A stretch of DNA of 64,000 bases, from positions 248,001 to 312,000 of IMG/VR virus record IMGVR_UViG_3300030673_000004. One strand, 5' to 3'. How positions within the stretch are numbered: the first letter of the stretch is position 1; the number at the start of each line of letters is the position of its first letter. Position numbers and translations under genes: made by a program. This document shows, one piece after another, positions 1 through 64,000 of the stretch. Under the pieces are notes generated by a model. It was not told where the DNA came from. It ran no database searches and saw only the letters and a list, made by a program, of their open reading frames with translations.

Positions 1-30
1 CATGTGCCTCATAGTAAAAAGGAACTAGCT

Positions 31-669
31 ATGTTTGAATGGCCTGAACTTATTGCTAACATCTATGATTTGTTAAATTCTAAACCGTCTGAGTTTATTG
101 AGCGAGCACCCGGTGAATCTGCTTACATAGCATTTTCAGATGCTGTGCTGATGTACTCTCCAGAGTACGAAGATCTTAACCAGCAAATTTTGACAGTTCT
201 CTATGGTGTTTTCGGTAATCTACCGGCAGCAACATGTGATGTTTGGAAGTTTGAACTTACTAACATACGCCGTGGGTGCCTAATAAAAACAGATTTAGGC
301 AAAACATCCCCACCTGTGACAGACAATGATTCTGTGTGCGTGGCTGTTTGCCTTGTTAATAGGTACAAGCGTGAAATTGATGCTATCCTTAGGTCTGTAC
401 CTAAACCAAGTCTAACAGATCTTGTGTTTTCTTTGACTGATTCCTGTCCTCGGCCCTATTGTAATCTAGCGGATGCTTCGGTCACACTTAATTTTCGTCC
501 TATACCAGCTAGATCTCTGGCAGATATATACCAGGAGCTTCCATCTGCGTGGCGTAAGGTACTGCTTCAACAACTTAGGCGCATAAGTAAAGAATATAGT
601 CTGTCTGTGTATCCGACGGATCATCCTCAGGAGTTACGGTTAGTCTGTAACAGTACACCTGAAGAATAG
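31..669 (+). CDS. hypothetical protein
   Basis: ORF 4..669; AAGGA upstream favours ATG at 31. Confidence 0.7.
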   Translation: MFEWPELIANIYDLLNSKPSEFIERAPGESAYIAFSDAVLMYSPEYEDLNQQILTVLYGVFGNLPAATCDVWKFELTNIRRGCLIKTDLGKTSPPVTDNDSVCVAVCLVNRYKREIDAILRSVPKPSLTDLVFSLTDSCPRPYCNLADASVTLNFRPIPARSLADIYQELPSAWRKVLLQQLRRISKEYSLSVYPTDHPQELRLVCNSTPEE

Positions 670-721
670 AGCGCATGGAAGGCACACTTGTTACTAGGTG
701 TGCTTTTTTGTATGCTATCTA

Positions 722-781
722 TTGACAAAGATACAAAATTAATGTATATTTGTTCTTGTCACCCCAACAAGGAGTTCTCAA
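722..781 (+). promoter_or_regulatory. early promoter-leader cassette, copy 1
   Basis: TTGACA 722-727, 17-bp spacer, TATATT 745-750, AAGGAG RBS; near-identical copies at 19957 and 38949(-). Confidence 0.9.
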
Positions 782-1342
782 ATGGCTACGACGATCAAGT
801 TTATGAAGTTCTTTGTCACCGATGGAACCAACCGCGTGAAGGTGTACTACTCCTTGGACAATCGTGGTGACAAGCGCCCCTGTGTTACTCTGTACGAGAA
901 GGACTACGGGCAGGATTTGGGTAAGTTATTCCCGGATAACTACAAGAATGATACCGACATCATGACGGACTATTTTGATACTGGCCGTGTGACCCTGTTT
1001 GCTGATCATCCGTTGTATACGGCTGCTCGTGCTCGTGCTGAGCAGAATGTTGTAGAGCAGTCCGCGCCTAAGAAGGCGTCTGTGCTGGCTGATTCCGTAA
1101 AGCAGATCTCCGAGAATATCTGGGAAGTTGAGTCTCGTGGGATGCATTTTCAGCTTCAGTATAGGTTCAAGCCTGGGTATAAGTCTTGGTTGGTTACGGC
1201 TACGAGTCACATGTCTCGCGTTCCCAAGATCAAGTGGTTCTCTACTCTGGAAGACGTGGAACGCAGCTATGTTAGCCTTCGCGGCGTTGGCGTGCAGGTT
1301 GCTCCTCCAGAAAACTGCGTTAAGTTTCCTGCTCAGGCGTAA
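782..1342 (+). CDS. early phage hypothetical protein
   Basis: 186-aa ORF with strong RBS directly after the promoter; terminator follows. Confidence 0.85.
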   Translation: MATTIKFMKFFVTDGTNRVKVYYSLDNRGDKRPCVTLYEKDYGQDLGKLFPDNYKNDTDIMTDYFDTGRVTLFADHPLYTAARARAEQNVVEQSAPKKASVLADSVKQISENIWEVESRGMHFQLQYRFKPGYKSWLVTATSHMSRVPKIKWFSTLEDVERSYVSLRGVGVQVAPPENCVKFPAQA

Positions 1343-1356
1343 GATTGATTAATAAC

Positions 1357-1391
1357 AAAACGCCGAGATCTATAAAAGGTCTCGGCGTTTT
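1357..1391. terminator. bidirectional intrinsic terminator
   Basis: AAAACGCCGAGATC/GGTCTCGGCGTTTT inverted repeat between convergent genes. Confidence 0.85.
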
Positions 1392-1439
1392 CTAGTTTAG
1401 TAAGTAATCGTTATGGGAGCCTACGGTTTGAATCGTAGT

Positions 1440-2462
1440 TTAATCATCTACCGTGAGATCTTGGTGTAATTGGACTAGTTCATCCTTGACTATGCGTGCG
1501 GCGGTTTTCCAGTTATCCAATGTTACTGGCCGATGTGCGCCTGCAACAGGCTCAATGAAATCATCAACATTTACTTTGAACGGTGATGTTTCTGCAATAG
1601 CATCTTGTTCTTCTAACTTGACTTCTTCTGGCTTAGTTGGTTCCGGGTATTTGTCTGCTCGGATACGGATGTTAAGCAGTTTCTCTAGATGTGCTGTTAT
1701 GCGTGAGTACGTAAGCGCATAGGTTCGCACAAAAACAGCTTGAAGGAATTTTTGGTCAATTGGATCAAGTCCCGAAAGTAGGCTAAAGGAACCGGATATA
1801 AATAAGTTGATTGAGCCCTCACGATCATCAACTACGTTACTTGGTACTTTTAGCAGCAAGCTTTTGGTTATGGTATTACGGCTAAAGAGTGCGTGCTTTG
1901 TTACCTCAGGGATGAGACTTTTACTGAATTGCTCATCTTGTAATACTCTAGACTTATAGCTTGTCATATTATGCTCAAAAGCATATAGAAAAGCGGCTAA
2001 TGCTGGGTTACGATCAGCAAAGCACTTTTTGTGCAACCATTTCAAACCTGTGACCGCTTCAGTACGAGCACGATCTCGCTCTTCCGTACTGATCAAATCG
2101 GAATAGTTGGGTGTCCATACGGTACCTGTTTCCCATGTAGGCATTACTGTTGGTTCTGCTTTATCTTTTTCTAACGGCAGCGCTGTCTGTCCTCCTAGGA
2201 ATGTTTTGGTCCAATCCAGTCCAAATATATCTTCTTGCGTCGGTGTCCAGACAGATGCTGTATTTGTTTCAACATGCAAGTAATCAATATGCGGTGCATA
2301 GCTTATCTGAGTACCTTCTGTAAAAATACCCAACAACGGATTACGGTTGACAGGGAAAGTAGATCCTGGAACAGAGTAGATGAAGTCATTTCTTGGCCAA
2401 GAGGCTCTACGGTACAGTTCGCCGTTGTTTAGTTTGGGTAAGATTTCACTGAAGTACATCAT
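1440..2462 (-). CDS. DUF2829 (Tad2-like) N-terminal domain fused to an unknown domain
   Basis: N-terminal ~85 aa FSEIL..L.NG..YRRASW...YAPHID...WTPTQEDIFGLDW match the DUF2829 pattern. Confidence 0.7.
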   Translation of the reverse strand: MMYFSEILPKLNNGELYRRASWPRNDFIYSVPGSTFPVNRNPLLGIFTEGTQISYAPHIDYLHVETNTASVWTPTQEDIFGLDWTKTFLGGQTALPLEKDKAEPTVMPTWETGTVWTPNYSDLISTEERDRARTEAVTGLKWLHKKCFADRNPALAAFLYAFEHNMTSYKSRVLQDEQFSKSLIPEVTKHALFSRNTITKSLLLKVPSNVVDDREGSINLFISGSFSLLSGLDPIDQKFLQAVFVRTYALTYSRITAHLEKLLNIRIRADKYPEPTKPEEVKLEEQDAIAETSPFKVNVDDFIEPVAGAHRPVTLDNWKTAARIVKDELVQLHQDLTVDD

Positions 2463-2536
2463 ACATCCTATGTTTAGTGTCTGCCTCTCATAAACAACTT
2501 CTTTATGCGCAAGTTAACCGTTGCGTGGAGGCTAGC

Positions 2537-3310
2537 ATGATAACGATTTACCCTAATGAAGTAACTGCTTCAGGCAAAAAGTCTAAAAAGTCTAAAGACC
2601 CAAAATGGGAGCAGGGGGCTGTCAAGCATCCCGGTAGCTTGCGTAAATGGGCTGAAAAAGACTTTGGTCTTGAGAAGGGTGAGAAGTTTTCAATTTCCCT
2701 TTTGGATAGAATGCATGTGTCGGCTGAGAAGTCTGGAAATGCGCACAGGATCAAACAGATAAACTTAGCCAAGACATTTGTTCGTCAGGGTAAGAAAAAG
2801 CACGCAAAAGCGGAAGCCGCCGTTGCTACTGCTGCTGCTGTATCTGTTCTAGCAAGTGCTGGTACCCCGGCTATTGTTGTGGCTGGTTCAGAAGGTCTTG
2901 ATGATCATCTAGCAAAAAATGATCGTTTTGAGACAGGCAAGCCTGTGACTGTTGAATACATTCATAACGATACATCTTCCACCTATGGTGGTTCAAGGTT
3001 CGGAAAGGATGTAGAGCCTTCTGGCTTTTATGTGCTAGAACGTGATGCTGGTGCTCCTGTTCCTGAGGGGTGGAGTGCAGGAAAGATGGAGATCAAGAAT
3101 CCTTTGGTCCTTGACTGGGGCTCCGACTCTGATGGTGATACAGATAGTTGGAAGCATGTTCTTGCTGACGTTTATCGTGCTACAGGTACCGAGCTCACAA
3201 AGAAGCTCCTGGCTGAGGGTTATACCCATATTGTTACTTTGGATGATGGAAAGCCTACCGAAATTGTAGCTCTTGGGCTTCCTAAAGGTACGAAGGAACC
3301 CGAAGAGTGA
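2537..3310 (+). CDS. putative virion protein with C-terminal ADP-ribosyltransferase-like domain
   Basis: GGAGG before ATG 2537; YIHN...GFY...KNPLV...GYTHIV...TEIVAL resembles ART-PolyVal domains. Confidence 0.55.
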   Translation: MITIYPNEVTASGKKSKKSKDPKWEQGAVKHPGSLRKWAEKDFGLEKGEKFSISLLDRMHVSAEKSGNAHRIKQINLAKTFVRQGKKKHAKAEAAVATAAAVSVLASAGTPAIVVAGSEGLDDHLAKNDRFETGKPVTVEYIHNDTSSTYGGSRFGKDVEPSGFYVLERDAGAPVPEGWSAGKMEIKNPLVLDWGSDSDGDTDSWKHVLADVYRATGTELTKKLLAEGYTHIVTLDDGKPTEIVALGLPKGTKEPEE

Positions 3311-4380
3311 TTTCAGATCAAGCTGAATACGATGTTAGCCGTGCTATTCGGTTTGTTCGCGATCATATTATTGAGTGGGCTAGTCATCATGAGTCAAAAA
3401 CTCCTTATATTATTAAGGGACATTCAACATCTGATCCACAGTGTCCATCTAATCCTCTGTTTACGGTTCCTCTCTGGTATATATTTAGGCTGAATAAAAA
3501 TCCAAAAGGGTCAGATCCTAAGCAGCTTGATAGAATACTCCCTAAGTACGAAAGCCCTGAGGCGGTAGATACATTATATAAATTACTTTGTAACATATCT
3601 TTGGTATTTACAGAGGGGCCTATAACGTTAGCTTACGATAAAGAGTACGAAGCTTTATTCCGTAGGATAGCATTAGATGCGATACCCAAATTTGGGACTA
3701 CAGGGATCATAGCTTTACCCTACCAAGAAGCTGTGCATAGGTCCTCATACTTGGAGAGTGTCCTGAGTCATGAAGTTCGGCATGCTGCTGACTCTGTAAC
3801 TAACCACTGGTCTATGCGTGATCCACATCCAGATTATAGCAAGGATCATGAGGTCTATTATAAAGACCCGTCAGAGATTAGAGCGCGTGTCACCGAAATA
3901 GGCCACTCGGCTGAGGATGTTATTCATGCTTTAGTTGCTCAGTCGATAGGTACCCAAGGTGAGCCTGAGCACAGAGCTAACTCTCTACGGATCTTAACTG
4001 AGATATTTGGTTCTGGGGCTGCTGTTTTTTCCTCTTGGCTTTATGGGTTACTCACGCCTTTTCATAAAGGTGGTGTATCCTTAATTGGGGATACAGAAAT
4101 ACCTAGACCTACATTGGATATATCTTTAACACAAGTGCTGTTGAAGATTACCGCAAGTGCCTATTCGGGTAAAGCTATAAATTCAAAAGAGCAGGAAGCT
4201 ATTCAAGATTGGATGGCTAATTATAGCAAGTCCTTATACAATTATTTGGTAAAGCTCTACAGATCTAAGTTGCCTTTATCTGTTTTTCATGAGAGCAAGC
4301 CGAAAACTGAACAGCTATGGAAAATAGCTCATAAAAATCTAGCTCTTATTAAGCAAGAATTACCTAATATGACGTGGTAA
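3307..4380 (+). CDS. zincin-like metallopeptidase
   Basis: LSHEVRHAAD (HExxH) plus downstream YYKDPSEIRAR. Confidence 0.65.
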   Translation: MISDQAEYDVSRAIRFVRDHIIEWASHHESKTPYIIKGHSTSDPQCPSNPLFTVPLWYIFRLNKNPKGSDPKQLDRILPKYESPEAVDTLYKLLCNISLVFTEGPITLAYDKEYEALFRRIALDAIPKFGTTGIIALPYQEAVHRSSYLESVLSHEVRHAADSVTNHWSMRDPHPDYSKDHEVYYKDPSEIRARVTEIGHSAEDVIHALVAQSIGTQGEPEHRANSLRILTEIFGSGAAVFSSWLYGLLTPFHKGGVSLIGDTEIPRPTLDISLTQVLLKITASAYSGKAINSKEQEAIQDWMANYSKSLYNYLVKLYRSKLPLSVFHESKPKTEQLWKIAHKNLALIKQELPNMTW

Positions 4381-4408
4381 TTGGATACTAATTCTTATTG
4401 AGGACATA

Positions 4409-5620
4409 ATGAATATCATTCCTAATGAACATACACTAGAGCAAGTATCGCATGAGTTCTTATCTAAGCTGCCTGGGCATTTGCCCATGCCTAAATTTGA
4501 GCTGAAGAGTGATTACCACTCGGCTTGGCTGGGTAAGTGTGAATGGATGCCCGGTGAACGTAATACTACTATTTTTGTTCAAAAGAGTATCTTTGCAGAT
4601 AAAGATACTCTTCGTAGAGTCGTAGCCCATGAATTGTGTCACCACTGTGACTATCTCACAAATGAGCTATCCGCTTATGAGAAGGATCCTAAGACTTTCT
4701 CCATCCATGAGCGCTATCGTGATGGGCATGGATCGTCGTTCCATAAGATTGCATCCCTATTAAACTCTGTTTACGGTAAAAACTTTGTTGTTGACAAGAG
4801 TGATCTAGCAATGGATCTAGAGAAGGTACCCGAGTATACAATACTCTTGATGCGAGACAAAGGTAACCGAATCTACTGGTCTGTTGCTGAGCACCCCTCA
4901 GAAGAGCAGTTAACACACATTACTGATCTGCTTACTCAGAAATTCGATCATCGCGAGTATAAGTTAACTAAGTCTACGGATCCTCTTTTAGCGAAGGGTT
5001 CACCTATTGGACACGGGTTCTCTACACCTAAACCTGGTAAGGATCCTGTTAAGAATGCTCTTGTAAGCCGCTTGGCGGAACTCTGGAAGAACGGTGAGAC
5101 TGTAACCCCACCGCATGTGGTACAGTCCTCAGAGGAAGAAAGTGTCTTTGTTCCTCGTGAGCGTAAAGTAACTATTTTTGCTCAGGGTTCTGTTTATTAT
5201 ATTGCTGAGTCATTTTCCTCTGAGATAGGACAATCGACTGCTTATGATAAATACAATTTAATCGCTGGCCCGCTATCTGCTCGTAATGTTGCTATTGTCC
5301 GACCTATTATGGAAGGTCGCATTACAGCTAAGTTACCTAAGAATCTAAAACTCAAAGTCCCAGGTCAACTATATGGCAGTATTGAGTTAGAGTTCTGTGT
5401 ACCTGAGACTGATATTTCGTTTCTTGTGATTGCATCTGCTCGTGGTGAGATAAAACTAGACCTCATGGAAGGCTCTAATCGACATAATGTATTCACACGT
5501 GACATGAAACAAAGTATCTGGGAAGCGGCACCTGCGCAAGTATTTACGGCTATATTTGTTACTATTCGTCACGCTCTTATTGATCAGATGCAGCAATTAG
5601 GTATACAACCAGTCCTATAA
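4409..5620 (+). CDS. SprT-like zinc metalloprotease domain protein
   Basis: VVAHELCHH...GHGSSF, i.e. HExxH followed by HGxxF. Confidence 0.75.
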   Translation: MNIIPNEHTLEQVSHEFLSKLPGHLPMPKFELKSDYHSAWLGKCEWMPGERNTTIFVQKSIFADKDTLRRVVAHELCHHCDYLTNELSAYEKDPKTFSIHERYRDGHGSSFHKIASLLNSVYGKNFVVDKSDLAMDLEKVPEYTILLMRDKGNRIYWSVAEHPSEEQLTHITDLLTQKFDHREYKLTKSTDPLLAKGSPIGHGFSTPKPGKDPVKNALVSRLAELWKNGETVTPPHVVQSSEEESVFVPRERKVTIFAQGSVYYIAESFSSEIGQSTAYDKYNLIAGPLSARNVAIVRPIMEGRITAKLPKNLKLKVPGQLYGSIELEFCVPETDISFLVIASARGEIKLDLMEGSNRHNVFTRDMKQSIWEAAPAQVFTAIFVTIRHALIDQMQQLGIQPVL

Positions 5621-5685
5621 ATCTGCAAGAACTTCTCTACAGTACACAACTTAAGAACGACTTAGGTGTACTGAGGAGTTAAAAA

Positions 5686-7134
5686 GTGGCACATTCCGTT
5701 AAGCACCAGATATTTGAAGCCATTGCAGATTCACATTTATCTGTACTTTGTGACGGTATTGCTGTTACAGCCGACGTAGTTTCTGACCCTAATTCCTTAG
5801 ATGCTGCCTTAAAAAATAATAATGCTTTTGATACAATAGAGCATGACATTGCAGTTAACCAGGAACAGGCTCCTTTCATAGTTGAGCTTAATCGGCAGTT
5901 AGCTGCTATGACAAATAAAGTACATCTTGTAGCTATAGGGATGAAGCCAAAGCAACAAGGATCTGGTTACTTCTCATTCAGGATCGGTACTAAAGAAGGA
6001 ACTCTGGATGTACTTGTTATTGTTCCTTGTGTATTAAACCAGAACAAAGTTAGTCTTGCTCTTATAGTAAATAAAGCCCCCGTAAGCACTCAGCAGAAGT
6101 TTCAACTTCCGTTTGATCCGGGGAATACTTCCTTTTGGGAGCAGACACTTGGAAACATTGTGTCTAAGATAGTGACTACACTAAAGCCAAAGCTGGCAGC
6201 GATGCTTGCTACAACACAAAATCAAGGGAACAACACCGTGACGACTAACAATGCAACAGCCACAGTAGCAGAAGACGACAATTGGACGCTTGAGTGGGAT
6301 CCTGCTAAGATCCGTAAAGCTTCTGCTGATGGCACGGATAGCTCGGACGAGCCAGATATTTTAGATTATGAAGATGCCTATGAGTCTTTTCTTCAAAATC
6401 TAAATGAATTGATTTCTGGTATATTTGGCGATGATTCTGAACTCAAGTTAACCGCTACTGTTACATTAGGTAATGTTCCACAGAATAAATCTAAAGTTGA
6501 TATCATTACAGGCAATAAAGCTCAAGATCTAATAGATACATATTTCTCTCAAGGTGACAAAATCCTGCGTTTTCGCGAGGGTGACACCAAGGATAGCTTG
6601 ATTGCCGAGACAGAAGCTCCAGGGCATGCCCAACCAGATACATATGAGTTTACTCTTACTGATGATAGTGAAGCTAACGCAGCTCATACTGTTATTGGTA
6701 AGTGGGAATTCTTTGAAAAAGTAGGACTTTCTAAGCCTAAAACCTTTGTTGAACTCGGTGGGGTTCGTCCTAAGAACTATCAAGATCTCTTGAAGTTCAT
6801 GGGCATCATTTGCAGCAATAATGAGATTACTACACAGGCACGTAAGTGGATTGAATCCCAGCGGGATGAGAAGCTGCCCAGTCTTCATGGGTTCGCTATT
6901 GCCTTAAACGGAAATGCACAAACACCTATAGTTATGGTAGGTAACAGTGCAGTAGCCTATGCTATGGTCTTTACTAAAGATGCTGTTAACATCGCTCGGT
7001 CTGTGAATAAAAAGTCTTATCCTGTTGGCCGATGGACATGGGAAGAGCGTTGTTCCCGCTTGTCTTGTGCCGCTGTTCTCATCTATCTGCTCCGCACGGT
7101 GTCTTCTAAGATCACCAGTGAATACACACTATAA
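5686..7134 (+). CDS. hypothetical protein, probable virion component
   Basis: 482-aa ORF, GAGGAG RBS, acidic linkers. Confidence 0.75.
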   Translation: MAHSVKHQIFEAIADSHLSVLCDGIAVTADVVSDPNSLDAALKNNNAFDTIEHDIAVNQEQAPFIVELNRQLAAMTNKVHLVAIGMKPKQQGSGYFSFRIGTKEGTLDVLVIVPCVLNQNKVSLALIVNKAPVSTQQKFQLPFDPGNTSFWEQTLGNIVSKIVTTLKPKLAAMLATTQNQGNNTVTTNNATATVAEDDNWTLEWDPAKIRKASADGTDSSDEPDILDYEDAYESFLQNLNELISGIFGDDSELKLTATVTLGNVPQNKSKVDIITGNKAQDLIDTYFSQGDKILRFREGDTKDSLIAETEAPGHAQPDTYEFTLTDDSEANAAHTVIGKWEFFEKVGLSKPKTFVELGGVRPKNYQDLLKFMGIICSNNEITTQARKWIESQRDEKLPSLHGFAIALNGNAQTPIVMVGNSAVAYAMVFTKDAVNIARSVNKKSYPVGRWTWEERCSRLSCAAVLIYLLRTVSSKITSEYTL

Positions 7135-7143
7135 GAGGAAACG

Positions 7144-10100
7144 ATGCCTACCTTCAATAATATTCCAAGTAATATCCGTAAGAATCTGCTAACACCTATT
7201 GACCTTACTCAGGGCACGGCTTTGCTTCGTTCTAATCTAAGGAACATCGCTAACAGTTTGAGTAATGTAAATGGCTATAAATCATTTCTTCGTCAGGAAT
7301 TGCGTTCTCTTATGCATCCGCGTGAGAACGGCTTTCTTGGTTTGGTAGCTACAAATAATGTCAATGATATATCTATTGATTTAGTAGGTAACCCTATTCC
7401 AAAGATTATCTTTGGTGGTACCTATGTTGACATTGCTGTAGTTTTCAATCAGGATGCTTTTCGTATTGTTCTAGAAAAGGACGCATCTGCTGATGGTGCT
7501 ACTGTTGCCGGGTGGATATTGGCAGTTATTCCATACACACCTTTTGACAAGCTCACTTTTGGTGGGTTCTTAATCTATTTACTTCGCCGTATTGACGATA
7601 TCTTGTCTAAGACAGCAGCGCTAACTCGCTATGACAATAAGCTTGTTCGTCTTCCTGTAAATTCTGTAGGTATCGGCAGAAATGATAGAGCACCTGAGGC
7701 ACCAGATGAAGCTGCTATTGCACAACCACCTCAGCCTATAGAGGCACCTGAGGTAGCCCAAGCTCCTGCTCCAATAGAGAAACCTAAGCCCGAGCCTGTT
7801 ATTCCCGAGCAGCCTTTAGAGGATGAACCTGAAGTTGAGGATGTGGATACTAAGTCTAAGGAATATAAAGCAGCAGCTTCCTTTTCCTTGAGTCCTGATC
7901 TGCAAGAAAGTACAACACCGAAGCATCCTTATGATGCTGTTGGTAATTATGCTACTTTCTTTCAGGTGTTGAAATCTAACTTGAGCGCTGTGCGTAAAGA
8001 GCTAGCTAAATTATCTGGTAATACGTCAGCTAGTGTTAAACTTGATAAATCTGCTATTGTATTTACTGTACAAAATGTACGTGACCCTCAGCTTAGCCTA
8101 TTGACATCTATATCTTTGTTACCTATTGGTCAATTGAACCTGGGTAAGAACAAGGGACCTCGTTTTGAGGTCACCGGTGTATTAGATACTACTTATTATG
8201 ATGGTGAACTTGAGGAGGATGTCGGAAATGTTACACATGTATCTGTAGGAACGTGGAAATGGCTTGCAGAGTATGGTCGTTTGAATACTCTTCAACTAGT
8301 AAATAAAATCGTAGCCGATCTACTTGAAGCCACAACGCATGTTGAACATGCAGCTAACACAAACTCCGACGCTGCTATTGAGACAGAGTCTGAAGCTACA
8401 GCCGCGGATAAGACTAAGCATCCTAAATTGCCTACGGAGGTTAAAGTGCCCGAATCTAAGACTGAGGTTGAGACCTACAAGAAGAAGCTGGCCGAGATCC
8501 GCAAAAAGTCAGAGAAAAAGGGAACGGACACATCGGCCTATAACAAGATAGAGAATAAAACCCCTAAGGCGAAGACAGGTAAAGAATTATCATCTGAGAT
8601 TAATGTACCGGAAGTACCTGATTCTGGAGCAACTACTGTTGCTGACAAAATTAAAGATTCCTTAGAAGAAGCACCTAAAGTAAAACTTCCAAAGAATGCC
8701 GCTATTTTGCCTAAGGTTGTACAGGCTGCAGAAGAAAAGACACCGATTAAACTGCTGCCTTTGAATAAGTGGAATCATAAGAATGCGGATCATTACATAT
8801 ACCAGCCAGGTGGCCATGATTGGAATGGTAATTCATCAGTTATTTCAATCAACAGAGACCCTGATAGTAACTCCTGGTATGTTCGCTTGAACAATATATC
8901 AAAGCAGTTTAAGCAGCTAGTCGGTTCTTTTGTTGAGCCAGTAGCCTCCATTGTTAATGGTCAACTTGTAGATCATAACGGTCAAGGAGATGCCTTTGAA
9001 TCTCCTGAGGCTGCCTACGAGGGTTTACTCTCTGCTCTTAATACGGCTTTATATGGGAATGAGGCTACAGCTAAAGAGTTTGATGAGGACTACACGGCAG
9101 ACTCGCTAACAGACCTTGAACTGAATGACATGGATACAGATTTTGCTGACACCGACAAAAGTCTTGAGGATCCTAATGATGTCGTTGAGGGAGCTGCTGA
9201 CGGGGATGAAGCTGCATCGGAACCACCGGCAACACCAGCAGAGCCTGAGTCGCTTGAAACGTCTGATGGCGATGAAGAGAAGGTTGACATTAACACAGCC
9301 CTTAAATTCCGTGCAGTGCTGCCAGAAGATGCGGACGCTGAGCTCCCATCAAAACTCACGGAGCTGTTTGATGCTATATCTGATGGAAAAGTTCCCGAGG
9401 ATACCGTGATCTTTGTAACATCTGGCACAGGGTTGCGTACCTACACAGTAGGTAAGAATGAGGATGACTCGGTAAGTCTTCGGTGTGAGTACAGTGACGC
9501 TTTGATTCTTGATGGTATGGCGGGTACTCTAGATGACACTGAAGTAACAAAGACATTGGATAAAGCTAAGTCTGAGCAAGAAGATCGTTCTGCTAGTCTT
9601 CGCAACATTGATGAGATTTTTGATGCTTTTGAGACTATCGTTAAAGAAGACACTTTCGATCCCCAGAACTTCAATGACACTGCTGATGGTGATGACGGTG
9701 GCTATACCCTACCATCTGATCGTGATCGCTTAGATGCTGATTTAGCTGATTACGCTAAGAAGTCTTCAGATGATGCTGAAGCTGAAACGGATGAAGAGCC
9801 ATCAGAGGAAGAGGAGGCCGACGCCGCTTTTGCTTCTGCTCTGGTAGATTTGCTCCACTACAAGGAAAACCCGGTGGCTGCTGCTGCTGAGGTGAACGCT
9901 ATCATCCACGCTTTCTCTGGTGATGCTGAGGCGGCTTTCTCCTTGATTGAAGATAAGGGATTGTTTGCCAACGCATCTACATTCCCTGTCATGGAGACCA
10001 AGTTCTACAAACGTGGCGCTCGTCAGTATCCTGCGTATCACATGAGTGTGGCATCTACTACAGAGCCTACTCTAATGTTTGTTCCTCGGACAGGTGCTTA

Positions 10101-10149
10101 CGCTATCGCATCCCTAGAAGAGCTACAGAGTGAAGAGGCTCGCGGATAA
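7144..10149 (+). CDS. large acidic protein, probable virion/head protein
   Basis: 1001-aa ORF with D/E-rich and Pro-rich linkers and repeated x-x-A-A motifs. Confidence 0.75.
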   Translation: MPTFNNIPSNIRKNLLTPIDLTQGTALLRSNLRNIANSLSNVNGYKSFLRQELRSLMHPRENGFLGLVATNNVNDISIDLVGNPIPKIIFGGTYVDIAVVFNQDAFRIVLEKDASADGATVAGWILAVIPYTPFDKLTFGGFLIYLLRRIDDILSKTAALTRYDNKLVRLPVNSVGIGRNDRAPEAPDEAAIAQPPQPIEAPEVAQAPAPIEKPKPEPVIPEQPLEDEPEVEDVDTKSKEYKAAASFSLSPDLQESTTPKHPYDAVGNYATFFQVLKSNLSAVRKELAKLSGNTSASVKLDKSAIVFTVQNVRDPQLSLLTSISLLPIGQLNLGKNKGPRFEVTGVLDTTYYDGELEEDVGNVTHVSVGTWKWLAEYGRLNTLQLVNKIVADLLEATTHVEHAANTNSDAAIETESEATAADKTKHPKLPTEVKVPESKTEVETYKKKLAEIRKKSEKKGTDTSAYNKIENKTPKAKTGKELSSEINVPEVPDSGATTVADKIKDSLEEAPKVKLPKNAAILPKVVQAAEEKTPIKLLPLNKWNHKNADHYIYQPGGHDWNGNSSVISINRDPDSNSWYVRLNNISKQFKQLVGSFVEPVASIVNGQLVDHNGQGDAFESPEAAYEGLLSALNTALYGNEATAKEFDEDYTADSLTDLELNDMDTDFADTDKSLEDPNDVVEGAADGDEAASEPPATPAEPESLETSDGDEEKVDINTALKFRAVLPEDADAELPSKLTELFDAISDGKVPEDTVIFVTSGTGLRTYTVGKNEDDSVSLRCEYSDALILDGMAGTLDDTEVTKTLDKAKSEQEDRSASLRNIDEIFDAFETIVKEDTFDPQNFNDTADGDDGGYTLPSDRDRLDADLADYAKKSSDDAEAETDEEPSEEEEADAAFASALVDLLHYKENPVAAAAEVNAIIHAFSGDAEAAFSLIEDKGLFANASTFPVMETKFYKRGARQYPAYHMSVASTTEPTLMFVPRTGAYAIASLEELQSEEARG

Positions 10150-10156
10150 TATAAAC

Positions 10157-10188
10157 AGATCGGGTGCTTTGACAGAAGCACCCGATCT
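10157..10188. terminator. intrinsic terminator hairpin
   Basis: AGATCGGGTGCTT/AAGCACCCGATCT perfect 13-bp stem between convergent genes. Confidence 0.8.
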
Positions 10189-10199
10189 TCGCTCTTTAA

Positions 10200-10277
10200 T
10201 TAGATACCAAACCAATTACAGAATAATCTTACGAGTATTCCAATTAGAACTTGTGTAGCTATTTCTGATAATGACAT
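10200..10277 (-). CDS. small hydrophobic peptide, Fst/Ldr-like type I toxin candidate
   Basis: MSLSEIATQVLIGILVRLFCNWFGI (25 aa); AGGAGGT RBS; TATAAT on - strand at 10336-10341. Confidence 0.55.
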   Translation of the reverse strand: MSLSEIATQVLIGILVRLFCNWFGI

Positions 10278-10393
10278 TTTAACCTCCTTTCTGTTGAAAT
10301 TATGCCGCGTGGCTTTTGTTGCCTTCCTGTTTGTGATTATAGTCCGTGTTTTCAAATAATCTCTTAGTATAATGCACACAACCAAGGTTGTTT

Positions 10394-11407
10394 ATGTCTC
10401 TGTTGTCTGATTTTCTACTAAAGCAAGGCGTTGTCTGTGCTGCTGTCACGCCTGAAGATTACAGAAAAGACCACGAAGCACCCGGTCCTGACTATGCGGC
10501 TCCTATGTATGACCTCGAAAAAATGTATCCTAAAGATGTCTATACAGGGCGCGGTCACGAATATGCTAATTCACCAGAAGAACGTGATGGGTTATATGCC
10601 GTATCTCGCACCCATAATAAACCCTGGGCACCCATAACTATATATCGTGCAGTACCCAAAGATATAAGTAGAGCTAAAATAAACGTTGGTGACTGGGTAA
10701 CTACATCCCGTGCGTATGCTAAAGAACATGGTGAAGCACACCTTGGTGGCCATGGGGCATATAAAATTCTGAAACTAATAGCACATGCCCGTGATCTGTA
10801 TACAGCCGGAGATTCTTTAGCTGAGTGGGGATATTATCCTCGTCCTGCTACACCCGAAGAGGAGCGCCAGGTACACGCAATCAGAGATAACAGTGCTCGG
10901 GAGAGATTGCAGCGAGCAGCAAATGGTGAGAAACTAATTTCAATTAATAAGTATCCCGATGATGCCTATTATGGTAAAGAGCCCGAGTTTTTTCAAAAAA
11001 TGTTAGACGATGAGTATCAAGCTACCACAGCGGTTGATACTATTCCAGATACAACGGATATAACGGCGGCTGTAAACTATCAAGACGATACAGACTATGC
11101 AACAGAGCATACGGAGTTAACAAAACTGGGTTTGATTTTTGGACAACCACAAAGTAAGAATGACGGTATCCAGGTAACCTATAAAGGTCATACATTACAG
11201 ATACGCCCTGAACCAAAAGAAGTGGAACTATCTCCTGCTGTACCAGCATCTCGTGGTCGAAAACATGTTCCTGCCTCTGTAAAAAATGTACCAGGTTATG
11301 CTGTTACCGGAATAACGCCAAACGGAAATGTTACTCATGTATTACGGGCTGAGGATGCTGATAAGTGGTTACGTGGATTAAAAGCTCATTGGGATTCTAA
11401 ACAATGA
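10394..11407 (+). CDS. ADP-ribosyltransferase-like domain protein
   Basis: IYRAVP...GDWVTTSRAYAKEHG...LAEWGY follows the R-S-E layout. Confidence 0.55.
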   Translation: MSLLSDFLLKQGVVCAAVTPEDYRKDHEAPGPDYAAPMYDLEKMYPKDVYTGRGHEYANSPEERDGLYAVSRTHNKPWAPITIYRAVPKDISRAKINVGDWVTTSRAYAKEHGEAHLGGHGAYKILKLIAHARDLYTAGDSLAEWGYYPRPATPEEERQVHAIRDNSARERLQRAANGEKLISINKYPDDAYYGKEPEFFQKMLDDEYQATTAVDTIPDTTDITAAVNYQDDTDYATEHTELTKLGLIFGQPQSKNDGIQVTYKGHTLQIRPEPKEVELSPAVPASRGRKHVPASVKNVPGYAVTGITPNGNVTHVLRAEDADKWLRGLKAHWDSKQ

Positions 11408-11904
11408 ACATTTTATCAACATTTCTTAATTCATGCAATGTATCCCATATAGTAATAGCAGCGAGCAAGAAACCTTCCTCGGGTGCTGATGATTCTAATC
11501 AACGACACCCGAAACAAATTGTTCCTGACATGTTTAGAGCTAATAAAGTAGATGGTCTTACGGATGAAACTAAGATTGTTGCTTTTTCCTTATTGGCAGC
11601 AATAGCTTCAGGAACACCTTTTCAAGAGCTTGAGTCTATTGGTATCTCTGTACCAAATAGTCCAACAAAACTGCGTTTTCACTTTGATAAGATGCCCGGA
11701 AATCAGAATTTCAAAGGTATTCGGTATACTCGGTACATAGACCATAGTGCTAATAAACATTGGAGATTTTATTACATAGTTGGTTCTTCCCATGTCGCCT
11801 TGTTAGATATCTTCGACAAAGACAGCAATAAGATAGATAAAAATCAAGTAACACGACTGGTGTCGCTAATTAGAAAATTCAAAAATCAATCTGGTGAACG
11901 TTAA
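11404..11904 (+). CDS. RelE/HigB (Gp49-like) ribonuclease domain protein
   Basis: C-terminal WRFYYIV...VALLDIFDKDSNKIDKNQV matches the RelE/Gp49 pattern. Confidence 0.6.
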   Translation: MNILSTFLNSCNVSHIVIAASKKPSSGADDSNQRHPKQIVPDMFRANKVDGLTDETKIVAFSLLAAIASGTPFQELESIGISVPNSPTKLRFHFDKMPGNQNFKGIRYTRYIDHSANKHWRFYYIVGSSHVALLDIFDKDSNKIDKNQVTRLVSLIRKFKNQSGER

Positions 11905-11908
11905 GCAC

Positions 11909-11937
11909 TTGACAAATGAACATTATTAATGTATATT
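11909..11937 (+). promoter_or_regulatory. sigma70-type promoter
   Basis: TTGACA-17-TATATT with TTAATG before the -10. Confidence 0.85.
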
Positions 11938-11957
11938 TATAGCAGGAGGACGACACC

Positions 11958-12143
11958 ATGACGAAGCTTTCCAATACTGACATCCATGCTGCTAATCAGG
12001 AAGCTCTTGCCTCTATGTGCCCTGAGATGTTCATGGCAACCGCCTCTACTGAACCTGCGGTCTACGGTACTTGTGACACTACGCCTCTGGACATCTCACA
12101 GGAGGATCGTGAGTTTCTTCGCTCTATGGATCACTCCGCTTGA
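11958..12143 (+). CDS. small acidic hypothetical protein
   Basis: 61 aa, AGGAGG RBS, own promoter. Confidence 0.75.
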   Translation: MTKLSNTDIHAANQEALASMCPEMFMATASTEPAVYGTCDTTPLDISQEDREFLRSMDHSA

Positions 12144-12150
12144 TTAGTGC

Positions 12151-12179
12151 TTGACAGCCACACGTGTCTTAAGTATTAT
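12151..12179 (+). promoter_or_regulatory. sigma70-type promoter
   Basis: TTGACA-17-TATTAT. Confidence 0.7.
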
Positions 12180-12222
12180 TTAAGCAGTCTTGTTTCTAAC
12201 CTGAACAACTTGAAGGTGATCT

Positions 12223-13497
12223 GTGGGCCAGTGGAAAGATGAGCGAGATACAATTTTGGCAGAAGCTGATCTTGATCCTAAGGTCCGCAAAGATCTGGAG
12301 TGTGTTTCCCTGGCGGATCCAACTTTTTTTGATATTCCTAGACTCCGTCCTTACTTTAAGTGGGATAGGACCTCATACCAGCAGCGGCTACATGTAACAT
12401 ATGTGACAGCTTTGTCTAATTGCAAAACACCAATTCAAGCAGCACGTATTCACGGAAGTATCATCAAGCATCTGCAGGAAAAGCTAAAGAGTGCGTCTTT
12501 GTACGCTGCGTTTCAGGACATTATCTCCGATCCCGGACATATTGACGCTACCTCGGTTAATTTCGAGATCGCTCTTGCCTTCCAGTGGGGATCTCAAATG
12601 TATGCTCCTGCGCACTACAAACCGGATCCTGCAGCCAGCGCACGTCGTTGGCGTGGAATCTACGGGGATTTAGATCCGTATAGAGATCAAACATTTGTTG
12701 CAGCACACGCAGTGATTACTACGGATGTCAATAATGCCACTGCGGCTGCTACCGCTGCTACCACAGCATCAGAAGAACCCTTGGCCAAGATTGATGTTCC
12801 TAAAGAGGGTGGTGATCGTCCTGCTTACTTGGCACAGTTGCGAGATGCCCTTAGAACTAATTTGGGTACCCAAGAAGATGCAACTGTTGCTGGATCCGCT
12901 GATGCTAACACACGTGCTGCGTTTGATACTCTGTGCGCAACAGGTAGTATGCCTACAGATACTACTCTATCCACCGTGGAACAGGGTATGCGTATCAGTG
13001 AACTGCTGAAAACAAGCTTGAATCGCCAAGAAACCGTTAGGCATCTAAAGAGCCTCGCGGAGTGTAATGATGGTGATAGCTGTCCTGCGGATCATGCACC
13101 GTGCCTGCTTGGTGCCTATGGTAGTCTTCGTTCTGGCATGCACAACCATTTCTGCTTGGACTCGGATGATCTTCTCTTTTTAGGGAGAGGTACTGCTCGT
13201 GGTGTTCTTTTCCCTGTTGGAAACGCTGTTCCTGGCGCACATTTCTCTGTAGATAGACCTGACACAGATAAAGTTACCCTGGAAGTATATCTGCTGCCGT
13301 TTAGTAGTCTAAAGAAACTGGATAAACTGTTAGGCTTTACAAGAGACGCAACTTCTCTATATACGAGACGTACTGTTTTAGCTACCATGGAGTCTGGTGA
13401 GTTGCTACTCACCCATGTCTATGAATATGACGGCAGAGCCTCTCGTGAGCCCATCCCAAGTGGGGATTGGTTTGAGTATAGGAAGTCACGCGAATAG
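12223..13497 (+). CDS. hypothetical protein
   Basis: 424-aa ORF with Ala/Thr-rich linker. Confidence 0.75.
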   Translation: MGQWKDERDTILAEADLDPKVRKDLECVSLADPTFFDIPRLRPYFKWDRTSYQQRLHVTYVTALSNCKTPIQAARIHGSIIKHLQEKLKSASLYAAFQDIISDPGHIDATSVNFEIALAFQWGSQMYAPAHYKPDPAASARRWRGIYGDLDPYRDQTFVAAHAVITTDVNNATAAATAATTASEEPLAKIDVPKEGGDRPAYLAQLRDALRTNLGTQEDATVAGSADANTRAAFDTLCATGSMPTDTTLSTVEQGMRISELLKTSLNRQETVRHLKSLAECNDGDSCPADHAPCLLGAYGSLRSGMHNHFCLDSDDLLFLGRGTARGVLFPVGNAVPGAHFSVDRPDTDKVTLEVYLLPFSSLKKLDKLLGFTRDATSLYTRRTVLATMESGELLLTHVYEYDGRASREPIPSGDWFEYRKSRE

Positions 13498-13506
13498 AGG
13501 AAACTA

Positions 13507-15249
13507 ATGTCGAGTCTGCCGAATAGCTTAGGTTACTTTGTTAAGTCAGCAGGCGCTCGTCCTTTTTCGCAAACTTCTATTGTAGCCGTTACTGAGAATA
13601 AACCTGCACTACAGTCTTATCAGGAATTCGGACTTAGCGCGTTTTTCCGAAACGACATTGATTCACTTGAGATACTAGTTGGACAGCGCTCTGACGGGCT
13701 GTCCTTTTCATCTATAGCCTCTGGTACCTTGGGGCTTTATAGGGTTCAACCTGGATGCCAGACAGACACCCTTTTGCGCAGTCTTGATTTTGAACCATCT
13801 TGTCAAAGATATGATAAGTCCTATAGATTTTATATGACTTCACCTGGAGCACCTGATGAGCAAATTTGGGTAGCTTGTGAGTTGACATTAAAAGATGGTA
13901 CAACAGTATTTAAGGACATACCGTTACTTACTGATGAAAATCAGGCACGCATCCATAATCAAAATCAGCGTGTTGGTCATCTAAGCAGCTCGCAGGATGT
14001 ATCGTGGGAGCATAAAGCCCCGGCTACCGTAGCTATTCGGGCCTTGGACGACTTGGCTGAGACACCGTTAGTTCAAATGAACTTCACAGATCAGCCCTTG
14101 CTTCGTTATGATGATGGTACGTTAATCTATGCTGGTGGTGGGAACCGTTTCTTAGTAGGTACTTCAAGTATTATATACCAGGATGAAGATACGGCCCCTT
14201 GGGATCTGGGCATGCCTGTATTCCTAGAAAGTACTGCTAGTAATTTGCTGCCACATGCAGGTATGAATGTTAATTATGGTACATGGGATTCTCTAAATGA
14301 CCCGGTCGTTGTTGAAACTCGTGAGGTTTTTACTGCTTTTGGCGATGCCTACAGAATGGCATTTTTTACAGCATCCTCACCGAAGCAGATAAATTCCACG
14401 TGGACCTGGAGGAGCGATAAAGTTGCTTTTGATGGGAATACTGTAACAGGTTCAATGTTTGTTTATGCTAACTCAGATGACGCAGATCGTCTAAAATTTG
14501 AATTAGTGCTTCAAGTTATTTCAGCTACAGGGTCCGCTGTTTTATTTGAGGGCACCAAGCAGCTAGCATACACAGACATAAAGAATGTTAATGTGCATGA
14601 AGTGAATTGGTGCAAAGAGACCTCTGCGACAGCCGTTGCCGGTTACGTTCAACTGCTTCTGCGTGTATCAAATTTCAATCCCGGTGATAGATTCATGCTT
14701 GGGCTTGGTTTCCCTCAGGTGGAATACGGCAAAACAGCATCTACTAGAATACCCTCTGGTGGCACACGTCAAAGGGATCAATTAATCTACCTACCTTCGT
14801 CGTCATACTTAGCTGAGATGGATTTTGGTGCCATGCAGGTGACATGGGCTCCACTCTATGAGGGAGCACCAGACCCTGCTGGTGACCAGATACTATTTGA
14901 TACACGAGATTCTTTAGGTAAGAGCGGAATTGTACTAAAGCACACACGAGTAGGTTTGTTTGTTGCTCGCTTAGTAGATGCTGCTGGGACCTTTGCGGAA
15001 GTATCATCTGCATCTTTGATACCCTTAGAGAATGGTGTTACATATAAAACAATTGTATATTGGGATGATTCTTTACGTCAAATGCGCATAGATATAAATG
15101 GATCCCCTCTAGTAACTAAAACATTTATGGCTTTTCCTAATATGGGTAAAGTAGCACCGACTAGAATTCTCTTTGGGTGTTCATATCTAGAACAAGAGAA
15201 TCCAGAGTTTAAGTTGTTTGGTTTTGAACATAAGATAGCGAAATCGTAA
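13507..15249 (+). CDS. putative tail/baseplate protein with C-terminal LamG/ConA-like domain
   Basis: 580 aa, beta-rich; QVEYG..ASTRIP...TR and ILFD..DS motifs typical of phage tail lectin-like proteins. Confidence 0.55.
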   Translation: MSSLPNSLGYFVKSAGARPFSQTSIVAVTENKPALQSYQEFGLSAFFRNDIDSLEILVGQRSDGLSFSSIASGTLGLYRVQPGCQTDTLLRSLDFEPSCQRYDKSYRFYMTSPGAPDEQIWVACELTLKDGTTVFKDIPLLTDENQARIHNQNQRVGHLSSSQDVSWEHKAPATVAIRALDDLAETPLVQMNFTDQPLLRYDDGTLIYAGGGNRFLVGTSSIIYQDEDTAPWDLGMPVFLESTASNLLPHAGMNVNYGTWDSLNDPVVVETREVFTAFGDAYRMAFFTASSPKQINSTWTWRSDKVAFDGNTVTGSMFVYANSDDADRLKFELVLQVISATGSAVLFEGTKQLAYTDIKNVNVHEVNWCKETSATAVAGYVQLLLRVSNFNPGDRFMLGLGFPQVEYGKTASTRIPSGGTRQRDQLIYLPSSSYLAEMDFGAMQVTWAPLYEGAPDPAGDQILFDTRDSLGKSGIVLKHTRVGLFVARLVDAAGTFAEVSSASLIPLENGVTYKTIVYWDDSLRQMRIDINGSPLVTKTFMAFPNMGKVAPTRILFGCSYLEQENPEFKLFGFEHKIAKS

Positions 15250-15347
15250 TGGCACTATACTTTGTCTGCTGGCTTTACCAGATAGTAATGGGTGGATCCT
15301 TTAAGCCACCGCAGGTGCTGAATTAGTATCTGAGCTAACTTCTTTGT

Positions 15348-15911
15348 ATGAAATCCTTAGCTTATGATTTGGCAAAGAGTGAGCTTGAGATGCTTATGGA
15401 CTGTGCTGTTTGCAATCATGTTACCGCAAAATCAGCCCAGAAATATCAAGAAAGAGTCAGTTCTATCGTAGCTGAGGCTCACGCGGATGCCTATGAAGAT
15501 GAGTATGCAGACTTGGCTGTCTTGAAAGCTACAGCAGTTACCTACTTGCAACAACAGGTGGACCGTTATGCTCACGTATTGACTCCCGTAGTAGATAATA
15601 ACACACAAGTATATGCTGCTTTTGCCTCTGTTCCAGGAGCTATACTTGAAAAGAATTCTATAGCTGTACCTAGCTTACATCATGTAACGCTATCACGAGT
15701 GGATAATGCTAGGCTAAAACGTATAATAGAAGCTGCTGAAGATGTACCCCATGCTCTATACATAATTAAGAGCATGTCTGAGGTAACTGCGTCGTCTGTA
15801 AGTTATGACTTGACATCAGATAGTTTATCATTCATACGTAGAGCAGTAAATGGCCTATCTCAGGATAGAACGGCTAAAGCCCTGAAGAAAGCTTTTGGTT
15901 CTCTGCTATGA
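15348..15911 (+). CDS. hypothetical protein, probable virion protein
   Basis: 187-aa Ala-rich ORF overlapping the next gene. Confidence 0.7.
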   Translation: MKSLAYDLAKSELEMLMDCAVCNHVTAKSAQKYQERVSSIVAEAHADAYEDEYADLAVLKATAVTYLQQQVDRYAHVLTPVVDNNTQVYAAFASVPGAILEKNSIAVPSLHHVTLSRVDNARLKRIIEAAEDVPHALYIIKSMSEVTASSVSYDLTSDSLSFIRRAVNGLSQDRTAKALKKAFGSLL

Positions 15912-16747
15912 GTTACACTATCTCTATGGTCAATGGGGACTTTGATTACGACTCCTATGGGCGTGTTCGTACTGTATCTGGCACTAATAAATCGGCGCAA
16001 GATTTAGGCGAGATGCTACAGTCCCGCTTTGACAGCTCTCGTGGTTATGGTACAAATCTTGAAGTTGGTCATATTGGATATCTTGATCAGTCTGCTTGGA
16101 TCAAATCAGAACTTCAAGCAACTGTTACAAGGTTTCAGACTATCCAAAAGAAATCTGGCACATCAGATCGAAATGAGCTTGTCTCCGGTGTAAAGTCAAT
16201 CGCAGTTACAACTGATGGGTGGGGTGCCTACACTTGGAATTTACAAGTAACTGTCGGAACCGGCGCTACAGTCACATCATATAACGGTGTGCTGGGACGG
16301 CGCAAGACAGCCTTGTTAAACAGTTCACCGACAAATCAGGGTAACACAACAGGAACGTACACACCAGAATTAACGTCGGATGAGACATTAGCACATGCAC
16401 AACAGCGTGTTACTTCTACAGCAGATTGGGGAACATCTCAAGCAGGCTTTGTATGGAAGTCTCCAGAGCTGCCTATTCCTGTGGCTGTAATTACAGCCTT
16501 GGTAACATTAGCCAGTTTAGCAGCTCCCTCGGCTATTACAATAAAACCCTCAGTACCTGCTACGCCGAAGCCTGTATCATATGTGTCTTTTGTTATTGAT
16601 GCTAAAGAAGTTATGGTATCTACATTATCACCTTATACTGTAGTTATACCAAATATCAAAAGTGGTACAACAATCATTTATATGTATGCACACTCGGCAG
16701 ACAATAAAGTAGTTGGTACGGGATCTGTTGAAGTTACACTAAATTAA
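15908..16747 (+). CDS. gp25-like baseplate wedge/sheath initiator with C-terminal Ig-like domain
   Basis: NGDFDYD.YGRVRTVSG..K.AQDL...GYGT.L at the N-terminus; VSFVID...SPYT...YAH..DN at the C-terminus. Confidence 0.55.
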   Translation: MSYTISMVNGDFDYDSYGRVRTVSGTNKSAQDLGEMLQSRFDSSRGYGTNLEVGHIGYLDQSAWIKSELQATVTRFQTIQKKSGTSDRNELVSGVKSIAVTTDGWGAYTWNLQVTVGTGATVTSYNGVLGRRKTALLNSSPTNQGNTTGTYTPELTSDETLAHAQQRVTSTADWGTSQAGFVWKSPELPIPVAVITALVTLASLAAPSAITIKPSVPATPKPVSYVSFVIDAKEVMVSTLSPYTVVIPNIKSGTTIIYMYAHSADNKVVGTGSVEVTLN

Positions 16748-16808
16748 TTATCACATCTTGTATACCGACCACATCGTTATTATGTTTATTTCCTAGGAGA
16801 TACAACCT

Positions 16809-17585
16809 ATGTTGGTCGATGCTACTTGCCCTGAAAATGATCCTATCCTCGATTTCTGTAGAACTCTAGATGGATCTAAAACAGAATCCTTAGATGTCCT
16901 TACCGTTCTATTGCACAGAGAAACAAGTAAGTTCGATAGAACCGTGCTTACCTTGTCAGATCTTAATTTTTTACTGCATACCGCTATTCAAGATCAAAAT
17001 AAAGAATTAACCGAGTTGATTAGTCTTGCGCTACGCTTAAAAGAGAGCGTATCGGCAGGTCACTTAGATGTTGAATATGTAGGACTGGGAAGAAACCCTG
17101 CTAACTTATATTACACTGATTGTTTATTGCTTCGCATGGGTTCTCGCATCTATAGCTATAAGCCACTTACTTTGATGACTACCATGGATCGTTGGGATGC
17201 TCGTATGAAACTGATAATAGGGGCACCAACGGGGTTGATTTCATTCAGTCACTTGTTAGCTGCACGTACTTTAATAAAAGTAGGTTCTGTCTGGGATGCT
17301 GCTACAGATAAGCGAGTACCGTCTGCCCTGCGTAATGTGTCGTGTATCTATTATGCTGAAGGTCAGTTAGACACTAGTACAGTTGTCTTAAAAGTAACAC
17401 GTGAATCGGGCATAGGTTCTTCTCTTGTGTCAGAGGCACAGTTGTTACTAGAAGACACGGTTCTGATACATCTCAATGGTGATGCTCTATACGATGCTAT
17501 AGCTACTGGTGTACTGCAGCTTGGTACAGATGATGTACTGCGCAGCTCACTACTTCATTATATTGTACATACTAAAAAGCCTTGA
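16809..17585 (+). CDS. hypothetical protein
   Basis: 258 aa, AGGAGA RBS. Confidence 0.75.
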   Translation: MLVDATCPENDPILDFCRTLDGSKTESLDVLTVLLHRETSKFDRTVLTLSDLNFLLHTAIQDQNKELTELISLALRLKESVSAGHLDVEYVGLGRNPANLYYTDCLLLRMGSRIYSYKPLTLMTTMDRWDARMKLIIGAPTGLISFSHLLAARTLIKVGSVWDAATDKRVPSALRNVSCIYYAEGQLDTSTVVLKVTRESGIGSSLVSEAQLLLEDTVLIHLNGDALYDAIATGVLQLGTDDVLRSSLLHYIVHTKKP

Positions 17586-17610
17586 CAAAAGTACACAGAT
17601 CAGTTATTTT
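17582..17610 (+). promoter_or_regulatory. sigma70-type promoter for a leaderless gene
   Basis: TTGACA-17-TATTTT; ATG begins at the 7th nt after the -10. Confidence 0.7.
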
Positions 17611-17616
17611 GTAGGC

Positions 17617-17931
17617 ATGCGTATTTCATATGGTAAGTTGCTCATCTTAGAAGTTATCGCTGCCTTTGTTTTGGTAACAGGGGTGCTCTCGCTCTCTTCT
17701 TGCTCTGATGAACCTAGGGCACCGAATGCTCCTCAGACAGCCACCACGCCTGAGGCAGTAGATACAACATGGATCACTTGTGTAGATGCTGCCCACGACA
17801 CTGTGGTCTATGTGGCTGAGGGGCATGAATTTAATCCCAGTACCAATAATTTGTTCTGCTTTGTTCTGCATTACGCACAAAAGAAAATGAACGTATGGAA
17901 CCAGAACTGCACTTGGGAAGAACCTAAGTAA
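17617..17931 (+). CDS. putative lipoprotein
   Basis: hydrophobic signal ending LSSC; start at ATG 17617. Confidence 0.65.
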   Translation: MRISYGKLLILEVIAAFVLVTGVLSLSSCSDEPRAPNAPQTATTPEAVDTTWITCVDAAHDTVVYVAEGHEFNPSTNNLFCFVLHYAQKKMNVWNQNCTWEEPK

Positions 17932-18275
17932 TGGTGGAGTTGGATGACACGCTTACCTTTGAAGAGATGCGGAATCGTCTTGTAACTTTGCTGCATCCAG
18001 AGTTTGAAGTTGATAATGTATTATCTTCTATTCTAAAAACACATAAAGATCCAGATAGTGATCTAGCCAAGCTGTATCCGTCCTTGCCAAAAACAGCTTC
18101 TCAGTTCTACTTAATCGCTGTTAGCGTGTTAGCTCAGCGCAGACAAGAACACCCAAATGATACTTTAGGTAGTTGGGTAGTTGGCTATCCCTACCGAGAG
18201 GGTACCCGGCGTGCTCGTTTTTTCTTCAAATCTGATATACGTGTTATGCGTATTTTAGGTTTGCTCCAGACTTGA
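17931..18275 (+). CDS. hypothetical protein
   Basis: TAATG coupling to upstream gene. Confidence 0.7.
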   Translation: MVELDDTLTFEEMRNRLVTLLHPEFEVDNVLSSILKTHKDPDSDLAKLYPSLPKTASQFYLIAVSVLAQRRQEHPNDTLGSWVVGYPYREGTRRARFFFKSDIRVMRILGLLQT

Positions 18276-18325
18276 AAATACGTAAATTAACATTGTCCGA
18301 ATCACTTTAGTTCAAGGAGAGAATC

Positions 18326-18517
18326 ATGCCAGTCATTGAAGAAGTTCCGAGTACCAGTCCCGAGTTTGAAGAAATTTCTACTTGGGATGCTGCCAAGATT
18401 TGGGTTAAAGGCCAGATTGCCCGCCTTATTTGGCCCTTGCTTGGAATCTCGGCTGCTGTTATTCTTGTCGTTGGCATGGTGTTTTGGTTGAAGCACCGGA
18501 ATAGTGACGAAGACTAA
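18326..18517 (+). CDS. small membrane protein
   Basis: AAGGAG RBS, one hydrophobic segment. Confidence 0.7.
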   Translation: MPVIEEVPSTSPEFEEISTWDAAKIWVKGQIARLIWPLLGISAAVILVVGMVFWLKHRNSDED

Positions 18518-18893
18518 TTTTGCTCACGAGGTCTATGCTATGAGCTATAATACTGTATTCACTTTGCTGTTGGTGGTACTGCTATTTGCATCCAGCTATA
18601 CATTCAGCACAGATAAGACCTGGATGTTTGTTCGAGATGCCAATAAGATGCTTTGTGGCATAAATCTAGCTATTCCTGTGTTGAAAAAATATACAAAAAT
18701 CCAAACAGGTGGTACATGTAACAGCATAGAACTTCCTGTTTGTCAGAATGATACACAGATAGGTCTTCTGGTATTGCCTTGTACTGGACAGCAACGAAAC
18801 GACTGGGAAGCGACTGTAGCTGAGTGGATTTTTGAATATGGTAAAAAGATTCAGCAGTTGAAAGATGCCTATCATGACCAACACCCAGCTTGA
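18504..18893 (+). CDS. hypothetical exported/membrane protein
   Basis: N-terminal hydrophobic stretch. Confidence 0.6.
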   Translation: MTKTNFAHEVYAMSYNTVFTLLLVVLLFASSYTFSTDKTWMFVRDANKMLCGINLAIPVLKKYTKIQTGGTCNSIELPVCQNDTQIGLLVLPCTGQQRNDWEATVAEWIFEYGKKIQQLKDAYHDQHPA

Positions 18894-19275
18894 GAAACTG
18901 GATCAGATTGAAGTACAGGATACACTGCTGCTTCGAGACATTGTAGATATTGCTATGGCTAAAGTACAGTCAACATATAAACGTACATGTATTCAGACTT
19001 TGGATGTAAGCGACAGTGGTGTTTGCCGTCTGACCACGAAGATCAGTTTTCAAAAGCAGTCAGGTGCGCAGCTTAGCGTAACAGATACAAATAACTGTGT
19101 GCAGGAGACGAGTTTAATCAGCCGCATTGTTCATAATTGGTTGAGTTTTAATCTCTTGCGTCCCAGCTTTACAATTTACCCTATCTGCTTAAAAGATGAT
19201 ATGGGCGGTAAAGTCAACATCTGCCAGTTTGGTCTATGCTACCTACACTATAAGGATAGCTCATGCCCAATTTAG
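18865..19275 (+). CDS. hypothetical protein
   Basis: ORF tiling within operon. Confidence 0.6.
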   Translation: MPIMTNTQLEKLDQIEVQDTLLLRDIVDIAMAKVQSTYKRTCIQTLDVSDSGVCRLTTKISFQKQSGAQLSVTDTNNCVQETSLISRIVHNWLSFNLLRPSFTIYPICLKDDMGGKVNICQFGLCYLHYKDSSCPI

Positions 19276-19577
19276 TAAACATACTCCTTATTCTGGTTTT
19301 TGGGTTCGGTGTGTTTTTCCTCGTGCGCCGTATGCGTGTTGACTATCCTCTAGGTATGCTCACACGCAGGCACATTCTGGATGTGACCTTAGGGCTTATT
19401 GGACTTCTGATAGAATCTGTCTATTCAATTCTACAAGTATCTCTTGTTAAGCCTATGCAGGTATATTTGGCTATTGTATTCATACTTTGGGTACTTGACT
19501 GCTACTACTTAAGTTCTTTCCATCGTTTCTTAAACAAACCAATCTTGCCTAAAAGCAAAGATATAAGGAGATTCTAA
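19263..19577 (+). CDS. membrane protein (about 3 TM)
   Basis: three hydrophobic segments, AAGGA RBS. Confidence 0.65.
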   Translation: MPNLVNILLILVFGFGVFFLVRRMRVDYPLGMLTRRHILDVTLGLIGLLIESVYSILQVSLVKPMQVYLAIVFILWVLDCYYLSSFHRFLNKPILPKSKDIRRF

Positions 19578-19891
19578 TGATCCTGTTCACCGTTCTTAAT
19601 ACCCTTGGTGCTGCCACAGAGTCAACCATGGAAGAGGCTCCCTCTGTTGTATCTGGTGGTGTAATCTTTTTTCTGCTTCTGCTGCTTGTCAGTGGTGTTG
19701 TTGTCGTAGCCTTTTTTGCTAAGAAGGCTGAGGAGCGTCGGAAGTTGGAACAGGCACGTCGTCTTGTTGCGGAGGAGGCTCAGGCCCGTGCTGTTCGCGT
19801 AGAGATCCGGGGCAGTACACCAGCCGAACGAAACGCTAATCTGCGTGAGAATGTTCGCACTAACTTGTTCGGTGATCACGCGCAGCCTTAA
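19577..19891 (+). CDS. membrane-anchored protein
   Basis: AAGGAG RBS, one TM then a charged helix. Confidence 0.7.
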   Translation: MILFTVLNTLGAATESTMEEAPSVVSGGVIFFLLLLLVSGVVVVAFFAKKAEERRKLEQARRLVAEEAQARAVRVEIRGSTPAERNANLRENVRTNLFGDHAQP

Positions 19892-19912
19892 GTCGTGCTA
19901 ACAGCATAGAAT

Positions 19913-19942
19913 AAAAACCGCTAATGTATTTTAGCGGTTTTT
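19913..19942 (+). terminator. intrinsic terminator
   Basis: AAAAACCGCTAA/TTAGCGGTTTTT hairpin with T-tract. Confidence 0.85.
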
Positions 19943-19956
19943 CTTTGTTGATTACA

Positions 19957-20015
19957 TTGACAAGCATACAAAATTAATGTATATTTGTTCTTGTCACCTC
20001 AACAAGGAGTTCAAC
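19957..20015 (+). promoter_or_regulatory. early promoter-leader cassette, copy 2
   Basis: TTGACAAGCATACAAAATTAATGTATATTTGTTCTTGTCACCTCAACAAGGAGTT. Confidence 0.9.
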
Positions 20016-20282
20016 ATGAGCAAGCTGAAAATGATCATCCGCGATGGACATGCTTACCTGAATAACGATAAAACCACTTTTGAGTGTGCATCGGGAACCT
20101 TGGATATTGTTGGTCCTGACGGCAGGTCGCTCTTTGATTTGACTATTCATGATGATGGGTCGCTGGAGATCAGTGCAAATTCCTGCGTTTGCGTCAACGA
20201 TACTCTCCTTGACGACGGAATCCTCGTGAAGCCACGTGCCGCCAATCACATCATCGTGCGTCGCGAAGTCTACGAAGGTTAA
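20016..20282 (+). CDS. early hypothetical protein
   Basis: ATG 20016 follows the cassette RBS. Confidence 0.8.
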   Translation: MSKLKMIIRDGHAYLNNDKTTFECASGTLDIVGPDGRSLFDLTIHDDGSLEISANSCVCVNDTLLDDGILVKPRAANHIIVRREVYEG

Positions 20283-20310
20283 CTGTTACAACTCAGAAAG
20301 GGGATTAATC

Positions 20311-20703
20311 ATGCCAGATACTTATGTGATTAAAAACGGTAAACTGTACAATCCAGCAACTAATGAATATGCCATTATCATTACTCGCGGATATGGCAGT
20401 GGTTGGTCCACGTACTGCCGTGATGACGAACGAGAACTTTCCAGGAAGCGCTTGTTCTCACCGGCATTAGCAAAGGCGCTTATTTGTGCAGACAGGCGTG
20501 CCGCTAAACGGGCCTTACTCAGGCTGGATACTGAATTTGGCCGTCATGGTGATTTGCGGTTTCGCGAGCAGATGCTGGAAGATCGTGTCAATAGCCTTTG
20601 TGTTGATTTTGTTAGTGCTGGGTGCATGGTAAAGGTTGAAGAGTATGATGGTAGAGAGACTTATAAGTGCATTCCCTGTGACAATATGCACTACGTCGGG
20701 TAG
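20311..20703 (+). CDS. conserved phage hypothetical protein
   Basis: GYGSGWST and VEEYDGRE motifs; start 20311. Confidence 0.7.
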   Translation: MPDTYVIKNGKLYNPATNEYAIIITRGYGSGWSTYCRDDERELSRKRLFSPALAKALICADRRAAKRALLRLDTEFGRHGDLRFREQMLEDRVNSLCVDFVSAGCMVKVEEYDGRETYKCIPCDNMHYVG

Positions 20704-20784
20704 GCAGACTGACAGAATTGATCCTCAAACACTTGACATGCAAACAAAAGTATACTACCTTATCAGAGTCACCTTTAAGGAGTT

Positions 20785-21729
20785 TTGATGTCAACGACGT
20801 ATGCCAATTTCTGCCAGCAACTTGAAGAGAATTTTGCACAGCATCATTTGTCAAGTAAATTGCATCGTGTTTTTCGTGACAGCCGATTCCCTAATAGATT
20901 TTTTATCCTGTCCGCCATCGGCCCTGGCTGTGGTGATAATAACTACCCGGTTATTAAAACTCTAGAATTACAAACACAGCAGTACATCCACAGTTGTTGG
21001 GGTGCTAGATTAAGTTCTGAGTACATCTATGTTGACCTAATAGAGACAACAAGCACAGAGATGATCATTGATGATATTGAAAATATCCCGGTAGATACAT
21101 TTTTGTCTCTAGACGATGCTGCTGTATTTCGTATTGAGCGCTCCTGTTCAGATACACAGCTACTGCAGCTTTTAACACACTTTGCTGATGAGTCTGGCAC
21201 AAAACTGATACATGTGACACGGGATAGCTTTGTGTTCTACGACACATCTGTAGCGTTATCGCCTACGTATTTATGCGCTAGTTCAGATAACCGACACACA
21301 AACGGGTCAAGAGCAAACGGGTATGCTCAAGGCATCTTAGGTACCCTTCTTGAAGAATTTACCGACTGTGCCAACATGATGGTACGTGCTAACATTATGG
21401 CTGCAACAGATGAACAACAGCCTCGCCACTGCTCAGGCATAGCAAGACTACCTTTGTTTACTCTTAGGATAGTACCACCTGAGCATTGGCGTCGTTTTAG
21501 CCCTGTTGTGTTTAACGCAAATTACAAGGAAACAGCCTCCTTTAATTGGCAGGTAGCAAATCTGCTAGCTTCTTATTTAACGGAACAAGAGCATATTACA
21601 CTTCTTCGTATCTTGCAGAAAGAGACGCAAGAACAACCAAGCCCAGAAATCCAAACACTGCTACAAAAAGTCTTTCCTACCTTTGCACCGGATTCGGGGC
21701 TATGCTGTCAACCGCCGATTCAAGCTTAG
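20785..21729 (+). CDS. paralog array A, member 1
   Basis: C-terminal VANLLASYLTEQEHITLL...QKVFP. Confidence 0.75.
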   Translation: MMSTTYANFCQQLEENFAQHHLSSKLHRVFRDSRFPNRFFILSAIGPGCGDNNYPVIKTLELQTQQYIHSCWGARLSSEYIYVDLIETTSTEMIIDDIENIPVDTFLSLDDAAVFRIERSCSDTQLLQLLTHFADESGTKLIHVTRDSFVFYDTSVALSPTYLCASSDNRHTNGSRANGYAQGILGTLLEEFTDCANMMVRANIMAATDEQQPRHCSGIARLPLFTLRIVPPEHWRRFSPVVFNANYKETASFNWQVANLLASYLTEQEHITLLRILQKETQEQPSPEIQTLLQKVFPTFAPDSGLCCQPPIQA

Positions 21730-21755
21730 TAATCTATACTTAGGAGCCATAGAAC

Positions 21756-22589
21756 GTGTCTCTTGCAACATCACTAAATACATTTAATGCCTTGGTCCTT
21801 AGATATGACCCACGCCATGTATTGTACCCTAAGACGGCTAAATGGGCTCCTATTGTTCGGTATATTTTTGCCCGACTAGAACAAAATCTTGGGGAAGCTG
21901 CACGTGATTACTGCGATTTTCGTGTATTCTTTCCGGGCAAAGAAACATGCAATGAGTGCCGTTCTGCCTCTACCCAGCACATGATTAGCAACAGATTCAT
22001 GCATGATAATAATCTCAACTGTGATAAGTATCACTTCTTAATCAGTCAACGAATTTCTGATACACCCGATACTTATATTGAAGAGTTAGCTCTTGCTGTT
22101 GTGCAGATATTTCATGAGTTTGCGGAGCACGCACGTCTATTCCAAAATAGTAGTTCACGCAGCCATATAATGTATACTACTCAACAGCTACAAGATGCCC
22201 AAAAGCTTCAGGATAAGCTGACAGATGTTACATATTTGATAAGACATCGGCGTTATACTACAGATATCTGGTTTAAGATACCAGCGAGTGTGCCGTCTAA
22301 GCTGTTTCGTTTTCTTTCTGCTATTTGTGATCCTAATGCAACAGAATTACCAACACCAGAGCAGCGCTGGAGTAGTCCCCGAAGTGAGTCTGAATTCGCA
22401 TATCCATTAGCTGAGTATTTGGCACGCAATGTCTCTGATGAGGAGCATCGTATTCTTTTAGAGGCTCTTGTTGCGTTCAAGGGGACTCTTGTTGCGTTCA
22501 CGGGGACACGCTCAAGGACTGCCAGGAGCGCCTATGCGACATGTGACACACTAATAAAAAAGATTTGCCCTCAAGGGGCGTCAGCTTAA
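21756..22589 (+). CDS. paralog array A, member 2
   Basis: LAEYLARNVSDEEHRILL...KKICP. Confidence 0.75.
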   Translation: MSLATSLNTFNALVLRYDPRHVLYPKTAKWAPIVRYIFARLEQNLGEAARDYCDFRVFFPGKETCNECRSASTQHMISNRFMHDNNLNCDKYHFLISQRISDTPDTYIEELALAVVQIFHEFAEHARLFQNSSSRSHIMYTTQQLQDAQKLQDKLTDVTYLIRHRRYTTDIWFKIPASVPSKLFRFLSAICDPNATELPTPEQRWSSPRSESEFAYPLAEYLARNVSDEEHRILLEALVAFKGTLVAFTGTRSRTARSAYATCDTLIKKICPQGASA

Positions 22590-22592
22590 ACC

Positions 22593-23561
22593 ATGCCATC
22601 ACTGCGAAACCAGATAAATAGTGACATATTGGATCTCAAGCATGCTATCAACGACATGCTTGAAGTTGAGGAATATCTTGATTCTGGCAGTGTCTCCATA
22701 CGCAACACAATATGTTATTGCCCTGCTGTTGATAATTTTACATTTGAGGATTCGGATTGTTTAGAGTTTCGAGCCGTTTTGCACATAACTTCATCCATGC
22801 GTTTGACTGGTGCTGTTATTGATAAAATAGCAAAGCTCGTCCATGCCAAACTTCCCTATCTTGCTGTACTGCTTCCAACAGTACTGGGTCCCACAAATAT
22901 TGAGATAAAACTTAGAGGATTCAGCTCAGAGAACACCCTACCTTTGATGGGTTTTTGGCTACCACCTCTGAATACTCTAGCAGACCAGCTACAACAAGAG
23001 ATTACAGACGCACAACTGGATGTAGACGTATGGGGTCTGGATAAATGTGTTGATTGTATTCAAGTTTATATAGCGTATGATCATAGCTATGATCAAGATC
23101 AGTTAACTGCTGTATTTGACGCATGCTTTGATTTATACGGCCATTCTTGTGGTATCACATATAGGCAACAACAGGTACGAGTAACTACAGAACAAGGTAA
23201 TCAAAAAGCCTCATCTATTGTTATGATCTATTATGGCTCTATAGATGACTATACAGGCGAGCGGCCTCTACTGTGGCCGTTAGATCCCATGCATTGGAAA
23301 AAACAAGGCTATGTGTACTCTGTCACAAACGGAGCAACCCCGGTTGATTTTGAATACGCGGACCGAACAGGGGCGTCTTATGAGGTAGCTGAGTACTTAG
23401 CTGACCATTTGGATAGAGACGAGCATATTCTCCTGGTTCAGGCTTTGGCTTTTGCTAAGTCACATACCCCAGCAGGGCTAGAACTAAAAATGCAACAGCT
23501 TATCGACAAAGTATGTCCACCTAGCCAACCGAGCAAACAGTTGACAACGACTCAAATTTAA
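22593..23561 (+). CDS. paralog array A, member 3
   Basis: VAEYLADHLDRDEHILLV...DKVCP. Confidence 0.75.
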   Translation: MPSLRNQINSDILDLKHAINDMLEVEEYLDSGSVSIRNTICYCPAVDNFTFEDSDCLEFRAVLHITSSMRLTGAVIDKIAKLVHAKLPYLAVLLPTVLGPTNIEIKLRGFSSENTLPLMGFWLPPLNTLADQLQQEITDAQLDVDVWGLDKCVDCIQVYIAYDHSYDQDQLTAVFDACFDLYGHSCGITYRQQQVRVTTEQGNQKASSIVMIYYGSIDDYTGERPLLWPLDPMHWKKQGYVYSVTNGATPVDFEYADRTGASYEVAEYLADHLDRDEHILLVQALAFAKSHTPAGLELKMQQLIDKVCPPSQPSKQLTTTQI

Positions 23562-23569
23562 TGTATCTT
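23541..23569 (+). promoter_or_regulatory. sigma70-type promoter
   Basis: TTGACA-17-TATCTT with TTAATG. Confidence 0.75.
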
Positions 23570-23588
23570 TCCAATTAAAGGGGATACC

Positions 23589-24323
23589 GTGCCTATAACG
23601 TTACAGGACATTAACAAAGTACGCCTTGAGTTGGATGATGAAGTACCTGATTGTATTCTTCGCTGGGCGTTGCATGTAATTGAAGACATAAGTTACGCTC
23701 TAGGGATGTCTTTTACTGTTTCCTTAACCCGAAAATCGTTTGATGACCTAGAATTCAAGCTAGATGCAGACTTTACAGCAGTTTCTACTCAAACACTCTT
23801 GACGACGATTGAAAGAACGCCGGGGTATAGTCCTCTCCTACCGGGGGTTATTAACAGCACATACACTAACAGTCACATCCTGCTCCGGTTTTATACATAT
23901 ACGACATGGCAGGCTTTAGCAACTAACCAAGAGCTTATCCCCTTTGCAGAGCGCCGGTTACAAGCAGAGTTACAGCCAGAAACGGACACACAAAAGACAG
24001 TATTTAATTTAGCAGAAGCCTTGGCATCAGATCTTACACTTGACGAGCATAAAGCCCTGATGCTACTGATACCCCATTCTGTAAGTACCTGCTTAGAGAG
24101 ACTACGTCGCGCTACACTTCAGCGTGAGTCGGCCCAGTATCGTAATCTAGCCGTTGTAGCTCGGTCAGCGGAGACGATGGTACAAGAAGAGACTACGTGG
24201 CTATCTGAGAATTTTGATAGTCTACAGTCTGTGTATGAAAAAATAGTACCAGGCTCGCAAGAACCACCTGTTTTCGCAGTTGCTAGAAGTGTACTGGCAC
24301 GTACAGCACAGGCGGCAGTATGA
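23589..24323 (+). CDS. paralog array A, member 4
   Basis: LAEALASDLTLDEHKALM...EKIVP. Confidence 0.75.
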   Translation: MPITLQDINKVRLELDDEVPDCILRWALHVIEDISYALGMSFTVSLTRKSFDDLEFKLDADFTAVSTQTLLTTIERTPGYSPLLPGVINSTYTNSHILLRFYTYTTWQALATNQELIPFAERRLQAELQPETDTQKTVFNLAEALASDLTLDEHKALMLLIPHSVSTCLERLRRATLQRESAQYRNLAVVARSAETMVQEETTWLSENFDSLQSVYEKIVPGSQEPPVFAVARSVLARTAQAAV

Positions 24324-25375
24324 GCGCGAACAAAGAATCTTTTAGACAGGCACTGGCGGAGACGCAAAATATTCATGATGAGACAATGCACATGTATCGC
24401 TGTTTTGTCCTGCATGCCTTGTATGATGTCTATGAGACAGACCCGCGATTAGAGAGTATGAATCTGAGCGTATCTGTCACGGGACAAATACTATCAGATA
24501 CCTGTTCAATAACATTAAGAATAATTGATGATTCCCTAGGTCCTGTTCAACTTGCTTTGCAACCTAGTGTTGGCCTACACGTTGCACATAGACTAAACAT
24601 GATCACAGACCCAGATATCCGGGTTCGTGTACAAACACAAAGAGCTACATTCGTAGCTACCTTGACTACATGCGCCTTTTATCGAATCATGGGGCATCAG
24701 CACGTTAAAGACTACTGTAACGAATTAGTTACTTTGTTAGCAGATACACAAGATAGTAACCCTGTCGCAAGGGAGTCCTGTCTTGAAGTAGCGTTACAGC
24801 AGATTCCAGCAGAAATCCTATTTGCTGAGGCTCTAGCTCGAACAATTACACTGGAAGAGCATAAAACACTCATAGGTTCATTAGATCTCTGTAAAGCTCT
24901 TTTAGATATCTGTGTTCGTGAGCAGGGAGTTGTTACATTTAATACAAGCGTAGAACACCGCACTAGATGTGCAGAGGTGATAAAGACGCTAGATACCATT
25001 CGGGCAAAAGTAGCACCTAATTTAGATGTGACGGACGTAGTACATCCTGTGGATTCTGCTATTCTAATAGAGTCCTCACTGCCTGTGCAGCCTCAGCCAT
25101 CTAACGGAACAGGCTTGCTAGCTCAGATAGATAGAGAAGTTTTGGCCGACTTGCGTGCAGCAGCAGAAAACAGGCAAGCTCAAACACCGGGAGATACTAT
25201 TGACATTGCATTACCAGATTTAGATGAGCTACCTGTCGCAGAAGCTAGGCAAGAATGTTCCGTAGCTGAAACTGATAATGCTTCTGATTGTAGCTTTACA
25301 GATTACCGAAGATTTCAAGAGCGTATCCGTGCATACCTTGGACACTTCCTAAGGAGATCAAATGAATCCCATTGA
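24320..25375 (+). CDS. paralog array A, member 5
   Basis: FAEALARTITLEEHKTLI...AKVAP. Confidence 0.75.
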   Translation: MSANKESFRQALAETQNIHDETMHMYRCFVLHALYDVYETDPRLESMNLSVSVTGQILSDTCSITLRIIDDSLGPVQLALQPSVGLHVAHRLNMITDPDIRVRVQTQRATFVATLTTCAFYRIMGHQHVKDYCNELVTLLADTQDSNPVARESCLEVALQQIPAEILFAEALARTITLEEHKTLIGSLDLCKALLDICVREQGVVTFNTSVEHRTRCAEVIKTLDTIRAKVAPNLDVTDVVHPVDSAILIESSLPVQPQPSNGTGLLAQIDREVLADLRAAAENRQAQTPGDTIDIALPDLDELPVAEARQECSVAETDNASDCSFTDYRRFQERIRAYLGHFLRRSNESH

Positions 25376-25586
25376 TGCTTGGAAAGTTTTTTCTAATCTG
25401 GAGGACTACCGTGTGAAATTAAACTCACCGCTAGACTGCCATAAGTGCTTCAACGAAGCCAAGGTTCCTGTTGTTTTCATGCTCGTCTGTCCTATTTGCG
25501 GTAATAAAAGATGTCCCCATGCAAGTGATCATACTCTTGCTTGTACAGGCAGTAATGAACCAAACCAACCAGGAAGTGTTTACTGA
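25362..25586 (+). CDS. small Cys/His-rich phage protein, likely zinc-binding
   Basis: CHKC...CPICGNKRCPHASDH..ACTGSNEP.QPGS.Y. Confidence 0.75.
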   Translation: MNPIDAWKVFSNLEDYRVKLNSPLDCHKCFNEAKVPVVFMLVCPICGNKRCPHASDHTLACTGSNEPNQPGSVY

Positions 25587-26149
25587 TGTCACAACATATC
25601 AAAGCTGTTCGTATTGTCCGTGGTGCTTTTACAGCAAAAGAGTATCCCTTAATTTCATCTATACACAATCATGCTGTCCTAATCAGCAGTCGTTTGGCAG
25701 CACCACCAAATAACAAGGTAGAGTTGGATAAAGAAACTTGGTGGATTTTTTCTAGAAACCACAAAGACTACATCAGGTATAAGGTTCCCTATACTGCAGT
25801 AGATGCTGCTCCGTTTTATCGCTTAGGAATCTTTGTAGATGACCCCGACTATGATATTGCCCAGGACCCTGTTTTTACAGAGTTACAAAGTTTTTTGCGC
25901 TATGTTGCACATATCAAACATATGGATATAGCAGAACACTCACGCATCTATCGCGATTCCCTAAACAGATTGAAGGAACTTAGCGATATCAATAGAACTC
26001 AAACTGATATGCTTGATGAAATTGATACATTCTTACCATCCGTAGGTAGCGGGCCAAAGACAGAACGGCAGCAAATAACTGTTCAGGAAAGAACTCAACA
26101 TCTGCAGGAGCTAGTAGATTGTTTGAGCGCTATGGATGATGCCGTATGA
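25586..26149 (+). CDS. hypothetical protein
   Basis: TGATG coupling. Confidence 0.7.
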   Translation: MSQHIKAVRIVRGAFTAKEYPLISSIHNHAVLISSRLAAPPNNKVELDKETWWIFSRNHKDYIRYKVPYTAVDAAPFYRLGIFVDDPDYDIAQDPVFTELQSFLRYVAHIKHMDIAEHSRIYRDSLNRLKELSDINRTQTDMLDEIDTFLPSVGSGPKTERQQITVQERTQHLQELVDCLSAMDDAV

Positions 26150-26457
26150 AAATTCTAGGCTATGATATCAACCCCGATGGTTGCGATAGTGCTACATGTT
26201 TTGTTAAGCACAGGCAACTAGATGGTGCAGATAAACCCTGTACGTGTTTGCCTCATGTAGATGTCGCTACTCGTAAAAAGATCATCACACGCTTAAACAA
26301 CTACAGATCGTTAGACGACGAGTCTCTGCCTATTCCGCAGGATGGGCAGATTGCCTGGACATCTACATGTCCTATTTGTGGCAACTCTGTGTGGAATGTT
26401 CCCGGTGCTGGTCATATCTGCGATACGCCAAACTGCCCTCACTCAAATATAGGCTAA
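26146..26457 (+). CDS. Cys-rich hypothetical protein (zinc ribbon)
   Basis: CPICG...HICDTPNC. Confidence 0.65.
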   Translation: MKILGYDINPDGCDSATCFVKHRQLDGADKPCTCLPHVDVATRKKIITRLNNYRSLDDESLPIPQDGQIAWTSTCPICGNSVWNVPGAGHICDTPNCPHSNIG

Positions 26458-26459
26458 CT

Positions 26460-26753
26460 ATGCAAAAATGGATATCAGCGTGTATACAGGCTATCAAAGA
26501 TAGTTTACATAGCATCTTCGGAATAGGTTCGCACGAGTTTAACGAAGATGCTACATTTACAAATGATTTACGCTGGCGTTTTTGTGAACGTCCTGGCTGC
26601 TACCGCATTGAAGTTACTACAGATCCAGTAGAACACCAAAACCCAACTTGGTTAGAACGTGAGGCTGGGATTCGTAAACTACGTCTAATTGAGTCTGAGA
26701 TGCGCCGAGAAATGAGCAAAAAAGACCTTGTAAAAACACCCAAAATGCTGTAA
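26460..26753 (+). CDS. hypothetical protein
   Basis: ATG 26460 follows the upstream stop. Confidence 0.6.
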   Translation: MQKWISACIQAIKDSLHSIFGIGSHEFNEDATFTNDLRWRFCERPGCYRIEVTTDPVEHQNPTWLEREAGIRKLRLIESEMRREMSKKDLVKTPKML

Positions 26754-26762
26754 TTTTCTACA

Positions 26763-26957
26763 ATGCTTTTTACGCACCTAAAAGAATTCTTGGTGGCACG
26801 ACAGCACATGGACCCAAGAGAGCTAGAGTTTCTGTCACTCAAGCATGCTCATGAGCGTGGCATTGTTTGGTTTGCTATTCATGCAACACAGACTCTTTTA
26901 GTTATTGGGCTTGTTGTTGTTGTCATTTTCAATGTTTTTCGCGTAATACTGCGCTAA
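26763..26957 (+). CDS. small membrane protein
   Basis: C-terminal hydrophobic segment. Confidence 0.55.
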   Translation: MLFTHLKEFLVARQHMDPRELEFLSLKHAHERGIVWFAIHATQTLLVIGLVVVVIFNVFRVILR

Positions 26958-26965
26958 AGGATTTC

Positions 26966-27265
26966 ATGGCTACCAAAATATACTCGGAGTGGAACCACAG
27001 CAGATTTAGCTGTTGGTGGAACATCAATCTAGAGCATCAAAAAGAACAGCAGCTTTTGCATATTCGTGTATATCCGGATGAGGGTGAAGGTCGAACATAC
27101 CAGGAAATTATGACACAGAGTTCAGCCCGATGTGCTCAAGATGTTGTAAATCTAGGATCATCCATGCCGAGAACATTTCCAACACCAGACCAGCAGTGTA
27201 ATGAGCTGGCAGCTTACATGGATGAGTTTGTACGTGACGTTGATTCTGCCTATACCTCGGCTTAA
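26966..27265 (+). CDS. hypothetical protein
   Basis: AAGGA RBS before ATG 26966. Confidence 0.65.
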   Translation: MATKIYSEWNHSRFSCWWNINLEHQKEQQLLHIRVYPDEGEGRTYQEIMTQSSARCAQDVVNLGSSMPRTFPTPDQQCNELAAYMDEFVRDVDSAYTSA

Positions 27266-27289
27266 TCTATATTTTCACATATTGAGGAC

Positions 27290-27532
27290 TTGATGGCTAA
27301 GAAAAAATTCGGTGTATCCTATGTCTGTGGCACAGATCACAGGCTTGTTGTCAGTGCCTGCGGGTGGTTTACAATGGTTTGTGACATTGAAGAACCACAA
27401 AGCCTCCCTACCGAGGAGCAACTGGCCAGCGCATTAGCGTCGGCTAAGCAACAATACGGATGTGATTCAATTGTCCCTTTGGGTATATTCCCCTTGGCTA
27501 TCTCTCCCGAGACGGAGCACCGTGCCGAATAA
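27290..27532 (+). CDS. hypothetical protein
   Basis: GAGGA RBS. Confidence 0.65.
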   Translation: MMAKKKFGVSYVCGTDHRLVVSACGWFTMVCDIEEPQSLPTEEQLASALASAKQQYGCDSIVPLGIFPLAISPETEHRAE

Positions 27533-28262
27533 GGATACATTACAACTGCTGCCCTTTTTAGGAGATATGACTAATTTTCGCAGATGGTCTCCATATGTTG
27601 ATGACCTTCTTGACATAAGTATCATTAACTTAGATTTTATTGATCTCACCGCTACCGGTGCCTTGATACCCTATGATCTAATCTTCGAGCCTACAGTACC
27701 ACCACCATCTATGACCTATAGCCCAAGTAAACTGCTTTGTCATACTGGTACTATGCTTACATATGATAACCCTATGGCCAGAGAGCGATTCATTGCAGCT
27801 ATTATGCATGATGTGTGCCGCCCTAGTGCAGAACAAGTAGCCAAGGAGCAGATAGAAATTCTTATTCGTAGACAAGTGAGAGATCTATCCGGATCGTATG
27901 ATCTGTTGATGTCTCAAGCTTCCAAAATACGAAAAGATTTAGATACTAAAGATAATACCCAAAGGCATATACACGAAATAAATATACGACGAGAAAATAC
28001 CAGTGATATATTGCTCGGATCTAAATCAGCCATAAGCACACGTTTGCACTTAATACACATAATTGCTTATACGCATGCACGCGATATGCTTAAAGCCCGT
28101 GTCTCCGGGCATGGCTATTGGGAGGATGATGTTACACCCTTGCCAAACCGTCCTCTTTTACATATCATAAGTAAAGATCGTGGCACATCTGCTGTAGACA
28201 TGGCATATACGTGGTATGTGACAGCCTATAAAGGTCTTGCTTACTCTATAGCGCAACTCTAA
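27522..28262 (+). CDS. hypothetical protein
   Basis: GGAG before GTG 27522. Confidence 0.65.
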   Translation: MPNKDTLQLLPFLGDMTNFRRWSPYVDDLLDISIINLDFIDLTATGALIPYDLIFEPTVPPPSMTYSPSKLLCHTGTMLTYDNPMARERFIAAIMHDVCRPSAEQVAKEQIEILIRRQVRDLSGSYDLLMSQASKIRKDLDTKDNTQRHIHEINIRRENTSDILLGSKSAISTRLHLIHIIAYTHARDMLKARVSGHGYWEDDVTPLPNRPLLHIISKDRGTSAVDMAYTWYVTAYKGLAYSIAQL

Positions 28263-28278
28263 ACTGACTAGGAAACAC

Positions 28279-28767
28279 ATGGGTGACATTGTCCTTAAAG
28301 AACGAGCTAGTACACGCCCAATCAGTCAGGTAGAGGCTGTCACGCTAGCACCAAAGCAATCTACGTCACCGACACGCCTAGAGTTGCGTGCTCGTCAGCT
28401 AAAAGAGCACCCAGATCAGGTTGTAACGCCTATGCGTAGAGAACGTCGTCGCAGAGAGAGCATCAGCGACGTAATTAGAGCACCTCAAAATTTCACTCTA
28501 CACATGGTAGAGGCGTGCGACACAGCAGCGCCAGTAGACGTAGACTTAGACTTAGACTTAGACGTGACTGACAATACTAACCCCGTTTGTGAGGCAGAAG
28601 CCTGTGAGCAGACTAATGGAGAAGATGCAGATGTAACCGTTAGTGAAAATACAGCACAAGGCTGCGAGAGCACTGGAGAATTCTGTGAGGATCCACGTTC
28701 ATCACCCAGCAGACTTACTTCTGTAACTGGGGCTGCTGCAAATACCGTTGCGTGGTCTACTTTGTAG
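28279..28767 (+). CDS. hypothetical low-complexity protein
   Basis: AGGA RBS; tandem GACTTA repeat encodes DLDLDL. Confidence 0.65.
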   Translation: MGDIVLKERASTRPISQVEAVTLAPKQSTSPTRLELRARQLKEHPDQVVTPMRRERRRRESISDVIRAPQNFTLHMVEACDTAAPVDVDLDLDLDVTDNTNPVCEAEACEQTNGEDADVTVSENTAQGCESTGEFCEDPRSSPSRLTSVTGAAANTVAWSTL

Positions 28768-28839
28768 GGAGCACAGACAGCATCGGCAGTAATCCAAAAT
28801 ATCACTGCCATACGAAACTATTTTGGAACTACCTAGCCT

Positions 28840-29034
28840 ATGTCAAGGACTACCGTAGTTTCTCTGCTAAGTGAGCAAATAGAACTACCCCAGGAGTTAA
28901 GCCCGTGTAGTAGCTATGTCCAGATTGAACAACCTGAAGAAGCTTTATTATTCAATACAGTAAATTTATCTAGTACATATATTAGCTACTTTAGTACCGC
29001 AGGTTACTCATTCCACGGAGCACTGAGTTCTTAA
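28840..29034 (+). CDS. motif array B, member 1
   Basis: N-terminal SLLSEQIELP. Confidence 0.6.
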   Translation: MSRTTVVSLLSEQIELPQELSPCSSYVQIEQPEEALLFNTVNLSSTYISYFSTAGYSFHGALSS

Positions 29035-29333
29035 TGTCAAAACGAGTTAATAGCAATACATTTTTAGGAATGCTTATTGACCCCTCATTAGCTTGCGATG
29101 TAAGCAACGATACAGAAAGGCACACGACTGAACATGTCGAGCGTCTCAGGGGACAAACAGCACACGTTGTTATGGCTGACGAGTTTAGTTGGGTTGATGA
29201 CTGTGCAGCATTTAGCGGTATTCGTGACGAACCTGTAGAAGAGTCTGTGATGCACCACCAAGAAACGCAAGCCGACCTGGATCGTTTCTACCAAATCATA
29301 TCACAATACTTTTCAAGGCAAACTCGCACATGA
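29034..29333 (+). CDS. motif array B, member 2
   Basis: TFLGMLIDPS; TAATG coupling. Confidence 0.65.
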   Translation: MSKRVNSNTFLGMLIDPSLACDVSNDTERHTTEHVERLRGQTAHVVMADEFSWVDDCAAFSGIRDEPVEESVMHHQETQADLDRFYQIISQYFSRQTRT

Positions 29334-29527
29334 AACTATCGACCACAAAATTACTAGGTATCCTACTAGTACCACATGAAGAAACGAATGAAGAAACGAA
29401 TGAAGTCTTTGACAGGATACGTGCTACATCAGCAACTCCAACTACTTGGGAGGAGCTACGGAGTATGTTTGTTAGGACAGAAGCTGTTCCACGCTTTATT
29501 ACTATTACAGGGGATTATCACAGATAA
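29330..29527 (+). CDS. motif array B, member 3
   Basis: KLLGILLVP; ATGA coupling. Confidence 0.6.
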   Translation: MKLSTTKLLGILLVPHEETNEETNEVFDRIRATSATPTTWEELRSMFVRTEAVPRFITITGDYHR

Positions 29528-29901
29528 TGGGTTGTAATTGCTTGCTTACTGTAAAGATAGATCCACCCGAAGTATTCAATACAATTAATACTATCTTACA
29601 GTGCATGCATGTAGAAAAAAATAGCAGGGAAGAACTAGAATTGCACTCTATCTTAAGTGCAACATCGTTTGGTGTCGTTGTAAAATTAGATGATACATTC
29701 GATTATATCGTATCACCAGGTAGTTCTATAGACGAGATACGTAAGGCTTTGCACAATTTCAAGTCCTCGTTAACATCAGATATAACGTTACGTTCGTATC
29801 CGACACTAAAAGAACTACTTCATATACTTAGTTCAGCAGAACAACTTACGACATGTTCCTGGACTACAGATTTTATACCTACTGAAGAATCTTACGCATA
29901 A
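29527..29901 (+). CDS. motif array B, member 4
   Basis: CLLTVKIDPP; TAATG coupling. Confidence 0.65.
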   Translation: MGCNCLLTVKIDPPEVFNTINTILQCMHVEKNSREELELHSILSATSFGVVVKLDDTFDYIVSPGSSIDEIRKALHNFKSSLTSDITLRSYPTLKELLHILSSAEQLTTCSWTTDFIPTEESYA

Positions 29902-30203
29902 TGCTGCGACCCTCGGTTCACAATCTACTGTCAGTTACAATAGATCTACCACCTATTGAACAGCCTGTAGAAGAACCTGCAGGTGCTTTCAGTATAAATT
30001 CTCGTGGACAGTTCACATATGACCCAAGCGTAATAACAGAATATACAACAGGATCAAACTCCCTAACAGCACCCACTAATATACCATACAATGTAGTAAC
30101 CTGCGATCCTGATATTCTAACCTATGCATATAATCAAGCATTATATGAATTAACGCGCACGGGAGATATGACTTTTTGGGGTAGGACGACAACGGGTGTC
30201 TAA
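29901..30203 (+). CDS. motif array B, member 5
   Basis: NLLSVTIDLP; TAATG coupling. Confidence 0.65.
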   Translation: MLRPSVHNLLSVTIDLPPIEQPVEEPAGAFSINSRGQFTYDPSVITEYTTGSNSLTAPTNIPYNVVTCDPDILTYAYNQALYELTRTGDMTFWGRTTTGV

Positions 30204-30528
30204 GTTACCATCACAGCAGGATATGTTGTCAATAGTAATAGATCTCCCACAGCATAATGTGCTACCTACAGGTTATAGATTATATTTAGATACCAGCAGT
30301 ACGCGGGCAGTATTAAATCACATACGAGAAGGTATGGATACGCCTGGTTATACAGGTACAGCAAATCAAACAACAACGTCAGCAGCAGAAGAGGCAGGCT
30401 ATATGTTGCTTCACTCCTTGGAACGGACAGAATGTCACCTCCCAGCTTCGGTAGCTTCAGTACCAGTACAAGAACCATCGCGCATTCGTAGGTGCGTGAA
30501 TGCTTTTATGCGCTTCTTCATTGAGTAA
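30196..30528 (+). CDS. motif array B, member 6
   Basis: DMLSIVIDLP. Confidence 0.65.
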   Translation: MSKLPSQQDMLSIVIDLPQHNVLPTGYRLYLDTSSTRAVLNHIREGMDTPGYTGTANQTTTSAAEEAGYMLLHSLERTECHLPASVASVPVQEPSRIRRCVNAFMRFFIE

Positions 30529-30531
30529 ACC

Positions 30532-30560
30532 TTGACAGAAATGCACGCAATAACTAGATT
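30532..30560 (+). promoter_or_regulatory. sigma70-type promoter
   Basis: TTGACA-17-TAGATT. Confidence 0.65.
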
Positions 30561-30586
30561 AGGCATAGAAGGAAAGCTCAACCTAC

Positions 30587-30973
30587 ATGTCTATTGTACT
30601 GTACACAAGTTACTTTGGCTTAATGAAGCAGCATCCGTTAGCTGTTAGTATAGCAGGTGACGCACCCGAAGGTTGGCAAGGGCGTACATATAAAAAACTG
30701 GTACCAAAACGATGGATCTACGACCAGTATAAAAAAGATGGCAATTCACTCATGTATGCCTTACGCTATGCTACTCATGTTCTAGCCAAGTTAGATCGCA
30801 AGCAAGTCGCTCTTGAACTTGGCTACGGATCAATCTTACTTTGTTATGAAGAACCTTGGCAATTTTGTCATAGACAGCTAGTAGCGGAATGGCTATCAGA
30901 AAATAGAGACATTTTTGTACAAGAACTTAAATGTCCCCTGCTGCGAAAACCAATAGACTTTAGAACAGAATGA
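30587..30973 (+). CDS. DUF488-like protein
   Basis: YTSYF at the start and LLCYE....FCHR.LVAEWL. Confidence 0.75.
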   Translation: MSIVLYTSYFGLMKQHPLAVSIAGDAPEGWQGRTYKKLVPKRWIYDQYKKDGNSLMYALRYATHVLAKLDRKQVALELGYGSILLCYEEPWQFCHRQLVAEWLSENRDIFVQELKCPLLRKPIDFRTE

Positions 30974-31090
30974 CACCGGAAGCTATAGAAACGGTAATTT
31001 CAGAATTGCAGCGAATGCAACAAGAACTTAGAGAGATGATTCAACAGAACACGCTAAGAACTACTACATATTTAGTAGAAAGTAAAGCTG

Positions 31091-31561
31091 ATGACACAAC
31101 CAAAATATCCAAGAACTCGTAGGCGTAATCTTCCACATGCTCTATCCAGAGATCTGGCACGAGCACATGTAGATGGCCGTGACGATCAAATTCCGCAAAT
31201 CATAGCTGAATATAATAGTTATAGCCAAAATCACCCACAGTCGGGCCGAGCAGACGGCTATCAAGGTATGCAGGGACCCATAGGACCTGTTGGAGTTCAT
31301 GGATCTGCAGGCAGAGACACAATTGAACTACCTCCTGCATCCTATGGTCGCCCGCTGAATGTGGTGCCTATGACTGCTCAAGAGAACAATGAGCGTATTG
31401 CACGTGCTTATGGCGGTATTGGTGTTCAATGCTTCTCTCCAACACTTGAGACAATACCTCAGGAGCAACAGGGCATAGTTAGGCAGCAGACTCAAAATGG
31501 TGGGCGTGGTGTAGTGACATTTACAGTAGACAACTATAAACCAGAGGATACCACCAAATGA
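31091..31561 (+). CDS. hypothetical protein with short G-X-Y run
   Basis: GYQGMQGPIGPVGVHGSAG. Confidence 0.6.
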   Translation: MTQPKYPRTRRRNLPHALSRDLARAHVDGRDDQIPQIIAEYNSYSQNHPQSGRADGYQGMQGPIGPVGVHGSAGRDTIELPPASYGRPLNVVPMTAQENNERIARAYGGIGVQCFSPTLETIPQEQQGIVRQQTQNGGRGVVTFTVDNYKPEDTTK

Positions 31562-32280
31562 TCCATGACACGCTCACAGATCTAGTTTGTACGGAACAAG
31601 CTACACAGTTATTCTTTTCCCAGCACCCGGATCACTATACAGTGTATCGTCAACTCTTAGATTTCTCCAGTAAAGTGTCGGAGTGGTGGAAATCCATCCT
31701 TGTAACAACGCCACAAGAAGATCAAGCTGCGCTACATCATCTGTGCTGTGACCTAGAGCAGATCAGTGTACACCCCTGCCAAGATACCGATACAGAATTT
31801 GTTTTTCATCTGAATACTGGGCGTAATGGTGAATCTGACTGGGAAGAGATTGATCCAAATACTGAAGAAGGCTATAAGAGCTTACGACTTCTGCTATTCT
31901 TCGTCCGACATAATGATGCCTTTCCTGGAATCTACTACTGGTGCTACAGCGAAGGCCGACAGACATCTCTGCCCGAGCCCTATAATACAACAGAAGATAT
32001 TCAAACTATTCAGCTTCAACGAGAACAGCATCTTGGCGGTATTTTAGACAATGGTCTTAGATCCCTAGGAATAACAGCAGCAATTACAGCGCAGGCCAAA
32101 CAATATAAGCAACTTCATAGGCCATGTGCCATAATCACAAAAATTCCGACTGACAGCCCTCACTACTTCGATACCTATGCCTTCGTAGGTGATACCTGGG
32201 TACCCTGTGCGGTTACGCAGGGCTACGATCTTATCTCTAAAGCACCAATCACTACACTACGAGTACAAAAGAATGTCTAA
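31558..32280 (+). CDS. hypothetical protein
   Basis: 240 aa, ATGA coupling. Confidence 0.7.
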   Translation: MIHDTLTDLVCTEQATQLFFSQHPDHYTVYRQLLDFSSKVSEWWKSILVTTPQEDQAALHHLCCDLEQISVHPCQDTDTEFVFHLNTGRNGESDWEEIDPNTEEGYKSLRLLLFFVRHNDAFPGIYYWCYSEGRQTSLPEPYNTTEDIQTIQLQREQHLGGILDNGLRSLGITAAITAQAKQYKQLHRPCAIITKIPTDSPHYFDTYAFVGDTWVPCAVTQGYDLISKAPITTLRVQKNV

Positions 32281-32575
32281 GTATATTTCAACAAAAACCG
32301 GCGAGACCGTAGATGCGGTACGCTTTGATTATACTGAGTCTGCTATTGAGCGTCTAAAGGAATTCTGCTCAGGACAACTCAGCGAGTTCCATAAGCATTC
32401 CAGCGGTGAATTACCAGGAGTAGCGCGTTTAACTAATAGCGAAACGGGCACCCAAAATAATGTGTATGAGGGTGAGTTTCTTGTTAAGAACAAGGCAGGA
32501 CGTATCTGCAGAATGCCTGCTTTTGGTTTCTACCAAGAATTCCAAGATGTACGTACAACTAAGGACATAGCATGA
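32273..32575 (+). CDS. conserved phage hypothetical protein
   Basis: MSKY...VDAVRF...EGEFLVK pattern common in phage small proteins. Confidence 0.65.
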   Translation: MSKYISTKTGETVDAVRFDYTESAIERLKEFCSGQLSEFHKHSSGELPGVARLTNSETGTQNNVYEGEFLVKNKAGRICRMPAFGFYQEFQDVRTTKDIA

Positions 32576-33234
32576 CAGAGAAACTTTCAGCCAACAAACT
32601 AAATGAAGCCTATCGGCTAGAGCCCGAAACTGTACTGAATCTACTGTTTCATCGTATTCCTATGCCTGAAAGTCTGAATGAGTTACTCCCCGTAAGACCG
32701 GATGGCACTATTAGTGCCTTGGGCTTATTCAATAACTGTGTTCTGACATCCAATCACGTTGTGGCTACCTTATCTGATCCCGATGTAAATAGCGCACCAA
32801 CTACTGAGACATGTACTGGATTTGAGCTTACCTCGTTTTCCCCAGATGAAGCTCTGCAGCAGCGCATTCCAGAACATGTCCCTGTATATCTCATGTCTAA
32901 GGACTTGTTTGATGCTCTTTGGGATCTATTACCGTTAGCCTCAGAAGAAGTGCAGCAACAAATCTCAGACATGGCCAACGTATACAACGAGCAGAAACTA
33001 AAGGATCCTCACGATTTCGTAAAACGTGTACGCCCTACACACGCACCACGTATTGTATCACCTGAAGAGGAGTATGCTCAACTGCTTAAATCTCTCAGGC
33101 AAATTCAAGAGGCTGTTATATCCAAAGATATTAAGCAAGAGCTCCTTGCAGATAAAATTGTTGATACAGTGAGCACACGAGATACTGAACAAGAGGCCCT
33201 TGCTGATGATTTAATCAGTAATGACTATGACTGA
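32572..33234 (+). CDS. hypothetical protein
   Basis: AAGGA RBS, 220 aa. Confidence 0.7.
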   Translation: MTEKLSANKLNEAYRLEPETVLNLLFHRIPMPESLNELLPVRPDGTISALGLFNNCVLTSNHVVATLSDPDVNSAPTTETCTGFELTSFSPDEALQQRIPEHVPVYLMSKDLFDALWDLLPLASEEVQQQISDMANVYNEQKLKDPHDFVKRVRPTHAPRIVSPEEEYAQLLKSLRQIQEAVISKDIKQELLADKIVDTVSTRDTEQEALADDLISNDYD

Positions 33235-34447
33235 CGTGTACAGAAAGAACGTACTTATGTCTATTCTTACAAATAGCGCCGCTAAAGTAGCTAAATCTTA
33301 TAGTGGTGGTGTTATTAAACAGTTGATACAATTAGCAGTAACTGAAACAGCAAAAATTGTTGCAACAGCTATTAAGCAAACGATTACGAGCACAATTATA
33401 GTTGACTTCTTGGATGAGCCTTTAGCGTACAACATATTGACTAAATGGGTAATAAAGAATTTTCGCCAAGCTCAGAATAACTTAATGGCAACAGTTATTC
33501 CTTCATAATCGGAACAGCAGAACGTTGATTTTGCGGATTGGGATAAACTAACATTAGCACCTGGGGATTATTGGTTTATTTATAAACATAAAATAAACAA
33601 TAACATACGTAAATTCACAGTGCGTGCGGAACTACTAGATACGACAAAAAAAGAGGGTTTCTCTCAAAGATATAAGCTACTCATTACTATATTTGGTGAT
33701 GGAAAGCATCAATTAAGTCACGTAATTCAAAGTACGATACGGAACGCACACGATGGCAGACAAGTAGTGATTACCCACGAGCCATACAGACATAATTCAA
33801 AGCGATATACAGCGCTCAGAGATTTTAATAGTATTGTATTAAATCCCGAAACTGAAAACAAATTATTACACCATATCTCATGGTTTAAGCGAAGTAAGTC
33901 CTATTTTAGGAAGCATGGTTTAACCTATAAAACAGCTATATTACTTAAAGGACCACCAGGAACAGGAAAAACAAGTATAAGTCGTGCTGTTGCTAATTAT
34001 CTCAATTACAATATGTTCATTCTAAACATGACTGCGCTAATGGAAAAAGGAACCCGTGAAGCCCAAGTCCCACAAATACCTGAAAATTCACTTATCCTAA
34101 TTGAGGATATTGATAAAAGCCTAGATACTTCGGAGGGCAAAGCTATTCAAACACTAATGCAAATGCTTGATGGTATGCTTAGTTGCGATAACACGGCATT
34201 TGTTATTACAACAAATTTTCCCGATAAGCTGCCTGCTGAGCTTATCCGCCCAGGTCGAATAAATTTACAGCTTGATGTAGGTCTATTTTCAATAACTGAG
34301 GCAAAGAGACTTGCAGCCTTGTATGAAGTACCCTATAGTATTATTCAGAGCCTACCTGAGGCTATCTGGAGTCAACCGTCAGCCCTACATGAATTTGTAG
34401 TTAATTACTCCAGCAGAGAGCAGGAAAACAATGAAGTTAGAAGATAG
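33221..34447 (+). pseudogene. BCS1-like AAA+ ATPase interrupted by one in-frame TAA (33506-33508)
   Basis: Walker A GPPGTGKTS, Walker B LIEDID, TTN, RPGRI; the two ORFs share a frame with only one stop between them. Confidence 0.7.
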
Positions 34448-34811
34448 GCTTGTGAGCTATGTTGAGTTTACAACAGAGCAGCAGGAGCAGCTTCAAGAGT
34501 TTGAAGACACGTTACAGCAGGTGACACAGGCACGTGCTAATTTTCTACAAACAATAGCATGTAACAGCCACAAGCAGCATATTGGTAAACCTGTATACTC
34601 TATACGAAACTCTAGCTATGTTGGTCTACTTGAGTTTATTGAAGTTAATAGAGTAGAAAAAGAAGGAATGAGTTTACTATTCAGAACAGATAACGGTTTT
34701 TGTACGGACCCTGGCCTAAAAGAAGAAGTAATTGAAGCAAAAGAAAGAGAACTCGAAGAACTGAAAAATGAAATATGTTTTAAGACAATTATAGCTCAGC
34801 TACGAACATAA
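34431..34811 (+). CDS. hypothetical protein
   Basis: AGGA RBS. Confidence 0.65.
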   Translation: MKLEDRLVSYVEFTTEQQEQLQEFEDTLQQVTQARANFLQTIACNSHKQHIGKPVYSIRNSSYVGLLEFIEVNRVEKEGMSLLFRTDNGFCTDPGLKEEVIEAKERELEELKNEICFKTIIAQLRT

Positions 34812-34812
34812 T

Positions 34813-35844
34813 ATGCGCAGACCTAACCAAAATGCTCTTCGTCACAAATACGAACAAGCAACTCTTGGATATAGGCATGCGTTTTATCTCCTGTCGGAAA
34901 CAGAAGGCCGCTTGGTTGAACGCATTATAGACGCTCTTACATCTGAGGAGTTTACTCCAGATCCAAAAGATCTCTTAGATCTTATTGAATATCGGAGAAA
35001 AAACTATGCAGCCGAAGGAAACTGTGACTGCTGCGGGAAAGACATAGAATCCGTTGGTGAAGATGCCTACTTAACATCACAGATGTTTCACGGCTATGAA
35101 AATCCAGAGCAGCCAGAACCCCGCGTATGCTCAGCTCGATGCGAACATAACATCTTTCAGCACATAAGCACAATTAGAACTATAGCCGAGATCTTTCGTA
35201 TCGCGATACCAGAACAAAGCACGAAAGCTATCTGGTTTGAGGTAGAAGCTATAGTTAATCCTGATGTACTGAACCCTATATTGAGCATTCAACTATTGGC
35301 TGTCTGTCCAGAACTAAGAACAGTGCCTGTTCTAGATTTGCACAAACAAGCAGACTGGTTGCTATCAGGCTATGCCGATGAGTTACGAACAGAACGAATA
35401 AAAATCCCACGAGTCGTCATTACATTTCGTACAACGAAAAAACTACTGTATAAAATATGGCAGATTGAACTGCGCGGTATTGCTGAGGCACAAACAAGCG
35501 CAGAGTTTACACTAACAGACTGCCCTGCCTGTAATGGTACCGGTCATGTCATCTGCACAAATCCTGATCATGGCTCCGATGGTGATCAGTCACCACAGGG
35601 GTGTCCCGCTTACGGGCATGACGAGCTATGCCGCACACCAGATCCGTGTGAATTCTGCACAGGTCAAGGCACCCTGGTGGTGCAGGAACACAGGCAACCC
35701 GCGTCTGTAACACTAACAGGTGGGTATCTTACAATTACAGATGATCTAGGTACAACGGCACATCGCGATAGTACACGACTCGTAAACTATGTAAATTTCC
35801 TTGAACTTGTGGCTGAAGTGGGACACATCCTTCCGGCAGTGTAA
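34813..35844 (+). CDS. Cys-rich protein with DnaJ-type CxxCxGxG zinc-finger repeats
   Basis: CPACNGTG and CEFCTGQG; also CDCCG. Confidence 0.65.
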   Translation: MRRPNQNALRHKYEQATLGYRHAFYLLSETEGRLVERIIDALTSEEFTPDPKDLLDLIEYRRKNYAAEGNCDCCGKDIESVGEDAYLTSQMFHGYENPEQPEPRVCSARCEHNIFQHISTIRTIAEIFRIAIPEQSTKAIWFEVEAIVNPDVLNPILSIQLLAVCPELRTVPVLDLHKQADWLLSGYADELRTERIKIPRVVITFRTTKKLLYKIWQIELRGIAEAQTSAEFTLTDCPACNGTGHVICTNPDHGSDGDQSPQGCPAYGHDELCRTPDPCEFCTGQGTLVVQEHRQPASVTLTGGYLTITDDLGTTAHRDSTRLVNYVNFLELVAEVGHILPAV

Positions 35845-35854
35845 ATATAGAAGC

Positions 35855-36151
35855 ATGCTAACAAAAACTATTGGAAATGTTTGGATACTTGTTTTAGTCA
35901 TCTGGCTTATATCTTGGATTTTGCACAAGATGTACTTTCAGTACTGGAACTTCATTAAGATTGAGCAAAAGAACGATAGCAAGTACCGTGTATATGAATA
36001 CAAGTATGTGTACTGGAAGCGCGTGACACCGCAAGAATTTGACTCGTCTCGTAGCGCTATTAGCTATGTGCAGACTCTTCTAAAAGCGCGTAAGAGTACG
36101 TGGGCCAAAATAATTCTTCAAGAAATTACCACAACTAAATCAGTAGACTGA
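35855..36151 (+). CDS. membrane-anchored hypothetical protein
   Basis: N-terminal TM; start 35855. Confidence 0.6.
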   Translation: MLTKTIGNVWILVLVIWLISWILHKMYFQYWNFIKIEQKNDSKYRVYEYKYVYWKRVTPQEFDSSRSAISYVQTLLKARKSTWAKIILQEITTTKSVD

Positions 36152-36194
36152 ACACTGCTGTATTTAGAAGTACAAAGAGCACACGGAGTTACCA

Positions 36195-37064
36195 ATGACC
36201 ACATTTAAGATCTGTGACATACAGCGATCTACTGTAGACGATGTGATAAAATATACATTACAGGATGAGCGCTTCGGGAAAAACGAGGTATCCAGTATAC
36301 ATAAAGTAGATAAAGATATTTTATGTCTGCCTACTCAAACAAACTGTAAAATGGGCTGTAAATTCTGTCACCTGACCGGCACGACACGGCCATCTCGTAA
36401 TCTAGCATCTACGTGGTTGAGTTCCGCTGTAAATTTCTGGGTCGAAAAGGAACACTTAGAAGACCATTCCCGAGATCTTTTGATTAGCTTCATGGGTGTT
36501 GGTGAGCCCCTCATAAATATAGCTGGTGTTATTGGCTCCATTGAAGCACTACAGACAAAGTATGAAGGACGAATACGATTTGGCATCTCTACTATGCTCC
36601 CCAATCCCTGCGCACTAGAGCATCTAACGGAATGGCTTGCATATAAAAAAGAGTTTCGTGTCAAGCTACATTTATCTGTACACGGTATCTTTAATCGTGG
36701 TGCCATCATTAATAGTCCTCTGACTGCTGCTGAATCTATACATCTGGTGCAAGATTTTCAGGCAAGAACAGGACGACCTATTGAATTTCATTATACATTG
36801 GTTGATGGTATAAACGACAGCATAAATGAACTCACAGCCTTTAGTTCGTTAGTACGAACGTCAAGTAAAGATGTTACCATTAAATTTTTAACACTATCGG
36901 AGACGAATGGGTGTAAAGCTACGCAGCTATCGCACGAGGAAATAAGAGCACTTTTCTGTGAGAATATCGTAGAGTTCTATGACCCACCAGGTAGAGATGT
37001 TGGTGCATCCTGTGGAATGTTCAACCGAGATCTCTATAACACAACAAGCAAGGATGAGTTTTGA
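36195..37064 (+). CDS. RlmN/Cfr-like radical SAM RNA methyltransferase
   Basis: CLPTQTNCKMGCKFC, FMGVGEPL, C-terminal GRDVGASCG. Confidence 0.8.
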   Translation: MTTFKICDIQRSTVDDVIKYTLQDERFGKNEVSSIHKVDKDILCLPTQTNCKMGCKFCHLTGTTRPSRNLASTWLSSAVNFWVEKEHLEDHSRDLLISFMGVGEPLINIAGVIGSIEALQTKYEGRIRFGISTMLPNPCALEHLTEWLAYKKEFRVKLHLSVHGIFNRGAIINSPLTAAESIHLVQDFQARTGRPIEFHYTLVDGINDSINELTAFSSLVRTSSKDVTIKFLTLSETNGCKATQLSHEEIRALFCENIVEFYDPPGRDVGASCGMFNRDLYNTTSKDEF

Positions 37065-37393
37065 TTCTATACATTAGAGACGCACACGGGAACGATCTAG
37101 TAGACGCTGAATTTTTTGTTAAACACGAGGATAACAGAAAGTTCTTAGAACTGCGCGTTGTCATTTGCACTAGACCGTACAGTGAATTTCTTCTAGCCAA
37201 CACCCAGAAGTCCGATGCTGTCATTGATGCATTCGCACAGATTGAAGAGTTGCGTGGTTGGCTATGGGAAGTATATTTTGCCCGCAAGCAGAATACTGGA
37301 AGTGACGAAGATTATGATGCCGTGCTAAAAGAACTCCGAGCTATCTTCGCTAAAACAGCTAAGAAGTTTAAGCTTTCCTTCGTTGAAGACTGA
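37061..37393 (+). CDS. hypothetical protein
   Basis: overlaps upstream stop; AAGGA RBS. Confidence 0.65.
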   Translation: MILYIRDAHGNDLVDAEFFVKHEDNRKFLELRVVICTRPYSEFLLANTQKSDAVIDAFAQIEELRGWLWEVYFARKQNTGSDEDYDAVLKELRAIFAKTAKKFKLSFVED

Positions 37394-37396
37394 TAC

Positions 37397-37564
37397 ATGA
37401 ATCAGACAGAACGCCCCCGAGTGAAAGGCGCAACTGAGTTACCTGATACGGTAGACTCACAAGCACTACAGAACTTTAGAGAAACATTGTTAAGCAAACA
37501 AAAGCTACTAGACATAGAGTTTCAACATATACTCAGCGATAATCTTGGGGATCTTTACGCATGA
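37397..37564 (+). CDS. small hypothetical protein (55 aa, not in ORF track)
   Basis: MNQTERP...GDLYA fills the gap and is ATGA-coupled to the next gene. Confidence 0.55.
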   Translation: MNQTERPRVKGATELPDTVDSQALQNFRETLLSKQKLLDIEFQHILSDNLGDLYA

Positions 37565-37812
37565 CAATATCAAGCTTCTGTACTGACTTAGTTACATTCT
37601 GCTTGATTCTGAATTTTGCGCATTTGTGCCTGTGCGATAGACCGCTAAAGTTTAGCCAAGTTGTAATAGTTAGCTTTACTTGGATTTTTGTTGGTCTGCT
37701 TTACAGGCATATGTTTGACAGCTACATAACATGGACATTTGCTATGGCTGCACTGTACTTACTTGTATGGCTAAAGGAACAACGCACAAACATCCTACAT
37801 AGAAAGAACTGA
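37561..37812 (+). CDS. membrane protein
   Basis: three hydrophobic segments. Confidence 0.6.
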   Translation: MTISSFCTDLVTFCLILNFAHLCLCDRPLKFSQVVIVSFTWIFVGLLYRHMFDSYITWTFAMAALYLLVWLKEQRTNILHRKN

Positions 37813-37815
37813 GAT

Positions 37816-38028
37816 ATGTCACATACACTGCAAGAAATCAAAGATGTCATGGATACTTACTGTCTAGAAAACAATGTAGAGATGTCCTCTAATTCCGTTG
37901 ATGCTATGGTAAACGTAGTTTCTGCGTGGGAGACGTTACTAAGTAGACTACAGTATGAAGATGACTGCATGAACAATACTAAGTTTATGGCTGTAGCGTC
38001 TTACTGCTTGGACAGACTAAAAATCTAA
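37816..38028 (+). CDS. hypothetical protein
   Basis: ORF tiling. Confidence 0.6.
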   Translation: MSHTLQEIKDVMDTYCLENNVEMSSNSVDAMVNVVSAWETLLSRLQYEDDCMNNTKFMAVASYCLDRLKI

Positions 38029-38098
38029 ATAGAAAAGCATCCTGTAGATAACAAGACGCTTTATCAAAAACGAGTAGAAGAAAACTTAGGTACTGTAA

Positions 38099-38467
38099 TT
38101 AGTAATCCTCAACGGGTACAAAGCCACCACAAACGGTTGCCATCTCGTAACCCAATTCATCCCAGGGCAACAAACCCAAGCGACGAGTAGCTTCGGGACT
38201 ATTAAAATCCCGCAAGTACTGAGCACGGGCCGTCATCTTGATATGCAGAGCCTTCAGCGAGATACCGCTGTCCAAAAGCTTCTCCACAGCTTCCGTGTCA
38301 AACTTAGCACCGAGAGCACCAGCAGCACAAATCGCAAGAGCAGAAGGACTCTGTTCTGCAAAATCCTGTGGATCCTTGAAGCTGTTCTCGTGGTGCAAAG
38401 CTGGGCAGATAGCATTCTCGCCATACTTACAGCTTCCCAGATACTCGCCCTGATTACAATGACTCAT
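38099..38467 (-). CDS. hypothetical protein
   Basis: start MSHCNQGEYLGSCKYGE at 38467. Confidence 0.65.
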   Translation of the reverse strand: MSHCNQGEYLGSCKYGENAICPALHHENSFKDPQDFAEQSPSALAICAAGALGAKFDTEAVEKLLDSGISLKALHIKMTARAQYLRDFNSPEATRRLGLLPWDELGYEMATVCGGFVPVEDY

Positions 38468-38663
38468 ATGCAAGACGCTGGATTGCCTTCCAACCAAAAC
38501 GCATCTTACGCACAGCAGCCACAGACTGTCCAACAGAGGGATGTGTTGACGGAATACAGTGAGGGCGGCCCTGCAGATCACGAGCAATGTCACCAGCTTG
38601 AACTGTGGCTATGTCAGGCAAATTTACGAAATTTCTGATCTTAGGCTTAGATGCTGTAGGCAC
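38454..38663 (-). CDS. hypothetical protein
   Basis: tiles the - strand early operon. Confidence 0.55.
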   Translation of the reverse strand: MPTASKPKIRNFVNLPDIATVQAGDIARDLQGRPHCIPSTHPSVGQSVAAVRKMRFGWKAIQRLAYESL

Positions 38664-38684
38664 AATCAGTTTTACTGCTTGTGC

Positions 38685-38888
38685 CTACAATTCAGTGGCT
38701 GCCTCAGCCGCCTGTGTCTTGGCTTTCTCCTGATCCCTCTTCGCGTGCCACTGCAAAGTCTGCATCGTAACCATAGTGACTGCCGCGTGCATGCCCTTGC
38801 TGCCGTCCTCAAGCAGTCCCATATGGATTTGGCGCATGTGAAAATCCACCAACTCTTCAAACGTCATATCGGTGTAGTGCTTTTCCAT
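38685..38888 (-). CDS. early hypothetical protein
   Basis: ATG 38888 follows the RBS of cassette copy 3. Confidence 0.75.
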   Translation of the reverse strand: MEKHYTDMTFEELVDFHMRQIHMGLLEDGSKGMHAAVTMVTMQTLQWHAKRDQEKAKTQAAEAATEL

Positions 38889-38949
38889 TAGAGTAACTCC
38901 TTGTTGAGGTGACAAGAACAAAGATACATTAATTTTGTATGCTTGTCAA
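38889..38949 (-). promoter_or_regulatory. early promoter-leader cassette, copy 3
   Basis: reverse complement reads TTGACAAGCATACAAAATTAATGTATCTTTGTTCTTGTCACCTCAACAAGGAGTT. Confidence 0.9.
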
Positions 38950-38953
38950 GTAA

Positions 38954-39352
38954 TTACTGCTTAATCTCAAAGAAGCGATCTTTCCGAAGATACTTGAAGT
39001 TTACAACATCGCCAATTTTATGATTGTAAATCCAAGCGTCACCCATATCTTGAAGATCAGAAGTTCCCGCACCTTCAGCTAACTTAAAGTAATAATCTGT
39101 ACCTTGTACACGAAAAAGAACAACATTGGTAACCATAGGTTGATGCGGCTTAGTAGTCGCGGTTTCTTGATCTTCGCCATTGATTGCTACAATCTCTGCC
39201 GGGATATCGTGAACAAGGCTACAGGTGGAATCCAAACTAGGAAACTGATTACTAGCACAGTGGTTGTCTGTCTTATCCTTAGAGGAAGAACAGGCACCGA
39301 GCAAAATGCAAGCACAAAAGCACAAAAGCATCAAGAATTTCTTAACCAACAA
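38954..39352 (-). CDS. putative lipoprotein
   Basis: KK, hydrophobic stretch, LGAC lipobox; AGGAGG RBS. Confidence 0.7.
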   Translation of the reverse strand: MLVKKFLMLLCFCACILLGACSSSKDKTDNHCASNQFPSLDSTCSLVHDIPAEIVAINGEDQETATTKPHQPMVTNVVLFRVQGTDYYFKLAEGAGTSDLQDMGDAWIYNHKIGDVVNFKYLRKDRFFEIKQ

Positions 39353-39363
39353 AACACGCCTCC

Positions 39364-39624
39364 TTAAACTACAACGGTGAGCATATTTGCCGGAATGGCA
39401 ATATGCGTATAAGGGTAAGTTGGACTAAGATCTTGTTCCAAGCGAATGATGTACGTGGTACAACCAGGAGCCTCTGCCATAGCAATACCTTGGATCTCCC
39501 CAGACATATGCTTGCCTTGAACGTCAAACGAGACATGTGTTCCTTGATGAAAACGCACAAACTCATACTCCTGTGTACTACGAATAGCACACAACTCTCG
39601 ACTTAGTTGTGGTCGTTCGGGCAT
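39364..39624 (-). CDS. small beta-barrel-like hypothetical protein
   Basis: downstream of - strand promoter at 39655-39683. Confidence 0.65.
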   Translation of the reverse strand: MPERPQLSRELCAIRSTQEYEFVRFHQGTHVSFDVQGKHMSGEIQGIAMAEAPGCTTYIIRLEQDLSPTYPYTHIAIPANMLTVVV

Positions 39625-39654
39625 TCTGCATACCCCTAGTTAAATTGTTACGTA

Positions 39655-39683
39655 AATATACATTATGGTTGTATCTTTGTCAA
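39655..39683 (-). promoter_or_regulatory. sigma70-type promoter
   Basis: TTGACA-17-TATATT on - strand. Confidence 0.8.
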
Positions 39684-39744
39684 GATGCGTTCGTAGCTTA
39701 AACAAACACCTCTTAGTACACCGAGGACACCTTTAAGGACAACC

Positions 39745-40167
39745 AGGTTCACACCAACAGCAGCCACAGAAAAATTAACGCTTGATCAAATCAATAAAGG
39801 GATTGAAGATCTACCCAGTAAAGATCGAGGCGAAGTATTTGATGGACACCATACGTTTGATGCTCTCTATGAGTACCGTTGTGTGTACAATGCAGCGTTG
39901 TTCAATCTCCTAGCAAGAGAACCTAGGTTTAAGGTTCAAAAGAGCTACAAACATAGCGACGGAAAGCCCTGCTTTGATAAAGATGACATGTTCATTGTGC
40001 AGGCAACACTACCACAAGGTCAAGTCAGTAACCATTACCACAAAGATGACTGGGATCTGTTCTGCTGTGAAGAGAAAGAACAAGCAGACGAGTGGGACGG
40101 ACACACACCGGAAGTAGCTTTGGAGAGACTTAGAAAATTCTGTGAATCCTTTGCAAAAATTAAGTAA
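39745..40167 (+). CDS. conserved phage protein (WDGH motif), start codon apparently AGG
   Basis: DGHHTF..LY.YR...KS.KHSDG...WDGHT; the frame extends upstream of GTG 39883 with no canonical start. Confidence 0.6.
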   Translation, partial: RFTPTAATEKLTLDQINKGIEDLPSKDRGEVFDGHHTFDALYEYRCVYNAALFNLLAREPRFKVQKSYKHSDGKPCFDKDDMFIVQATLPQGQVSNHYHKDDWDLFCCEEKEQADEWDGHTPEVALERLRKFCESFAKIK

Positions 40168-40176
40168 ATTATAGGC

Positions 40177-40653
40177 ATGATCAATGACGTGCATACGATC
40201 AACGACTTCCACGGTGAGTATTTCTGGTTAAGTAATTTCTACCCGGTAGAAATATTATTAGATGAGCCTTGGCCCTATGCAAGTGTTGAGCATGCGTACA
40301 TGAGCCAGAAATCACGGGATCCTGCGTGGAAACGCTTCTGTCGGGACACGAAGAATGCTGCCGACGTAAAAACCGCTAGCTATAACATACAGCTTCGTGG
40401 TGATTGGGAACATATCAAAGAAGACGTTATGCGTACTTGTTTGGTGCAAAAATTTGGAGTGCCCGAATCTAAACTCCAAGACTTGTTACTGGGCACGGGT
40501 AATAAAACATTGGTTGAAGGAAATACTTGGAAGGATACCTTCTGGGGCGTTGATACTAAAACAGGTATAGGAAAAAACAAACTAGGTACGATGCTGATGG
40601 AAATTCGTAGCCAGCTACTCCACAAAAATGTTATCCTGAGCAAGGATTTGTAA
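40177..40653 (+). CDS. NADAR (YbiA-like) family protein
   Basis: LSNFY, SVEHAY..QK, KF, LL.TG...LVE, D.FWG, G.N.LG..LM.IR. Confidence 0.9.
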   Translation: MINDVHTINDFHGEYFWLSNFYPVEILLDEPWPYASVEHAYMSQKSRDPAWKRFCRDTKNAADVKTASYNIQLRGDWEHIKEDVMRTCLVQKFGVPESKLQDLLLGTGNKTLVEGNTWKDTFWGVDTKTGIGKNKLGTMLMEIRSQLLHKNVILSKDL

Positions 40654-40986
40654 ATGCCAGATAGCCAACAAAAACTTCTCACTGATCTAAAAAGTGAACT
40701 TCGCGAGTTTATCAGACGACAACCCTGCCAACTATGCTACACTACAGGCTACATATTAGGCTATGAAGATGCTATCAATGCAATCCCACCAAGTAGCACA
40801 ATAGACCCAATTGAACTTATTGCACAACTGCACAAGATAGCTACACAAGAGAACGAGGACAACAGCTTGCGGGACTATAAAAGTGGTTACATGGAAGCTT
40901 TAGACGACGCTCTCTATAATATCTGTGACGAAGATGAAGCTAAGTTCAATGATATCTATGCTAAAAACAGTATTGCTGTATCTTAA
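40654..40986 (+). CDS. hypothetical protein
   Basis: adjacent to NADAR stop; two GY..(A/G) motifs. Confidence 0.65.
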   Translation: MPDSQQKLLTDLKSELREFIRRQPCQLCYTTGYILGYEDAINAIPPSSTIDPIELIAQLHKIATQENEDNSLRDYKSGYMEALDDALYNICDEDEAKFNDIYAKNSIAVS

Positions 40987-41018
40987 CCAACCATAGCCAC
41001 CGGGCTACTAATATGTGG

Positions 41019-41311
41019 TCACGCTAACAACCGCTTTTCAACAAGGCTACCTCTCCGATTGAGCATGTCCTTAGCATAGTCGGCATACTTGGGTGAGATT
41101 TCCAAAGATGATTTCCGAAACCAGGAAGCATCCATTATATGCAATTTAGGTTTACGCTGAAGTCTACCGTCTTTTGTAAACATAGGCAGAACCGTAAGCA
41201 CACGCCTGCCCTTAGAGCAAGCCACAGAGTCTAACACAATACCGTGCCATGCAGCTCGATATATGCTCTGTACCATATCGCCAAACTTCGGTTTGTATTG
41301 TATTGTGACAT
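41019..41311 (-). pseudogene. leaderless early gene apparently frameshifted by a 5-nt duplication
   Basis: ATG 41311 is the 7th nt after the -10; removing one GTATT copy (41295-41304) gives MSQYKPKFGD in frame with the ORF. Confidence 0.45.
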
Positions 41312-41317
41312 AAACAT

Positions 41318-41346
41318 AATATACATTAATTTTGAATGTTTGTCCA
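41318..41346 (-). promoter_or_regulatory. sigma70-type promoter
   Basis: TGGACA-17-TATATT with the AAAATTAATG spacer of the cassette family. Confidence 0.75.
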
Positions 41347-41360
41347 GTATATAAATAGAT

Positions 41361-41393
41361 AGAGGCCCGTCTCTTGCTAGGAAACGGGCCTCT
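41361..41393 (-). terminator. terminator hairpin closing the ncRNA
   Basis: AGAGGCCCGT/ACGGGCCTCT stem. Confidence 0.75.
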
Positions 41394-41709
41394 TAACGTA
41401 AGCAGCAGCAACTGTTTCGAGCAGTTCGGACTGCGAGCGTTTCTACAATAGTACCATCACGGATACTGCCGGCATCGCTCCTGCACGCCATGCATAGTCC
41501 CCTCACCTTAGGAACTGGGCTTACGCTAGGTAAAAATTAGTGAGAACTTTCTTTTAATATAACGCAAGCAGCCAAACGATCTCAAGCGGTCGGTTGCTAG
41601 CACATCAGATGCGTTGATTGTCTGGAACTTAACTTGATGTGCATTACTGCTATCAGTATCCAGACCGCACCGTCCCCTTGCGGTAGGCGGATTCGTCAAG
41701 TATTTGACT
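41361..41709 (-). ncRNA. structured ncRNA candidate (~350 nt), family unknown
   Basis: own promoter and terminator, no credible ORF/RBS, many stems and pseudoknots. Confidence 0.7.
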
Positions 41710-41715
41710 GATCTA

Positions 41716-41744
41716 AATATAACATGAAATCTTCTGTATGTCAA
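41716..41744 (-). promoter_or_regulatory. sigma70-type promoter for the ncRNA
   Basis: TTGACA-17-TATATT on - strand. Confidence 0.85.
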
Positions 41745-41788
41745 CTACTTCTTGATGATCCCAGTCAGGATCGTTAAGGAGAAGAACA

Positions 41789-42346
41789 ATGGCTAATACA
41801 ATCGAAGAAGTCAGCGAAACAGAAGTTCCGGAAACAAACTCTACCACAGAAGTTTTGACCGAAGCTCAAGTTATTGCTGAGACTCCCGTTGTCGAGACGG
41901 CGGAGGACTTGCCCATCACAACCAATGACAATATTGTCGTAAAGACAATCGAGTCCGATCCGGCTGTGTATGATGAGGCATTGTTCCATACTGCAATCTT
42001 TTATAAGGCAATCAAGGATCTCACCGATGGTACCCAGGATACCATCGCAATCAATAACTCACAGCAAGGTCACGTTGCCTATCTGCTGAGTCTGGACGCT
42101 TTTACAGCGTTGTCACCAAATGCAACTCAAACATACACCATCACAACAAAGAGTCTGACATGGGCTAAAAACAGCTCTCGTGTTTTCTCTAAGGCTGTGA
42201 AACCTAGTGTTATTTTTGCACTGCAGACTAGATCCCTGCAGACAAACAACATCGGCGGTCACAAAGTATGGACACCGACTACGGTTGCCTACCTAGTCAA
42301 CCCGGCAATCTATGCAGATCTGATTACCCCCACAGTAATCCCATAG
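41789..42346 (+). CDS. hypothetical protein with acidic N-terminus
   Basis: AAGGAG RBS; terminator follows. Confidence 0.8.
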   Translation: MANTIEEVSETEVPETNSTTEVLTEAQVIAETPVVETAEDLPITTNDNIVVKTIESDPAVYDEALFHTAIFYKAIKDLTDGTQDTIAINNSQQGHVAYLLSLDAFTALSPNATQTYTITTKSLTWAKNSSRVFSKAVKPSVIFALQTRSLQTNNIGGHKVWTPTTVAYLVNPAIYADLITPTVIP

Positions 42347-42378
42347 CTGTAATCATAAGCAACCCGTATGAACTTCTT

Positions 42379-42406
42379 AGGGCGAAGGATTTTCCTTCGC
42401 CCTTTT
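42379..42406 (+). terminator. intrinsic terminator
   Basis: AGGGCGAAGG/CCTTCGCCCT plus T-tract. Confidence 0.8.
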
Positions 42407-42422
42407 AGTTTAGGAACGTAGC

Positions 42423-42944
42423 GTGGATTACGAAGCAACACAAGAACTGCTATCTAAATATCGACAGAGCACAAGACCCTCTGTATATTCTGCTACAACC
42501 CAGCAAGAAACTGAAATATCTACTGATTTTGAGGATGAGCTCATACTAATGGACAATAGCGTCAAGCGGTCCTTGATTGAACGTTTACGTAATATAAGCT
42601 CAACAACGACAACAAACACCATAGCCGTTAATCTGTTAACAGATGCAACAGATGCCGATATTGCTGATGAAGAAGATCGTGCATCTGAACTACAATTTAA
42701 GATTGGCGATCTTCAAACATTTGAAAAGAAACTCACAGATACATCCTCTTTAGCTGAAATGACTTCTGTTGTTGGTGTATTAACTAAAAATGCAGGATCT
42801 GCTTTGTTTGAATATGATCAAGCAATCAATAGATCTATTCATAGCTCGCTACTAGCTGATTCAGTATCAAATGAAAATTCATCATATACAAAACAAGAAC
42901 TCAGTTCATGGATAAGTGTCATATCAACATATATAACAGCTTAA
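42423..42944 (+). CDS. hypothetical protein, probably structural
   Basis: AGGA RBS; heads the fibre module. Confidence 0.7.
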   Translation: MDYEATQELLSKYRQSTRPSVYSATTQQETEISTDFEDELILMDNSVKRSLIERLRNISSTTTTNTIAVNLLTDATDADIADEEDRASELQFKIGDLQTFEKKLTDTSSLAEMTSVVGVLTKNAGSALFEYDQAINRSIHSSLLADSVSNENSSYTKQELSSWISVISTYITA

Positions 42945-42960
42945 TAAGGCAGTAAGAAAT

Positions 42961-45105
42961 ATGTCCACCACAAATAACATTGTCTTCTCATCTAAAGTAT
43001 TTGACACAGAAACTACCACAGATACATCTGGAAACAGTACAACATCTGTTGCTCTGACAGAACAATTTGCTGCTGATGATAAGCTATTCAGCCGCGTCTA
43101 TGTTAATAAATACGGTATTGTTACAGGCGGGCGTTTCGCTGAAGATGCTGGACTCCCACCGGATCCTGAATTCACGGGGCATATCGGTTTACGTGTACCT
43201 GCAGGGACTACAGATCAGCGACCTACAAAAGGTACCGCTATAATTAGGTATAACACCGACTTAAACGCCTTTGAAGTATATGAAGCCGGTGCCTGGACAC
43301 AACCATTTGAAGCTACCAACATGGGAGCCGTAACTACAAGCATATTACCAGCAGTACAATCGTCGGAGCTGTTTCAAATTGATGTAGGGAATGTATCGCT
43401 ACCTTTTCGGAGCGGTCAATTTGGTAGAATCGGTTTATCTAGAAAATCTGTACTCCTAGGCTCCGATACAGCAGATGGTGTTCTTGCTAATTACAATAAT
43501 ACACTATATTGGGGTGGCCAACCTCTAGGCAACCAAGGTAATCAGGGTGCTACTGGAGCTCAGGGGAGCCCAGGTAATCAAGGTGTTACCGGAGCTACTG
43601 GAGTTCAAGGTCCGCAAGGATTCGTAGGACCTCAGGGTAGTCAAGGGACAACTGGAGCACAAGGCAACCAAGGGTTTCAGGGTATTGCAGGTTCTCAAGG
43701 TGTAGCAGGAACACAAGGGCCTCAGGGATTTACTGGAGCTCAAGGTACTCAAGGGAACCAAGGTGTAATTGGAGCTCAAGGTACTCAGGGCAACCAAGGG
43801 AATCAAGGATCAGCAGGTACTTTCATAGTCACTACTACACTGTTTGTAGACTGCAACCGAGTAGACACCTATACGGCAACAGGAACATTAAGCTTTCCCT
43901 ATAAAACATTGGCTGCTGCTTTAGCTACTGTTACAGCCGCTACTCAGATAATTATGGCCCCTGGATCATATACTGAATCGGTAGCATCATACCCAGCATA
44001 CCCACTAGTTGTACACGGTAATGGAAGCACCTTAACACTGTCTGTTGCAACCACACTCACTAATAATTATACAGCGTATGACCTTAATGTAGTTGCTGCT
44101 AATGGCGTAACCTATTCTGGTGCGACAGCAACTACTAAATTTATCCTCAGAAATGGTAGTCGCAAAGGACCCTTAGCATTAACAGCAGGTATACTAGACG
44201 CACAGGCATGTACGCAAACATGGAATACTACATCAGATAAAGTTACTGTTAGTGGAACAGGACAATTAATTGAAATAGCTTGTATAAATACGTTGCCAAT
44301 AGTACAAAACAGTACAAGCTCTATTGTTTTTGTAGAAAACTGCAATTGGAATACATCTAGAGATAGCACATACCTAATTGAATCTAGTGCTGGGCAAATT
44401 AGCGTAGCAAATACAGTTGTTGCTAATACATCGGTCACAGCCGGAGGCGGTATCTATATCCATAATGCACAAACGGCAGCAGCCCCTAATGCTGTTGCTA
44501 ACTGTGTTATAGGTGCTGTAACCGCTGTTAATCTCGCATCTGGCGCAACTTTATATAGTAAAGTTGCTACTACAGGCACAGCCACATTAACAACTGCGGC
44601 TGCTGTTCCTGATTTGATCGGTGTATCTGGTCTTGCAGGTAGTCTAACACCAACAGCCGCAAATACATATACAATTGGTACTGTCGCATTAGACCTATCA
44701 GCTATCTACGCTCGCACACATGCAGGTGCCGGTGCAACTACCTTCGGCAGCACCTCGTATGCCACAACCATTACAGGTAGCTCTATTGCTCTTGGACAAG
44801 GACAAATACAAGGCCCCTCGGTATCTCAAGGAACAGCACTTTCATTAGTAGCACTTACACCACCTAACATCTTAGCAACAGCCGCATTTACATTGACGTT
44901 ACCAACCGCGTCGGCAACCTATAAAGGAATGACCTGGCTACTGTCGTCAGCCTCTTATATCATTACATATAGTGGTACATTTAAGTATTCAATAACTAAA
45001 GGTACATGGACAACCATATCAGCATCAACCTATGCTACTACTGCTGGCTATCTGCAGCACTGGATTTACTGTGATGGCAGTACTTGGTTTGTTAATCTAG
45101 ACTAA
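42961..45105 (+). CDS. tail-fibre-like protein with collagen G-X-Y segment and probable beta-helix
   Basis: VPAGTTDQRP..IRYNTD.N.FE.Y motif; G-X-Q/T repeats about 43528-43815; G.LSFPYKTL.AA...G.YTE. Confidence 0.75.
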   Translation: MSTTNNIVFSSKVFDTETTTDTSGNSTTSVALTEQFAADDKLFSRVYVNKYGIVTGGRFAEDAGLPPDPEFTGHIGLRVPAGTTDQRPTKGTAIIRYNTDLNAFEVYEAGAWTQPFEATNMGAVTTSILPAVQSSELFQIDVGNVSLPFRSGQFGRIGLSRKSVLLGSDTADGVLANYNNTLYWGGQPLGNQGNQGATGAQGSPGNQGVTGATGVQGPQGFVGPQGSQGTTGAQGNQGFQGIAGSQGVAGTQGPQGFTGAQGTQGNQGVIGAQGTQGNQGNQGSAGTFIVTTTLFVDCNRVDTYTATGTLSFPYKTLAAALATVTAATQIIMAPGSYTESVASYPAYPLVVHGNGSTLTLSVATTLTNNYTAYDLNVVAANGVTYSGATATTKFILRNGSRKGPLALTAGILDAQACTQTWNTTSDKVTVSGTGQLIEIACINTLPIVQNSTSSIVFVENCNWNTSRDSTYLIESSAGQISVANTVVANTSVTAGGGIYIHNAQTAAAPNAVANCVIGAVTAVNLASGATLYSKVATTGTATLTTAAAVPDLIGVSGLAGSLTPTAANTYTIGTVALDLSAIYARTHAGAGATTFGSTSYATTITGSSIALGQGQIQGPSVSQGTALSLVALTPPNILATAAFTLTLPTASATYKGMTWLLSSASYIITYSGTFKYSITKGTWTTISASTYATTAGYLQHWIYCDGSTWFVNLD

Positions 45106-45129
45106 CCGTAACTAGGGTGGGGGAAATTT

Positions 45130-46035
45130 ATGAAACTTGAATACAAACCACGGCCATTACTTTACTCGGAAGCTGGTGGTGGAATCTATGGCGTTGGTCC
45201 CTGTCGCTATGTACATGAACTTGAACGAGCCTTAAATAAATCTATCTGCGATCTTGCTGACGTATTTATTGGTACATCTATTGGAGGTGTTGATTCAAGT
45301 TTTATGGCTACGGGGCATAGTGGAAGTAATTGTTTACAACTTCATCGAGATAATCAAAAAGCCATATTTGGTGATGAAAACTTATTGTATGAAACAGTAA
45401 AATGCGGTGCTCAGTATGATGACTCGGCCATTGTAGGCATGCTCAAGAAACAACTGGGCAATGCCACCATGGATCAAGCACTAAAACCACTGTATCTAGT
45501 TGCTTGGGATATAATTAAGTGTCAAGTTAGGATATTTGGACCACAAGATAAAGATATTCCTATTTGGTATGCCGCTAGATGCAGTATGGCCGCACCAACA
45601 TACTTCAAAATAATGGACAAACGGTATATAGACGGAGGAGTAGCTGCTAATGACCCAGCCATGCTTGGAATTGCTGCCGCTTACCTGGATGGCTACCTTA
45701 CACCAGACATGCGTGTACTTAATTTAGTTACCTCAGGAGATACACCCGATAAAAGCCCTGTTGATGAAGACGCATTTATACTTACACAAGTAACTGATGA
45801 AATACTACCAGCGCTTACTTCAGGTAACAGCGCAGGTGTTGGTCTAATGCTTAAATTTGTACGCCAATTGATGTCGGATCTTGGTAGAAACATGCAGTTT
45901 TATCGGGTTAACCCAAATAGTCCTGATTATAAATTAGATGCTGTTAGCAAAGCAACGGACATTGAAAATATATGGGCAACCAAATACCAAGAAGATGCTG
46001 TCAGTCTAACCAGCTTTATGGTAACTGATTCCTAA
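45130..46035 (+). CDS. patatin-like phospholipase
   Basis: GGGIYG, GTSIG nucleophile elbow, SMAAPTYF, IDGGV.ANDP. Confidence 0.9.
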   Translation: MKLEYKPRPLLYSEAGGGIYGVGPCRYVHELERALNKSICDLADVFIGTSIGGVDSSFMATGHSGSNCLQLHRDNQKAIFGDENLLYETVKCGAQYDDSAIVGMLKKQLGNATMDQALKPLYLVAWDIIKCQVRIFGPQDKDIPIWYAARCSMAAPTYFKIMDKRYIDGGVAANDPAMLGIAAAYLDGYLTPDMRVLNLVTSGDTPDKSPVDEDAFILTQVTDEILPALTSGNSAGVGLMLKFVRQLMSDLGRNMQFYRVNPNSPDYKLDAVSKATDIENIWATKYQEDAVSLTSFMVTDS

Positions 46036-46092
46036 GTCTAATTAGTTTCGGCAAATAACCTCTGTTTAGACAATGTGCTAATAGAGGAACCA

Positions 46093-49000
46093 ATGCCAAG
46101 AACACATCTACGTGCTGCACAATTAGCTGACGGTGGAACGCAAGGTCAGGCTGTATTAAGAAATGCAGCCGGTGATCTGTACTTCGGTGATGTCGTAACT
46201 GAGGGTATTCAAGGGCCTCAAGGAGATACTGGATCCCAGGGACCGCAAGGTGTTCAAGGTTCAACAGGTGCTACTGGTGCTCAAGGGGCACAAGGGGTAA
46301 CGGGTGCTACCGGGCCTCAAGGTAGCCAAGGAACATCTGGCATAAATGGTTCTATTGGTGCTACTGGTGCTACTGGTGCTCAAGGACCACAAGGCCATAT
46401 AGGTAATACAGGGCTAAAAGGCGATATAGGTGTCCAAGGAGCAACGGGAGCACAAGGGCCTCAAGGAGCTACTGGTATTACGGGTGCGCAAGGAAACCAA
46501 GGTACTATTGGAGCTCAAGGTAGCACAGGTAGCCAAGGCAGCACAGGTGCTACTGGTGCTCAAGGTTCAATAGGGCCTCAAGGTAGCCAAGGTTTAACAG
46601 GTGCAAAAGGTGATATTGGTTCTCAAGGCAACCAGGGTAATCAAGGTGTAATCGGTTTAACGGGAGCACAAGGTGTTCAAGGTGTTCAAGGAACTACCGG
46701 TGCTACTGGCTCTCAAGGAAACCAAGGGTCACAAGGACTAACAGGTAGTGGCTCTCAAGGAGCAACGGGTGCTACCGGACTTCAGGGTAATCAAGGATTC
46801 CAAGGATACTTAGGTAATCAAGGAGCTATTGGTGCTCAGGGAGCTACTGGTTCTCAAGGACTTCAAGGTAGCCAAGGTTTAATCGGAGCGACTGGATCTA
46901 CGGGTGCGCAAGGTACAACAGGTGCTACTGGAGTTCAGGGTAATCAAGGTAATCAGGGTGCTGTTGGAGCACAAGGCTCTCAAGGACATCAGGGTAATCA
47001 AGGATTACAAGGAGCTACAGGGCTTCAAGGTAATCAAGGATTCCAAGGGTTAACGGGTAGTGGAGCGCAAGGTGTACAAGGAGCTACAGGGCTTCAAGGT
47101 AATCAAGGATTCCAAGGGTTAACAGGTAGCGGAACACAAGGAGCTCCGGGTGCTGTTGGTGCTCAAGGGCTTACAGGATCTCAAGGATCTGTCGGCGCTC
47201 AGGGTGTTCAAGGAGCTACCGGTGCTACTGGAGTTCAGGGTAATCAAGGATTCCAGGGTGCTCAAGGAGCTGTTGGTTCTCAGGGTGCCACCGGAGCTGG
47301 CACGCAAGGAGCTACTGGTGCTCAAGGTAATCAAGGTAATCAAGGTGTAATCGGGTTAACTGGTGTTCAAGGTGTTCAAGGAGCAACAGGTAGCCAAGGG
47401 CATCAGGGATTCCAAGGATTCCAAGGATTCCAAGGATTCCAGGGTGTTACGGGCGCTGGTGTTCAAGGAGCTACCGGAGCTCAAGGTACTCAGGGCAACC
47501 AAGGATTCCAGGGTGTTATTGGTTCTCAGGGTGTTCAAGGAACAACTGGATCTACGGGTGCTCAAGGATTACAGGGGAACCAAGGTAATCAAGGTGTAAT
47601 CGGAGCTCAAGGATCTATGGGGTTACAAGGATCTACCGGAGCTACTGGTGCGCAAGGAACACAAGGAACAACCGGATTTACAGGTGCTCAAGGAAATCAA
47701 GGACCTCAAGGTGTAATCGGTGCGACGGGAGCTCAAGGTACTCAGGGCAACCAAGGATTCCAGGGTGTTATTGGTTCTCAGGGTAATCAAGGTAATCAGG
47801 GTGTTCAAGGAGCTACTGGAGCAGGAACACAAGGTGTGCAAGGAACAACTGGATCTACGGGTGCGCAAGGAAATCAAGGTACACAAGGTGCTACTGGTGC
47901 TCAAGGAACACAAGGAAGTACAGGAGCTACGGGTGCGCAAGGTACTGTTGGTGCTACTGGATCTCAGGGAAACCAAGGATTCCAAGGTGTTACTGGGGCC
48001 ACGGGAGTACAAGGTGCTCAGGGTACTATAGGCGTTACGGGTTCTCAAGGATTACAAGGTAATCAAGGAAACCAGGGTACCATCGGTGCAACAGGTGCTC
48101 AAGGAGCTACTGGACTTCAGGGTACTATTGGAGCACAAGGTGCTACTGGTGCTCAAGGAAATCCAGGTAGTCAGGGATCCCAAGGACTAACAGGTAGTGG
48201 AGCACAGGGTGTCCAAGGAGCTACCGGAGCACAAGGTAATCAAGGTGCTACGGGTGCGCAAGGTAATCAAGGTGCTACGGGTGCGCAAGGTACAACAGGT
48301 ACGGCTGGTAATCAAGGTACTACTGGACTTCAGGGTAATCAAGGAAACCAGGGTGCTGCTGGTGATCAAGGCACACAGGGACATCAGGGTACCGTCGGCG
48401 CGACCGGAGCACAAGGTAGCCAAGGACTTACAGGCTCTCAGGGTGCAACTGGATCTACCGGAGCACAAGGTGCAACAGGTGCTCAAGGTGCTACTGGTGC
48501 TCAAGGAAATCCAGGTAGTCAGGGATCCCAAGGACTAACAGGTAGTGGCGCTCAAGGAGCTCAGGGTAACCAAGGAGCACAAGGAATAGCTGCCGTTGGG
48601 ACTATCTATTACCTACACAATACAGCGTCAGACGTAACACCTTACTTAACACTAACACGTACAACACCAGTAGCAAGTGAAACAACAGCAACTTCAACAT
48701 TAGCAACAACAAATACCGATGTAGCTATAGCCGCATTTATATCAACAGCAGGTGATCCAAATATCACAATGATACCTGCAGGTATGCTACAAGCACAGTT
48801 GTATCTATCTGTATCAAATATAGATAGTAATACAACATCACAAATTTCATTCTATAAACGATCAACTGATTCTAGCGAGACACTGTTATTTAGTGCAACA
48901 TCTAACGATATAAATGCAACTACGGCTACATTGTATACACTACAAGCTGTAGTATCCTCTGATATAGTATTGGCTACATCGGATCGACTACTCATAAAAA

Positions 49001-52000
49001 TAACAAGTAGAACAACAAGCACGCTAAGCCCATCAATAACTTTATACTACGATGGTGTATCTCATGCCAGTGTACTATTATCCCCGATTGTTGTTGGTAC
49101 TCAAGGAGCTACCGGATCTCAGGGTAATCAAGGATTCCAAGGTGTTACTGGGGCCACGGGAGTACAAGGTGCTCAGGGAACAACTGGACTACAGGGCAAT
49201 CAAGGTAATCAAGGATTCCAAGGATCTGTCGGTGCTCAGGGAGTCCAAGGAGCAAATGGCCTGCAAGGAACACAAGGATCGGTTGGCGTCCAAGGAGCAA
49301 CAGGTGCGCAGGGAACTATCGGGGCTACGGGACTTCAAGGTACTGCTGGTGTAACGGGAACGCAGGGTGCTCAGGGAGCAACAGGAGCTATTGGTTCTCA
49401 AGGCAACCAGGGTAATCAAGGTAATCAGGGTGCAATAGGTACTACGGGTTCTCAAGGAAACCAAGGTACACAAGGTACACAAGGTGCTACTGGATCTCAA
49501 GGAGCACAAGGAGCACAAGGACTTACTGGGGCTCAAGGTGCAGCAGGCGCTCAAGGTTCTACCGGATCTCAAGGTAATCAAGGGCATCAGGGATTCCAAG
49601 GACTAACCGGTAGTGGAACACAAGGAGCTCAGGGTGCTGTTGGTGCAACGGGTGCTCAGGGCAATCAAGGTAATCAAGGTGTAATCGGACTACAGGGGAC
49701 TCAAGGACTAACAGGTACTGCTGGTGCTCAAGGCAACCAGGGTGCCCTTGGTGCTCAAGGTTCTACAGGTTCTACCGGTGCGCAGGGTACACAAGGTGCA
49801 ACAGGGGATCAAGGTGCTACTGGACTTCAGGGTAATCAAGGAAACCAAGGTACCATCGGTGCAACGGGAGCACAAGGAACAATTGGATCTGCGGGTTCTC
49901 AAGGTAATCAAGGTAATCAAGGTGTAATCGGGTTAACGGGAGCACAAGGAAACCAGGGTGCTGTTGGTGCTCAAGGTACACAAGGTAATCAAGGATCCCA
50001 GGGTACCCTTGGTACTACAGGAGCACAAGGATCTACGGGTGCAACGGGAGCACAAGGTAATCAAGGAGCTCAGGGAGCTATTGGTGCGCAGGGTGCGCAG
50101 GGGGCTACCGGAGCTACTGGACTTCAGGGTACTGCAGGTTCTCAAGGTTCTCAAGGTTCTCAAGGTTCTCAAGGTAATCAAGGTAATCAAGGATCTGTCG
50201 GTGCTCAGGGAACTACTGGGGCTACAGGATCTCAGGGAAACCAGGGTAATCAAGGTACAACAGGAGATCAAGGACTTACTGGTGCTCAAGGTACAACAGG
50301 TGCTCAAGGTAATCAAGGAGCTCAGGGATTCCAAGGAACTATCGGTGTAGCAGGTACGGCAGGATCTCAAGGAAACCAGGGTAATCAGGGATCCCAGGGT
50401 ACAACAGGTACAACGGGAGCACAAGGTAATCAAGGATCCCAGGGAGCTGTTGGTGCTCAAGGGCTTATAGGATCTCAAGGATCTGTCGGTGCTCAGGGAA
50501 CTACTGGGGCTACAGGATCTCAGGGAAACCAGGGTAATCAAGGATTCCAGGGGACAACAGGTGCTCAAGGGGATACTGGAACTACAGGTACAACTGGAGC
50601 ACAAGGGAATCAAGGATTTCAAGGGACTATGGGCGCTACTGGACTTCAGGGTACTACAGGATCTCAAGGGTCTGTCGGTGCTCAGGGAACTACTGGGGCT
50701 ACTGGATCTCAAGGTAATCAGGGTAATCAAGGTTCTACTGGAGCAACAGGTACCCAAGGAGCTACTGGATCTCAAGGTAATCAAGGAAACCAAGGCTTAA
50801 CTGGTGTACAAGGTGCATCAGGAGCTCAAGGCGCTACTGGGCTTCAGGGTACTACTGGATCTCAAGGTAATCAAGGTAATCAAGGAGTTATCGGTTTAAC
50901 AGGACTACAAGGATCTGTCGGCGCTCAAGGTACACAAGGAGCTACCGGAGCTACCGGAGCACAAGGTACTCAGGGTACTCAGGGTAATCAAGGGTTCCAG
51001 GGTGTTATTGGTGCTACTGGATCTCAGGGTAATCAAGGGTTCCAGGGAGATACTGGAGTTCAAGGTTCTACGGGAGCTACTGGATCTCAAGGTAGCCAAG
51101 GTTCTACTGGAGCAACAGGTACTCAGGGGAACCAAGGTAATCAAGGTGTAATTGGAGTTCAAGGTAGCCAGGGGACAACTGGAGCACAAGGTACTCAGGG
51201 GAACCAAGGATTCCAGGGTGTTATTGGTGCTACAGGATCTCAGGGATCTACAGGTGCAACGGGATCTCAGGGGAACCAGGGTAATCAAGGAAACCAAGGC
51301 TTAACTGGTGTACAAGGTGCGGCAGGAGCTCAAGGTAGCCAAGGTTCTACTGGAGCAACAGGTACCCAAGGAGCTACTGGATCTCAAGGTAATCAAGGGT
51401 TCCAGGGGTTCCAGGGTACAACAGGTGTCGGCGCTCAAGGCGCTCAAGGTACGCAGGGTGTTCAAGGTGCAACCGGCGCAGGTTCCCAAGGACCTCAAGG
51501 AGCTACCGGAGCACAAGGAAGCCAAGGAACGCAGGGGAACCAGGGAGTGGCAGGGAGCGGCAGTGGTACTACAACTCTTACATCAGTTGCACATTTCGCG
51601 CTGACAGAGACAGTTACAAACACAGTAGCATATTTCTATACAGAGCGTGCCCTTGGTACAACGCAAGACGACAAGCAGCGTTCAGGAAATAGTAGTGGTA
51701 TGAGTTATGCATCTGCCTGTTCTGGCTGGGTGTGCCCATTCACAGGTACTATCACACGAGCTGTATTTGTAATTGCGGCTGCTGGAGTAAACAACGGAAC
51801 AGTCACATATCCATGCGCATACAACGTAGCACTGTATCGTGTAGGTTTTGCAACTGAGCAAGATGCGGCTGTCAACAGTGGTTCCCCTAATACAATTTCA
51901 ACAACACTTGCCTCCGGTGTTGGAACTTTCTCGGTAGCCGCTGTTAATACTCGCTCAGTAGTAACGCTTAGCATAGCTGTAACAGCCGGTGATGTTCTGG

Positions 52001-52089
52001 CACTAAAGTTTGTTAATGGCTCCGGCGCGTCAACCGTTGCAATGTCTCAAATGGCATTTGTTTCACTTGTTATTGAAGGAACAATCTAA
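46093..52089 (+). CDS. giant collagen-like fibre protein
   Basis: GAGGA RBS before ATG 46093; two G-X-(Q/T) tracts separated and capped by globular domains. Confidence 0.9.
46204..48585 (+). repeat. collagen-coding 9-bp period repeat, tract 1
   Basis: GGN-NNN-CAR/ACN period, about 795 codons. Confidence 0.95.
49096..51567 (+). repeat. collagen-coding 9-bp period repeat, tract 2
   Basis: same period, about 820 codons. Confidence 0.95.
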
Positions 52090-55013
52090 TGGCGTGTACA
52101 TATAGCTTTAGAAATACAACTACATCGGATATTACGCTAAATAACTCATTAGTTATCCAGGCACTATCTACAAAAACAGTATTCGATGTAGATACAATGA
52201 CAGTAACCGATGCTTGGTCAATCGAGCATTCTCTAGATGGAGCTGGATCAGGAACAACAGAGATAGCTCAATTACTATCTACAGGTAGTCTTGTATTTGT
52301 AATAGATGGTATAGATCAAACGTCTGATTCTTTTTATCCCGCATGGAAGACATTCTTTGGAAGCATCGTTGCTACAAATGTGGCTGAAAGTGTTCACGTT
52401 TTAGATCAAGCTGGGTATATAGGAACAGCAGCACCAAAAATAAAAACAAATGTAGTAACTACTGCTAATGCTGTAGATAGGACAGGATTTTTTATTGGCC
52501 CTGTCAATACAACGAATACACTTACAGTATCATCTACAGGTACATTAATATCACAGTGTGATCGACAACTACTATATTGCATGCAACCAGGTGTAACACC
52601 GGGTCATTGGTTTCAGTATATAGACAGTTACGGGTCAACTATGACACCGGCAAGTAATTCTGCACTGTCTACATCAGTTGTATCCTCTGGAAATCTAGCA
52701 GTCGCGATCACATTACTTGGTGATACAACATCGCACTACCCGTATGCCGGTGTAGCGTTTGACTTTACAGACAATGGGTCCGCAACAACTGCTAACAAAG
52801 CTACATTTAATGTATCTGCTTATACAGGAATAACAATTACTTATAAATCCTCAACTGTTATTAAACTACAACTAGAAGGTAATGCTGACTCCGACGGAGC
52901 TAACTGGTTCTACTCGCTGCCAATTGCATCAACATCTAGTACAGTGACACTGACATGGGCTCAGTTTTCACAACCCACATGGGTATCTACTACACAAACA
53001 CGAGCAATTCCTACAGCAGCACTAGCAAGTATCAAGTTCCAATATGATACAGCGCAAGCAGCAACTTCATTTACTGTATATAAAGTAGCATTTACAGGTA
53101 CAGGACCATTCATGGTCTCGCCTACAGCGCTCTCAAAAAAGTATAGCGTTCAAGCAGTACAACTTATAAATCAATGGTTTAATCAATTCTACTATGAAGA
53201 TACTACAGGAACATTAGGTAGAATAGCATGGGTTAGTGGATCTAATGTAGATACAACAATCACAGTATCTGAGGGTATCGGTTATGGCATGCTGTTAGCT
53301 ATAATAGCAGCAGCGTCACCCGGTGTTAGCGAGACATATCGTAAACGATTTGATCATATGTGGGCATTTTACCAGCTAAATAAAGATGGTAACGGCCTAA
53401 TGAATTGGAAGGTACAAAACTTTAATGCTACCGTGGTTGGTTCTGGTGCAGCACCGGACGGGGATCTTGATGTTGCTAAAGCACTACTTCTAGCATATGA
53501 ACGTTTCATGGATGTATCTTATTTAATAGCTGCTAGAAAACTAATGGCATCTATTTGGACATATGAAATTATATCAAAAGTAACAACGTCAGGAGGAACT
53601 AGATATCTTATTGCGCCGGGTGACAGCTACTCTAGTTTCTTCAATCCTAGCTATGCTAAGCTCGCAGCAATAAAATTATGTGCATATTATGATAATGTAA
53701 CTACACATTATTGGAATACTTTATATACAGATACTCTTTGGTTTCTAAATGCAAATCAAACATCAGTAGGGTCATCGTGCTTCTATCTACCATCTAATTG
53801 GTGCGATAAGAATGGTACACCTGTAATAGGTAACTCATCACTAGGCTTTGGCTGGGATGCTTGTCGAGTATTATACCACGTAGCAGAAGCATTCTACTGG
53901 TTTGGTGATTCTGCAGCACGTGCATATCTACAAACAATAGCAAGTACTTCATTAGCCACAACACTCATATCGTCTCCAATGAGTTTACAGCTAACAATTA
54001 AACCGGATGGAACATCAGGTCAATCATATAACTCAACATCTTCTACATGGTCTGCTACAGCTACAAGTGACTACAATACAGCCGCTATAGGAACTATTCT
54101 AACAGCACTTACAACAACATCAACATTCACAGAAGCGCAAGCAGAATCTGTTCTAGACACAATTCTTGCATATACAACAGAAAATACAGACTACTTTAGA
54201 TTAGCACTTAAGGCTTTTATACTTTCTGTTATTACTGGAGTATCTACCAGATATGCCAAAGATGCTGGATCGGCATCAGCTATAGCATACATAGTAAATG
54301 TTGGCGCTCCTTATGGATCACAAACAGGGAATGCCCAACTAGCTATAATGGCCGATGGTAGTGGTGTTCAAGTAAGAACATACTCTAACGGGACATGGAC
54401 GACAAGTTCAATTAGTGGCTCTCAAGGAGCACAAGGAAACCAGGGGCCTCAAGGTACATCCGGTGGACCTCAGGGTAACCAAGGTACAACAGGAGCACAA
54501 GGGCCTCAAGGTACGGCTGGTGTGCAAGGAGTACCGGGCGCTCAAGGTAGTCAGGGAAACCAGGGTAATCAAGGACCCGCTAATGGTGCCCAAGGAGCTA
54601 CTGGAGCACAAGGGGCTCAGGGACCTCAAGGATTTCAAGGTGCCCAAGGAATCCAGGGAGCAGGAGTACAGGGGGCTCAAGGACCTCAAGGTAACCAAGG
54701 CCCTGCTAATGGGCCACAAGGAACTACAGGATCTCAGGGAAACCAAGGAGATCAAGGTGTAATTGGCACACAAGGAGTACCGGGCGCTCAAGGTAGTCAG
54801 GGAAACCAGGGTAATCAAGGAGCTAAAGGAGCACAAGGTACTCAGGGAGTACAGGGCACAACGGGAGCTCAGGGAGTACAAGGTTCAATAGGAACCCAAG
54901 GTGCGACGGGAGCACAAGGTACTCAGGGTAATCAAGGATTCGCGAGCATTGTAGTTGTCTCAACTATGCCAAGTACTCCAGCAGCAAACACACTTTATAT
55001 AGTGACAACCTAG
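52089..55013 (+). CDS. CBM11-like + glycoside hydrolase family 8 + collagen-like fibre protein
   Basis: VSEGIGYGML, GLMNW, AAPDGDLDVAKALLLA, FNPSY, GWDACR (GH8); upstream YAGVAFDF..YTGITITYKS..LTWAQFSQP.W; G-X-Q tail; ends MPSTPAANTLYIV. Confidence 0.8.
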   Translation: MACTYSFRNTTTSDITLNNSLVIQALSTKTVFDVDTMTVTDAWSIEHSLDGAGSGTTEIAQLLSTGSLVFVIDGIDQTSDSFYPAWKTFFGSIVATNVAESVHVLDQAGYIGTAAPKIKTNVVTTANAVDRTGFFIGPVNTTNTLTVSSTGTLISQCDRQLLYCMQPGVTPGHWFQYIDSYGSTMTPASNSALSTSVVSSGNLAVAITLLGDTTSHYPYAGVAFDFTDNGSATTANKATFNVSAYTGITITYKSSTVIKLQLEGNADSDGANWFYSLPIASTSSTVTLTWAQFSQPTWVSTTQTRAIPTAALASIKFQYDTAQAATSFTVYKVAFTGTGPFMVSPTALSKKYSVQAVQLINQWFNQFYYEDTTGTLGRIAWVSGSNVDTTITVSEGIGYGMLLAIIAAASPGVSETYRKRFDHMWAFYQLNKDGNGLMNWKVQNFNATVVGSGAAPDGDLDVAKALLLAYERFMDVSYLIAARKLMASIWTYEIISKVTTSGGTRYLIAPGDSYSSFFNPSYAKLAAIKLCAYYDNVTTHYWNTLYTDTLWFLNANQTSVGSSCFYLPSNWCDKNGTPVIGNSSLGFGWDACRVLYHVAEAFYWFGDSAARAYLQTIASTSLATTLISSPMSLQLTIKPDGTSGQSYNSTSSTWSATATSDYNTAAIGTILTALTTTSTFTEAQAESVLDTILAYTTENTDYFRLALKAFILSVITGVSTRYAKDAGSASAIAYIVNVGAPYGSQTGNAQLAIMADGSGVQVRTYSNGTWTTSSISGSQGAQGNQGPQGTSGGPQGNQGTTGAQGPQGTAGVQGVPGAQGSQGNQGNQGPANGAQGATGAQGAQGPQGFQGAQGIQGAGVQGAQGPQGNQGPANGPQGTTGSQGNQGDQGVIGTQGVPGAQGSQGNQGNQGAKGAQGTQGVQGTTGAQGVQGSIGTQGATGAQGTQGNQGFASIVVVSTMPSTPAANTLYIVTT

Positions 55014-55014
55014 T

Positions 55015-55611
55015 ATGGCAACAACATTAAATTACATAAATGCTTCTGGTGTATCTAAATCCATAAAGAGTATAGCTTACTCTAATGCATCAGCAGTACT
55101 GAATACTGCCAAAACAGTATATTTTGGCAGTACTAACGTTTGGTCTGCTACGACAGCCGCATGGGTAACTGGATCAACAGATGGTCAAACTATGTACTTA
55201 GCTGCATATACGCCAGCAGCAGCGATGTCTGTTGCATCCTTCTCTATGATATTTAGTATCTCATCTAATTATAACGTGACTTGGGGCATTTATACACTAT
55301 CGGGGTCCACGTATACAGCACTTGCTAATAGTTACGGTACAACTACAACTGGAGTAACTATCACAGCAGGTGCTGTTTTAGGAACAGCAACAGAATACAC
55401 CTACACAAAAACATACACAGCGTCATACCCAACATTGAGTGCTGGGACAACGTACTATTTTTGGGTAGGTGAGCGGTATCAACCATATAATCTATTAAAT
55501 GGAAGCAGCGGGTGTCCTGGCTATGCACCAGCATGGGCAGCCGGATCAAGCTCCATGACATACACAGCAGGTGCAAAGAGTAACATTTACTTATCTGTAG
55601 TTGCACACTAA
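55015..55611 (+). CDS. Thr/Ser/Tyr-rich fibre-tip-like protein
   Basis: K.VYFGSTNVWS N-terminal motif typical of proteins following fibre genes. Confidence 0.6.
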   Translation: MATTLNYINASGVSKSIKSIAYSNASAVLNTAKTVYFGSTNVWSATTAAWVTGSTDGQTMYLAAYTPAAAMSVASFSMIFSISSNYNVTWGIYTLSGSTYTALANSYGTTTTGVTITAGAVLGTATEYTYTKTYTASYPTLSAGTTYYFWVGERYQPYNLLNGSSGCPGYAPAWAAGSSSMTYTAGAKSNIYLSVVAH

Positions 55612-55682
55612 GCAGGAAATATCTAAAAGATATCCTCAGGATTCTGTAAATCAAACAGATCACCAGTTAACCTGAGGACCAC

Positions 55683-56921
55683 ATGGAACTTCCTACTGTT
55701 TCTATCTTTACACCGACGCATAACCCTAAGCGCCTCATTGAAGCATACCAATCTATCAAAGATCAAGATTTCCTTGAATGGGTAATTTTATACAACAATG
55801 GAGCAACACCTATTGGCTTTGATGATCCACGTGTCAAGGAAGTTATTGATACCCACGACGGTGATGACAGCGCCTGGATTGGACGACTAAAACATGAAGC
55901 CTGTGCTTCCTGTATAGGTGATATCCTACTAGAACTAGATCACGATGATCTACTGATGCCCTTAGCGCTAGAGCATGTACGCGAAGCCTTCTTGGACGTT
56001 GAGATTGGTTTTGTCTACTCAAACACTATCCATGCAAATGCCGATCTAACCACGTCATGCCCACGTTTTGACGAACGCTACGGATGGAAGTATCGTCAGG
56101 TAAATGTCAATGGCAACTTACTTGATGAGCACATCTCGTTTGATCCGCTGCCCACAACAATCTCACGTATCTGGTACGCCCCTAACCACCTAAGGGCATT
56201 CCGTCGTTCTTTATATGAACAGATTGGTGGATACAATGTCGGTATGCGTGTACTTGACGACCTGGACCTCATGTGCCGTCTATATGCTATTACAAAATTC
56301 CGGCATATCAATGAAGGTCTTTACATCTATAGATATGAAGATAATACCTTCGCTAAAGATGGAATTAACCAAGAGATTCAAAACAATGTCTACCGTATTC
56401 ATGATATGTACATTGAGTCTCTTGCCGAGTCGTGGTCTACAGCGTGTGGCTTGCGCAAGATTGAACTCGGTGGCAGACTAGCGGCACGTCCAGGCTTTGA
56501 AACTGTGGACCTGTTTGATGCAGATATCATAGCAGATCTTAACAGTATCTGGCCCTTCAAGGATAACTCTGTTGGCGTCATCCGAGCTTACGATGTTTTT
56601 GAGCATCTTAAGAACCCCATATTCGTCATGAACGAACTGCATCGTGTGCTCGCTCCAGGTGGATACGCTATCATTCAAGTACCTAGCACAGAAGGTACAG
56701 GGGCAGCCTCGGATCCTACTCATGTGTCGTGGTGGAATGAGCGATCCTTTACATACTACACCCAAGCAGAGCGTGCTAAATACCTACCAGACTTCAAGGG
56801 TAGGTTCCAAGCACTACGTTTGTTCACTACAGAACCTGATGCAGAACGCTGCTGCTGGGTGCAGGCACACTTGATGAAGCTGGATAACGCTATTCGCGTT
56901 CCTGGAGAAGTCTTGATCTAA
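55683..56921 (+). CDS. glycosyltransferase family 2 fused to class I SAM methyltransferase
   Basis: VSIFTPTHN, LELDHDD (DxD); C-terminal IELGG, DL..IWPF.DNSV, DVFEHL, RVL.PGG, DPTH. Confidence 0.85.
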   Translation: MELPTVSIFTPTHNPKRLIEAYQSIKDQDFLEWVILYNNGATPIGFDDPRVKEVIDTHDGDDSAWIGRLKHEACASCIGDILLELDHDDLLMPLALEHVREAFLDVEIGFVYSNTIHANADLTTSCPRFDERYGWKYRQVNVNGNLLDEHISFDPLPTTISRIWYAPNHLRAFRRSLYEQIGGYNVGMRVLDDLDLMCRLYAITKFRHINEGLYIYRYEDNTFAKDGINQEIQNNVYRIHDMYIESLAESWSTACGLRKIELGGRLAARPGFETVDLFDADIIADLNSIWPFKDNSVGVIRAYDVFEHLKNPIFVMNELHRVLAPGGYAIIQVPSTEGTGAASDPTHVSWWNERSFTYYTQAERAKYLPDFKGRFQALRLFTTEPDAERCCWVQAHLMKLDNAIRVPGEVLI

Positions 56922-56950
56922 AGCCACAAGGCACAATCTCGTAGATATAA

Positions 56951-56984
56951 AAGAAGCCAGGCCACAAAGTGACTTGGCTTTCTT
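56951..56984. terminator. bidirectional terminator
   Basis: GAAGCCAG/TTGGCTTT hairpin between convergent genes. Confidence 0.6.
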
Positions 56985-57003
56985 AATTTAAGGCACTGTT
57001 GTG

Positions 57004-57345
57004 CTACAGAATTTGGCCAGCATTAAGAGCATCTGCGGCTCGCAGTAAGGACTGTAAAAGTTTCCAGACATAAGCGTAGCTATTGAAGATTCGATCACGA
57101 TAAGATACATGCGGATCATAGCTGATTACTGCACCGATCAGTTCCTGGAGCTCTTCGAGGGCTACCTGTGGCCCATCAAATGTCTCTTTTGTCACGATAT
57201 CTATCACACTACCATCGTGGTTACCTCGCGATCCATGTATGAAGTATTTATACTTAGTGGCTAAGTTATCCTGAACAGTGATTATCTGCGTTCCACCATC
57301 GCGCAGGCCATCCAGACGTGTCAACTCAAGCGTGTGTGCTGTCAT
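57004..57345 (-). CDS. hypothetical protein
   Basis: 113-aa ORF with LRDGGT motif. Confidence 0.65.
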   Translation of the reverse strand: MTAHTLELTRLDGLRDGGTQIITVQDNLATKYKYFIHGSRGNHDGSVIDIVTKETFDGPQVALEELQELIGAVISYDPHVSYRDRIFNSYAYVWKLLQSLLRAADALNAGQIL

Positions 57346-57379
57346 AAAGAACTATTTACAACAAAATACGACGAAGACC

Positions 57380-57408
57380 TTGACACCCATACAGTTTTGA
57401 AGTATATT
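57380..57408 (+). promoter_or_regulatory. sigma70-type promoter for the large ncRNA
   Basis: TTGACA-17-TATATT. Confidence 0.85.
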
Positions 57409-57414
57409 TTATTC

Positions 57415-58181
57415 ATCGGCACGACGGCACGACGAGAGGCCGGAGCCCAACCGCAGCCACATAAGGGGCGGTTTTTTACGAGAAGAAGAGTAACTGAGGT
57501 TACTCACAAACAAACAAACAAAATCACCTGCTGTCAAGACGGCTGGTGCCTGACTTCAACCATGGAGAGCATGAAAATGCATTGGCCGTAGCTACTTAAC
57601 AAAACAACACCTATGAGCTCTTAACATAAACATGTAAAGGAGACTTTCGGATATGCCATTCCTTTAGCTACTTAACAAAACAACACCTATGAGCCTTCAT
57701 CATGAGGTTCCACGAAAACCGAGTGATGCCTGACAAAAAACCTAGGGAGGAACTATACAAATGCCGCCTACGTGATCTTACTTTGTGTGTTTTTTGTTTT
57801 TCAACGAATAGAAACTTGAGCTAGTTGATGAGATAAACCAGTTGTTGAAAGGTGCAAAACCAATGCGATGTAGGTAAAAATACCCAGCGTTACTTAGGTT
57901 GCTAACGAGAGTTAAAAATGACTAGGATGTTGCTCCAGCATTAGCCGAAACCTAGTGAGGGAGCACCTCCAACCTCTACTGAGAAAGTCAAACGTTCAGC
58001 CGATTTTCAGTAGTTGTAAGTTTAATAATTGAAACGTGCATATGTCCTCGTGGCTTCTCAGGACTGGCATTTGCTAAAATAAATTGCCCGAGAAGTAAAA
58101 GCCGCATAAGATACTTACAAGTAGTTTAATAGCTCTTATACAGCTATTAAACCATAACGGTAAGCTAGCTTAGCGGCTTTT
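57415..58181 (+). ncRNA. large ornate ncRNA candidate (~770 nt), family unknown
   Basis: largest ORF-free gap in the window, own promoter, at least 10 stems including pseudoknots, 3' closing stem with U-rich tail. Confidence 0.7.
57589..57694 (+). repeat. perfect 30-bp direct repeat x2 around a 46-nt insert
   Basis: TAGCTACTTAACAAAACAACACCTATGAGC at 57589-57618 and 57665-57694. Confidence 0.95.
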
Positions 58182-58201
58182 GCATTTTATAAACATTTAA
58201 C

Positions 58202-58230
58202 GTGACATACATACAAAATTAATGTATATT
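58202..58230 (+). promoter_or_regulatory. sigma70-type promoter (cassette-family spacer)
   Basis: GTGACA-TACATACAAAATTAATG-TATATT. Confidence 0.8.
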
Positions 58231-58276
58231 GTATTCAAGCAAGAGCTAAACAAATAAGCACAAGGAGCACAGGCCA

Positions 58277-58981
58277 GTGCCACAAGAAAATCCCGGCAAG
58301 CGTGTCTACATCAATATCCTGAACAAGTGCAATGAGCGATGTCCCTTCTGCTGTATGTACAGTGGACCTGAGAAAAACACGATCATGCCGTTTTCTACAT
58401 TTGAAGATATTCTCCAGAACGAACGTACAGGCCCTCTTGTTGAAGTTCAACTTGAGGGAGGTGAGCCTTTACTGCACCCAAATCTATACCTGTTCTTAGA
58501 ATATATCCACTACCTAGATGTACCTAAGATCATCATTACCACAAATGGTATTCTTCTGCGCAAACATCTGCCTAAACTGACGGAGTTTGCAAGCAGAACA
58601 CAAACAACTCTCGTGATTAAAGTTAGTGTAAACTCGCACCTCCTCAAGCAGCCGACTAAACTTGGCATGGATCACTTTGAGCAGCTCAAAGATCTATACC
58701 TCGCTACCGAATTCCTCCCGAATGTAATCATCCTGTTCAATGTTCGACTGCGAGCAAATCATGAAGATGATGATATTGTAGAAGGGCTGCGCAGAACAGA
58801 CTTGCTGAAACACTCCAATGTCTTCCAGCTACAATCTTACGGAAGATACTCAGAACAAACCGAATATGAAAAGCCTGTAATCGTACAGAACATTAAACAA
58901 TGGAACATCTACTCCAGTGATGGTATCTGTTTCGGGCAGGATCTAGTTGCGAGAAGTAATCATGAAAAGGATGTGAGGTAA
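58277..58981 (+). CDS. radical SAM protein
   Basis: CNERCPFC, GGEP, TTNG. Confidence 0.85.
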   Translation: MPQENPGKRVYINILNKCNERCPFCCMYSGPEKNTIMPFSTFEDILQNERTGPLVEVQLEGGEPLLHPNLYLFLEYIHYLDVPKIIITTNGILLRKHLPKLTEFASRTQTTLVIKVSVNSHLLKQPTKLGMDHFEQLKDLYLATEFLPNVIILFNVRLRANHEDDDIVEGLRRTDLLKHSNVFQLQSYGRYSEQTEYEKPVIVQNIKQWNIYSSDGICFGQDLVARSNHEKDVR

Positions 58982-60029
58982 TGGTAACTATGAAATTTGC
59001 ACCACTACGTGAAGCTCGCCAGGAATCACACAATGTTGAGGAATACAAACTGCTCCCATTCATGTTTGAGTCAGGACCACGCCAGGTCTACAGTAACATG
59101 AATCTGTCCATCATGATTGATGATTACTGCAATGCGAACTGTCAATTCTGTGTAGCTCAACTACGCTACGAAAACCGAGCTAAGCAGTACCAGAAGCCCA
59201 AGATTCACAATGATGACACCTATTTCGCACGTCTGGATGAGATGCTTTCGTTTCTGGCACCGCTCAATCCTAGCATCAGCATCACGGGTGGCGAACCCAG
59301 CAAGTCCCGCAGGCTCCCGCAGATTCTTGAACTTAGCAATAAGCACGGTTACCGCAAGCGGACCCTGACGACGAATGGCAGTGGACTCTTTGATGAACTG
59401 AACGGCAAAACTATGCTGCAGCACATCATTGATAACAAGTTCCAGCACTTGAATATCAGCAAAGCCCACTATGATGAAGAGACCAATCGGCGTATCATGC
59501 AATATGATGCTAGTACCGGATATTGCTCGAATGAAATACTGAGCCGAATTGCAACTTATGCCCTGGCAAACAATCTGCGTCCTCGTATGAGTTGTGTGCT
59601 TCTCAAGAGTGGTATATCTACCCTGGAAGACATGATTCATTATATGGAGTTCTATCAGAGTCTGGGTATGGACAATGTCATCTTTCGTGAGCTCATGGAT
59701 TATGACAAAGTTTCTATGGACAACGCCCCAAAACTAGCGTTCAATCAGGAAAACAAAGTGTATCTTGCTGATCTGTGGAAGCAGCTTGACGGAGATACTC
59801 GGTTCACTCCTGTGCGCAACCTGATGGGCTACTACTATTATGTAGAAGTCTACAAGTATCAGAACGTAGACACATGTGTTCTGAAGGTGCCAACCTTGTC
59901 AAGCTGTACAACGAAAAGGCTAAGCACCCGGAAGTTGTCTACGAGATGGTGTTTCATCCCAATGGCAACCTTAATGGCAGTTGGGTTGATTCCGAAGATA
60001 TTCTTCAGAAATACCAGGGAACTCTGTAA
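58981..60029 (+). CDS. radical SAM protein with apparent frameshift near 59870
   Basis: CNANCQFC, TGGEP, TTNG; a natural-looking C-terminus lies in another frame ending TAA 60029 just before the next RBS. Confidence 0.75.
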
Positions 60030-60040
60030 AAGGACAATAC

Positions 60041-60232
60041 ATGTTTATTGCTGTTGGGCCGTATGCAGAAAACACAAGCGATCAGTTACCCGATGTCATC
60101 ATTGATGTGTGCTCTGATCTTACCTATCAAGAACGCTGCAGGTATACAGAATTAATTGCAGACGCAATCAATAGAGGACTACCTAAAAACTTGTCCAGGG
60201 AAGACTTACAGCCAAAAGTACAAAAAGTTTAA
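60041..60232 (+). CDS. hypothetical protein
   Basis: AAGGA RBS. Confidence 0.6.
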   Translation: MFIAVGPYAENTSDQLPDVIIDVCSDLTYQERCRYTELIADAINRGLPKNLSREDLQPKVQKV

Positions 60233-60234
60233 CC

Positions 60235-60263
60235 TAGACATACGGCAACACATAGGATATATT
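60235..60263 (+). promoter_or_regulatory. sigma70-type promoter for a leaderless gene
   Basis: TAGACA-17-TATATT; ATG at the 7th nt after the -10. Confidence 0.65.
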
Positions 60264-60269
60264 AAGACT

Positions 60270-60677
60270 ATGAAACACCTGAAACAGTGCTCCTTAGATG
60301 AGCTTCACAACTACGACGCTATCACAGCACCTATTGCTAATTTTGTGTCAGCTACGTGGGAAGGTGCTCGTTTCAGTATGCCACGAAATCTCAATGCAGC
60401 AAAAGCGGACATGTGTAATTACGATGAAGAGAAAGTGCAACATACTATTGATGAGGCACTACAGGCATTTCGTGGGGGTCCGGGTGTTACAAATGAAACA
60501 GAGACCCTACTCTCGTGGGAAGAAGCTCTTACTGCACATAGAGTTGCTAACGAGATGGAAATTTGGCCGAGCACACCCATGGAAATCTTGATCAAAACTG
60601 TGTTTACTTTCGGCATGAACGTGGCAGATGAAATTCACCGACGCGAAGCACCACCTAATGAAATAGTAGGCAACTAA
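60270..60677 (+). CDS. hypothetical protein (leaderless)
   Basis: ATG 60270 at the predicted TSS. Confidence 0.65.
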   Translation: MKHLKQCSLDELHNYDAITAPIANFVSATWEGARFSMPRNLNAAKADMCNYDEEKVQHTIDEALQAFRGGPGVTNETETLLSWEEALTAHRVANEMEIWPSTPMEILIKTVFTFGMNVADEIHRREAPPNEIVGN

Positions 60678-60932
60678 ATGTCAGCAGACAAGCACCTGCG
60701 CTGCAAAGGTACGCTTAAAGAATGCACGTATCTCCTTGGGCGATTATATGCTTACCTAGTTGATAAGCTAAAGAACCCAAAGAGCAGTCAAGACGATTAT
60801 GAGTACGGCCTAGATTTCTACAAGTCACGAAAGGACTCAAGCAAATGTTGCCTAATTAAATACTACTATGATGGTCCTATTTGGATCTTTCGTATTTTCA
60901 AATACACACTAAGCATTCATTTGTACGACTAA
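60678..60932 (+). CDS. hypothetical protein
   Basis: immediately follows upstream stop. Confidence 0.55.
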   Translation: MSADKHLRCKGTLKECTYLLGRLYAYLVDKLKNPKSSQDDYEYGLDFYKSRKDSSKCCLIKYYYDGPIWIFRIFKYTLSIHLYD

Positions 60933-60945
60933 CAGTAGGCAGAGT

Positions 60946-61485
60946 ATGTCTAATAAAATTGTAGTCATCCTATATAATAACAGCAGTATCTTCATTAAGA
61001 TTGAAAAGTATTTTTGCTCCAACGAGCAAACGGCTGTGGGTCTACTCCAAGAACTAACTGAGCAGCTCGCTAAAATCTCTTTTGCGAATCTCAGTGTCGC
61101 CTTTTGGTCCTCATCTGATATATGGGCAGGTCCCACATTTGGACAAGCAGAACTGAAATTTCTACCGGCTGATCACATCTTTGATGACCTCATATATCCG
61201 GTGCGTGCTGTCTACGCACTATACAGTGACTATATAAGTAGATACAAGCAAGCACAACTAGGGATTTGGCCGCGAGTACACCCAAGCGTCAAGAGCGCTA
61301 CTATAGAACAGCAGGCAGAGGCGGAACGGATGAACGTACTCCTATATGAAACTGCGCTCAACAATTACTTCAGAGAAGTGCAAATCCTAGTAGATATCTT
61401 GAAGATACCTTCACTTGAAAAGCATTTTGATTGGATGTCTAAAGAGGATTTCAACAAGTTCATGAATGCACCAAACCCAGGATAG
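60946..61485 (+). CDS. hypothetical protein
   Basis: 179-aa ORF. Confidence 0.65.
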   Translation: MSNKIVVILYNNSSIFIKIEKYFCSNEQTAVGLLQELTEQLAKISFANLSVAFWSSSDIWAGPTFGQAELKFLPADHIFDDLIYPVRAVYALYSDYISRYKQAQLGIWPRVHPSVKSATIEQQAEAERMNVLLYETALNNYFREVQILVDILKIPSLEKHFDWMSKEDFNKFMNAPNPG

Positions 61486-61761
61486 GATAGCAATGCGACA
61501 GATACGTGTCCCGGACTAGTAGGTCATACCCAGGATTGGAATATAATCCACGAAGCTATCCAATCCATTGACTTTGACTCTGACTCTGAATATACTAAAC
61601 AAAATAAACCACCAAAAGCACGAGCAGAAATAGGTGAAAATCTTTAAGTTGCCCAGAATTTAACTGAGTTAGGTTTCAAGAAAGATGAAGAAGGTGCTTG
61701 GTGATGTGATACCTAGTGTCAAACGCAATAATCTCTCTTTAGACAGCTAACGAGGGGATCT

Positions 61762-62862
61762 ATGCCTGACACCAACGTAAAAGAACTAACTGAAACTGCT
61801 CTAGACTCTAATTTAGAGTCGCAGAGCACAGACCGCATCTCTCAGTACAAGCTCCTTCTGGGAGATAAGATTGTAAAAGAGATCAGCCAATCCTTGGGTG
61901 AAGAAGGTACCAAAAAGTTTCTTGAATTACACGCAAAGTTTGACAGCCTATTAGACCAGCACCCAGAACTTGACATCATTAACGTTGTATCTGTTGATGA
62001 CATAGGTGAGTACTCATCCTTCACAGAATATACAGCATTTTTACGTAAGCTGTACACTAAACTAAATGCTACAGCCAATTCAGCTAATAACAAAGCAGAT
62101 AAAAATAGTGCTGTTAATCAGATTGTAGATGTCTTAAGTGATATGCTTGATCTAGCAGGTCAATCAGGTGACACAGCCGTAGCCTCCGCATCATCAGCAG
62201 CATTTATAGAAAAGATCTTTGCGCCACTAATCAAAGTACCACTCACTACTCGTGAGAAAACAATTCTACCAAAGACCTACCCGGACTATGTTGAAATTGC
62301 TCGCTATGTTCATAGCAGAGCAGAACAGGCAGAATTTAATACCTGGCTATTAAATAAGTTAAATGGTATTGTGAAATGTGGACTAGAGCGGTTAGCCGAC
62401 CAAAAGAATATCATGGAAGAAACCCGTGATACATTAGGACCCAAAGACTACCTAGTTGAGCTTCAGAAGTATCTAATGGACAACGAATGGATTGGATACA
62501 GCAAAAATGAAGTAAAAGAAGCTATAGCAGCCACAAAAGAAATCACACGTGCTGGTTATACCACAAATGTTGATATAGCCAAAGGAAAACAAGTAATACA
62601 GCTAGACATTGATGCACTCAAGAGCCATGCATACTTGTATCTAGGTGCCACGCTTGACTCCGAGCTACGTAAAGCCATTTATCGGCTTGCTGACAGTGTC
62701 AACAAGAACTACAATATTGAGGGCGGTGCCGCTGGTATGGATGTGCTTATGGCAGCTTCCGCTGTCTATATTCAGGATTTCGCTCGCCAGTGGCTCACAA
62801 AGCTGATCAAGGTGTTCAACGACATTGATTTTGATGCTGAAAAGACAAGCAAGAAGCCTTGA
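61762..62862 (+). CDS. hypothetical helical protein
   Basis: GAGGGG RBS, 366 aa. Confidence 0.8.
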   Translation: MPDTNVKELTETALDSNLESQSTDRISQYKLLLGDKIVKEISQSLGEEGTKKFLELHAKFDSLLDQHPELDIINVVSVDDIGEYSSFTEYTAFLRKLYTKLNATANSANNKADKNSAVNQIVDVLSDMLDLAGQSGDTAVASASSAAFIEKIFAPLIKVPLTTREKTILPKTYPDYVEIARYVHSRAEQAEFNTWLLNKLNGIVKCGLERLADQKNIMEETRDTLGPKDYLVELQKYLMDNEWIGYSKNEVKEAIAATKEITRAGYTTNVDIAKGKQVIQLDIDALKSHAYLYLGATLDSELRKAIYRLADSVNKNYNIEGGAAGMDVLMAASAVYIQDFARQWLTKLIKVFNDIDFDAEKTSKKP

Positions 62863-62947
62863 CATAAGCACAAAAATAAACTATATTGTATCAACCTGCC
62901 TATTTTAGGACGGTTGACCATCCAAGGGCACCGAAAGGTGCCTTTTT
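62859..62947 (+). promoter_or_regulatory. promoter plus structured leader ending in a terminator-like hairpin
   Basis: TTGACA-17-TATATT; TCAACC/GGTTGA stem; GGGCACC-GAAA-GGTGCC-TTTTT. Confidence 0.7.
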
Positions 62948-62960
62948 GTTGAAAGGATTT

Positions 62961-64000
62961 ATGGACAGCAACGACCAAAATAGTAAGGATCTGGATAAGG
63001 TTGGCTCTTCTGTGCGCACAGTAGACGGTATTGTATCTGTTACTAACCAAAGTGCAGCAGCAGCAGCCGATCCAACCCTGGCATCGCTCCGGAATAAGAT
63101 CAAGCAGGTATTAGACGCAAACGTACCCGGCGAAAAAGACATGACAGACGAGCAAAAACAAGCCTTTGATGCCCTGTTGGAAAAACCGCAGTATCGTATG
63201 CTCAGCCTCAAAGGTGACGGCCTGTATGTAACCATTGCTACTTTAATCTACGGGAAGTATGCCAAGCTTTCAGGTACGCAGGAATCCGGACTATTCGTAC
63301 ACCTGCTGTGTCTCCCATACGTCTCCGGCTCTACGGCTAACAGCACTATCAAGAGTATCACCAGTATGGCAGATATGCTTGAAGCCGACCTCAAGCCTGC
63401 ACTCCCAAAGTCCCGTTTTAAGATTATCGACACGATCTGCACGTTACTTCGTGATGGCGCAACAGACCTGTCAAGCCTTCTCACAGATCAAGAAATTGCT
63501 ACCGAGATCCAGAAGGAACTGAATCGGAAGACCTCGTCCCTCGCCAATCCACTAAAAAACACATGGGCATTTAGTGCATACACCGTTTTGACAGAACTAC
63601 TGGAAACTAAAATGGGTGTTGACGAGAAGTTTCAGAAAGCCGTCACTGCATTTGTACGGGGTATCGTTACTTTCTACACACAACTGCAGCGAGCCATTTC
63701 GGCTATTGACTTCCCGGATGCCAGTGACAATGACTTTACCTATGAAACAACGGAGTTGTTCAGCGCTGTTAATGAACTAAACGCACAGATCACTACAAAC
63801 CCGGACGAATCAAAGGTCACAGCAACTCTCGCATCTGCTATTCTAGAGCACCGCAAAACAATTAAGGGACTCTGGGCAGATCAAGAATGGCTGCAAATTC
63901 CTTTTCTGGTACCTACACAAGTTGCTGCGTTCAAGACGCAGTACACTAAAGATCTTCTTGCCATGCAGCAAGAGTGTCTGCGTATTTCTGCCTCAGACAC
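62961..64000 (+). CDS. large hypothetical protein, truncated by window end
   Basis: AAAGGA RBS; MDSNDQNSKD... stays open to the window end. Confidence 0.8.
   Translation, partial: MDSNDQNSKDLDKVGSSVRTVDGIVSVTNQSAAAAADPTLASLRNKIKQVLDANVPGEKDMTDEQKQAFDALLEKPQYRMLSLKGDGLYVTIATLIYGKYAKLSGTQESGLFVHLLCLPYVSGSTANSTIKSITSMADMLEADLKPALPKSRFKIIDTICTLLRDGATDLSSLLTDQEIATEIQKELNRKTSSLANPLKNTWAFSAYTVLTELLETKMGVDEKFQKAVTAFVRGIVTFYTQLQRAISAIDFPDASDNDFTYETTELFSAVNELNAQITTNPDESKVTATLASAILEHRKTIKGLWADQEWLQIPFLVPTQVAAFKTQYTKDLLAMQQECLRISASD

Follow-up and report, generated by a model that had tools for sequence, protein, structure and literature searches.

A set of putative effector genes in the window, a stretch of 64,000 nt from a complete jumbo phage of 375.5 kb, carries a short alanine-containing motif, [VAI]xA[AS], that recurs in the head maturation protease, the scaffold and the capsid protein of the same phage. 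This common occurrence argues that the effectors are cut by the head protease and carried by the capsid, a reading that can be given roughly even chances. The protease would cut after (V/A/I)-x-A where A or S follows, E or D frequently preceding these residues by one place. The motif marks the scaffold, the protease itself in its N-terminal region and the capsid protein in its N-terminal part. The marked subset within the window comprises p1, p4, p5, p6, p7, p8 and perhaps p11 (Table 1), with a second block at 197-203 kb, whilst p2, p3, p9 and p10 may be mere neighbours. Marked proteins would be made as precursors, taken up into the prohead and trimmed inside it, with short leaders being removed from p1, p6 and p7, and the multi-block p4, p5 and p6 being cut within their linkers. 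The freed enzymes, namely the ART-fold domain of p1, a second, ART-like domain from p6 and the RelE-like domain of p7, would then enter the host with the DNA. Cleavage, the bond cut, packaging and injection are all deduced from sequence. On this reading, the phage would carry a repertoire of polyvalent proteins in the form of separate genes and cleavable linkers, and the slot following p5 would be swappable.

Table 1. Features of the effector region and its surroundings (window coordinates)
Feature	Position	Strand	Details
Gene with Tad2-like (anti-Thoeris) N-terminal domain	1440..2462	-	Pfam PF11195, E = 9.3e-12
p1, 257 aa	2537..3310	+	GGAGG Shine-Dalgarno; start MITIYPNE
p1 leader site VTAS, aa 9-12	2561..2572	+	motif kept in relatives
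p1 inter-domain Ala-rich segment (AEAA, ATAA, VLAS)	2810..2857	+	AF2 pLDDT, relatives
p2, 357 aa	3307..4380	+	HExxH (SHEVRH)
p3, 403 aa	4409..5620	+	start MNIIPNE; borderline SprT-like zincin, N-terminal
p4, 482 aa	5686..7134	+	C-terminal domain (aa ~335-482) related to p5 N-terminal domain
p4 junction site (E)ANAA	6673..6684	+	directly N-terminal to domain shared by p4 and p5
p5, 1001 aa	7144..10149	+	multi-block, Pro/Glu-rich and acidic linkers; four-way alignment A6
p5 site AAAS	7870..7881	+	after Pro/Glu-rich linker; alignment
p5 site (E)ATAA	8395..8406	+	alignment
p5 site VQAA	8719..8730	+	variable linker; alignment
GC-rich hairpin	10157..10188		13-bp stem; terminator scan; directly 3' of p5 stop
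p6, 337 aa	10394..11407	+	start MSLLSDFL; phrog_2579, E = 2.1e-33
p6 junction site ITAA	11060..11071	+	directly before C-terminal domain (xNYQDDTDY); pLDDT below 50
p7, 166 aa	11404..11904	+	start MNILSTFL; 33-aa N-terminal extension, then RelE/ParE (Gp49) fold
p7 leader site VIAA / IAAS	11452..11466	+	ahead of RelE-like fold (from ~aa 34)
Sigma-70-type promoter upstream of p8	11909..11937	+	TTGACA-N17-TATATT; 11/12 consensus matches
p8, 61 aa	11958..12143	+	three motif copies (0.3 expected)
Sigma-70-type promoter upstream of p9	12151..12179	+	TTGACA-N17-TATTAT; 11/12 matches
p9, 424 aa	12223..13497	+	N-terminal domain, Ala/Thr-rich linker, C-terminal GGACT domain
p10, 580 aa	13507..15249	+	one motif copy (1.4 expected)
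p11, 187 aa	15348..15911	+	four motif copies; only AFAS retained in relatives

An earlier note on this DNA had listed a series of such strings, every one of which is present where it was reported. Across the 11 ORFs of positions 2477-15911, [VAI]xA[AS] occurs 36 times compared to 14.7 +/- 3.7 expected from per-protein shuffles (0 of 2000 reach 36), at a density of 8.4 per 1000 aa as opposed to 3.4 in the remaining proteome. The reversed motif, of the same composition, is likewise found 20 times in these ORFs (14.7 expected), and the excess is therefore partly a product of Ala-rich stretches and partly orientation-dependent. For the narrower [VAI][TN]A[AS] the enrichment is 5-fold (Fisher 4e-5), and its reverse shows none. 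In the whole proteome, [ED][VAI][TN]A[AS] is observed 17 times (4.4 expected; reverse, 1) and EATA[AS] seven times (0.5 expected). Eleven of these 17 copies fall in three clusters, consisting of the cassette, the protease plus scaffold, and the block at 197-203 kb; of the 12 non-cassette copies, six belong to a set formed by the protease, the scaffold and three of the genes at 197-203 kb, a set that accounts for 2.4% of the proteome (binomial 1.5e-7). As the motif was defined from the cassette genes themselves, enrichment inside the cassette is partly circular, and independence can be claimed only for the tests on head proteins and on conservation. Nor does the motif extend across the whole gene set, as had been supposed, with p2 (1 copy, 0.9 expected), p3 and p10 all at the chance level given by shuffling.

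It is possible, if rather doubtful, that these are ordinary intracellular enzymes of host takeover or anti-defence, neither packaged nor cut, and that the Ala/Thr/Glu-rich spacers of this phage favour the motif as a linker or helix cap, conserved for flexibility or some other recognition. The surplus of the reversed motif is in keeping with this, as are the unmarked p2, p3 and p10 and the fact that scaffolds are generally Ala-rich helical proteins. The orientation bias of the five-residue form is, however, not explained by composition, nor does this alternative account for why the excess is restricted to three gene clusters, among them the protease and scaffold.

With regard to the head proteins, the prohead protease that the earlier note had expected elsewhere in the genome was located at 120673-121509 (phrog_18299, E = 8.6e-49), its identity being taken from PHROG annotation only; it has no match to Pfam S77 or S78. 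The head module also contains the scaffold, a major head protein (phrog_2522, 1e-48) and one virion protein, and is situated 125 kb upstream of the effector genes, to which it is not adjacent. Its gene order is the same as in RSL1 and Motura, and the head genes fall within the lineage that includes Ralstonia phage RSL1, Pseudomonas phage PaBG and the Erwinia/Dickeya jumbo phages, with a capsid protein and a protease closest to those of RSL1, PaBG and Erwinia phages. A search of the literature returned no cleavage motif published for this lineage. The scaffold of this phage harbours 17 copies of [VAI]xA[AS] (8.1 expected), and enrichment is similarly seen in phage L025, whose capsid protein is 48% identical (scaffold 18, 4.3 expected; capsid protein 10, 1.8 expected), and in RSL1 (9, 3.1 expected, and 6, 1.5 expected, respectively); the Motura scaffold and capsid protein show none. 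FFEVNAA in the protease of this phage and PVQVTAA in that of L025 occupy an equal position within differing flanks, and homology to other proteases begins at this site, which forms the N-terminal edge of the conserved region in the two lineages. No matching site is present in the N-terminal region of the protease in RSL1 or Motura. An alignment of 14 capsid proteins places (V/I/L)-x-(A/S/T)-A at a fixed position, where a variable stretch gives way to the conserved core, with A91 and D94 invariant, a fixed site for which unpackaged intracellular enzymes offer no explanation.

These observations also bear on whether another peptidase might be responsible, either the zincin-like p2 and p3 or a host Ala-x-Ala enzyme such as signal peptidase I, for which A-x-A is the rule. 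This appears unlikely, given that the motif also occurs in clients of the head protease, namely the protease itself, the scaffold and the capsid protein, that head proteins of distant relatives retain it, and that the leaders of p6 and p7 possess neither a hydrophobic core nor a basic n-region. On the side of such processing, zincin autoprocessing is a published proposal for polyvalent proteins (PMC5512222), p3 has a borderline match to SprT (PF10263, E = 1.5e-5, 25.3 bits with a cut-off of 25.6, aa 25-124) and p2 contains an HExxH. The two proteins display weak local similarity in the HExxH region (E = 0.011); p3 has a tblastn match in Tunturiibacter phage Tunturi_5 (35% identity), and p2 matches nothing in Pfam, PHROG or the PDB. 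The two zincins named in the earlier note thus reduce to one borderline SprT-like protein and one recognised by its HExxH, and the weakness of both assignments itself counts against them as the processing enzymes. The supposed pairing of PNE leaders in p1 and p3 did not survive comparison, with PST found in one p1 relative and PNV in one p3 relative; as the SprT match starts at residue 25, the PNE stretch of p3 may, by eye, be part of the native N-terminus of that domain.

Returning to cutting by the head protease, conservation of the motif provides the second independent line of evidence. Comparison with three related phages showed that, in diverged linkers (≤40% of flanking columns invariant), 12 of 19 motif copies persist in every relative, as opposed to 18 of 117 for 18 control motifs (Fisher 3e-5); with a single close relative the figure is 21 of 35, which is not clearly above controls. 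Judged from these alignments, purifying selection acts on the motif in the diverged linkers of the cassette, and the retention of the exact motif between unalignable flanks is again left unexplained if the proteins are merely intracellular. The Ala-specific code proposed earlier finds backing in the clients of the head protease and in the linkers, and none in p2, p3 or p10. Its placement at domain junctions was upheld where testable, in the linkers or boundaries of p1, p4, p5, p6 and p7.

The p1 protein consists of an 11-aa leader ending in VTAS, a small basic helical domain, an Ala-rich linker and a C-terminal ART-fold domain, and its genes are equal in length amongst relatives. The leader site appears as VIAS, AVAS or (E)ATAS in relatives of 85-58% identity, and the adjoining PNE varies. 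The AF2 model is of low confidence (pLDDT below 50) at all four p1 motif sites, the stretches concerned including residues 89-105 and 110-119. Within the linker, two relatives retain AEAA and ATAA, L031 has ILAN in place of VLAS, and P0045 has AVAS in the equivalent linker. Next to p1, a divergent gene with a Tad2-like domain adjoins the cassette in relatives too, as context outside the motif set.

For p4 and p5, a profile of their shared domain matches only these two members of the proteome. The p4 junction site becomes EATAS, at an equal position, in L019 and L032, whose p5 proteins are 66% and 42% identical. The ten motif copies of p5 (4.1 expected) include sites between conserved blocks of the four-way alignment. 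AAAS is invariant in 4 of 4 homologues (flanking invariance 0.21), (E)ATAA is represented by TATAS, EATAA and EVTAA, with T419 and A420 invariant amidst flanking columns that are 8% invariant, and VQAA corresponds to VQAA, EARAS and EAKAAA, one motif copy being retained despite the shift in sequence.

The p6 protein has a short N-terminal helix, a linker, a folded domain (aa 24-215; pLDDT above 90 across most of 31-215), a disordered linker and a C-terminal domain; its homologues and PHROG family cover aa ~21-158. Its sites VVCAA and DITAA both lie within low-pLDDT linkers of the AF2 model. The latter is ITAA in L031, where it follows an extra ART-PolyVal domain, INAA in L019 and ATAS in P0012, with a different N-domain; the leader site is absent from one relative. 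Relatives of p7 show IVAS or VIAA at the leader site, where flanking invariance is 0.21-0.25. Of the leader pairings proposed, only that of p6 and p7 is shared, although the similarity is statistically weak, and short N-terminal stretches resembling the p6 leader also occur in p6-family homologues of other phages. The predicted RelE-like domain of p7 was recovered as a RelE/Gp49-like fold (Atlas TM 0.54/0.73 over aa 34-164; feature score 0.90-0.92), with a Pfam Gp49 match below cut-off (E = 0.026). As for the two ART-like domains, the p1 C-domain matches ART-PolyVal-like, PARP, RES, AcrIF11 and diphtheria toxin folds, whilst p6 is weakly supported as ART-like, its top fold matches being weak and all within the ART superfamily, with R85, TTS and E144 conserved.

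Both domains link the region to the polyvalent proteins, as had been suggested. The p1 C-domain has 862 homologues, many of which, like the p6 N-domain, reside inside polyvalent proteins of 2000-4000 aa, partnered by MuF, ART-PolyVal, InPase, RadC and LPD38; in P0023 a p6-type domain follows an ART-PolyVal domain. For polyvalent proteins as a class, packaging and injection have been predicted (Iyer et al. 2017, PMC5512222). The set found here, of ART, zincin and RelE-like nucleases, matches theirs, and in one relative two ART-type domains are fused in the slot after p5. Unlike polyvalent proteins, however, most of the domains here are encoded singly or in pairs by individual genes, processing would fall to the head protease and not to a metallopeptidase within the chain, and the cassette yielded no MuF or portal-linked domain.

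In T4, IPI-III and the ADP-ribosyltransferase Alt are trimmed after Glu (L/I-x-E) by the prohead protease gp21, whilst the cleavage motif of phiKZ-type phages, S/A/G-x-E, likewise ends in Glu. The effector set would be a variant of these head-packaged, protease-trimmed proteins with an Ala site like that of herpesvirus assemblin. As in T4, small enzymes or effectors bear a short N-terminal piece ending in a protease motif, one motif occurs in cargo, scaffold and capsid protein, and an ART is amongst the proposed cargo. In contrast to T4, the candidate site is (V/A/I)-x-A|A/S, the protease has no S77/S78 match, and predicted sites also occur inside multi-domain proteins; the T4-type common capsid-targeting sequence invoked in the earlier note was not found amongst these proteins. 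The assemblin fold is shared by tailed-phage prohead proteases generally, and the assemblin site, (V/L/I)-x-A|S, similarly has an aliphatic P3, free P2, Ala at P1 and a small P1', although at the putative bond here Ala and Ser are equally frequent at P1', and Ala is also frequent at P3. In phiKZ, 201phi2-1 and SPN3US, many head-packaged, ejected proteins are cut at a short motif by gp175/gp245, and the prohead protease is essential in phiKZ-type jumbo phages (PMC5694885, PMC7411985, PMC10052503). Large multi-block proteins with internal sites, predicted here, are common to both; the lineage differs, and the putative cargo here has recognisable enzyme folds.

A location in the virion other than the head, with the proteins as tail, baseplate or other structural parts and the motif as a maturation or assembly site, has little probability. 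Downstream genes do lead to collagen-like fibres (42961-55013) and Baseplate_J (genome 315.6 kb), p11 overlaps the following gene, and the element AACTTCTTT is shared with genes near the baseplate. Against this, ART-fold and RelE-like enzymes are non-structural, known prohead proteases work within the prohead, and p1-p11 have no tail-family match in Pfam or PHROG.

The genes do not form the single cassette first described, but several transcription units. The hairpin after p5 is likely to end a p1-p5 unit, and sigma-70-type promoters precede p8 and p9. The p8 promoter belongs to a 19-copy genome family identified by k-mer enrichment and is kept in L019 and L031; that of p9 is kept in L019 and absent in L031. 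Such promoters suggest early transcription by the host polymerase, which is easier to reconcile with proteins at work in the producing cell than with cargo made late, and together with the adjoining Tad2-like anti-defence gene they favour the intracellular alternative. Of the p8 copies, ATAS is retained in L019; L031 has AVAS instead. The gamma-glutamyl cyclotransferase (GGACT) domain of p9 (PF06094, E = 1.2e-11) spans aa 298-416, and the motif copies in its linker show no positional conservation in relatives. No Pfam or PHROG family matches p10. The stop of p11 overlaps the start of the next gene, and AACTTCTTTGT lies directly 5' of the ATG.

Judged from sequence, the [VAI]-x-A-[AS] motif of the cassette is genuine and oriented, and it is conserved in places where the surrounding sequence is not. 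Every string quoted for it in the earlier note is present, and the cassette harbours 36 copies against 14.7 ± 3.7 in per-protein shuffles, a count reached in none of 2000 shuffles and corresponding to 2.5 times the density of the rest of the proteome. The enrichment holds for p1, p5, p6, p7, p8 and p11, which carry the motif in excess, but not for p2, p3, p4 and p10, which carry it at chance level; p4 is at chance in its count, yet its single site falls at a real junction. The reversed motif, of the same composition, occurs 20 times in the cassette, so part of the excess comes from Ala-rich stretches and the remainder from orientation. The narrower form [VAI][TN]A[AS] is enriched five-fold (Fisher 4 × 10−5), and its reverse is not enriched. 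Across the genome, motifs close to N-termini show no enrichment (11 versus 10.8 expected). Exact k-mer enrichment over the whole proteome returned mainly paralogue families, and one candidate from it, SVAS, was dropped, being spread over all gene classes.

With regard to conservation, the cassette is found in the same order in three relatives, with p5 identities of 81 % (L031), 66 % (L019) and 42 % (L032). In a comparison with a single relative, the motif persists at 21 of 35 sites, a proportion not clearly above that of controls. Taking all relatives, and sites with flanking columns at most 40 % invariant, it is kept at 12 of 19, versus 18 of 117 for 18 control motifs of the same form (Fisher 3 × 10−5). 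EATAA of p5 reads TATAS, EATAA and EVTAA in the relatives, in surroundings that cannot be aligned, and VQAA of the same protein becomes VQAA, EARAS and EAKAAA; its AAAS, which follows a Pro/Glu-rich spacer, is invariant. EANAA of p4 is EATAS in two relatives.

A proteome scan with [ED][VAI][TN]A[AS] yielded 17 copies versus 4.4 expected, with one for the reverse, and EATA[AS] occurs seven times versus 0.5 expected. Five of the 17 lie in the cassette and twelve elsewhere; half of these twelve fall in five proteins making up 2.4 % of the proteome (binomial 1.5 × 10−7), two of which proved to be the protease for head maturation and a scaffold-like protein that is acidic and rich in Ala and Pro. 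The prohead protease, which the earlier note had proposed to seek elsewhere in the genome, is thereby identified (phrog_18299, E = 8.6 × 10−49), having been located only once the motif scan had pointed there. It is 30–40 % identical to the proteases annotated in PaBG, RSL1-like and Erwinia phages, and the capsid protein and protease together show 30–40 % identity to their counterparts in RSL1, PaBG, and Erwinia and Dickeya jumbo phages; the Pfam models S77, S78 and Terminase_6C matched nothing in the genome. A virion protein and the major head protein (phrog_2522, 1 × 10−48) adjoin the protease and scaffold-like genes, in a gene order that is that of RSL1 and Motura.

In silico, the motif is enriched in scaffold and capsid protein in three of four lineages. 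The scaffold of this phage carries 17 copies versus 8.1 expected (a count for the scaffold only), that of L025, a 305.9-kb relative with a 48 % identical capsid protein, 18 versus 4.3, and that of RSL1 9 versus 3.1; capsid proteins carry 10 versus 1.8 in L025 and 6 versus 1.5 in RSL1. Motura shows no excess in either protein. Among 14 capsid proteins, (V/I/L)-x-(A/S/T)-A stands at one fixed place, with a variable, indel-rich stretch on one side and a conserved core on the other, A91 and D94 being invariant. FFEVNAA in the protease of this phage and PVQVTAA in that of L025 occupy the same position in the N-terminal region, amid unrelated flanks, and similarity to other proteases starts there. 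In L025, a sigma-70 family protein is encoded a few genes upstream of the head module, and patatin, primase and helicase genes directly follow the gene for the capsid protein, an arrangement about the head module unlike that of this phage.

Scaffold, capsid-protein propeptide and the protease itself are known clients of head proteases in other phages. As the motif is common to these proteins, it may be read as the site of this protease, and the most economical reading, for which we see an even chance, is that p1 and p4–p8, perhaps with p11, are head-internal precursors cut at it. That the cutting is done by another peptidase seems improbable beside the sites in scaffold, capsid protein and protease.

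The virus record is complete (375,537 bp, direct terminal repeats, 42.8 % G+C), and the phage is sourced from metagenomes only. Genes for replication, nucleotide metabolism and anti-defence occupy the first 120 kb, and the far end of the window holds collagen-like fibre genes, with Baseplate_J at genome 315.6 kb. This neighbourhood is where a reading of the cassette proteins as tail or structural parts, instead of head cargo, would find its footing; that reading has little chance of being correct. Large plus-strand proteins at 310–370 kb mostly lack a PHROGs or Pfam match. The three collagen-like genes in the window have a G+C near 0.50 (genome 0.43) and a strong G-over-C skew, and the 714-aa one is among three ORFs of this length in the genome. 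The cassette itself comprises eleven ORFs, most with good Shine–Dalgarno sites, the p1 start at 2537 agreeing with its own such site and with gene lengths in relatives. No near DNA match to the cassette was found in the phage collection or IMG/VR. BLASTP among its proteins revealed no paralogy beyond a weak similarity of p2 to p3 and of p4 to p5; a domain at the C-terminus of p4 is met again at the N-terminus of p5. Divergent from p1, in an arrangement kept in three relatives, lies a gene whose product has a Tad2-like (anti-Thoeris) domain at its N-terminus; the Tad3 and Apyc1 families are represented as well, within genome 0–120 kb.

Coordinates of features in the window, the whole virus record (genome) and related or subsidiary loci
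Feature	Coordinates	Strand	Remarks
p1–p11		+	257, 357, 403, 482, 1001, 337, 166, 61, 424, 580 and 187 aa, in order
Slot after p5, this phage	window 10394–11407	+	337 aa
Slot after p5, L031	L031:13149–15008		619 aa
Slot after p5, L032	L032:5670–7031		453 aa
p9	window 12223–13497	+	GGACT domain
Tad2-like gene	window 1440–2462	−	340 aa
Upstream ORF of p1	window 2505–2540		11 codons
p8 promoter	window 11909–11937		19-copy family
Further family promoter	window 722–750		
Collagen-like fibre genes	window 42961–55013		three genes, one of 2004 aa
Three 714-aa ORFs	genome 178963, 190701, 290961		
AACTTCTTTGT and variants	window 15338–15350; genome 136296, 226704, 313950, 325792, 366487		
Prohead protease	genome 120673–121509		
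Sigma-70 family gene	genome 50241–51413	−	
Sigma-70 family gene, L025	L025:4016–4909		
Amidoligase_2/GGACT locus	L001:886–3927		
Second motif-rich block	genome 196163–203211 (L009:6163–13208)		
ORFs with (I/V)VTA(A/S)QFDRDL	genome 150228–157593 (L006, L007)		1282 and 1180 aa

In the AF2 model of p1, a leader predicted as disordered and a helical domain (aa 32–90) are followed by an Ala-rich linker of low confidence and a C-terminal domain modelled with confidence. The folds nearest to this last domain are ART (ADP-ribosyltransferase)-PolyVal-like, PARP, RES, AcrIF11, MbcT and diphtheria toxin: AFDB clusters gave ART-PolyVal-like (probability 0.97–1.0), PARP and RES, and the PDB gave weak matches to the remaining three, with an Atlas score of 0.92. 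Y165 and E242 do not vary, and HN143-144 is conserved; the Pfam PF18760 model does not match. The domain is predicted to adopt the ART fold and to have a triad of catalytic type that is conserved. Of its 862 homologues, many lie within proteins of 2000–4000 aa that also carry InPase, ART-PolyVal, MuF, RelA_SpoT, RadC or LPD38; in a wide VIA search with p1, matches to the helical N-domain predominated. PDB sequence searches with p1, p2, p3, p6, p7 and a p1-family profile yielded no usable match. The p1 leader site appears as VTAS, VIAS, AVAS or EATAS across relatives, and the adjacent PNE is not kept.

The N-domain of p6 belongs to phrog_2579 (2 × 10−33) and folds with pLDDT >90, with R85, TTS103-105 and E144 conserved. 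Its best PDB matches, Vis toxin (E = 0.16) and Tpt1/KptA (Z = 5.6), are not significant, nor are those to CNFy, Arr, TreX and PARP13, and all of the best belong to the ART superfamily; AFDB returned no named match. In the homologue P0023 the domain sits after an ART-PolyVal domain. ITAA of p6 immediately precedes the C-terminal domain in four proteins with differing upstream domains, one of which has an extra ART-PolyVal domain inserted. The slot after p5 differs between relatives: L031 has the same leader, N-domain and C-domain with an inserted ART-PolyVal domain, and L032 a different N-domain ahead of the p6-like one. p7 has a 33-aa extension followed by a RelE/Gp49 fold, aa 34–164 matching a Gp49 cluster with TM 0.54/0.73 and a feature score of 0.90–0.92; the Pfam Gp49 score is 15 bits, below the cut-off of 23.9. 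As to a shared N-terminal sequence for capsid targeting, M-x-[LI]-L-S-x-F-L is common to p6 and p7 only and is unique in the proteome, though not significant by BLAST; the PNE seen in both p1 and p3 is not kept. Members of the p6 family in other phages have similar short N-terminal stretches, and the p6 leader site is missing from L019.

The labels of two ART-like domains and a RelE-like one are therefore reasonable, whilst that of two zincins is weak: p3 has HELCH but scores 25.3 bits with PF10263 (SprT-like; cut-off 25.6), and p2 has HEVRH alone, with no profile match. p9 ends in a GGACT domain; a 1014-aa protein has one at its C-terminus as well, and a 184-aa protein has a third. At least 14 proteins genome-wide match Amidoligase_2 and a class-II glutamine amidotransferase is also encoded, a gene set that could point to an extensive system of peptide ligation or tagging.

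The description of these genes as one cassette does not survive at the transcriptional level: a strong hairpin follows p5, and p8 and p9 are each preceded by a promoter-type sequence with 11/12 matches to TTGACA-N17-TATAAT. That of p8 is conserved in all three cassettes and belongs to a family (TTGACA-N17-TATATT, core AATGTATA) found mostly before small genes on both strands. These sequences suggest that p8–p10 may be transcribed early by the host polymerase, as might suit intracellular effectors that are left uncut and share a favoured linker sequence. We consider this alternative unlikely, given the motif in the head module, though less so than the peptidase or tail readings. An element, AACTTCTTT, precedes p1, p4 and p11 along with other genes of mixed kind; it is a real upstream element, but was rejected as a late promoter on account of that mixture. 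With a sigma-70 gene of the phage's own as well, timing is not readable from sequence. No enrichment was seen for TTAGTAT, which stands ahead of p6 and p11 and had been considered as a promoter.

Taken as head-internal precursors, the cassette proteins would work like T4 Alt and the internal proteins, or the ejection proteins of phiKZ and SPN3US. The prohead-protease sites of T4 and phiKZ are Glu-specific, unlike the Ala-type site proposed here, which is of the same type as that of herpesvirus assemblin; also unlike those systems, the effectors are split into genes with a variable slot. A lineage comprising RSL1, PaBG, the Erwinia/Dickeya types and this metagenomic clade might share an Ala-specific site, (V/A/I)-x-A|A/S, one code then serving both capsid maturation and the loading, trimming and release of an exchangeable enzyme set; the joint proposal is somewhat more likely to fail than to hold. 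No published cleavage motif for RSL1-like phages was found in a literature search. Polyvalent proteins combine two to fifteen unrelated effector domains per polypeptide (Iyer et al. 2017, PMC5512222), and the p1 C-domain and p6 N-domain are drawn from their repertoire (PMC5512222). Unlike them, p1, p6 and p7 have one recognisable enzymatic domain each, with two only in the L031 slot protein. The cassette could accordingly represent a polyvalent protein broken up into individual genes and linkers open to cleavage, the slot after p5 being hot-swappable. Were the motif the protease site, jumbo-phage head cargo could be read off the sequence alone, across a lineage including cultured phages of plant pathogens and Pseudomonas, flagging which unassigned genes play their part in the opening seconds of infection; a case of the assemblin-type Ala site would also be added from phages, connecting their maturation with that of herpesviruses through the choice of substrate.

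Several further elements were observed. AACTTCTTTGT stands directly before ATG, with no Shine–Dalgarno site, at p11 and the genes at genome 136306 and 226714; close variants precede those at 313963, 325805 and 366506 and lie 32 nt before p1. Its role is possibly that of a promoter, leader or translation signal. The upstream ORF of p1, with AACTTCTTT ahead, has a stop overlapping the p1 start (ATGA), and the sequence upstream of p1 is nearly identical in L031. In the second block rich in the motif, g197907 (674 aa) is internally duplicated and has two EATAAT sites and a repeated ALASAG[VL]xH, g199931 (211 aa) has four motif copies, and g200563 (882 aa) begins MIGKTMLHYVTAS, shares the start M-I-...-VTAS with p1 and is GNAT-like by eye, with no Pfam match. 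Relatives of this block are absent from the phage collection, and g196163 and g197907 have no tblastn match among phages, so the 197–203 kb block is not tied to the portal. Finally, two large ORFs harbour (I/V)VTA(A/S)QFDRDL near their N-termini, possibly a further leader plus motif on large proteins.

What the first reader, a model, noticed from the sequence alone, without database searches (positions are those of the whole stretch)
52089..55013. Phage-encoded GH8 glucanase with a carbohydrate-binding module on a collagen stalk
Seen: CBM11/CIA30-like segment, then a GH8 domain with the catalytic motifs present (acid E in VSEGIG, D in APDGD, base-position D in GWDACR), then about 55-60 G-X-Q triplets. 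It is TAATG-coupled to the giant collagen gene. Known: GH8 enzymes are inverting endoglucanases, xylanases and chitosanases; typical phage depolymerases are beta-helix or sialidase types. Inference: a virion appendage that binds or cuts cellulose-like glucan (plant fibre, biofilm or host EPS) to reach attached cells. The CBM11+GH8 combination hints at a cellulolytic host such as Fibrobacterota.
Basis: partly seen in the sequence, partly recalled or inferred. Interest (0 to 1): 0.78.

Follow-up and report, generated by a model that had tools for sequence, protein, structure and literature searches.

The report
Huge-phage fibre protein carrying a GH8 glucanase
A 375-kb phage from peat encodes, among its tail-fibre genes, a protein that joins a glucan-binding module and an apparently active family-8 cellulase-type enzyme to a collagen-like shaft; this enzyme type has not been seen on phage fibres before.

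Summary
ORF 52089..55013 (+, 974 aa) encodes five parts:
- an N-terminal segment (aa 1-130) of unknown fold;
- a beta-sandwich (aa ~147-339) whose model best matches C. thermocellum CBM11, then CIA30;
- a GH8 domain (aa 344-725; Pfam 1.5e-19; model TM 0.82 to CelA) with the acid E395, D457, Y522 and base D590 all present and invariant in the family;
- a conserved neck;
- 57 G-X-Y triplets (Y = Q in 40), followed by a 22-aa tail.

The gene shares one base (TAATG) with the upstream 2004-aa collagen gene.

The genome is a ~375-kb tailed phage from peat. A Baseplate_J gene lies 12.6 kb downstream. Three relatives keep the module order: fibre, patatin lipase, fibre X, GH8.

No GH8 occurs in PHROGs or BFVD. 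Among 50,697 deposited phage genomes there is one doubtful case.

Best reading: a trimeric, virion-borne fibre enzyme that binds and cuts a beta-1,4-glucan-type polysaccharide. Presence in the virion, the substrate, and which end attaches are all inferred. The Fibrobacterota host hint has some support but is unproven; the careful GH8 tree does not resolve a donor.

Verdict: new variant of a known kind (phage fibre depolymerase). Interest is moderate.

The parts
52089..55013 (+). Whole gene: 974-aa fibre protein with CBM11-like module, GH8 domain and collagen-like repeat
52089..52478 (+). N-terminal segment aa 1-130 ('type A'), no known family, low model confidence; candidate docking segment
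   Evidence: pLDDT <50 for aa 1-117. Shared only with P0002 and P0003 at 37-42% identity. It changes type together with the C-terminal domain of the upstream fibre.
52527..53105 (+). Beta-sandwich aa ~147-339, CBM11/CIA30-like putative glucan-binding module
   Evidence: Foldseek top hits are CtCBM11 (E 7e-7) and CIA30 (E 4.5e-6). Profile against 1v0a gives E 7e-4. Homologous modules occur on GH5 and GH8 enzymes and T9SS proteins, and 6 of 48 hit Pfam CIA30.
53118..54263 (+). GH8 catalytic domain aa 344-725. Catalytic codons: E395 at 53271-53273, D457 at 53457-53459, Y522 at 53652-53654, D590 at 53856-53858
   Evidence: Pfam. phmmer to CelA 1cem E 4.6e-19, with residue-level alignment. Model TMt 0.82, rmsd 3.3 A to 1cem. 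Residues invariant in the family. Codons checked.
54264..54416 (+). Conserved 'neck' aa 726-776 between GH8 and the shaft; short beta strands; candidate trimerisation element
   Evidence: Conserved in all full-length relatives. Monomer model pLDDT ~52.
54417..54944 (+). Collagen-like repeat, 57 G-X-Y triplets in 5 runs (aa 777-952), Q-rich
54945..55010 (+). 22-aa C-terminal tail FASIVVVSTMPSTPAANTLYIVTT. A similar tail ends the collagen of the distant relative P0009
46075..52089 (+). Upstream fibre 'X': giant collagen-like protein (532 G-X-Y triplets) with a ~170-aa C-terminal globular domain. Gene callers start it at about 46093. Translationally coupled to the GH8 gene
   Evidence: The C-terminal domain is 53-58% identical to that of the upstream genes of P0002 and P0003.
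42961..45105 (+). Fibre protein: conserved N-terminal 190 aa, collagen repeat, then a beta-helix-like (DUF1565) part
45130..46035 (+). Patatin-like phospholipase, conserved at this place in relatives
41789..42944 (+). Two small conserved proteins (185 and 173 aa) that open the fibre module in the window and in relatives
   Evidence: 61-74% identity to L001 and L099
55015..55611 (+). 198-aa protein that starts 1 nt after the GH8 stop; no known family; not conserved in relatives
55683..56921 (+). GT2 glycosyltransferase fused to a methyltransferase; possible fibre-modifying enzyme
   Evidence: Pfam. Homologues lie beside collagen genes in two other phage-like contigs.

Best explanation
The gene encodes a structural fibre protein of a ~375-kb contractile-tailed phage from peat. 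Shown here: it has a CBM11/CIA30-type beta-sandwich, a complete GH8 (alpha/alpha)6 domain with every catalytic residue of the CelA-type (GH8a) inverting endoglucanases, a conserved neck, and a collagen-like repeat of 57 triplets. At 2.9 A per residue the repeat would form a shaft of about 50 nm. Also shown: the gene sits in a conserved block of fibre genes, and its start overlaps the stop of the preceding fibre gene. Inferred: the collagen repeat (helped by the neck) makes the protein a homotrimer. The trimer is mounted on the virion as part of a compound fibre, most likely by its N-terminal segment docking on the C-terminal knob of the upstream fibre X. The three CBM+GH8 heads bind single beta-glucan chains and cut beta-1,4 linkages in a cellulose-like or mixed-linkage polysaccharide that lies between the phage and its host's surface. 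That polysaccharide could be the host's own exopolysaccharide or the plant fibre that the host colonises. The bacterial relatives carry a signal peptide and a T9SS sorting tail. The phage version has neither and carries fibre-forming parts instead, which fits an enzyme delivered on a particle rather than secreted.
For: GH8: Pfam E 1.5e-19. Alignment to CelA places E395, D457 and D590 on E95, D152 and D278, and W440, Y514 and Y522 on W132, W205 and Y215. The 1kwf E95Q mutant shows Q in the acid column, which fixes the register. The residue offset of 32 is confirmed by the entry title. Model pTM 0.85, TMt 0.82 to 1cem. The catalytic residues are invariant in all 12 aligned family members at 27-51% overall identity.

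CBM. The closest cellular copies sit on GH5 cellulases in a bacterial chromosome.

Collagen. Prophage collagen-like tail-fibre proteins are known to form trimers with a collagen stalk (PMC3368898).

Phage and tail context: the same ~375-kb genome was assembled with different break points. It is an IMG/VR entry. There are PHROG hits to phage ParB, GGCT and radical SAM families, and a Tad2-like gene. Baseplate_J (E 3.3e-14) lies 12.6 kb downstream on the same strand.

Module synteny: relatives L001, L099 and L096 keep the same gene order. The upstream fibre gene overlaps or abuts the GH8 start in all six genomes examined. The GH8 N-terminal type and the upstream fibre's C-terminal domain type change together. 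There is no signal-peptide-like N-terminus and no Por_Secre_tail domain.
Against: There is no proteomic, imaging or expression evidence; no RNA run holds the gene. No fibre or tail PHROG matches the non-collagen part. The nearest recognised baseplate gene is 12.6 kb away, with modification-type genes in between (GT2-MT, two radical SAM, GGACT, amidoligase). The joint change of N-terminal type and upstream C-terminal domain could be a single recombination block, because the two segments are adjacent in the DNA; it does not prove contact. Substrate specificity within GH8 (glucan, xylan, chitosan, lichenan) cannot be read from sequence. The monomer model says nothing about trimerisation. The window protein has no globular domain beyond the collagen, which is odd for either polarity.
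Confidence: 0.6

Rival explanations
1. It is an auxiliary metabolic enzyme, not a virion part. The phage makes a soluble (possibly trimeric) cellulase during infection. It is released at lysis, or used by the infected cell to free sugars from plant polymers in peat.
For: The closest cellular relatives are secreted fibre-degrading GH8 and GH5 enzymes of Fibrobacterota, Bacteroidota and Myxococcota. The habitat is peat. Viral glycoside hydrolases are commonly annotated as auxiliary genes in soil, rumen and sediment viromes (papers listed).
Against: The protein has no signal peptide or T9SS tail. It is fused to a collagen repeat, as are the neighbouring fibre proteins. It holds a fixed place inside a fibre-gene block and is translationally coupled to a fibre gene in six genomes. 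Its termini are mosaic, which is typical of fibre genes.
Confidence: 0.15
2. It is a fibre or receptor-binding protein in which the GH8 and CBM serve mainly as a lectin-like binding head. It would hold the particle on a glucan surface, and catalysis would be dispensable.
For: CBM-like beta-sandwiches are common in tail-fibre proteins; the BFVD hits are mostly through this domain. The variable C-terminal shafts and tips in relatives look like receptor-binding fibres.
Against: The acid, base, helper Asp and Tyr and the cleft aromatics are invariant or conservatively kept across a family as divergent as 27-51% identity. That pattern points to selection for catalysis.
Confidence: 0.1
3. The target is not a cellulose-like glucan but another beta-1,4 polymer within the range of GH8: xylan, chitosan or deacetylated chitin, lichenan, or a host capsule of unrelated composition.
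For: GH8 includes xylanases, chitosanases, lichenases and exo-oligoxylanases, and all of them match the model nearly as well as CelA does (TMt 0.67-0.79). Identity to any characterised enzyme is only about 23%.
Against: By sequence the best solved relative is the endoglucanase CelA (E 4.6e-19). The next are enterobacterial glucanases (1e-8, 7e-6) and then chitosanases (2e-5); no xylanase reaches E<=1. The appended module resembles CBM11, which binds beta-1,4 and mixed-linkage glucans (6r31 title). Its closest copies sit on GH5 cellulases.
Confidence: 0.25
4. The element is not a phage. It is a bacterial chromosome segment, a tailocin or contractile injection system island, or a eukaryotic giant virus with collagen fibrils.
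For: Most genes have no family match. No capsid, portal or terminase gene was seen in the 64-kb window or in the roughly 19 kb of flanks examined. Baseplate_J also occurs in contractile injection systems. Giant viruses also carry collagen-like and glycosyltransferase genes.
Against: The replicon has a constant ~375-kb size and was assembled with different break points in at least five data sets. It is listed in IMG/VR. Genes are dense, on one strand, with overlapping starts and stops, and Shine-Dalgarno-like motifs precede 26 of 53 ORFs against a 14% background. There are PHROG hits to phage families, and Tad2-like and SocA_Panacea domains.
Confidence: 0.03

Closest known systems
Clostridium thermocellum endoglucanase CelA (GH8, PDB 1CEM/1KWF)
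   Same: Same (alpha/alpha)6 fold (TMt 0.82, rmsd 3.3 A). The same catalytic acid, helper Asp, Tyr and base positions of the GH8a type. The same cleft aromatics.
   Different: Only ~23% identity. CelA is a secreted cellulosomal enzyme with a dockerin. This protein has no secretion signal, carries an N-terminal CBM11-like module and a C-terminal collagen repeat, and is phage-encoded.
CBM11 of C. thermocellum Lic26A-Cel5E (PDB 1V0A/6R31) and the CIA30 (NDUFAF1) fold
   Same: Best structural matches to aa 150-345 (E 7e-7 and 4.5e-6). A weak but significant profile-to-sequence match to the C-terminal half of CtCBM11 (E 7e-4).
   Different: 17% identity. No Pfam CBM_11 or CIA30 hit for the window protein itself. 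The ligand-binding residues were not compared, and binding is untested.
T9SS-secreted GH8 and GH5 enzymes with CIA30-like modules in Fibrobacterota, Bacteroidota and Myxococcota
   Same: The same two module types on one polypeptide. In several loci the order is also the same, CBM then GH8 (L016, L023, L039, L060, L083). They are the closest cellular homologues (30-37% identity for GH8, 30-39% for the module).
   Different: The cellular proteins have signal peptides and Por_Secre_tail sorting domains and no collagen. The phage family forms its own long-branched clade (support 100/100).
Virion-associated polysaccharide depolymerases of phages (tailspikes and tail fibres)
   Same: A trimer-forming fibre protein with an enzymatic domain, encoded among tail-fibre genes, with mosaic termini. 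The presumed role is clearing a glycan barrier. [quoted passage not shown]
   Different: The catalytic module is a GH8 (alpha/alpha)6 barrel with a CBM, not a beta-helix or beta-propeller. No GH8 or endoglucanase appears in that review. None appears in PHROGs or BFVD. Among 50,697 phage records there is one bacterial-looking region.
Collagen-like prophage tail-fibre proteins (E. coli O157 EPclA and relatives)
   Same: A phage fibre protein with a G-X-Y shaft whose length varies in multiples of three. In EPclA, trimerisation comes from flanking domains (PMC3368898).
   Different: EPcl proteins have PfN and PfC fibre domains and no enzyme. Here the collagen is C-terminal to an enzyme and ends in a 22-aa tail instead of a globular domain.
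BcsZ/CMCax, the GH8 endoglucanases of bacterial cellulose synthase operons
   Same: GH8 fold (TMt 0.70-0.76). They act on bacterially made cellulose, which is one candidate substrate here.
   Different: More distant than CelA by sequence (E 1e-8 or weaker). They are periplasmic single-domain proteins.

Membership tests
Glycoside hydrolase family 8 (CAZy GH8 / Pfam PF01270) | Significant sequence match to the family model | tested here: met
   PF01270 E 1.5e-19, 70.7 bits against a cutoff of 24. CelA 1cem E 4.6e-19.
Glycoside hydrolase family 8 (CAZy GH8 / Pfam PF01270) | (alpha/alpha)6 barrel fold | tested here: met
   Model pLDDT 83.9, pTM 0.85. The top 45 PDB hits are all GH8; best is 1cem, TMt 0.82.
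Glycoside hydrolase family 8 (CAZy GH8 / Pfam PF01270) | Catalytic proton donor Glu (CelA E95), with helper Asp (D152) and Tyr (Y215) | tested here: met
   E395, D457 and Y522 align to these positions and are invariant in the family.
Glycoside hydrolase family 8 (CAZy GH8 / Pfam PF01270) | Catalytic base Asp at the CelA D278 position (subfamily GH8a) | tested here: met
   D590 in GWDACR aligns to D278 and is invariant.
Glycoside hydrolase family 8 (CAZy GH8 / Pfam PF01270) | Inverting hydrolysis of a beta-1,4-linked glycan | not testable with these tools
   Needs an enzyme assay.
Carbohydrate-binding module family 11 | Sequence membership (Pfam CBM_11 / CAZy-level similarity) | tested here: not met
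   No Pfam hit at E<=1 for aa 1-345. Only a marginal profile hit to CtCBM11 (E 7e-4 over 73 residues).
Carbohydrate-binding module family 11 | Beta-jelly-roll fold like CtCBM11 | tested here: met
   6r31/1v0a are the top Foldseek hits, E 7e-7, TMt 0.59-0.61.
Carbohydrate-binding module family 11 | Concave-face aromatic and polar residues that bind a single beta-glucan chain; measurable binding | not tested
   No residue-level structural alignment was available; binding needs an experiment.
CIA30 / galactose-binding-like superfamily (Pfam PF08547) | Match to the family model | tested here: inconclusive
   The window protein has no hit. Homologous modules in 6 of 48 relatives do hit (best E 2.6e-12), including P0015 aa 855-997, which aligns with aa 169-319 here. 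NDUFAF1 gives a structural hit at E 4.5e-6.
Collagen triple-helix repeat protein | Long runs of G-X-Y | tested here: met
   57 triplets in runs of 6, 12, 9, 4 and 26. Pfam Collagen E 7e-21.
Collagen triple-helix repeat protein | Trimeric triple helix | not testable with these tools
   Needs CD, SEC-MALS or EM.
Phage virion-associated depolymerase / tail fibre | Encoded by a tailed phage | tested here: met
   A ~375-kb replicon with different assembly break points, listed in IMG/VR, with Baseplate_J and PHROG hits. Capsid, portal and terminase genes were not seen, because only ~83 kb of the genome was examined.
Phage virion-associated depolymerase / tail fibre | Located in the tail-fibre or baseplate gene module | tested here: met
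   Flanked by collagen and beta-helix fibre genes, in a block conserved in L001, L099 and L096. Baseplate_J lies 12.6 kb downstream.
Phage virion-associated depolymerase / tail fibre | Physically present in the virion and active on a host-associated glycan | not testable with these tools
   Needs virion proteomics and assays.

The most novel reading that the evidence does not exclude
The virion carries a working cellulase that acts on plant or matrix cellulose rather than on a host-made receptor glycan. The phage particle would use a CBM plus an endoglucanase, at the end of fibres hundreds of nanometres long, to hold on to and cut through fibre in order to reach cellulolytic hosts attached to it. 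Free virions would then be direct, if minor, agents of polymer breakdown in peat. This would be a way of finding hosts that has not been described for phages.
Probability: 0.15. Interest if true: 0.8.

Novelty: new variant of a known kind. Interest (0 to 1): 0.55.

Why it matters
Known phage fibre enzymes are mostly beta-helix or beta-propeller proteins aimed at capsules and O-antigens of well-studied pathogens. A GH8 endoglucanase with a glucan-binding module, built into the fibre apparatus of an uncultured huge phage and conserved in about ten relatives, adds a catalytic fold and a substrate class (cellulose-like beta-glucans). It also points to how phages might reach hosts living in or on polysaccharide matrices such as plant fibre or cellulose biofilms. 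It gives a testable case for separating 'auxiliary metabolic' from structural roles of viral glycoside hydrolases in soils. It also offers a natural trimeric, collagen-stalked cellulase scaffold.

Tried and rejected
- blastn and tblastn of the gene against 50,697 phage records found nothing. Two other large window proteins also found nothing.
- PHROGs on the non-collagen part, and on three relatives, gave no family at E<=0.1. All PHROG 'tail fiber' hits of the full protein come from the collagen repeat alone and were not used as evidence.
- The only GH8-like hit in deposited phages is in Microcystis phage MaAM05. It lies among mtnBCD, gabD and zur genes and looks bacterial, so it was rejected as a precedent.
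- Text-search hits for 'GH8' in virome papers turned out to be GH87 and the like.
- Donor or host from the GH8 tree: a quick tree put the phage clade on a Fibrobacterota-dominated side (SH-aLRT 96). A careful tree of 65 rows leaves the long phage branch at an unresolved junction, so the donor claim was dropped.
- Host from the GT2-methyltransferase gene: its homologues are themselves mostly on phage-like contigs. One sits in a Paludibacteraceae bin that looks like a prophage. No host call was made.
- No paralogue of the N-terminal segment, neck or tail exists elsewhere in the window.
- The C-terminal domain of the window's giant collagen protein is not homologous to that of the 376-aa upstream proteins in L001 and L099. 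This led to the type A / type B comparison.
- No RNA run holds the gene.
Full report
**1. What is in the sequence**

ORF 52089..55013 on the + strand encodes 974 aa. Independent JGI and ENA gene calls on the same genome give the same product. Its ATG shares one base with the TAA stop of the preceding 2004-aa ORF 46075..52089 (tctAATGgcg). The next ORF, 55015..55611, starts one base after its TAG stop. Pfam finds Glyco_hydro_8 at aa 350-617 (E 1.5e-19, 70.7 bits against a cutoff of 24) and Collagen (E 7e-21). Counting gives 57 G-X-Y triplets in five runs between aa 777 and 952, with Q in the Y position in 40 of them. At 2.9 A per residue, the figure used for prophage collagen fibres in PMC3368898, this is a shaft of about 50 nm.

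**2. The GH8 domain**

phmmer against PDB sequences puts C. thermocellum CelA first (1cem, E 4.6e-19). The residue alignment places:
- E395 on the proton donor E95;
- D457 on D152;
- Y522 on Y215;
- D590 on the base D278;
- the cleft aromatics W440 and Y514 on W132 and W205.

The E95Q mutant entry 1kwf shows Q in the acid column, which fixes the register. The 1cem title 'residues 33-395' confirms the numbering offset. An AlphaFold model of aa 130-775 (pLDDT 83.9, pTM 0.85) matches only GH8 structures in its top 45 PDB hits, best 1cem (TMt 0.82, rmsd 3.3 A). In an alignment with eleven relatives at 27-51% identity, E395, D457, Y522 and D590 are invariant. The domain is therefore a complete GH8 of the CelA (GH8a) type and is very probably active. 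The substrate cannot be read off. CelA-like glucanases are the closest by sequence, and no xylanase reaches E<=1. By fold, however, chitosanases, lichenase and xylanases are nearly as close.

**3. The module in front of the GH8 domain**

A model of aa 1-345 is confident only for aa 150-345 (pLDDT >90; aa 1-117 are <50). Its best PDB matches are the family-11 carbohydrate-binding module of C. thermocellum Lic26A-Cel5E (6r31/1v0a, E 7e-7, TMt ~0.6). Next is the CIA30 assembly factor NDUFAF1 (E 4.5e-6), followed by CBM29, CBM30, CBM4 and CBM6. A profile of the module family hits the CtCBM11 sequence at E 7e-4.

An exhaustive phmmer search of aa 130-345 against 1.8 billion representatives finds 131 proteins, often with two to four copies each. 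Among 48 of them, the Pfam hits are Por_Secre_tail (7 proteins), CIA30 (6), GH8 (5) and GH5 cellulase (4). The two best non-family hits are adjacent GH5 cellulases on a bacterial chromosome. The window protein itself gives no Pfam CBM_11 or CIA30 hit at E<=1. It therefore has the CBM11/CIA30 fold and sits in the matching enzyme context, but it is not a demonstrable member of CBM11.

**4. Is it a phage, and is this the fibre region?**

The identical protein lies on contigs of 375.0-375.8 kb from several peat metagenomes. These contigs have different break points, as expected for a circular or permuted genome. One is IMG/VR entry UViG_3300030673_000004.

Genes in the window are dense and almost all on one strand. 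Shine-Dalgarno-like motifs precede 26 of 53 ORFs, against a 14% background. The few family matches are phage-typical: ParB C-terminal PHROG (2e-33), GGCT, radical SAM PHROGs and a Tad2-like domain.

Walking 10 kb beyond the window end shows a 463-aa Baseplate_J protein (PF04865, E 3.3e-14) on the same strand, 12.6 kb downstream of the GH8 stop. I did not see capsid, portal or terminase genes, but I examined only about 83 of 375 kb.

Around the gene, the order is:
- two small conserved proteins;
- a 714-aa fibre (conserved N-terminal 190 aa, collagen repeat, DUF1565 beta-helix);
- a patatin-like lipase;
- the giant collagen protein;
- the GH8 protein;
- a 198-aa protein;
- a GT2-methyltransferase fusion.

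The same order recurs in three more distant relatives: L001 (a 98-kb contig), L099 and L096. That order is the two small proteins, a fibre with the same N-terminus, a large variable protein, patatin, 'fibre X', then GH8. In L099 the large variable protein is 1602 aa and carries a Fib_succ_major domain (E 2.9e-27).

**5. Mosaic structure and a clue to assembly**

Across the eleven family members the CBM-GH8-neck core is conserved, and both ends vary. The C-terminal part takes several forms: collagen (window, P0006, P0009, P0011), glycine-rich linkers with a small beta domain (P0004, P0005, P0008), or other repeats. The window's 22-aa tail after the collagen recurs in P0009.

The N-terminal segment comes in three types:
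- type A, ~110 aa, in the window, P0002 and P0003;
- type B in P0004-P0008;
- type C in P0009-P0011.

In all six genomes where the upstream gene could be read, it ends at or within 4 nt of the GH8 start. Its C-terminal domain follows the GH8 N-terminal type. The three type-A genomes share one ~170-aa domain (53-58% identity). The type-B and type-C genomes share another (40-62% identity). The shafts in front of these domains range from none to 2004 aa of collagen.

This fits a model in which the GH8 protein docks by its N-terminus on the distal knob of fibre X, as in other compound phage fibres. The two segments are adjacent in the DNA, though, so one recombination block would give the same pattern.

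**6. Host and origin**

The best cellular GH8 relatives (30-37% identity) come from Fibrobacterota, Bacteroidales, Saprospiraceae, Cytophaga and Myxococcota. Several have the same CBM-then-GH8 order. A quick maximum-likelihood tree put the phage clade (100) on the side of a branch (SH-aLRT 96) where nearly all named rows are Fibrobacterota. A careful tree of 65 rows leaves the long phage branch (~1 change per site) at the junction of the two cellular groups without support.

The structural neighbours of the CBM-like module in the ESM Atlas are mostly Fibrobacterota. One sequence hit is a named Fibrobacter T9SS protein, and a relative carries a Fib_succ_major protein. Frequent Shine-Dalgarno-like motifs argue weakly against Bacteroidota; this rests on my own knowledge of SD usage in that phylum. 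Fibrobacterota is thus a reasonable guess but no more, and no direct host link was found.

**7. How new is it?**

- PHROGs has no family matching the CBM-GH8 part of this protein or of three relatives.
- BFVD has no viral protein with this fold. The best TM scores are <=0.35, and most hits run through the beta-sandwich.
- IMG/VR (2.9 million contigs) yields seven GH8-like loci. Only this genome carries the family.
- Among 50,697 deposited phage genomes, the only GH8-like sequence lies in a bacterial-looking part of the Microcystis phage MaAM05 record.

Collagen-like phage fibres as such are well known (PMC3368898), and so are fibre-borne depolymerases. I therefore rate this a new variant of a known kind.

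**8. Verdict**

The sequence-level claims are confirmed. The most likely function is a trimeric, virion-borne fibre enzyme that binds and cuts a beta-1,4-glucan-type polysaccharide near the host (confidence about 0.6). The rivals are a soluble auxiliary enzyme, a binding-only role, and a different GH8 substrate. Virion presence, substrate, trimer state, polarity and host all need experiments.

Noticed in passing
window 46075-52089 (and loci L005-L008): The giant collagen gene differs in length between assemblies of the same genome (1791, 1986, 1998 and 2004 aa), and two contigs break inside it. This is either real repeat-number variation or assembly collapse of the G-X-Q repeats. With 532 triplets it would be roughly 0.45 um long if it were one continuous helix. 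The repeats also produce many spurious long ORFs in other frames and on the opposite strand.
   Followed up: partly
window 55683-56921; L104 10001-11215; L105 8001-9188: The GT2-methyltransferase fusion has over 1600 homologues at about 57-64% identity. In two other phage-like contigs it lies next to collagen-repeat genes: a 359-kb phage with a T4 gp13-like gene, and a Paludibacteraceae-binned contig with an integrase. This suggests a widespread phage enzyme that glycosylates or methylates collagen-like fibres.
   Followed up: partly
window 45130-46035: A patatin-like phospholipase (Pfam E 1e-17) sits inside the fibre-gene block, and patatin genes sit at the same place in relatives L001, L002, L003 and L099. 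It may be a virion-associated or infection-stage lipase.
   Followed up: partly
window 42961-45105: A second enzyme-like fibre: a conserved 190-aa N-terminus, a collagen repeat, then a DUF1565 (pectate-lyase-like beta-helix) region. The module may therefore carry two different glycan-cleaving fibres.
   Followed up: no
window 1440-2462 (- strand): A 339-aa protein whose first 84 residues match the Thoeris anti-defence Tad2-like domain (E 9e-12). It is one of the few minus-strand genes in the window. A SocA_Panacea domain protein lies about 7 kb upstream of the window start.
   Followed up: no
window 12223-13497 and 62886-64000 (continues in L100 11200-14169); L100 14202-15818: Two large proteins carry gamma-glutamyl cyclotransferase (GGACT) domains. 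An amidoligase-like protein lies directly upstream of the Baseplate_J gene. These are unusual companions for a baseplate cluster.
   Followed up: no
window 58277-60105 and 36195-37064: Three radical-SAM-like genes. Two are adjacent and just downstream of the fibre and GT-MT genes, and may be part of a fibre or nucleotide modification pathway.
   Followed up: no
L099 2818-7626: In a related phage the variable slot of the fibre module holds a 1602-aa protein with a Fibrobacter succinogenes major domain (E 2.9e-27) and beta-propeller-like repeats.
   Followed up: partly
L102 (MW495066.1 172408-185055): The deposited 'Microcystis phage MaAM05' record contains a stretch with methionine-salvage genes (mtnBCD), gabD, zur and a stand-alone GH8-like gene. 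It looks like bacterial DNA, so this may be host contamination or a misassembly.
   Followed up: no

What the first reader, a model, noticed from the sequence alone, without database searches (positions are those of the whole stretch)
57589..57694. Perfect 30-nt repeat pair flanking a 46-nt hairpin inside the large RNA
Seen: TAGCTACTTAACAAAACAACACCTATGAGC occurs twice. The insert between the copies can fold (AAAGGA...TCCTTT). TGCCTGAC also recurs on either side (about 57547 and 57727), and a UG/U-rich tract (57781-57800) is complementary in composition to the A/C-rich repeat core and the ACAAACAAACAAACAAAA linker. Inference: a repeat-insert-repeat module that could be a processed guide, a protein-sponge site, or simply a recent duplication.
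Basis: partly seen in the sequence, partly recalled or inferred. Interest (0 to 1): 0.6.

Follow-up and report, generated by a model that had tools for sequence, protein, structure and literature searches.

The report
Tandem mini-ORF modules in phage RNA
The perfect 30-base repeat is the recently homogenised core of two sister modules (ribosome-binding site, four-codon mini-ORF, stop codon, conserved tail) inside an orphan ~770-base transcription unit of a 375-kb jumbo phage. It is not a CRISPR-like guide, and it points to a ribosome-engaging phage RNA loosely comparable to the lambda bar minigenes.

Summary
A 30-nt exact direct repeat lies at 57589-57618 and 57665-57694, with 46 nt between the copies. 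It occurs only here in the 375,537-bp jumbo phage genome.

It sits in a 931-nt gene-free region. That region has a phage early-type sigma-70 promoter (57380-57408) and a large terminator hairpin (58093-58192), and it matches no Rfam family.

A homologous RNA exists in a second phage lineage (L028/L029/L030), whose neutral sites are saturated relative to this phage. It also carries the element twice.

Every copy begins with the stop codon of a mini-ORF of 4 to 8 codons that has a Shine-Dalgarno sequence at normal spacing: MHWP* and MPFL* here, MPFL* and MKYPMPFL* in the relative. A third paralogous module (MPPT*, 57745-57775) follows in both phages.

Between lineages the conserved parts are the SD, the ATG, the mini-ORF, the stop and CTACTTA. 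The A/C-rich middle of the repeat is lineage-specific.

Different sub-tracts are identical between copies in each lineage. The duplication is therefore old, and the perfect identity reflects recent gene conversion.

The insert hairpin and the pairing with the U/G tract are no better than shuffled controls. The CRISPR/guide reading is refuted, and sponge motifs are not enriched.

Best reading, with moderate confidence: tandem ribosome-loading mini-cistrons. No RNA data exist.

The parts
57380..57408 (+). Promoter of the RNA: TTGACA, 17-nt spacer, TATATT. It is a diverged member of the phage's repeated early-type promoter motif. The transcription start is inferred at about 57415.
   Evidence: 11 of 12 consensus positions. 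One search finds 32 genome copies of the motif TTGACA-N3-ATACAAAATTAATGTATATT. By my own count, this one matches 22 of 30 motif positions. It is conserved in L029 (76% over 57375-57411).
57412..57563 (+). Poorly conserved 5' leader. It holds GC-rich hairpins, an 8-nt tandem duplication GGCACGAC x2 (57418-57433), a terminator-like hairpin with a U6 run (about 57449-57477) and an (ACAA)n linker (57506-57523).
   Evidence: Identity to L029 is 35%. In run X5 one 8-nt copy is absent and the linker has an extra ACAA unit.
57564..57591 (+). Module 1: SD GGAGAG (57564-57569), 7 nt, then ATG CAT TGG CCG TAG (57577-57591; MHWP*). Two further in-frame ATGs lie upstream at 57562 and 57571.
57589..57618 (+). 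Repeat copy 1: TAG stop, conserved CTACTTAAC, lineage-specific A/C-rich middle, then conserved CCTATGAG.
   Evidence: The core is predicted unpaired (probability 0.93).
57619..57664 (+). The 46-nt 'insert'. Its 3' two-thirds are the SD (AAGGAG, 57637-57642), a 10-nt spacer and the first four codons of mini-ORF 2.
   Evidence: The hairpin is not significant.
57637..57667 (+). Module 2: SD AAGGAG, 10 nt, then ATG CCA TTC CTT TAG (57653-57667; MPFL*).
   Evidence: ATGCCATTYCTTTAGCTACTTA is 21 of 22 identical to both L029 copies.
57665..57694 (+). Repeat copy 2, identical to copy 1.
57720..57800 (+). Module 3, a paralog: TGCCTGAC (57727), AACC, SD GGGAGG (57745-57750), 10 nt, then ATG CCG CCT ACG TGA (57761-57775; MPPT*), then TCTTACTT and the U/G-rich tract (57781-57800).
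   Evidence: It is conserved in L029 as ATGCCGCCCACGTGA with an SD.
57851..57877 (+). Possible weaker fourth module: GAAAGG, AACCA, then ATG CGA TGT AGG TAA (MRCR*). L029 has ATG CGT TGG TAA (MRW*) at the aligned place.
   Evidence: The SD is weak, so this part is tentative.
57970..58100 (+). The most conserved block of the RNA, a 3' domain with two conserved hairpins (about 57972-58016 and 58039-58073).
   Evidence: 80% identity to L029 against 34-38% at neutral sites. The alifold model shows two compensatory pairs in the second hairpin.
58093..58192 (+). Long terminator hairpin (AAAAGCCGC ... GCGGCTTTT) followed by a U-rich tail. This is the inferred 3' end of the RNA.
   Evidence: compensatory changes GCCGC/GCGGC to GUCCC/GGGAC in L029. 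Self-inverted match.
58202..58230 (+). The next copy of the phage early promoter motif, which drives the radical-SAM gene pair. This is a separate transcription unit.

Best explanation
The 30-nt repeat is not an independent element. It is the part of two paralogous 'mini-cistron' modules that has recently been homogenised.

Each module has five parts:
- a Shine-Dalgarno sequence;
- a 7-10-nt spacer;
- an ATG followed by three sense codons;
- a stop codon (TAG, the first three bases of the repeat);
- a conserved tail, CTACTTAAC ... CCTATGAG, around a variable, single-stranded middle.

Three such modules sit in tandem, at 57564-57618, 57637-57694 and 57745-57800. They lie in the 5' half of a ~770-nt promoter-to-terminator unit of a jumbo phage. 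Its 3' half is a strongly conserved structured domain.

Shown:
- the anatomy of the modules;
- their uniqueness in the genome;
- their conservation in a second lineage despite saturated neutral sites;
- the mosaic, lineage-specific identity tracts, which point to gene conversion.

Inferred:
- Host ribosomes bind and translate these mini-ORFs early in infection.
- Either this loading protects the untranslated RNA from RNase E or Rho, as mini-ORFs do in the EHEC LEE4 leader.
- Or the mini-ORFs act in trans like lambda bar minigenes, tying up ribosomes or tRNA. Five of the six mini-ORF peptides contain Met-Pro, a slow first peptide bond.
For: - Repeat exact, and only two copies in the genome.
- Promoter and terminator bracket the region, with no long conserved ORF on either strand.
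- SD-preceded 4-codon ORFs at 57577, 57653 and 57761: 3 observed against 0.39 in dinucleotide shuffles, P = 0.0045.
- The genome-wide density of such mini-ORFs is 0.065 per kb per strand, against 3.8 per kb here. This is the only cluster of three or more in 375 kb.
- The homologous RNA in L028/L029/L030 has SD-preceded MPFL*, MKYPMPFL* and MPPT* at the aligned places. The 12 extra bases ahead of the MPFL codons in the second keep the frame.
- Four-fold degenerate sites between the two phages are only 34-38% identical. The islands ATGCCATTYCTTTAGCTACTTA (21 of 22) and AAATGCCGCCYACGTGAT (17 of 18) are conserved all the same.
- The only differences inside those two islands are third-codon positions (TTC/TTT, CCT/CCC).
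- Module 1 keeps its SD, ATG, length and TAG although its codons differ (MHWP against MPFL). This argues that translation matters rather than the peptide.
- The identical tracts differ by lineage: 30 nt from the TAG onward here, and 22 nt ending at CTACTTA in L029. In run X5 both copies share a different 3' third.
- The module region is weakly structured and the repeat cores are predicted unpaired.
- Precedents for mini-ORFs with strong SDs that stabilise RNAs or poison translation: PMC8708949, and references 20-21 in PMC2490762.
Against: - No RNA-seq or ribosome-profiling data. No listed run is RNA, so transcription, RNA ends and translation are all inferred.
- Only two diverged lineages are known. 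The covariation and synonymous-site evidence rests on a handful of positions.
- The two third-position changes also preserve an SD:anti-SD pairing (G-C to G-U), so they do not prove coding.
- The three modules are paralogs, so the enrichment statistics are not three independent events.
- The function of the conserved post-stop tail (CTACTTAAC, CCTATGAG) is unexplained by this model.
- Classic toxic minigenes are most potent with two codons and UAA stops (PMC8708949). These have four codons and TAG or TGA.
- The phage has no Pth or RF-like gene that would tie it to peptidyl-tRNA metabolism.
- The X5 reconstruction comes from one 101-nt contig.
Confidence: 0.5

Rival explanations
1. RNA- or protein-binding (sponge) sites. 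The two identical single-stranded A/C-rich tracts would titrate a host RNA-binding protein (Hfq, Crc, CsrA, S1 or Rho) or a G/U-rich host sRNA. The nearby GGAG motifs would be incidental.
For: - The repeat cores are predicted unpaired (0.93 and 0.81, against 0.43 for the whole RNA).
- They contain no G over about 20 nt.
- Both copies change together in run X5, as expected if both must match one partner.
Against: - The A/C-rich middle is absent from both copies in L029, where the middles differ from each other.
- There is no AAnAAnAA motif, and GGA, ANGGA and ACA are not enriched.
- What is conserved is SD, ATG and stop at ribosome-binding spacing.
Confidence: 0.12
2. Non-functional by-product. 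The modules would be relics of gene starts or regulatory cassettes duplicated by recombination in a hyperplastic region. Gene conversion rather than selection would keep them similar.
For: - The locus is a hot spot of gene turnover. The 113-aa ORF is present only here, the downstream cassettes differ between lineages, and more distant relatives lack the RNA.
- The phage carries many repeated promoter cassettes.
- Small tandem duplications and microsatellite variation occur in the leader.
Against: - Neutral sites between the two lineages are saturated (34-38% identity at four-fold sites). The module islands are 94-95% identical across lineages and the flanking leader is only 35%.
- Gene conversion within a genome cannot explain conservation between genomes.
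Confidence: 0.12
3. Real micro-protein genes. Either the tetrapeptides themselves are active, or stop-codon read-through produces 15-38-residue peptides in which the repeat encodes LLNKTTPMS.
For: - The nine bases after the stop are conserved (CTA CTT AAC = LLN).
- Reading L029 copy 1 through its TAG by hand gives a hydrophobic 38-residue frame.
- An odd 96-nt tRNA-like gene with a possible Lys/stop-reading loop lies at G000:92265-92360.
Against: - Beyond LLN the read-through frames are not conserved. Module 3 in L029 stops after one more codon.
- The genome reads well in the standard code: about 90% coding, with TAG ending 53 long ORFs. Nothing shows recoding.
- Module 1 encodes a different tetrapeptide.
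Confidence: 0.05
4. CRISPR-like mini-array or another processed guide, read as repeat-spacer-repeat.
For: The geometry fits superficially, with 30-nt identical direct repeats and a 46-nt unique insert. The repeats evolve in concert.
Against: - The insert is not a free spacer. It carries an SD and mini-ORF homologous to the sequence upstream of copy 1 and conserved in L029.
- The whole 931-nt region is identical in three assemblies and the repeat-insert-repeat is identical in two more.
- There is no Cas domain in the flanking ORFs.
- The repeat is found nowhere else in the viral or metagenome collections.
- The repeat has no internal hairpin.
Confidence: 0.02

Closest known systems
Lambda bar minigenes (barI/barII) and synthetic toxic minigenes
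   Same: These are phage-encoded, SD-preceded ORFs of only a few codons inside an otherwise non-coding stretch. Their translation, not their product, is what matters: it causes peptidyl-tRNA drop-off and starves the cell of tRNA (references 20-21 cited in PMC2490762; summary in PMC8708949).
   Different: From my own knowledge, bar ORFs have two codons (AUG AUA UAA). Here there are four codons ending in TAG or TGA, arranged as three tandem paralogous modules with a conserved post-stop tail. They sit in a dedicated ~770-nt RNA with a conserved structured 3' domain. There is no sequence similarity, and toxicity is untested.
Stabilising mini-ORFs and ribosome-binding 5' stabilisers (EHEC LEE4 six-codon mini-ORF, LEE1 and axe-txe two-codon minigenes)
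   Same: A strong SD plus a tiny ORF loads ribosomes and protects the RNA from RNase E, acting in cis (PMC8708949).
   Different: Those elements sit singly in the leaders of protein-coding mRNAs. Here three sit in tandem in an RNA with no downstream cistron before its terminator.
CRISPR mini-arrays carried by phages
   Same: Two identical ~30-nt direct repeats flank a unique segment of similar length.
   Different: The 'spacer' is conserved and is paralogous to the flanking sequence. The repeat has no stem, no cas gene is nearby, and the repeat begins with a stop codon of a mini-ORF.
Type III toxin-antitoxin RNA repeats (ToxI) and phage pseudo-ToxI mimics
   Same: Phage-borne tandem RNA repeats of about 30-36 nt that can expand or homogenise (my own knowledge, not checked here).
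   Different: ToxI units are contiguous and are cut by an adjacent ToxN-type endoribonuclease. Here the repeats are interspersed, only two are identical, and the neighbours scanned carry no ToxN-like or other nuclease domain.
T4-type PeSL mobile regulatory cassettes
   Same: Repeated promoter-proximal sequences in a hyperplastic region of a large phage genome (my own knowledge). This phage has 32 copies of one early promoter motif.
   Different: The 30-nt repeat is not part of the promoter cassette and does not flank a gene.

Membership tests
CRISPR (mini-)array | Identical direct repeats of 23-55 nt separated by a unique spacer of similar length | tested here: met
   30-nt exact repeats with a 46-nt insert.
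CRISPR (mini-)array | The spacer is an acquired, free-varying sequence, unrelated to the flanks and variable between strains or relatives | tested here: not met
   The 3' part of the insert (SD, ATG, mini-ORF) is homologous to the sequence upstream of copy 1 and is conserved in L029. The insert is identical in every independent assembly fetched.
CRISPR (mini-)array | Associated cas genes, or the same repeat in a host or phage array elsewhere | tested here: not met
   There are no Cas domains in the ORFs scanned between 52089 and 62862. The repeat is absent from the rest of the genome and from the viral and metagenome collections.
Minigene / mini-ORF element (lambda bar, LEE4, axe-txe type) | A Shine-Dalgarno-like sequence at functional spacing upstream of a start codon | tested here: met
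   GGAGAG +7, AAGGAG +10 and GGGAGG +10 nt before the ATG. In L029: AAGGAGG +7, GGGAGG +7 and GGAGA +7.
Minigene / mini-ORF element (lambda bar, LEE4, axe-txe type) | An ORF of only a few sense codons ending in an in-frame stop | tested here: met
   Four codons in all three modules here, and 4, 8 and 4 in L029. Enriched over shuffles and over the rest of the genome.
Minigene / mini-ORF element (lambda bar, LEE4, axe-txe type) | Ribosomes actually initiate there, and translation or SD occupancy produces the effect (RNA protection, or peptidyl-tRNA accumulation rescued by Pth) | not testable with these tools
   No RNA or ribosome-profiling run holds this sequence.
Protein-sponge sRNA (CsrB/RsmZ type; CrcZ type) | Many GGA motifs in hairpin loops, or repeated AAnAAnAA motifs | tested here: not met
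   GGA 9 against 11.2 expected, ANGGA 4 against 3.7, AAnAAnAA 0 against 0.9.
Type III TA antitoxin RNA (ToxI-like) | Contiguous tandem repeats upstream of an endoribonuclease toxin gene | tested here: not met
   The repeats are separated by 46 nt of unrelated sequence. The neighbours scanned are a methyltransferase, an orphan 113-aa ORF and radical-SAM enzymes.
Any Rfam family | A covariance-model match at or near the gathering score | tested here: not met
   No hits at gathering thresholds in the window. Only chance-level hits (E above 1) in 57200-58400.

The most novel reading that the evidence does not exclude
The RNA is a dedicated early-expressed 'ribosome trap'. It would be an array of Met-Pro-initiated mini-cistrons, each followed by an unstructured tail, used by a jumbo phage to hold or drain host ribosomes, release factors or tRNAs during takeover, or to decoy a ribosome-dependent defence nuclease. 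The conserved 3' domain would provide stability or a second activity. That would be a new class of phage host-takeover RNA.
Probability: 0.15. Interest if true: 0.8.

Novelty: new variant of a known kind. Interest (0 to 1): 0.45.

Why it matters
Large orphan non-coding regions in jumbo phages are mostly unexplained. This one resolves into a conserved, promoter-to-terminator RNA whose 5' half is a tandem array of ribosome-binding mini-cistrons and whose 3' half is a conserved structured domain.

If ribosomes do load there, it would be a natural and evolutionarily maintained counterpart of the lambda bar minigenes. The biological purpose of those minigenes has remained unclear since their discovery. 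This case would offer a tractable one: three modules and clear mutations to make.

It is also a caution for sequence scans. A perfect repeat-unique-repeat pattern can mimic a CRISPR mini-array while being the product of gene conversion between paralogous translation-initiation modules.

Tried and rejected
- **Rfam.** Gathering thresholds on the whole window and permissive E-values on 57200-58400 gave nothing meaningful. There are no tRNA or tmRNA genes in the window.
- **Public phage records.** DNA similarity of the RNA and of 14 kb around it found no match.
- **Exact-pattern scans.**
  - The 30-mer and the 20-mer found nothing in viral contigs.
  - The 20-mer in metagenome contigs found the same phage (L026) plus two chance marine hits (L025, L027).
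  - An 18-mer from the 3' domain gave seven chance hits.
  - The module 22-mer gave none in viral contigs.
  - Two patterns in bacterial and archaeal genomes gave none.
- **Relatives sought through neighbouring proteins.**
  - The 113-aa ORF and the first radical-SAM gene have no relatives in viral contigs.
  - Methyltransferase relatives at 58-64% amino-acid identity (L012-L015, G001, L039, L040) lack the RNA.
  - Relatives of the 366-aa protein at 67-70% identity (L041-L047) also lack it by nhmmer and blastn.
  - The 982-nt gap in L047 is unrelated.
- **Strain-level copies.** ENA and JGI assemblies are 100% identical, so they are uninformative.
- **RiPP-precursor idea** (small ORFs upstream of radical-SAM enzymes). 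No ORF of 20 or more residues is conserved between the two lineages.
- **Intramolecular pairing of the U/G tract with the repeat.** Not better than shuffles.
- **Insert hairpin.** Not better than shuffles.
- **Hfq/Crc, CsrA and MazF-decoy motif ideas.** No enrichment.
- **Phage-encoded Pth or RF-1-domain protein.** None found.
- **RNA evidence.** No RNA runs were available.
- **Papers.** Two papers (PMC1170711, PMC212743) are not held in the library.

Full report
**1. Where the finding lies**

The window is bases 248001-312000 of a 375,537-bp IMG/VR phage record with direct terminal repeats. Its G+C content is 42.8%. The genome holds 34 tRNA genes, all outside the window, and the window itself has none. 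Nearly all genes in the window are on the + strand.

The finding sits in a 931-nt stretch without a credible gene, 57346-58276. The neighbours are:
- upstream, a glycosyltransferase/methyltransferase gene (55683-56921) and an orphan 113-aa ORF on the minus strand (57004-57345);
- downstream, two radical-SAM genes (58277-60105).

**2. The observation**

The 30-mer occurs exactly at 57589-57618 and 57665-57694, with 46 nt between the copies.
- The chance expectation for such a pair in 64 kb is about 2e-9.
- The genome has no third copy at up to 3 mismatches on either strand.
- TGCCTGAC is at 57547 and 57727.

- The insert folds no better than shuffles (z = -0.76), and its best fold does not use AAAGGA/TCCTTT.
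- The U/G tract at 57781-57800 pairs with the repeat at -10.0 kcal/mol, against -8.3 +/- 2.4 for shuffled repeats.

**3. The transcription unit**

A motif TTGACA-N3-ATACAAAATTAATGTATATT occurs 32 times in the genome.
- One copy at 58203 precedes the radical-SAM genes.
- A diverged copy at 57380-57408 faces the gene-free region. It scores 11 of 12 on the sigma-70 consensus. By my own count it matches 22 of 30 motif positions.

A long hairpin with a U-rich tail at about 58093-58192 ends the region. This gives an inferred RNA of about 770 nt.
- It folds somewhat better than shuffles (z = -3.7).
- It matches no Rfam family.
- No ORF of 20 or more codons in it is conserved in the relative described below.

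**4. Related sequences**

The same phage, with an identical intergenic region, is present in several ENA and JGI assemblies. No strain variation was seen among these.

Public runs from freshwater, wastewater and bioreactors hold variants at about 95-97% identity.

A truly diverged homolog was reached through a methyltransferase variant (P0006). Contigs L028, L029 and L030 carry a ~780-nt gene-free stretch at the same place. It has the same promoter and terminator and a colinear series of conserved blocks.

At four-fold degenerate sites of the two flanking orthologs these phages are only 34-38% identical. Neutral sequence is therefore saturated, and any conserved non-coding block is under selection. 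Identity by block:

| Block | Identity to L029 |
|---|---|
| 5' leader | 35% |
| Three module regions | 56-64%, with near-perfect islands |
| 3' domain 57970-58100 | 80% |

More distant relatives of the clade lack the RNA. Exact-pattern scans of the viral, metagenome and prokaryote collections found no other member.

**5. What the repeat is**

In L029 the element is also present twice, but a different tract is identical there: ATGCCATTTCTTTAGCTACTTA, 22 nt. Lining up all copies at the TAG shows a common module.

| Copy | SD | Spacer (nt) | Mini-ORF | Stop |
|---|---|---|---|---|
| Window copy 1 | GGAGAG | 7 | MHWP | TAG |
| Window copy 2 | AAGGAG | 10 | MPFL | TAG |
| L029 copy 1 | AAGGAGG | 7 | MPFL | TAG |
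| L029 copy 2 | GGGAGG | 7 | MKYPMPFL | TAG |
| Window module 3 | GGGAGG | 10 | MPPT | TGA |
| L029 module 3 | GGAGA | 7 | MPPT | TGA |

- In the four TAG copies the stop is the first three bases of the repeat. CTACTTA(A/G)C follows, then a variable middle of 8-17 nt, then CCTAT(G/T)AG.
- In L029 copy 2 the 12 bases ahead of the MPFL codons, relative to copy 1, keep the reading frame.
- Module 3 follows in both phages: ATGCCGCC(T/C)ACGTGA, then TCTTACTT (TGTTAACTT in L029) and the U/G-rich tract.
- Its upstream part (TGCCTGAC ... AACC ... GGAG) resembles that of module 1. The modules are therefore mosaic paralogs.

The 46-nt 'insert' is thus mostly the ribosome-binding site and coding part of the second mini-ORF.

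**6. Is the mini-ORF pattern more than chance?**

- The RNA has three SD-preceded ORFs of at most 9 codons, against 0.39 in dinucleotide shuffles (P = 0.0045).
- Genome-wide, SD plus ATG plus at most 4 codons plus stop occurs 0.065 times per kb per strand, against 3.8 per kb here.
- No other place in the genome has three within 400 nt.
- The modules are paralogs, so these are not independent events. Their retention in both lineages against saturated neutral divergence is the stronger argument.
- The only substitutions inside the two best-conserved mini-ORFs are third-codon positions. These also keep a weak SD:anti-SD pairing, so that point is only suggestive.
- Module 1 has different codons but keeps its SD, ATG, length and TAG. 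This favours selection for translation or ribosome binding rather than for a peptide.

**7. Why the 30 nt are perfect**

- Outside the 30 nt, the 5' flanks of the two copies are only weakly alike and the 3' flanks diverge within about ten bases.
- In L029 the identical tract is shifted to the 5' side.
- In run X5, a strain about 96% identical elsewhere, a 101-nt contig shows both copies sharing the first 24 bases and then a common different ending. This is my reconstruction from the listed differences and a loose end, and it rests on a single contig.
- Together these indicate an old duplication with repeated short-tract gene conversion, not a recent duplication.
- The A/C-rich middle that makes the repeat conspicuous is specific to this lineage. 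It is predicted to be single-stranded.

**8. Mechanism**

The most economical reading is a tandem array of ribosome-loading mini-cistrons on an early phage RNA. Two known behaviours of such elements are documented.
- Protection of an RNA from RNase E by ribosomes held at a strong SD and mini-ORF (EHEC LEE4, axe-txe; PMC8708949).
- Trans-acting inhibition of translation through peptidyl-tRNA drop-off, as for lambda bar and synthetic minigenes (references in PMC2490762; PMC8708949).

I cannot tell which applies.
- Five of the six mini-ORF peptides contain Met-Pro, and MPPT has Pro-Pro. From general knowledge of proline peptide-bond formation, this would slow the ribosome at the start.
- The phage encodes no Pth or RF-1-domain protein.
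- The role of the conserved post-stop tail is unexplained. It would lie in the mRNA channel of a terminating ribosome (inference).

**9. Rivals**

- The CRISPR/guide reading is refuted by the nature and conservation of the 'spacer', the absence of cas genes and the absence of the repeat elsewhere.
- Sponge readings find no enriched motif, and the A/C tract is not conserved across lineages.
- A neutral relic is contradicted by conservation over saturated divergence.
- Read-through micro-proteins are not supported, because the frames beyond LLN are not conserved and the genome uses the standard code.

**10. Limits**

There are no RNA data of any kind, only two diverged lineages, and no known host. 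Helices in the 3' domain rest on a two-sequence alignment, which inflates apparent covariation.

Noticed in passing
window 723, 19958, 38948(-), 39682(-), 41345(-), 58203, 62860; 32 copies genome-wide: A highly conserved sigma-70-like promoter cassette, TTGACA-N3-ATACAAAATTAATGTATATT. Many copies are followed by an equally conserved TGTTCTTGTCACCTCAA leader. It resembles the mobile early-promoter cassettes (PeSL) of T4-type phages.
   Followed up: partly
window 57004-57345 (-): An orphan 113-aa ORF lies between the methyltransferase gene and the RNA promoter. It is absent from the L028/L029/L030 lineage and from G001. It has no Pfam or NCBIfam hit and no relative in the viral contigs or phage records.
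   Followed up: partly
window 58277-60105; L029 3037-4352; L011 (PP511379.1) 8228-10032: The cassette downstream of the conserved RNA differs between lineages. Here it is two radical-SAM genes with weak MoaA/viperin-like matches, shared at 65% amino-acid identity with the 73-kb Dulem virus 40. In L029 it is an LRR-like 140-aa protein plus a different radical-SAM gene.
   Followed up: partly
L029 5363-6664 (L028 10479-11780): A TnpB/IS605 OrfB-like gene (433 aa, Cas12f1-like TNB domain) is inserted in the relative between the 82-aa ORF and the 366-aa gene. It is absent from the window.
   Followed up: no
window 57418-57433 and 57506-57523: There is an 8-nt tandem duplication GGCACGAC x2 and an (ACAA)n microsatellite in the RNA leader. 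Both are length-polymorphic in the run X5 strain (one copy only; one extra ACAA).
   Followed up: partly
G000:C1:92265-92360 (outside the window): A 96-nt tRNA-like gene in the 34-tRNA cluster has a 6-nt anticodon loop and a long variable arm. ARAGORN reads it as Lys or stop.
   Followed up: no
window 57449-57477: A terminator-like hairpin plus U6 lies about 35-60 nt into the RNA in this lineage only. L029 has the hairpin without the U run. It could be an early attenuator.
   Followed up: no
window 46075-55013: A 2004-aa ORF is followed by a 974-aa protein with a glycosyl-hydrolase-8 domain and collagen-like repeats, probably tail-fibre or depolymerase genes just upstream of the variable region.
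   Followed up: no
window 57589-57594 and 57665-57670; L029 2421 and 2515: The first six bases of every repeat copy, TAGCTA, are a palindrome. The two copies could pair with each other (6-7 bp, used in the MFE folds) or bind a dimeric factor. Its significance is unknown.
   Followed up: partly
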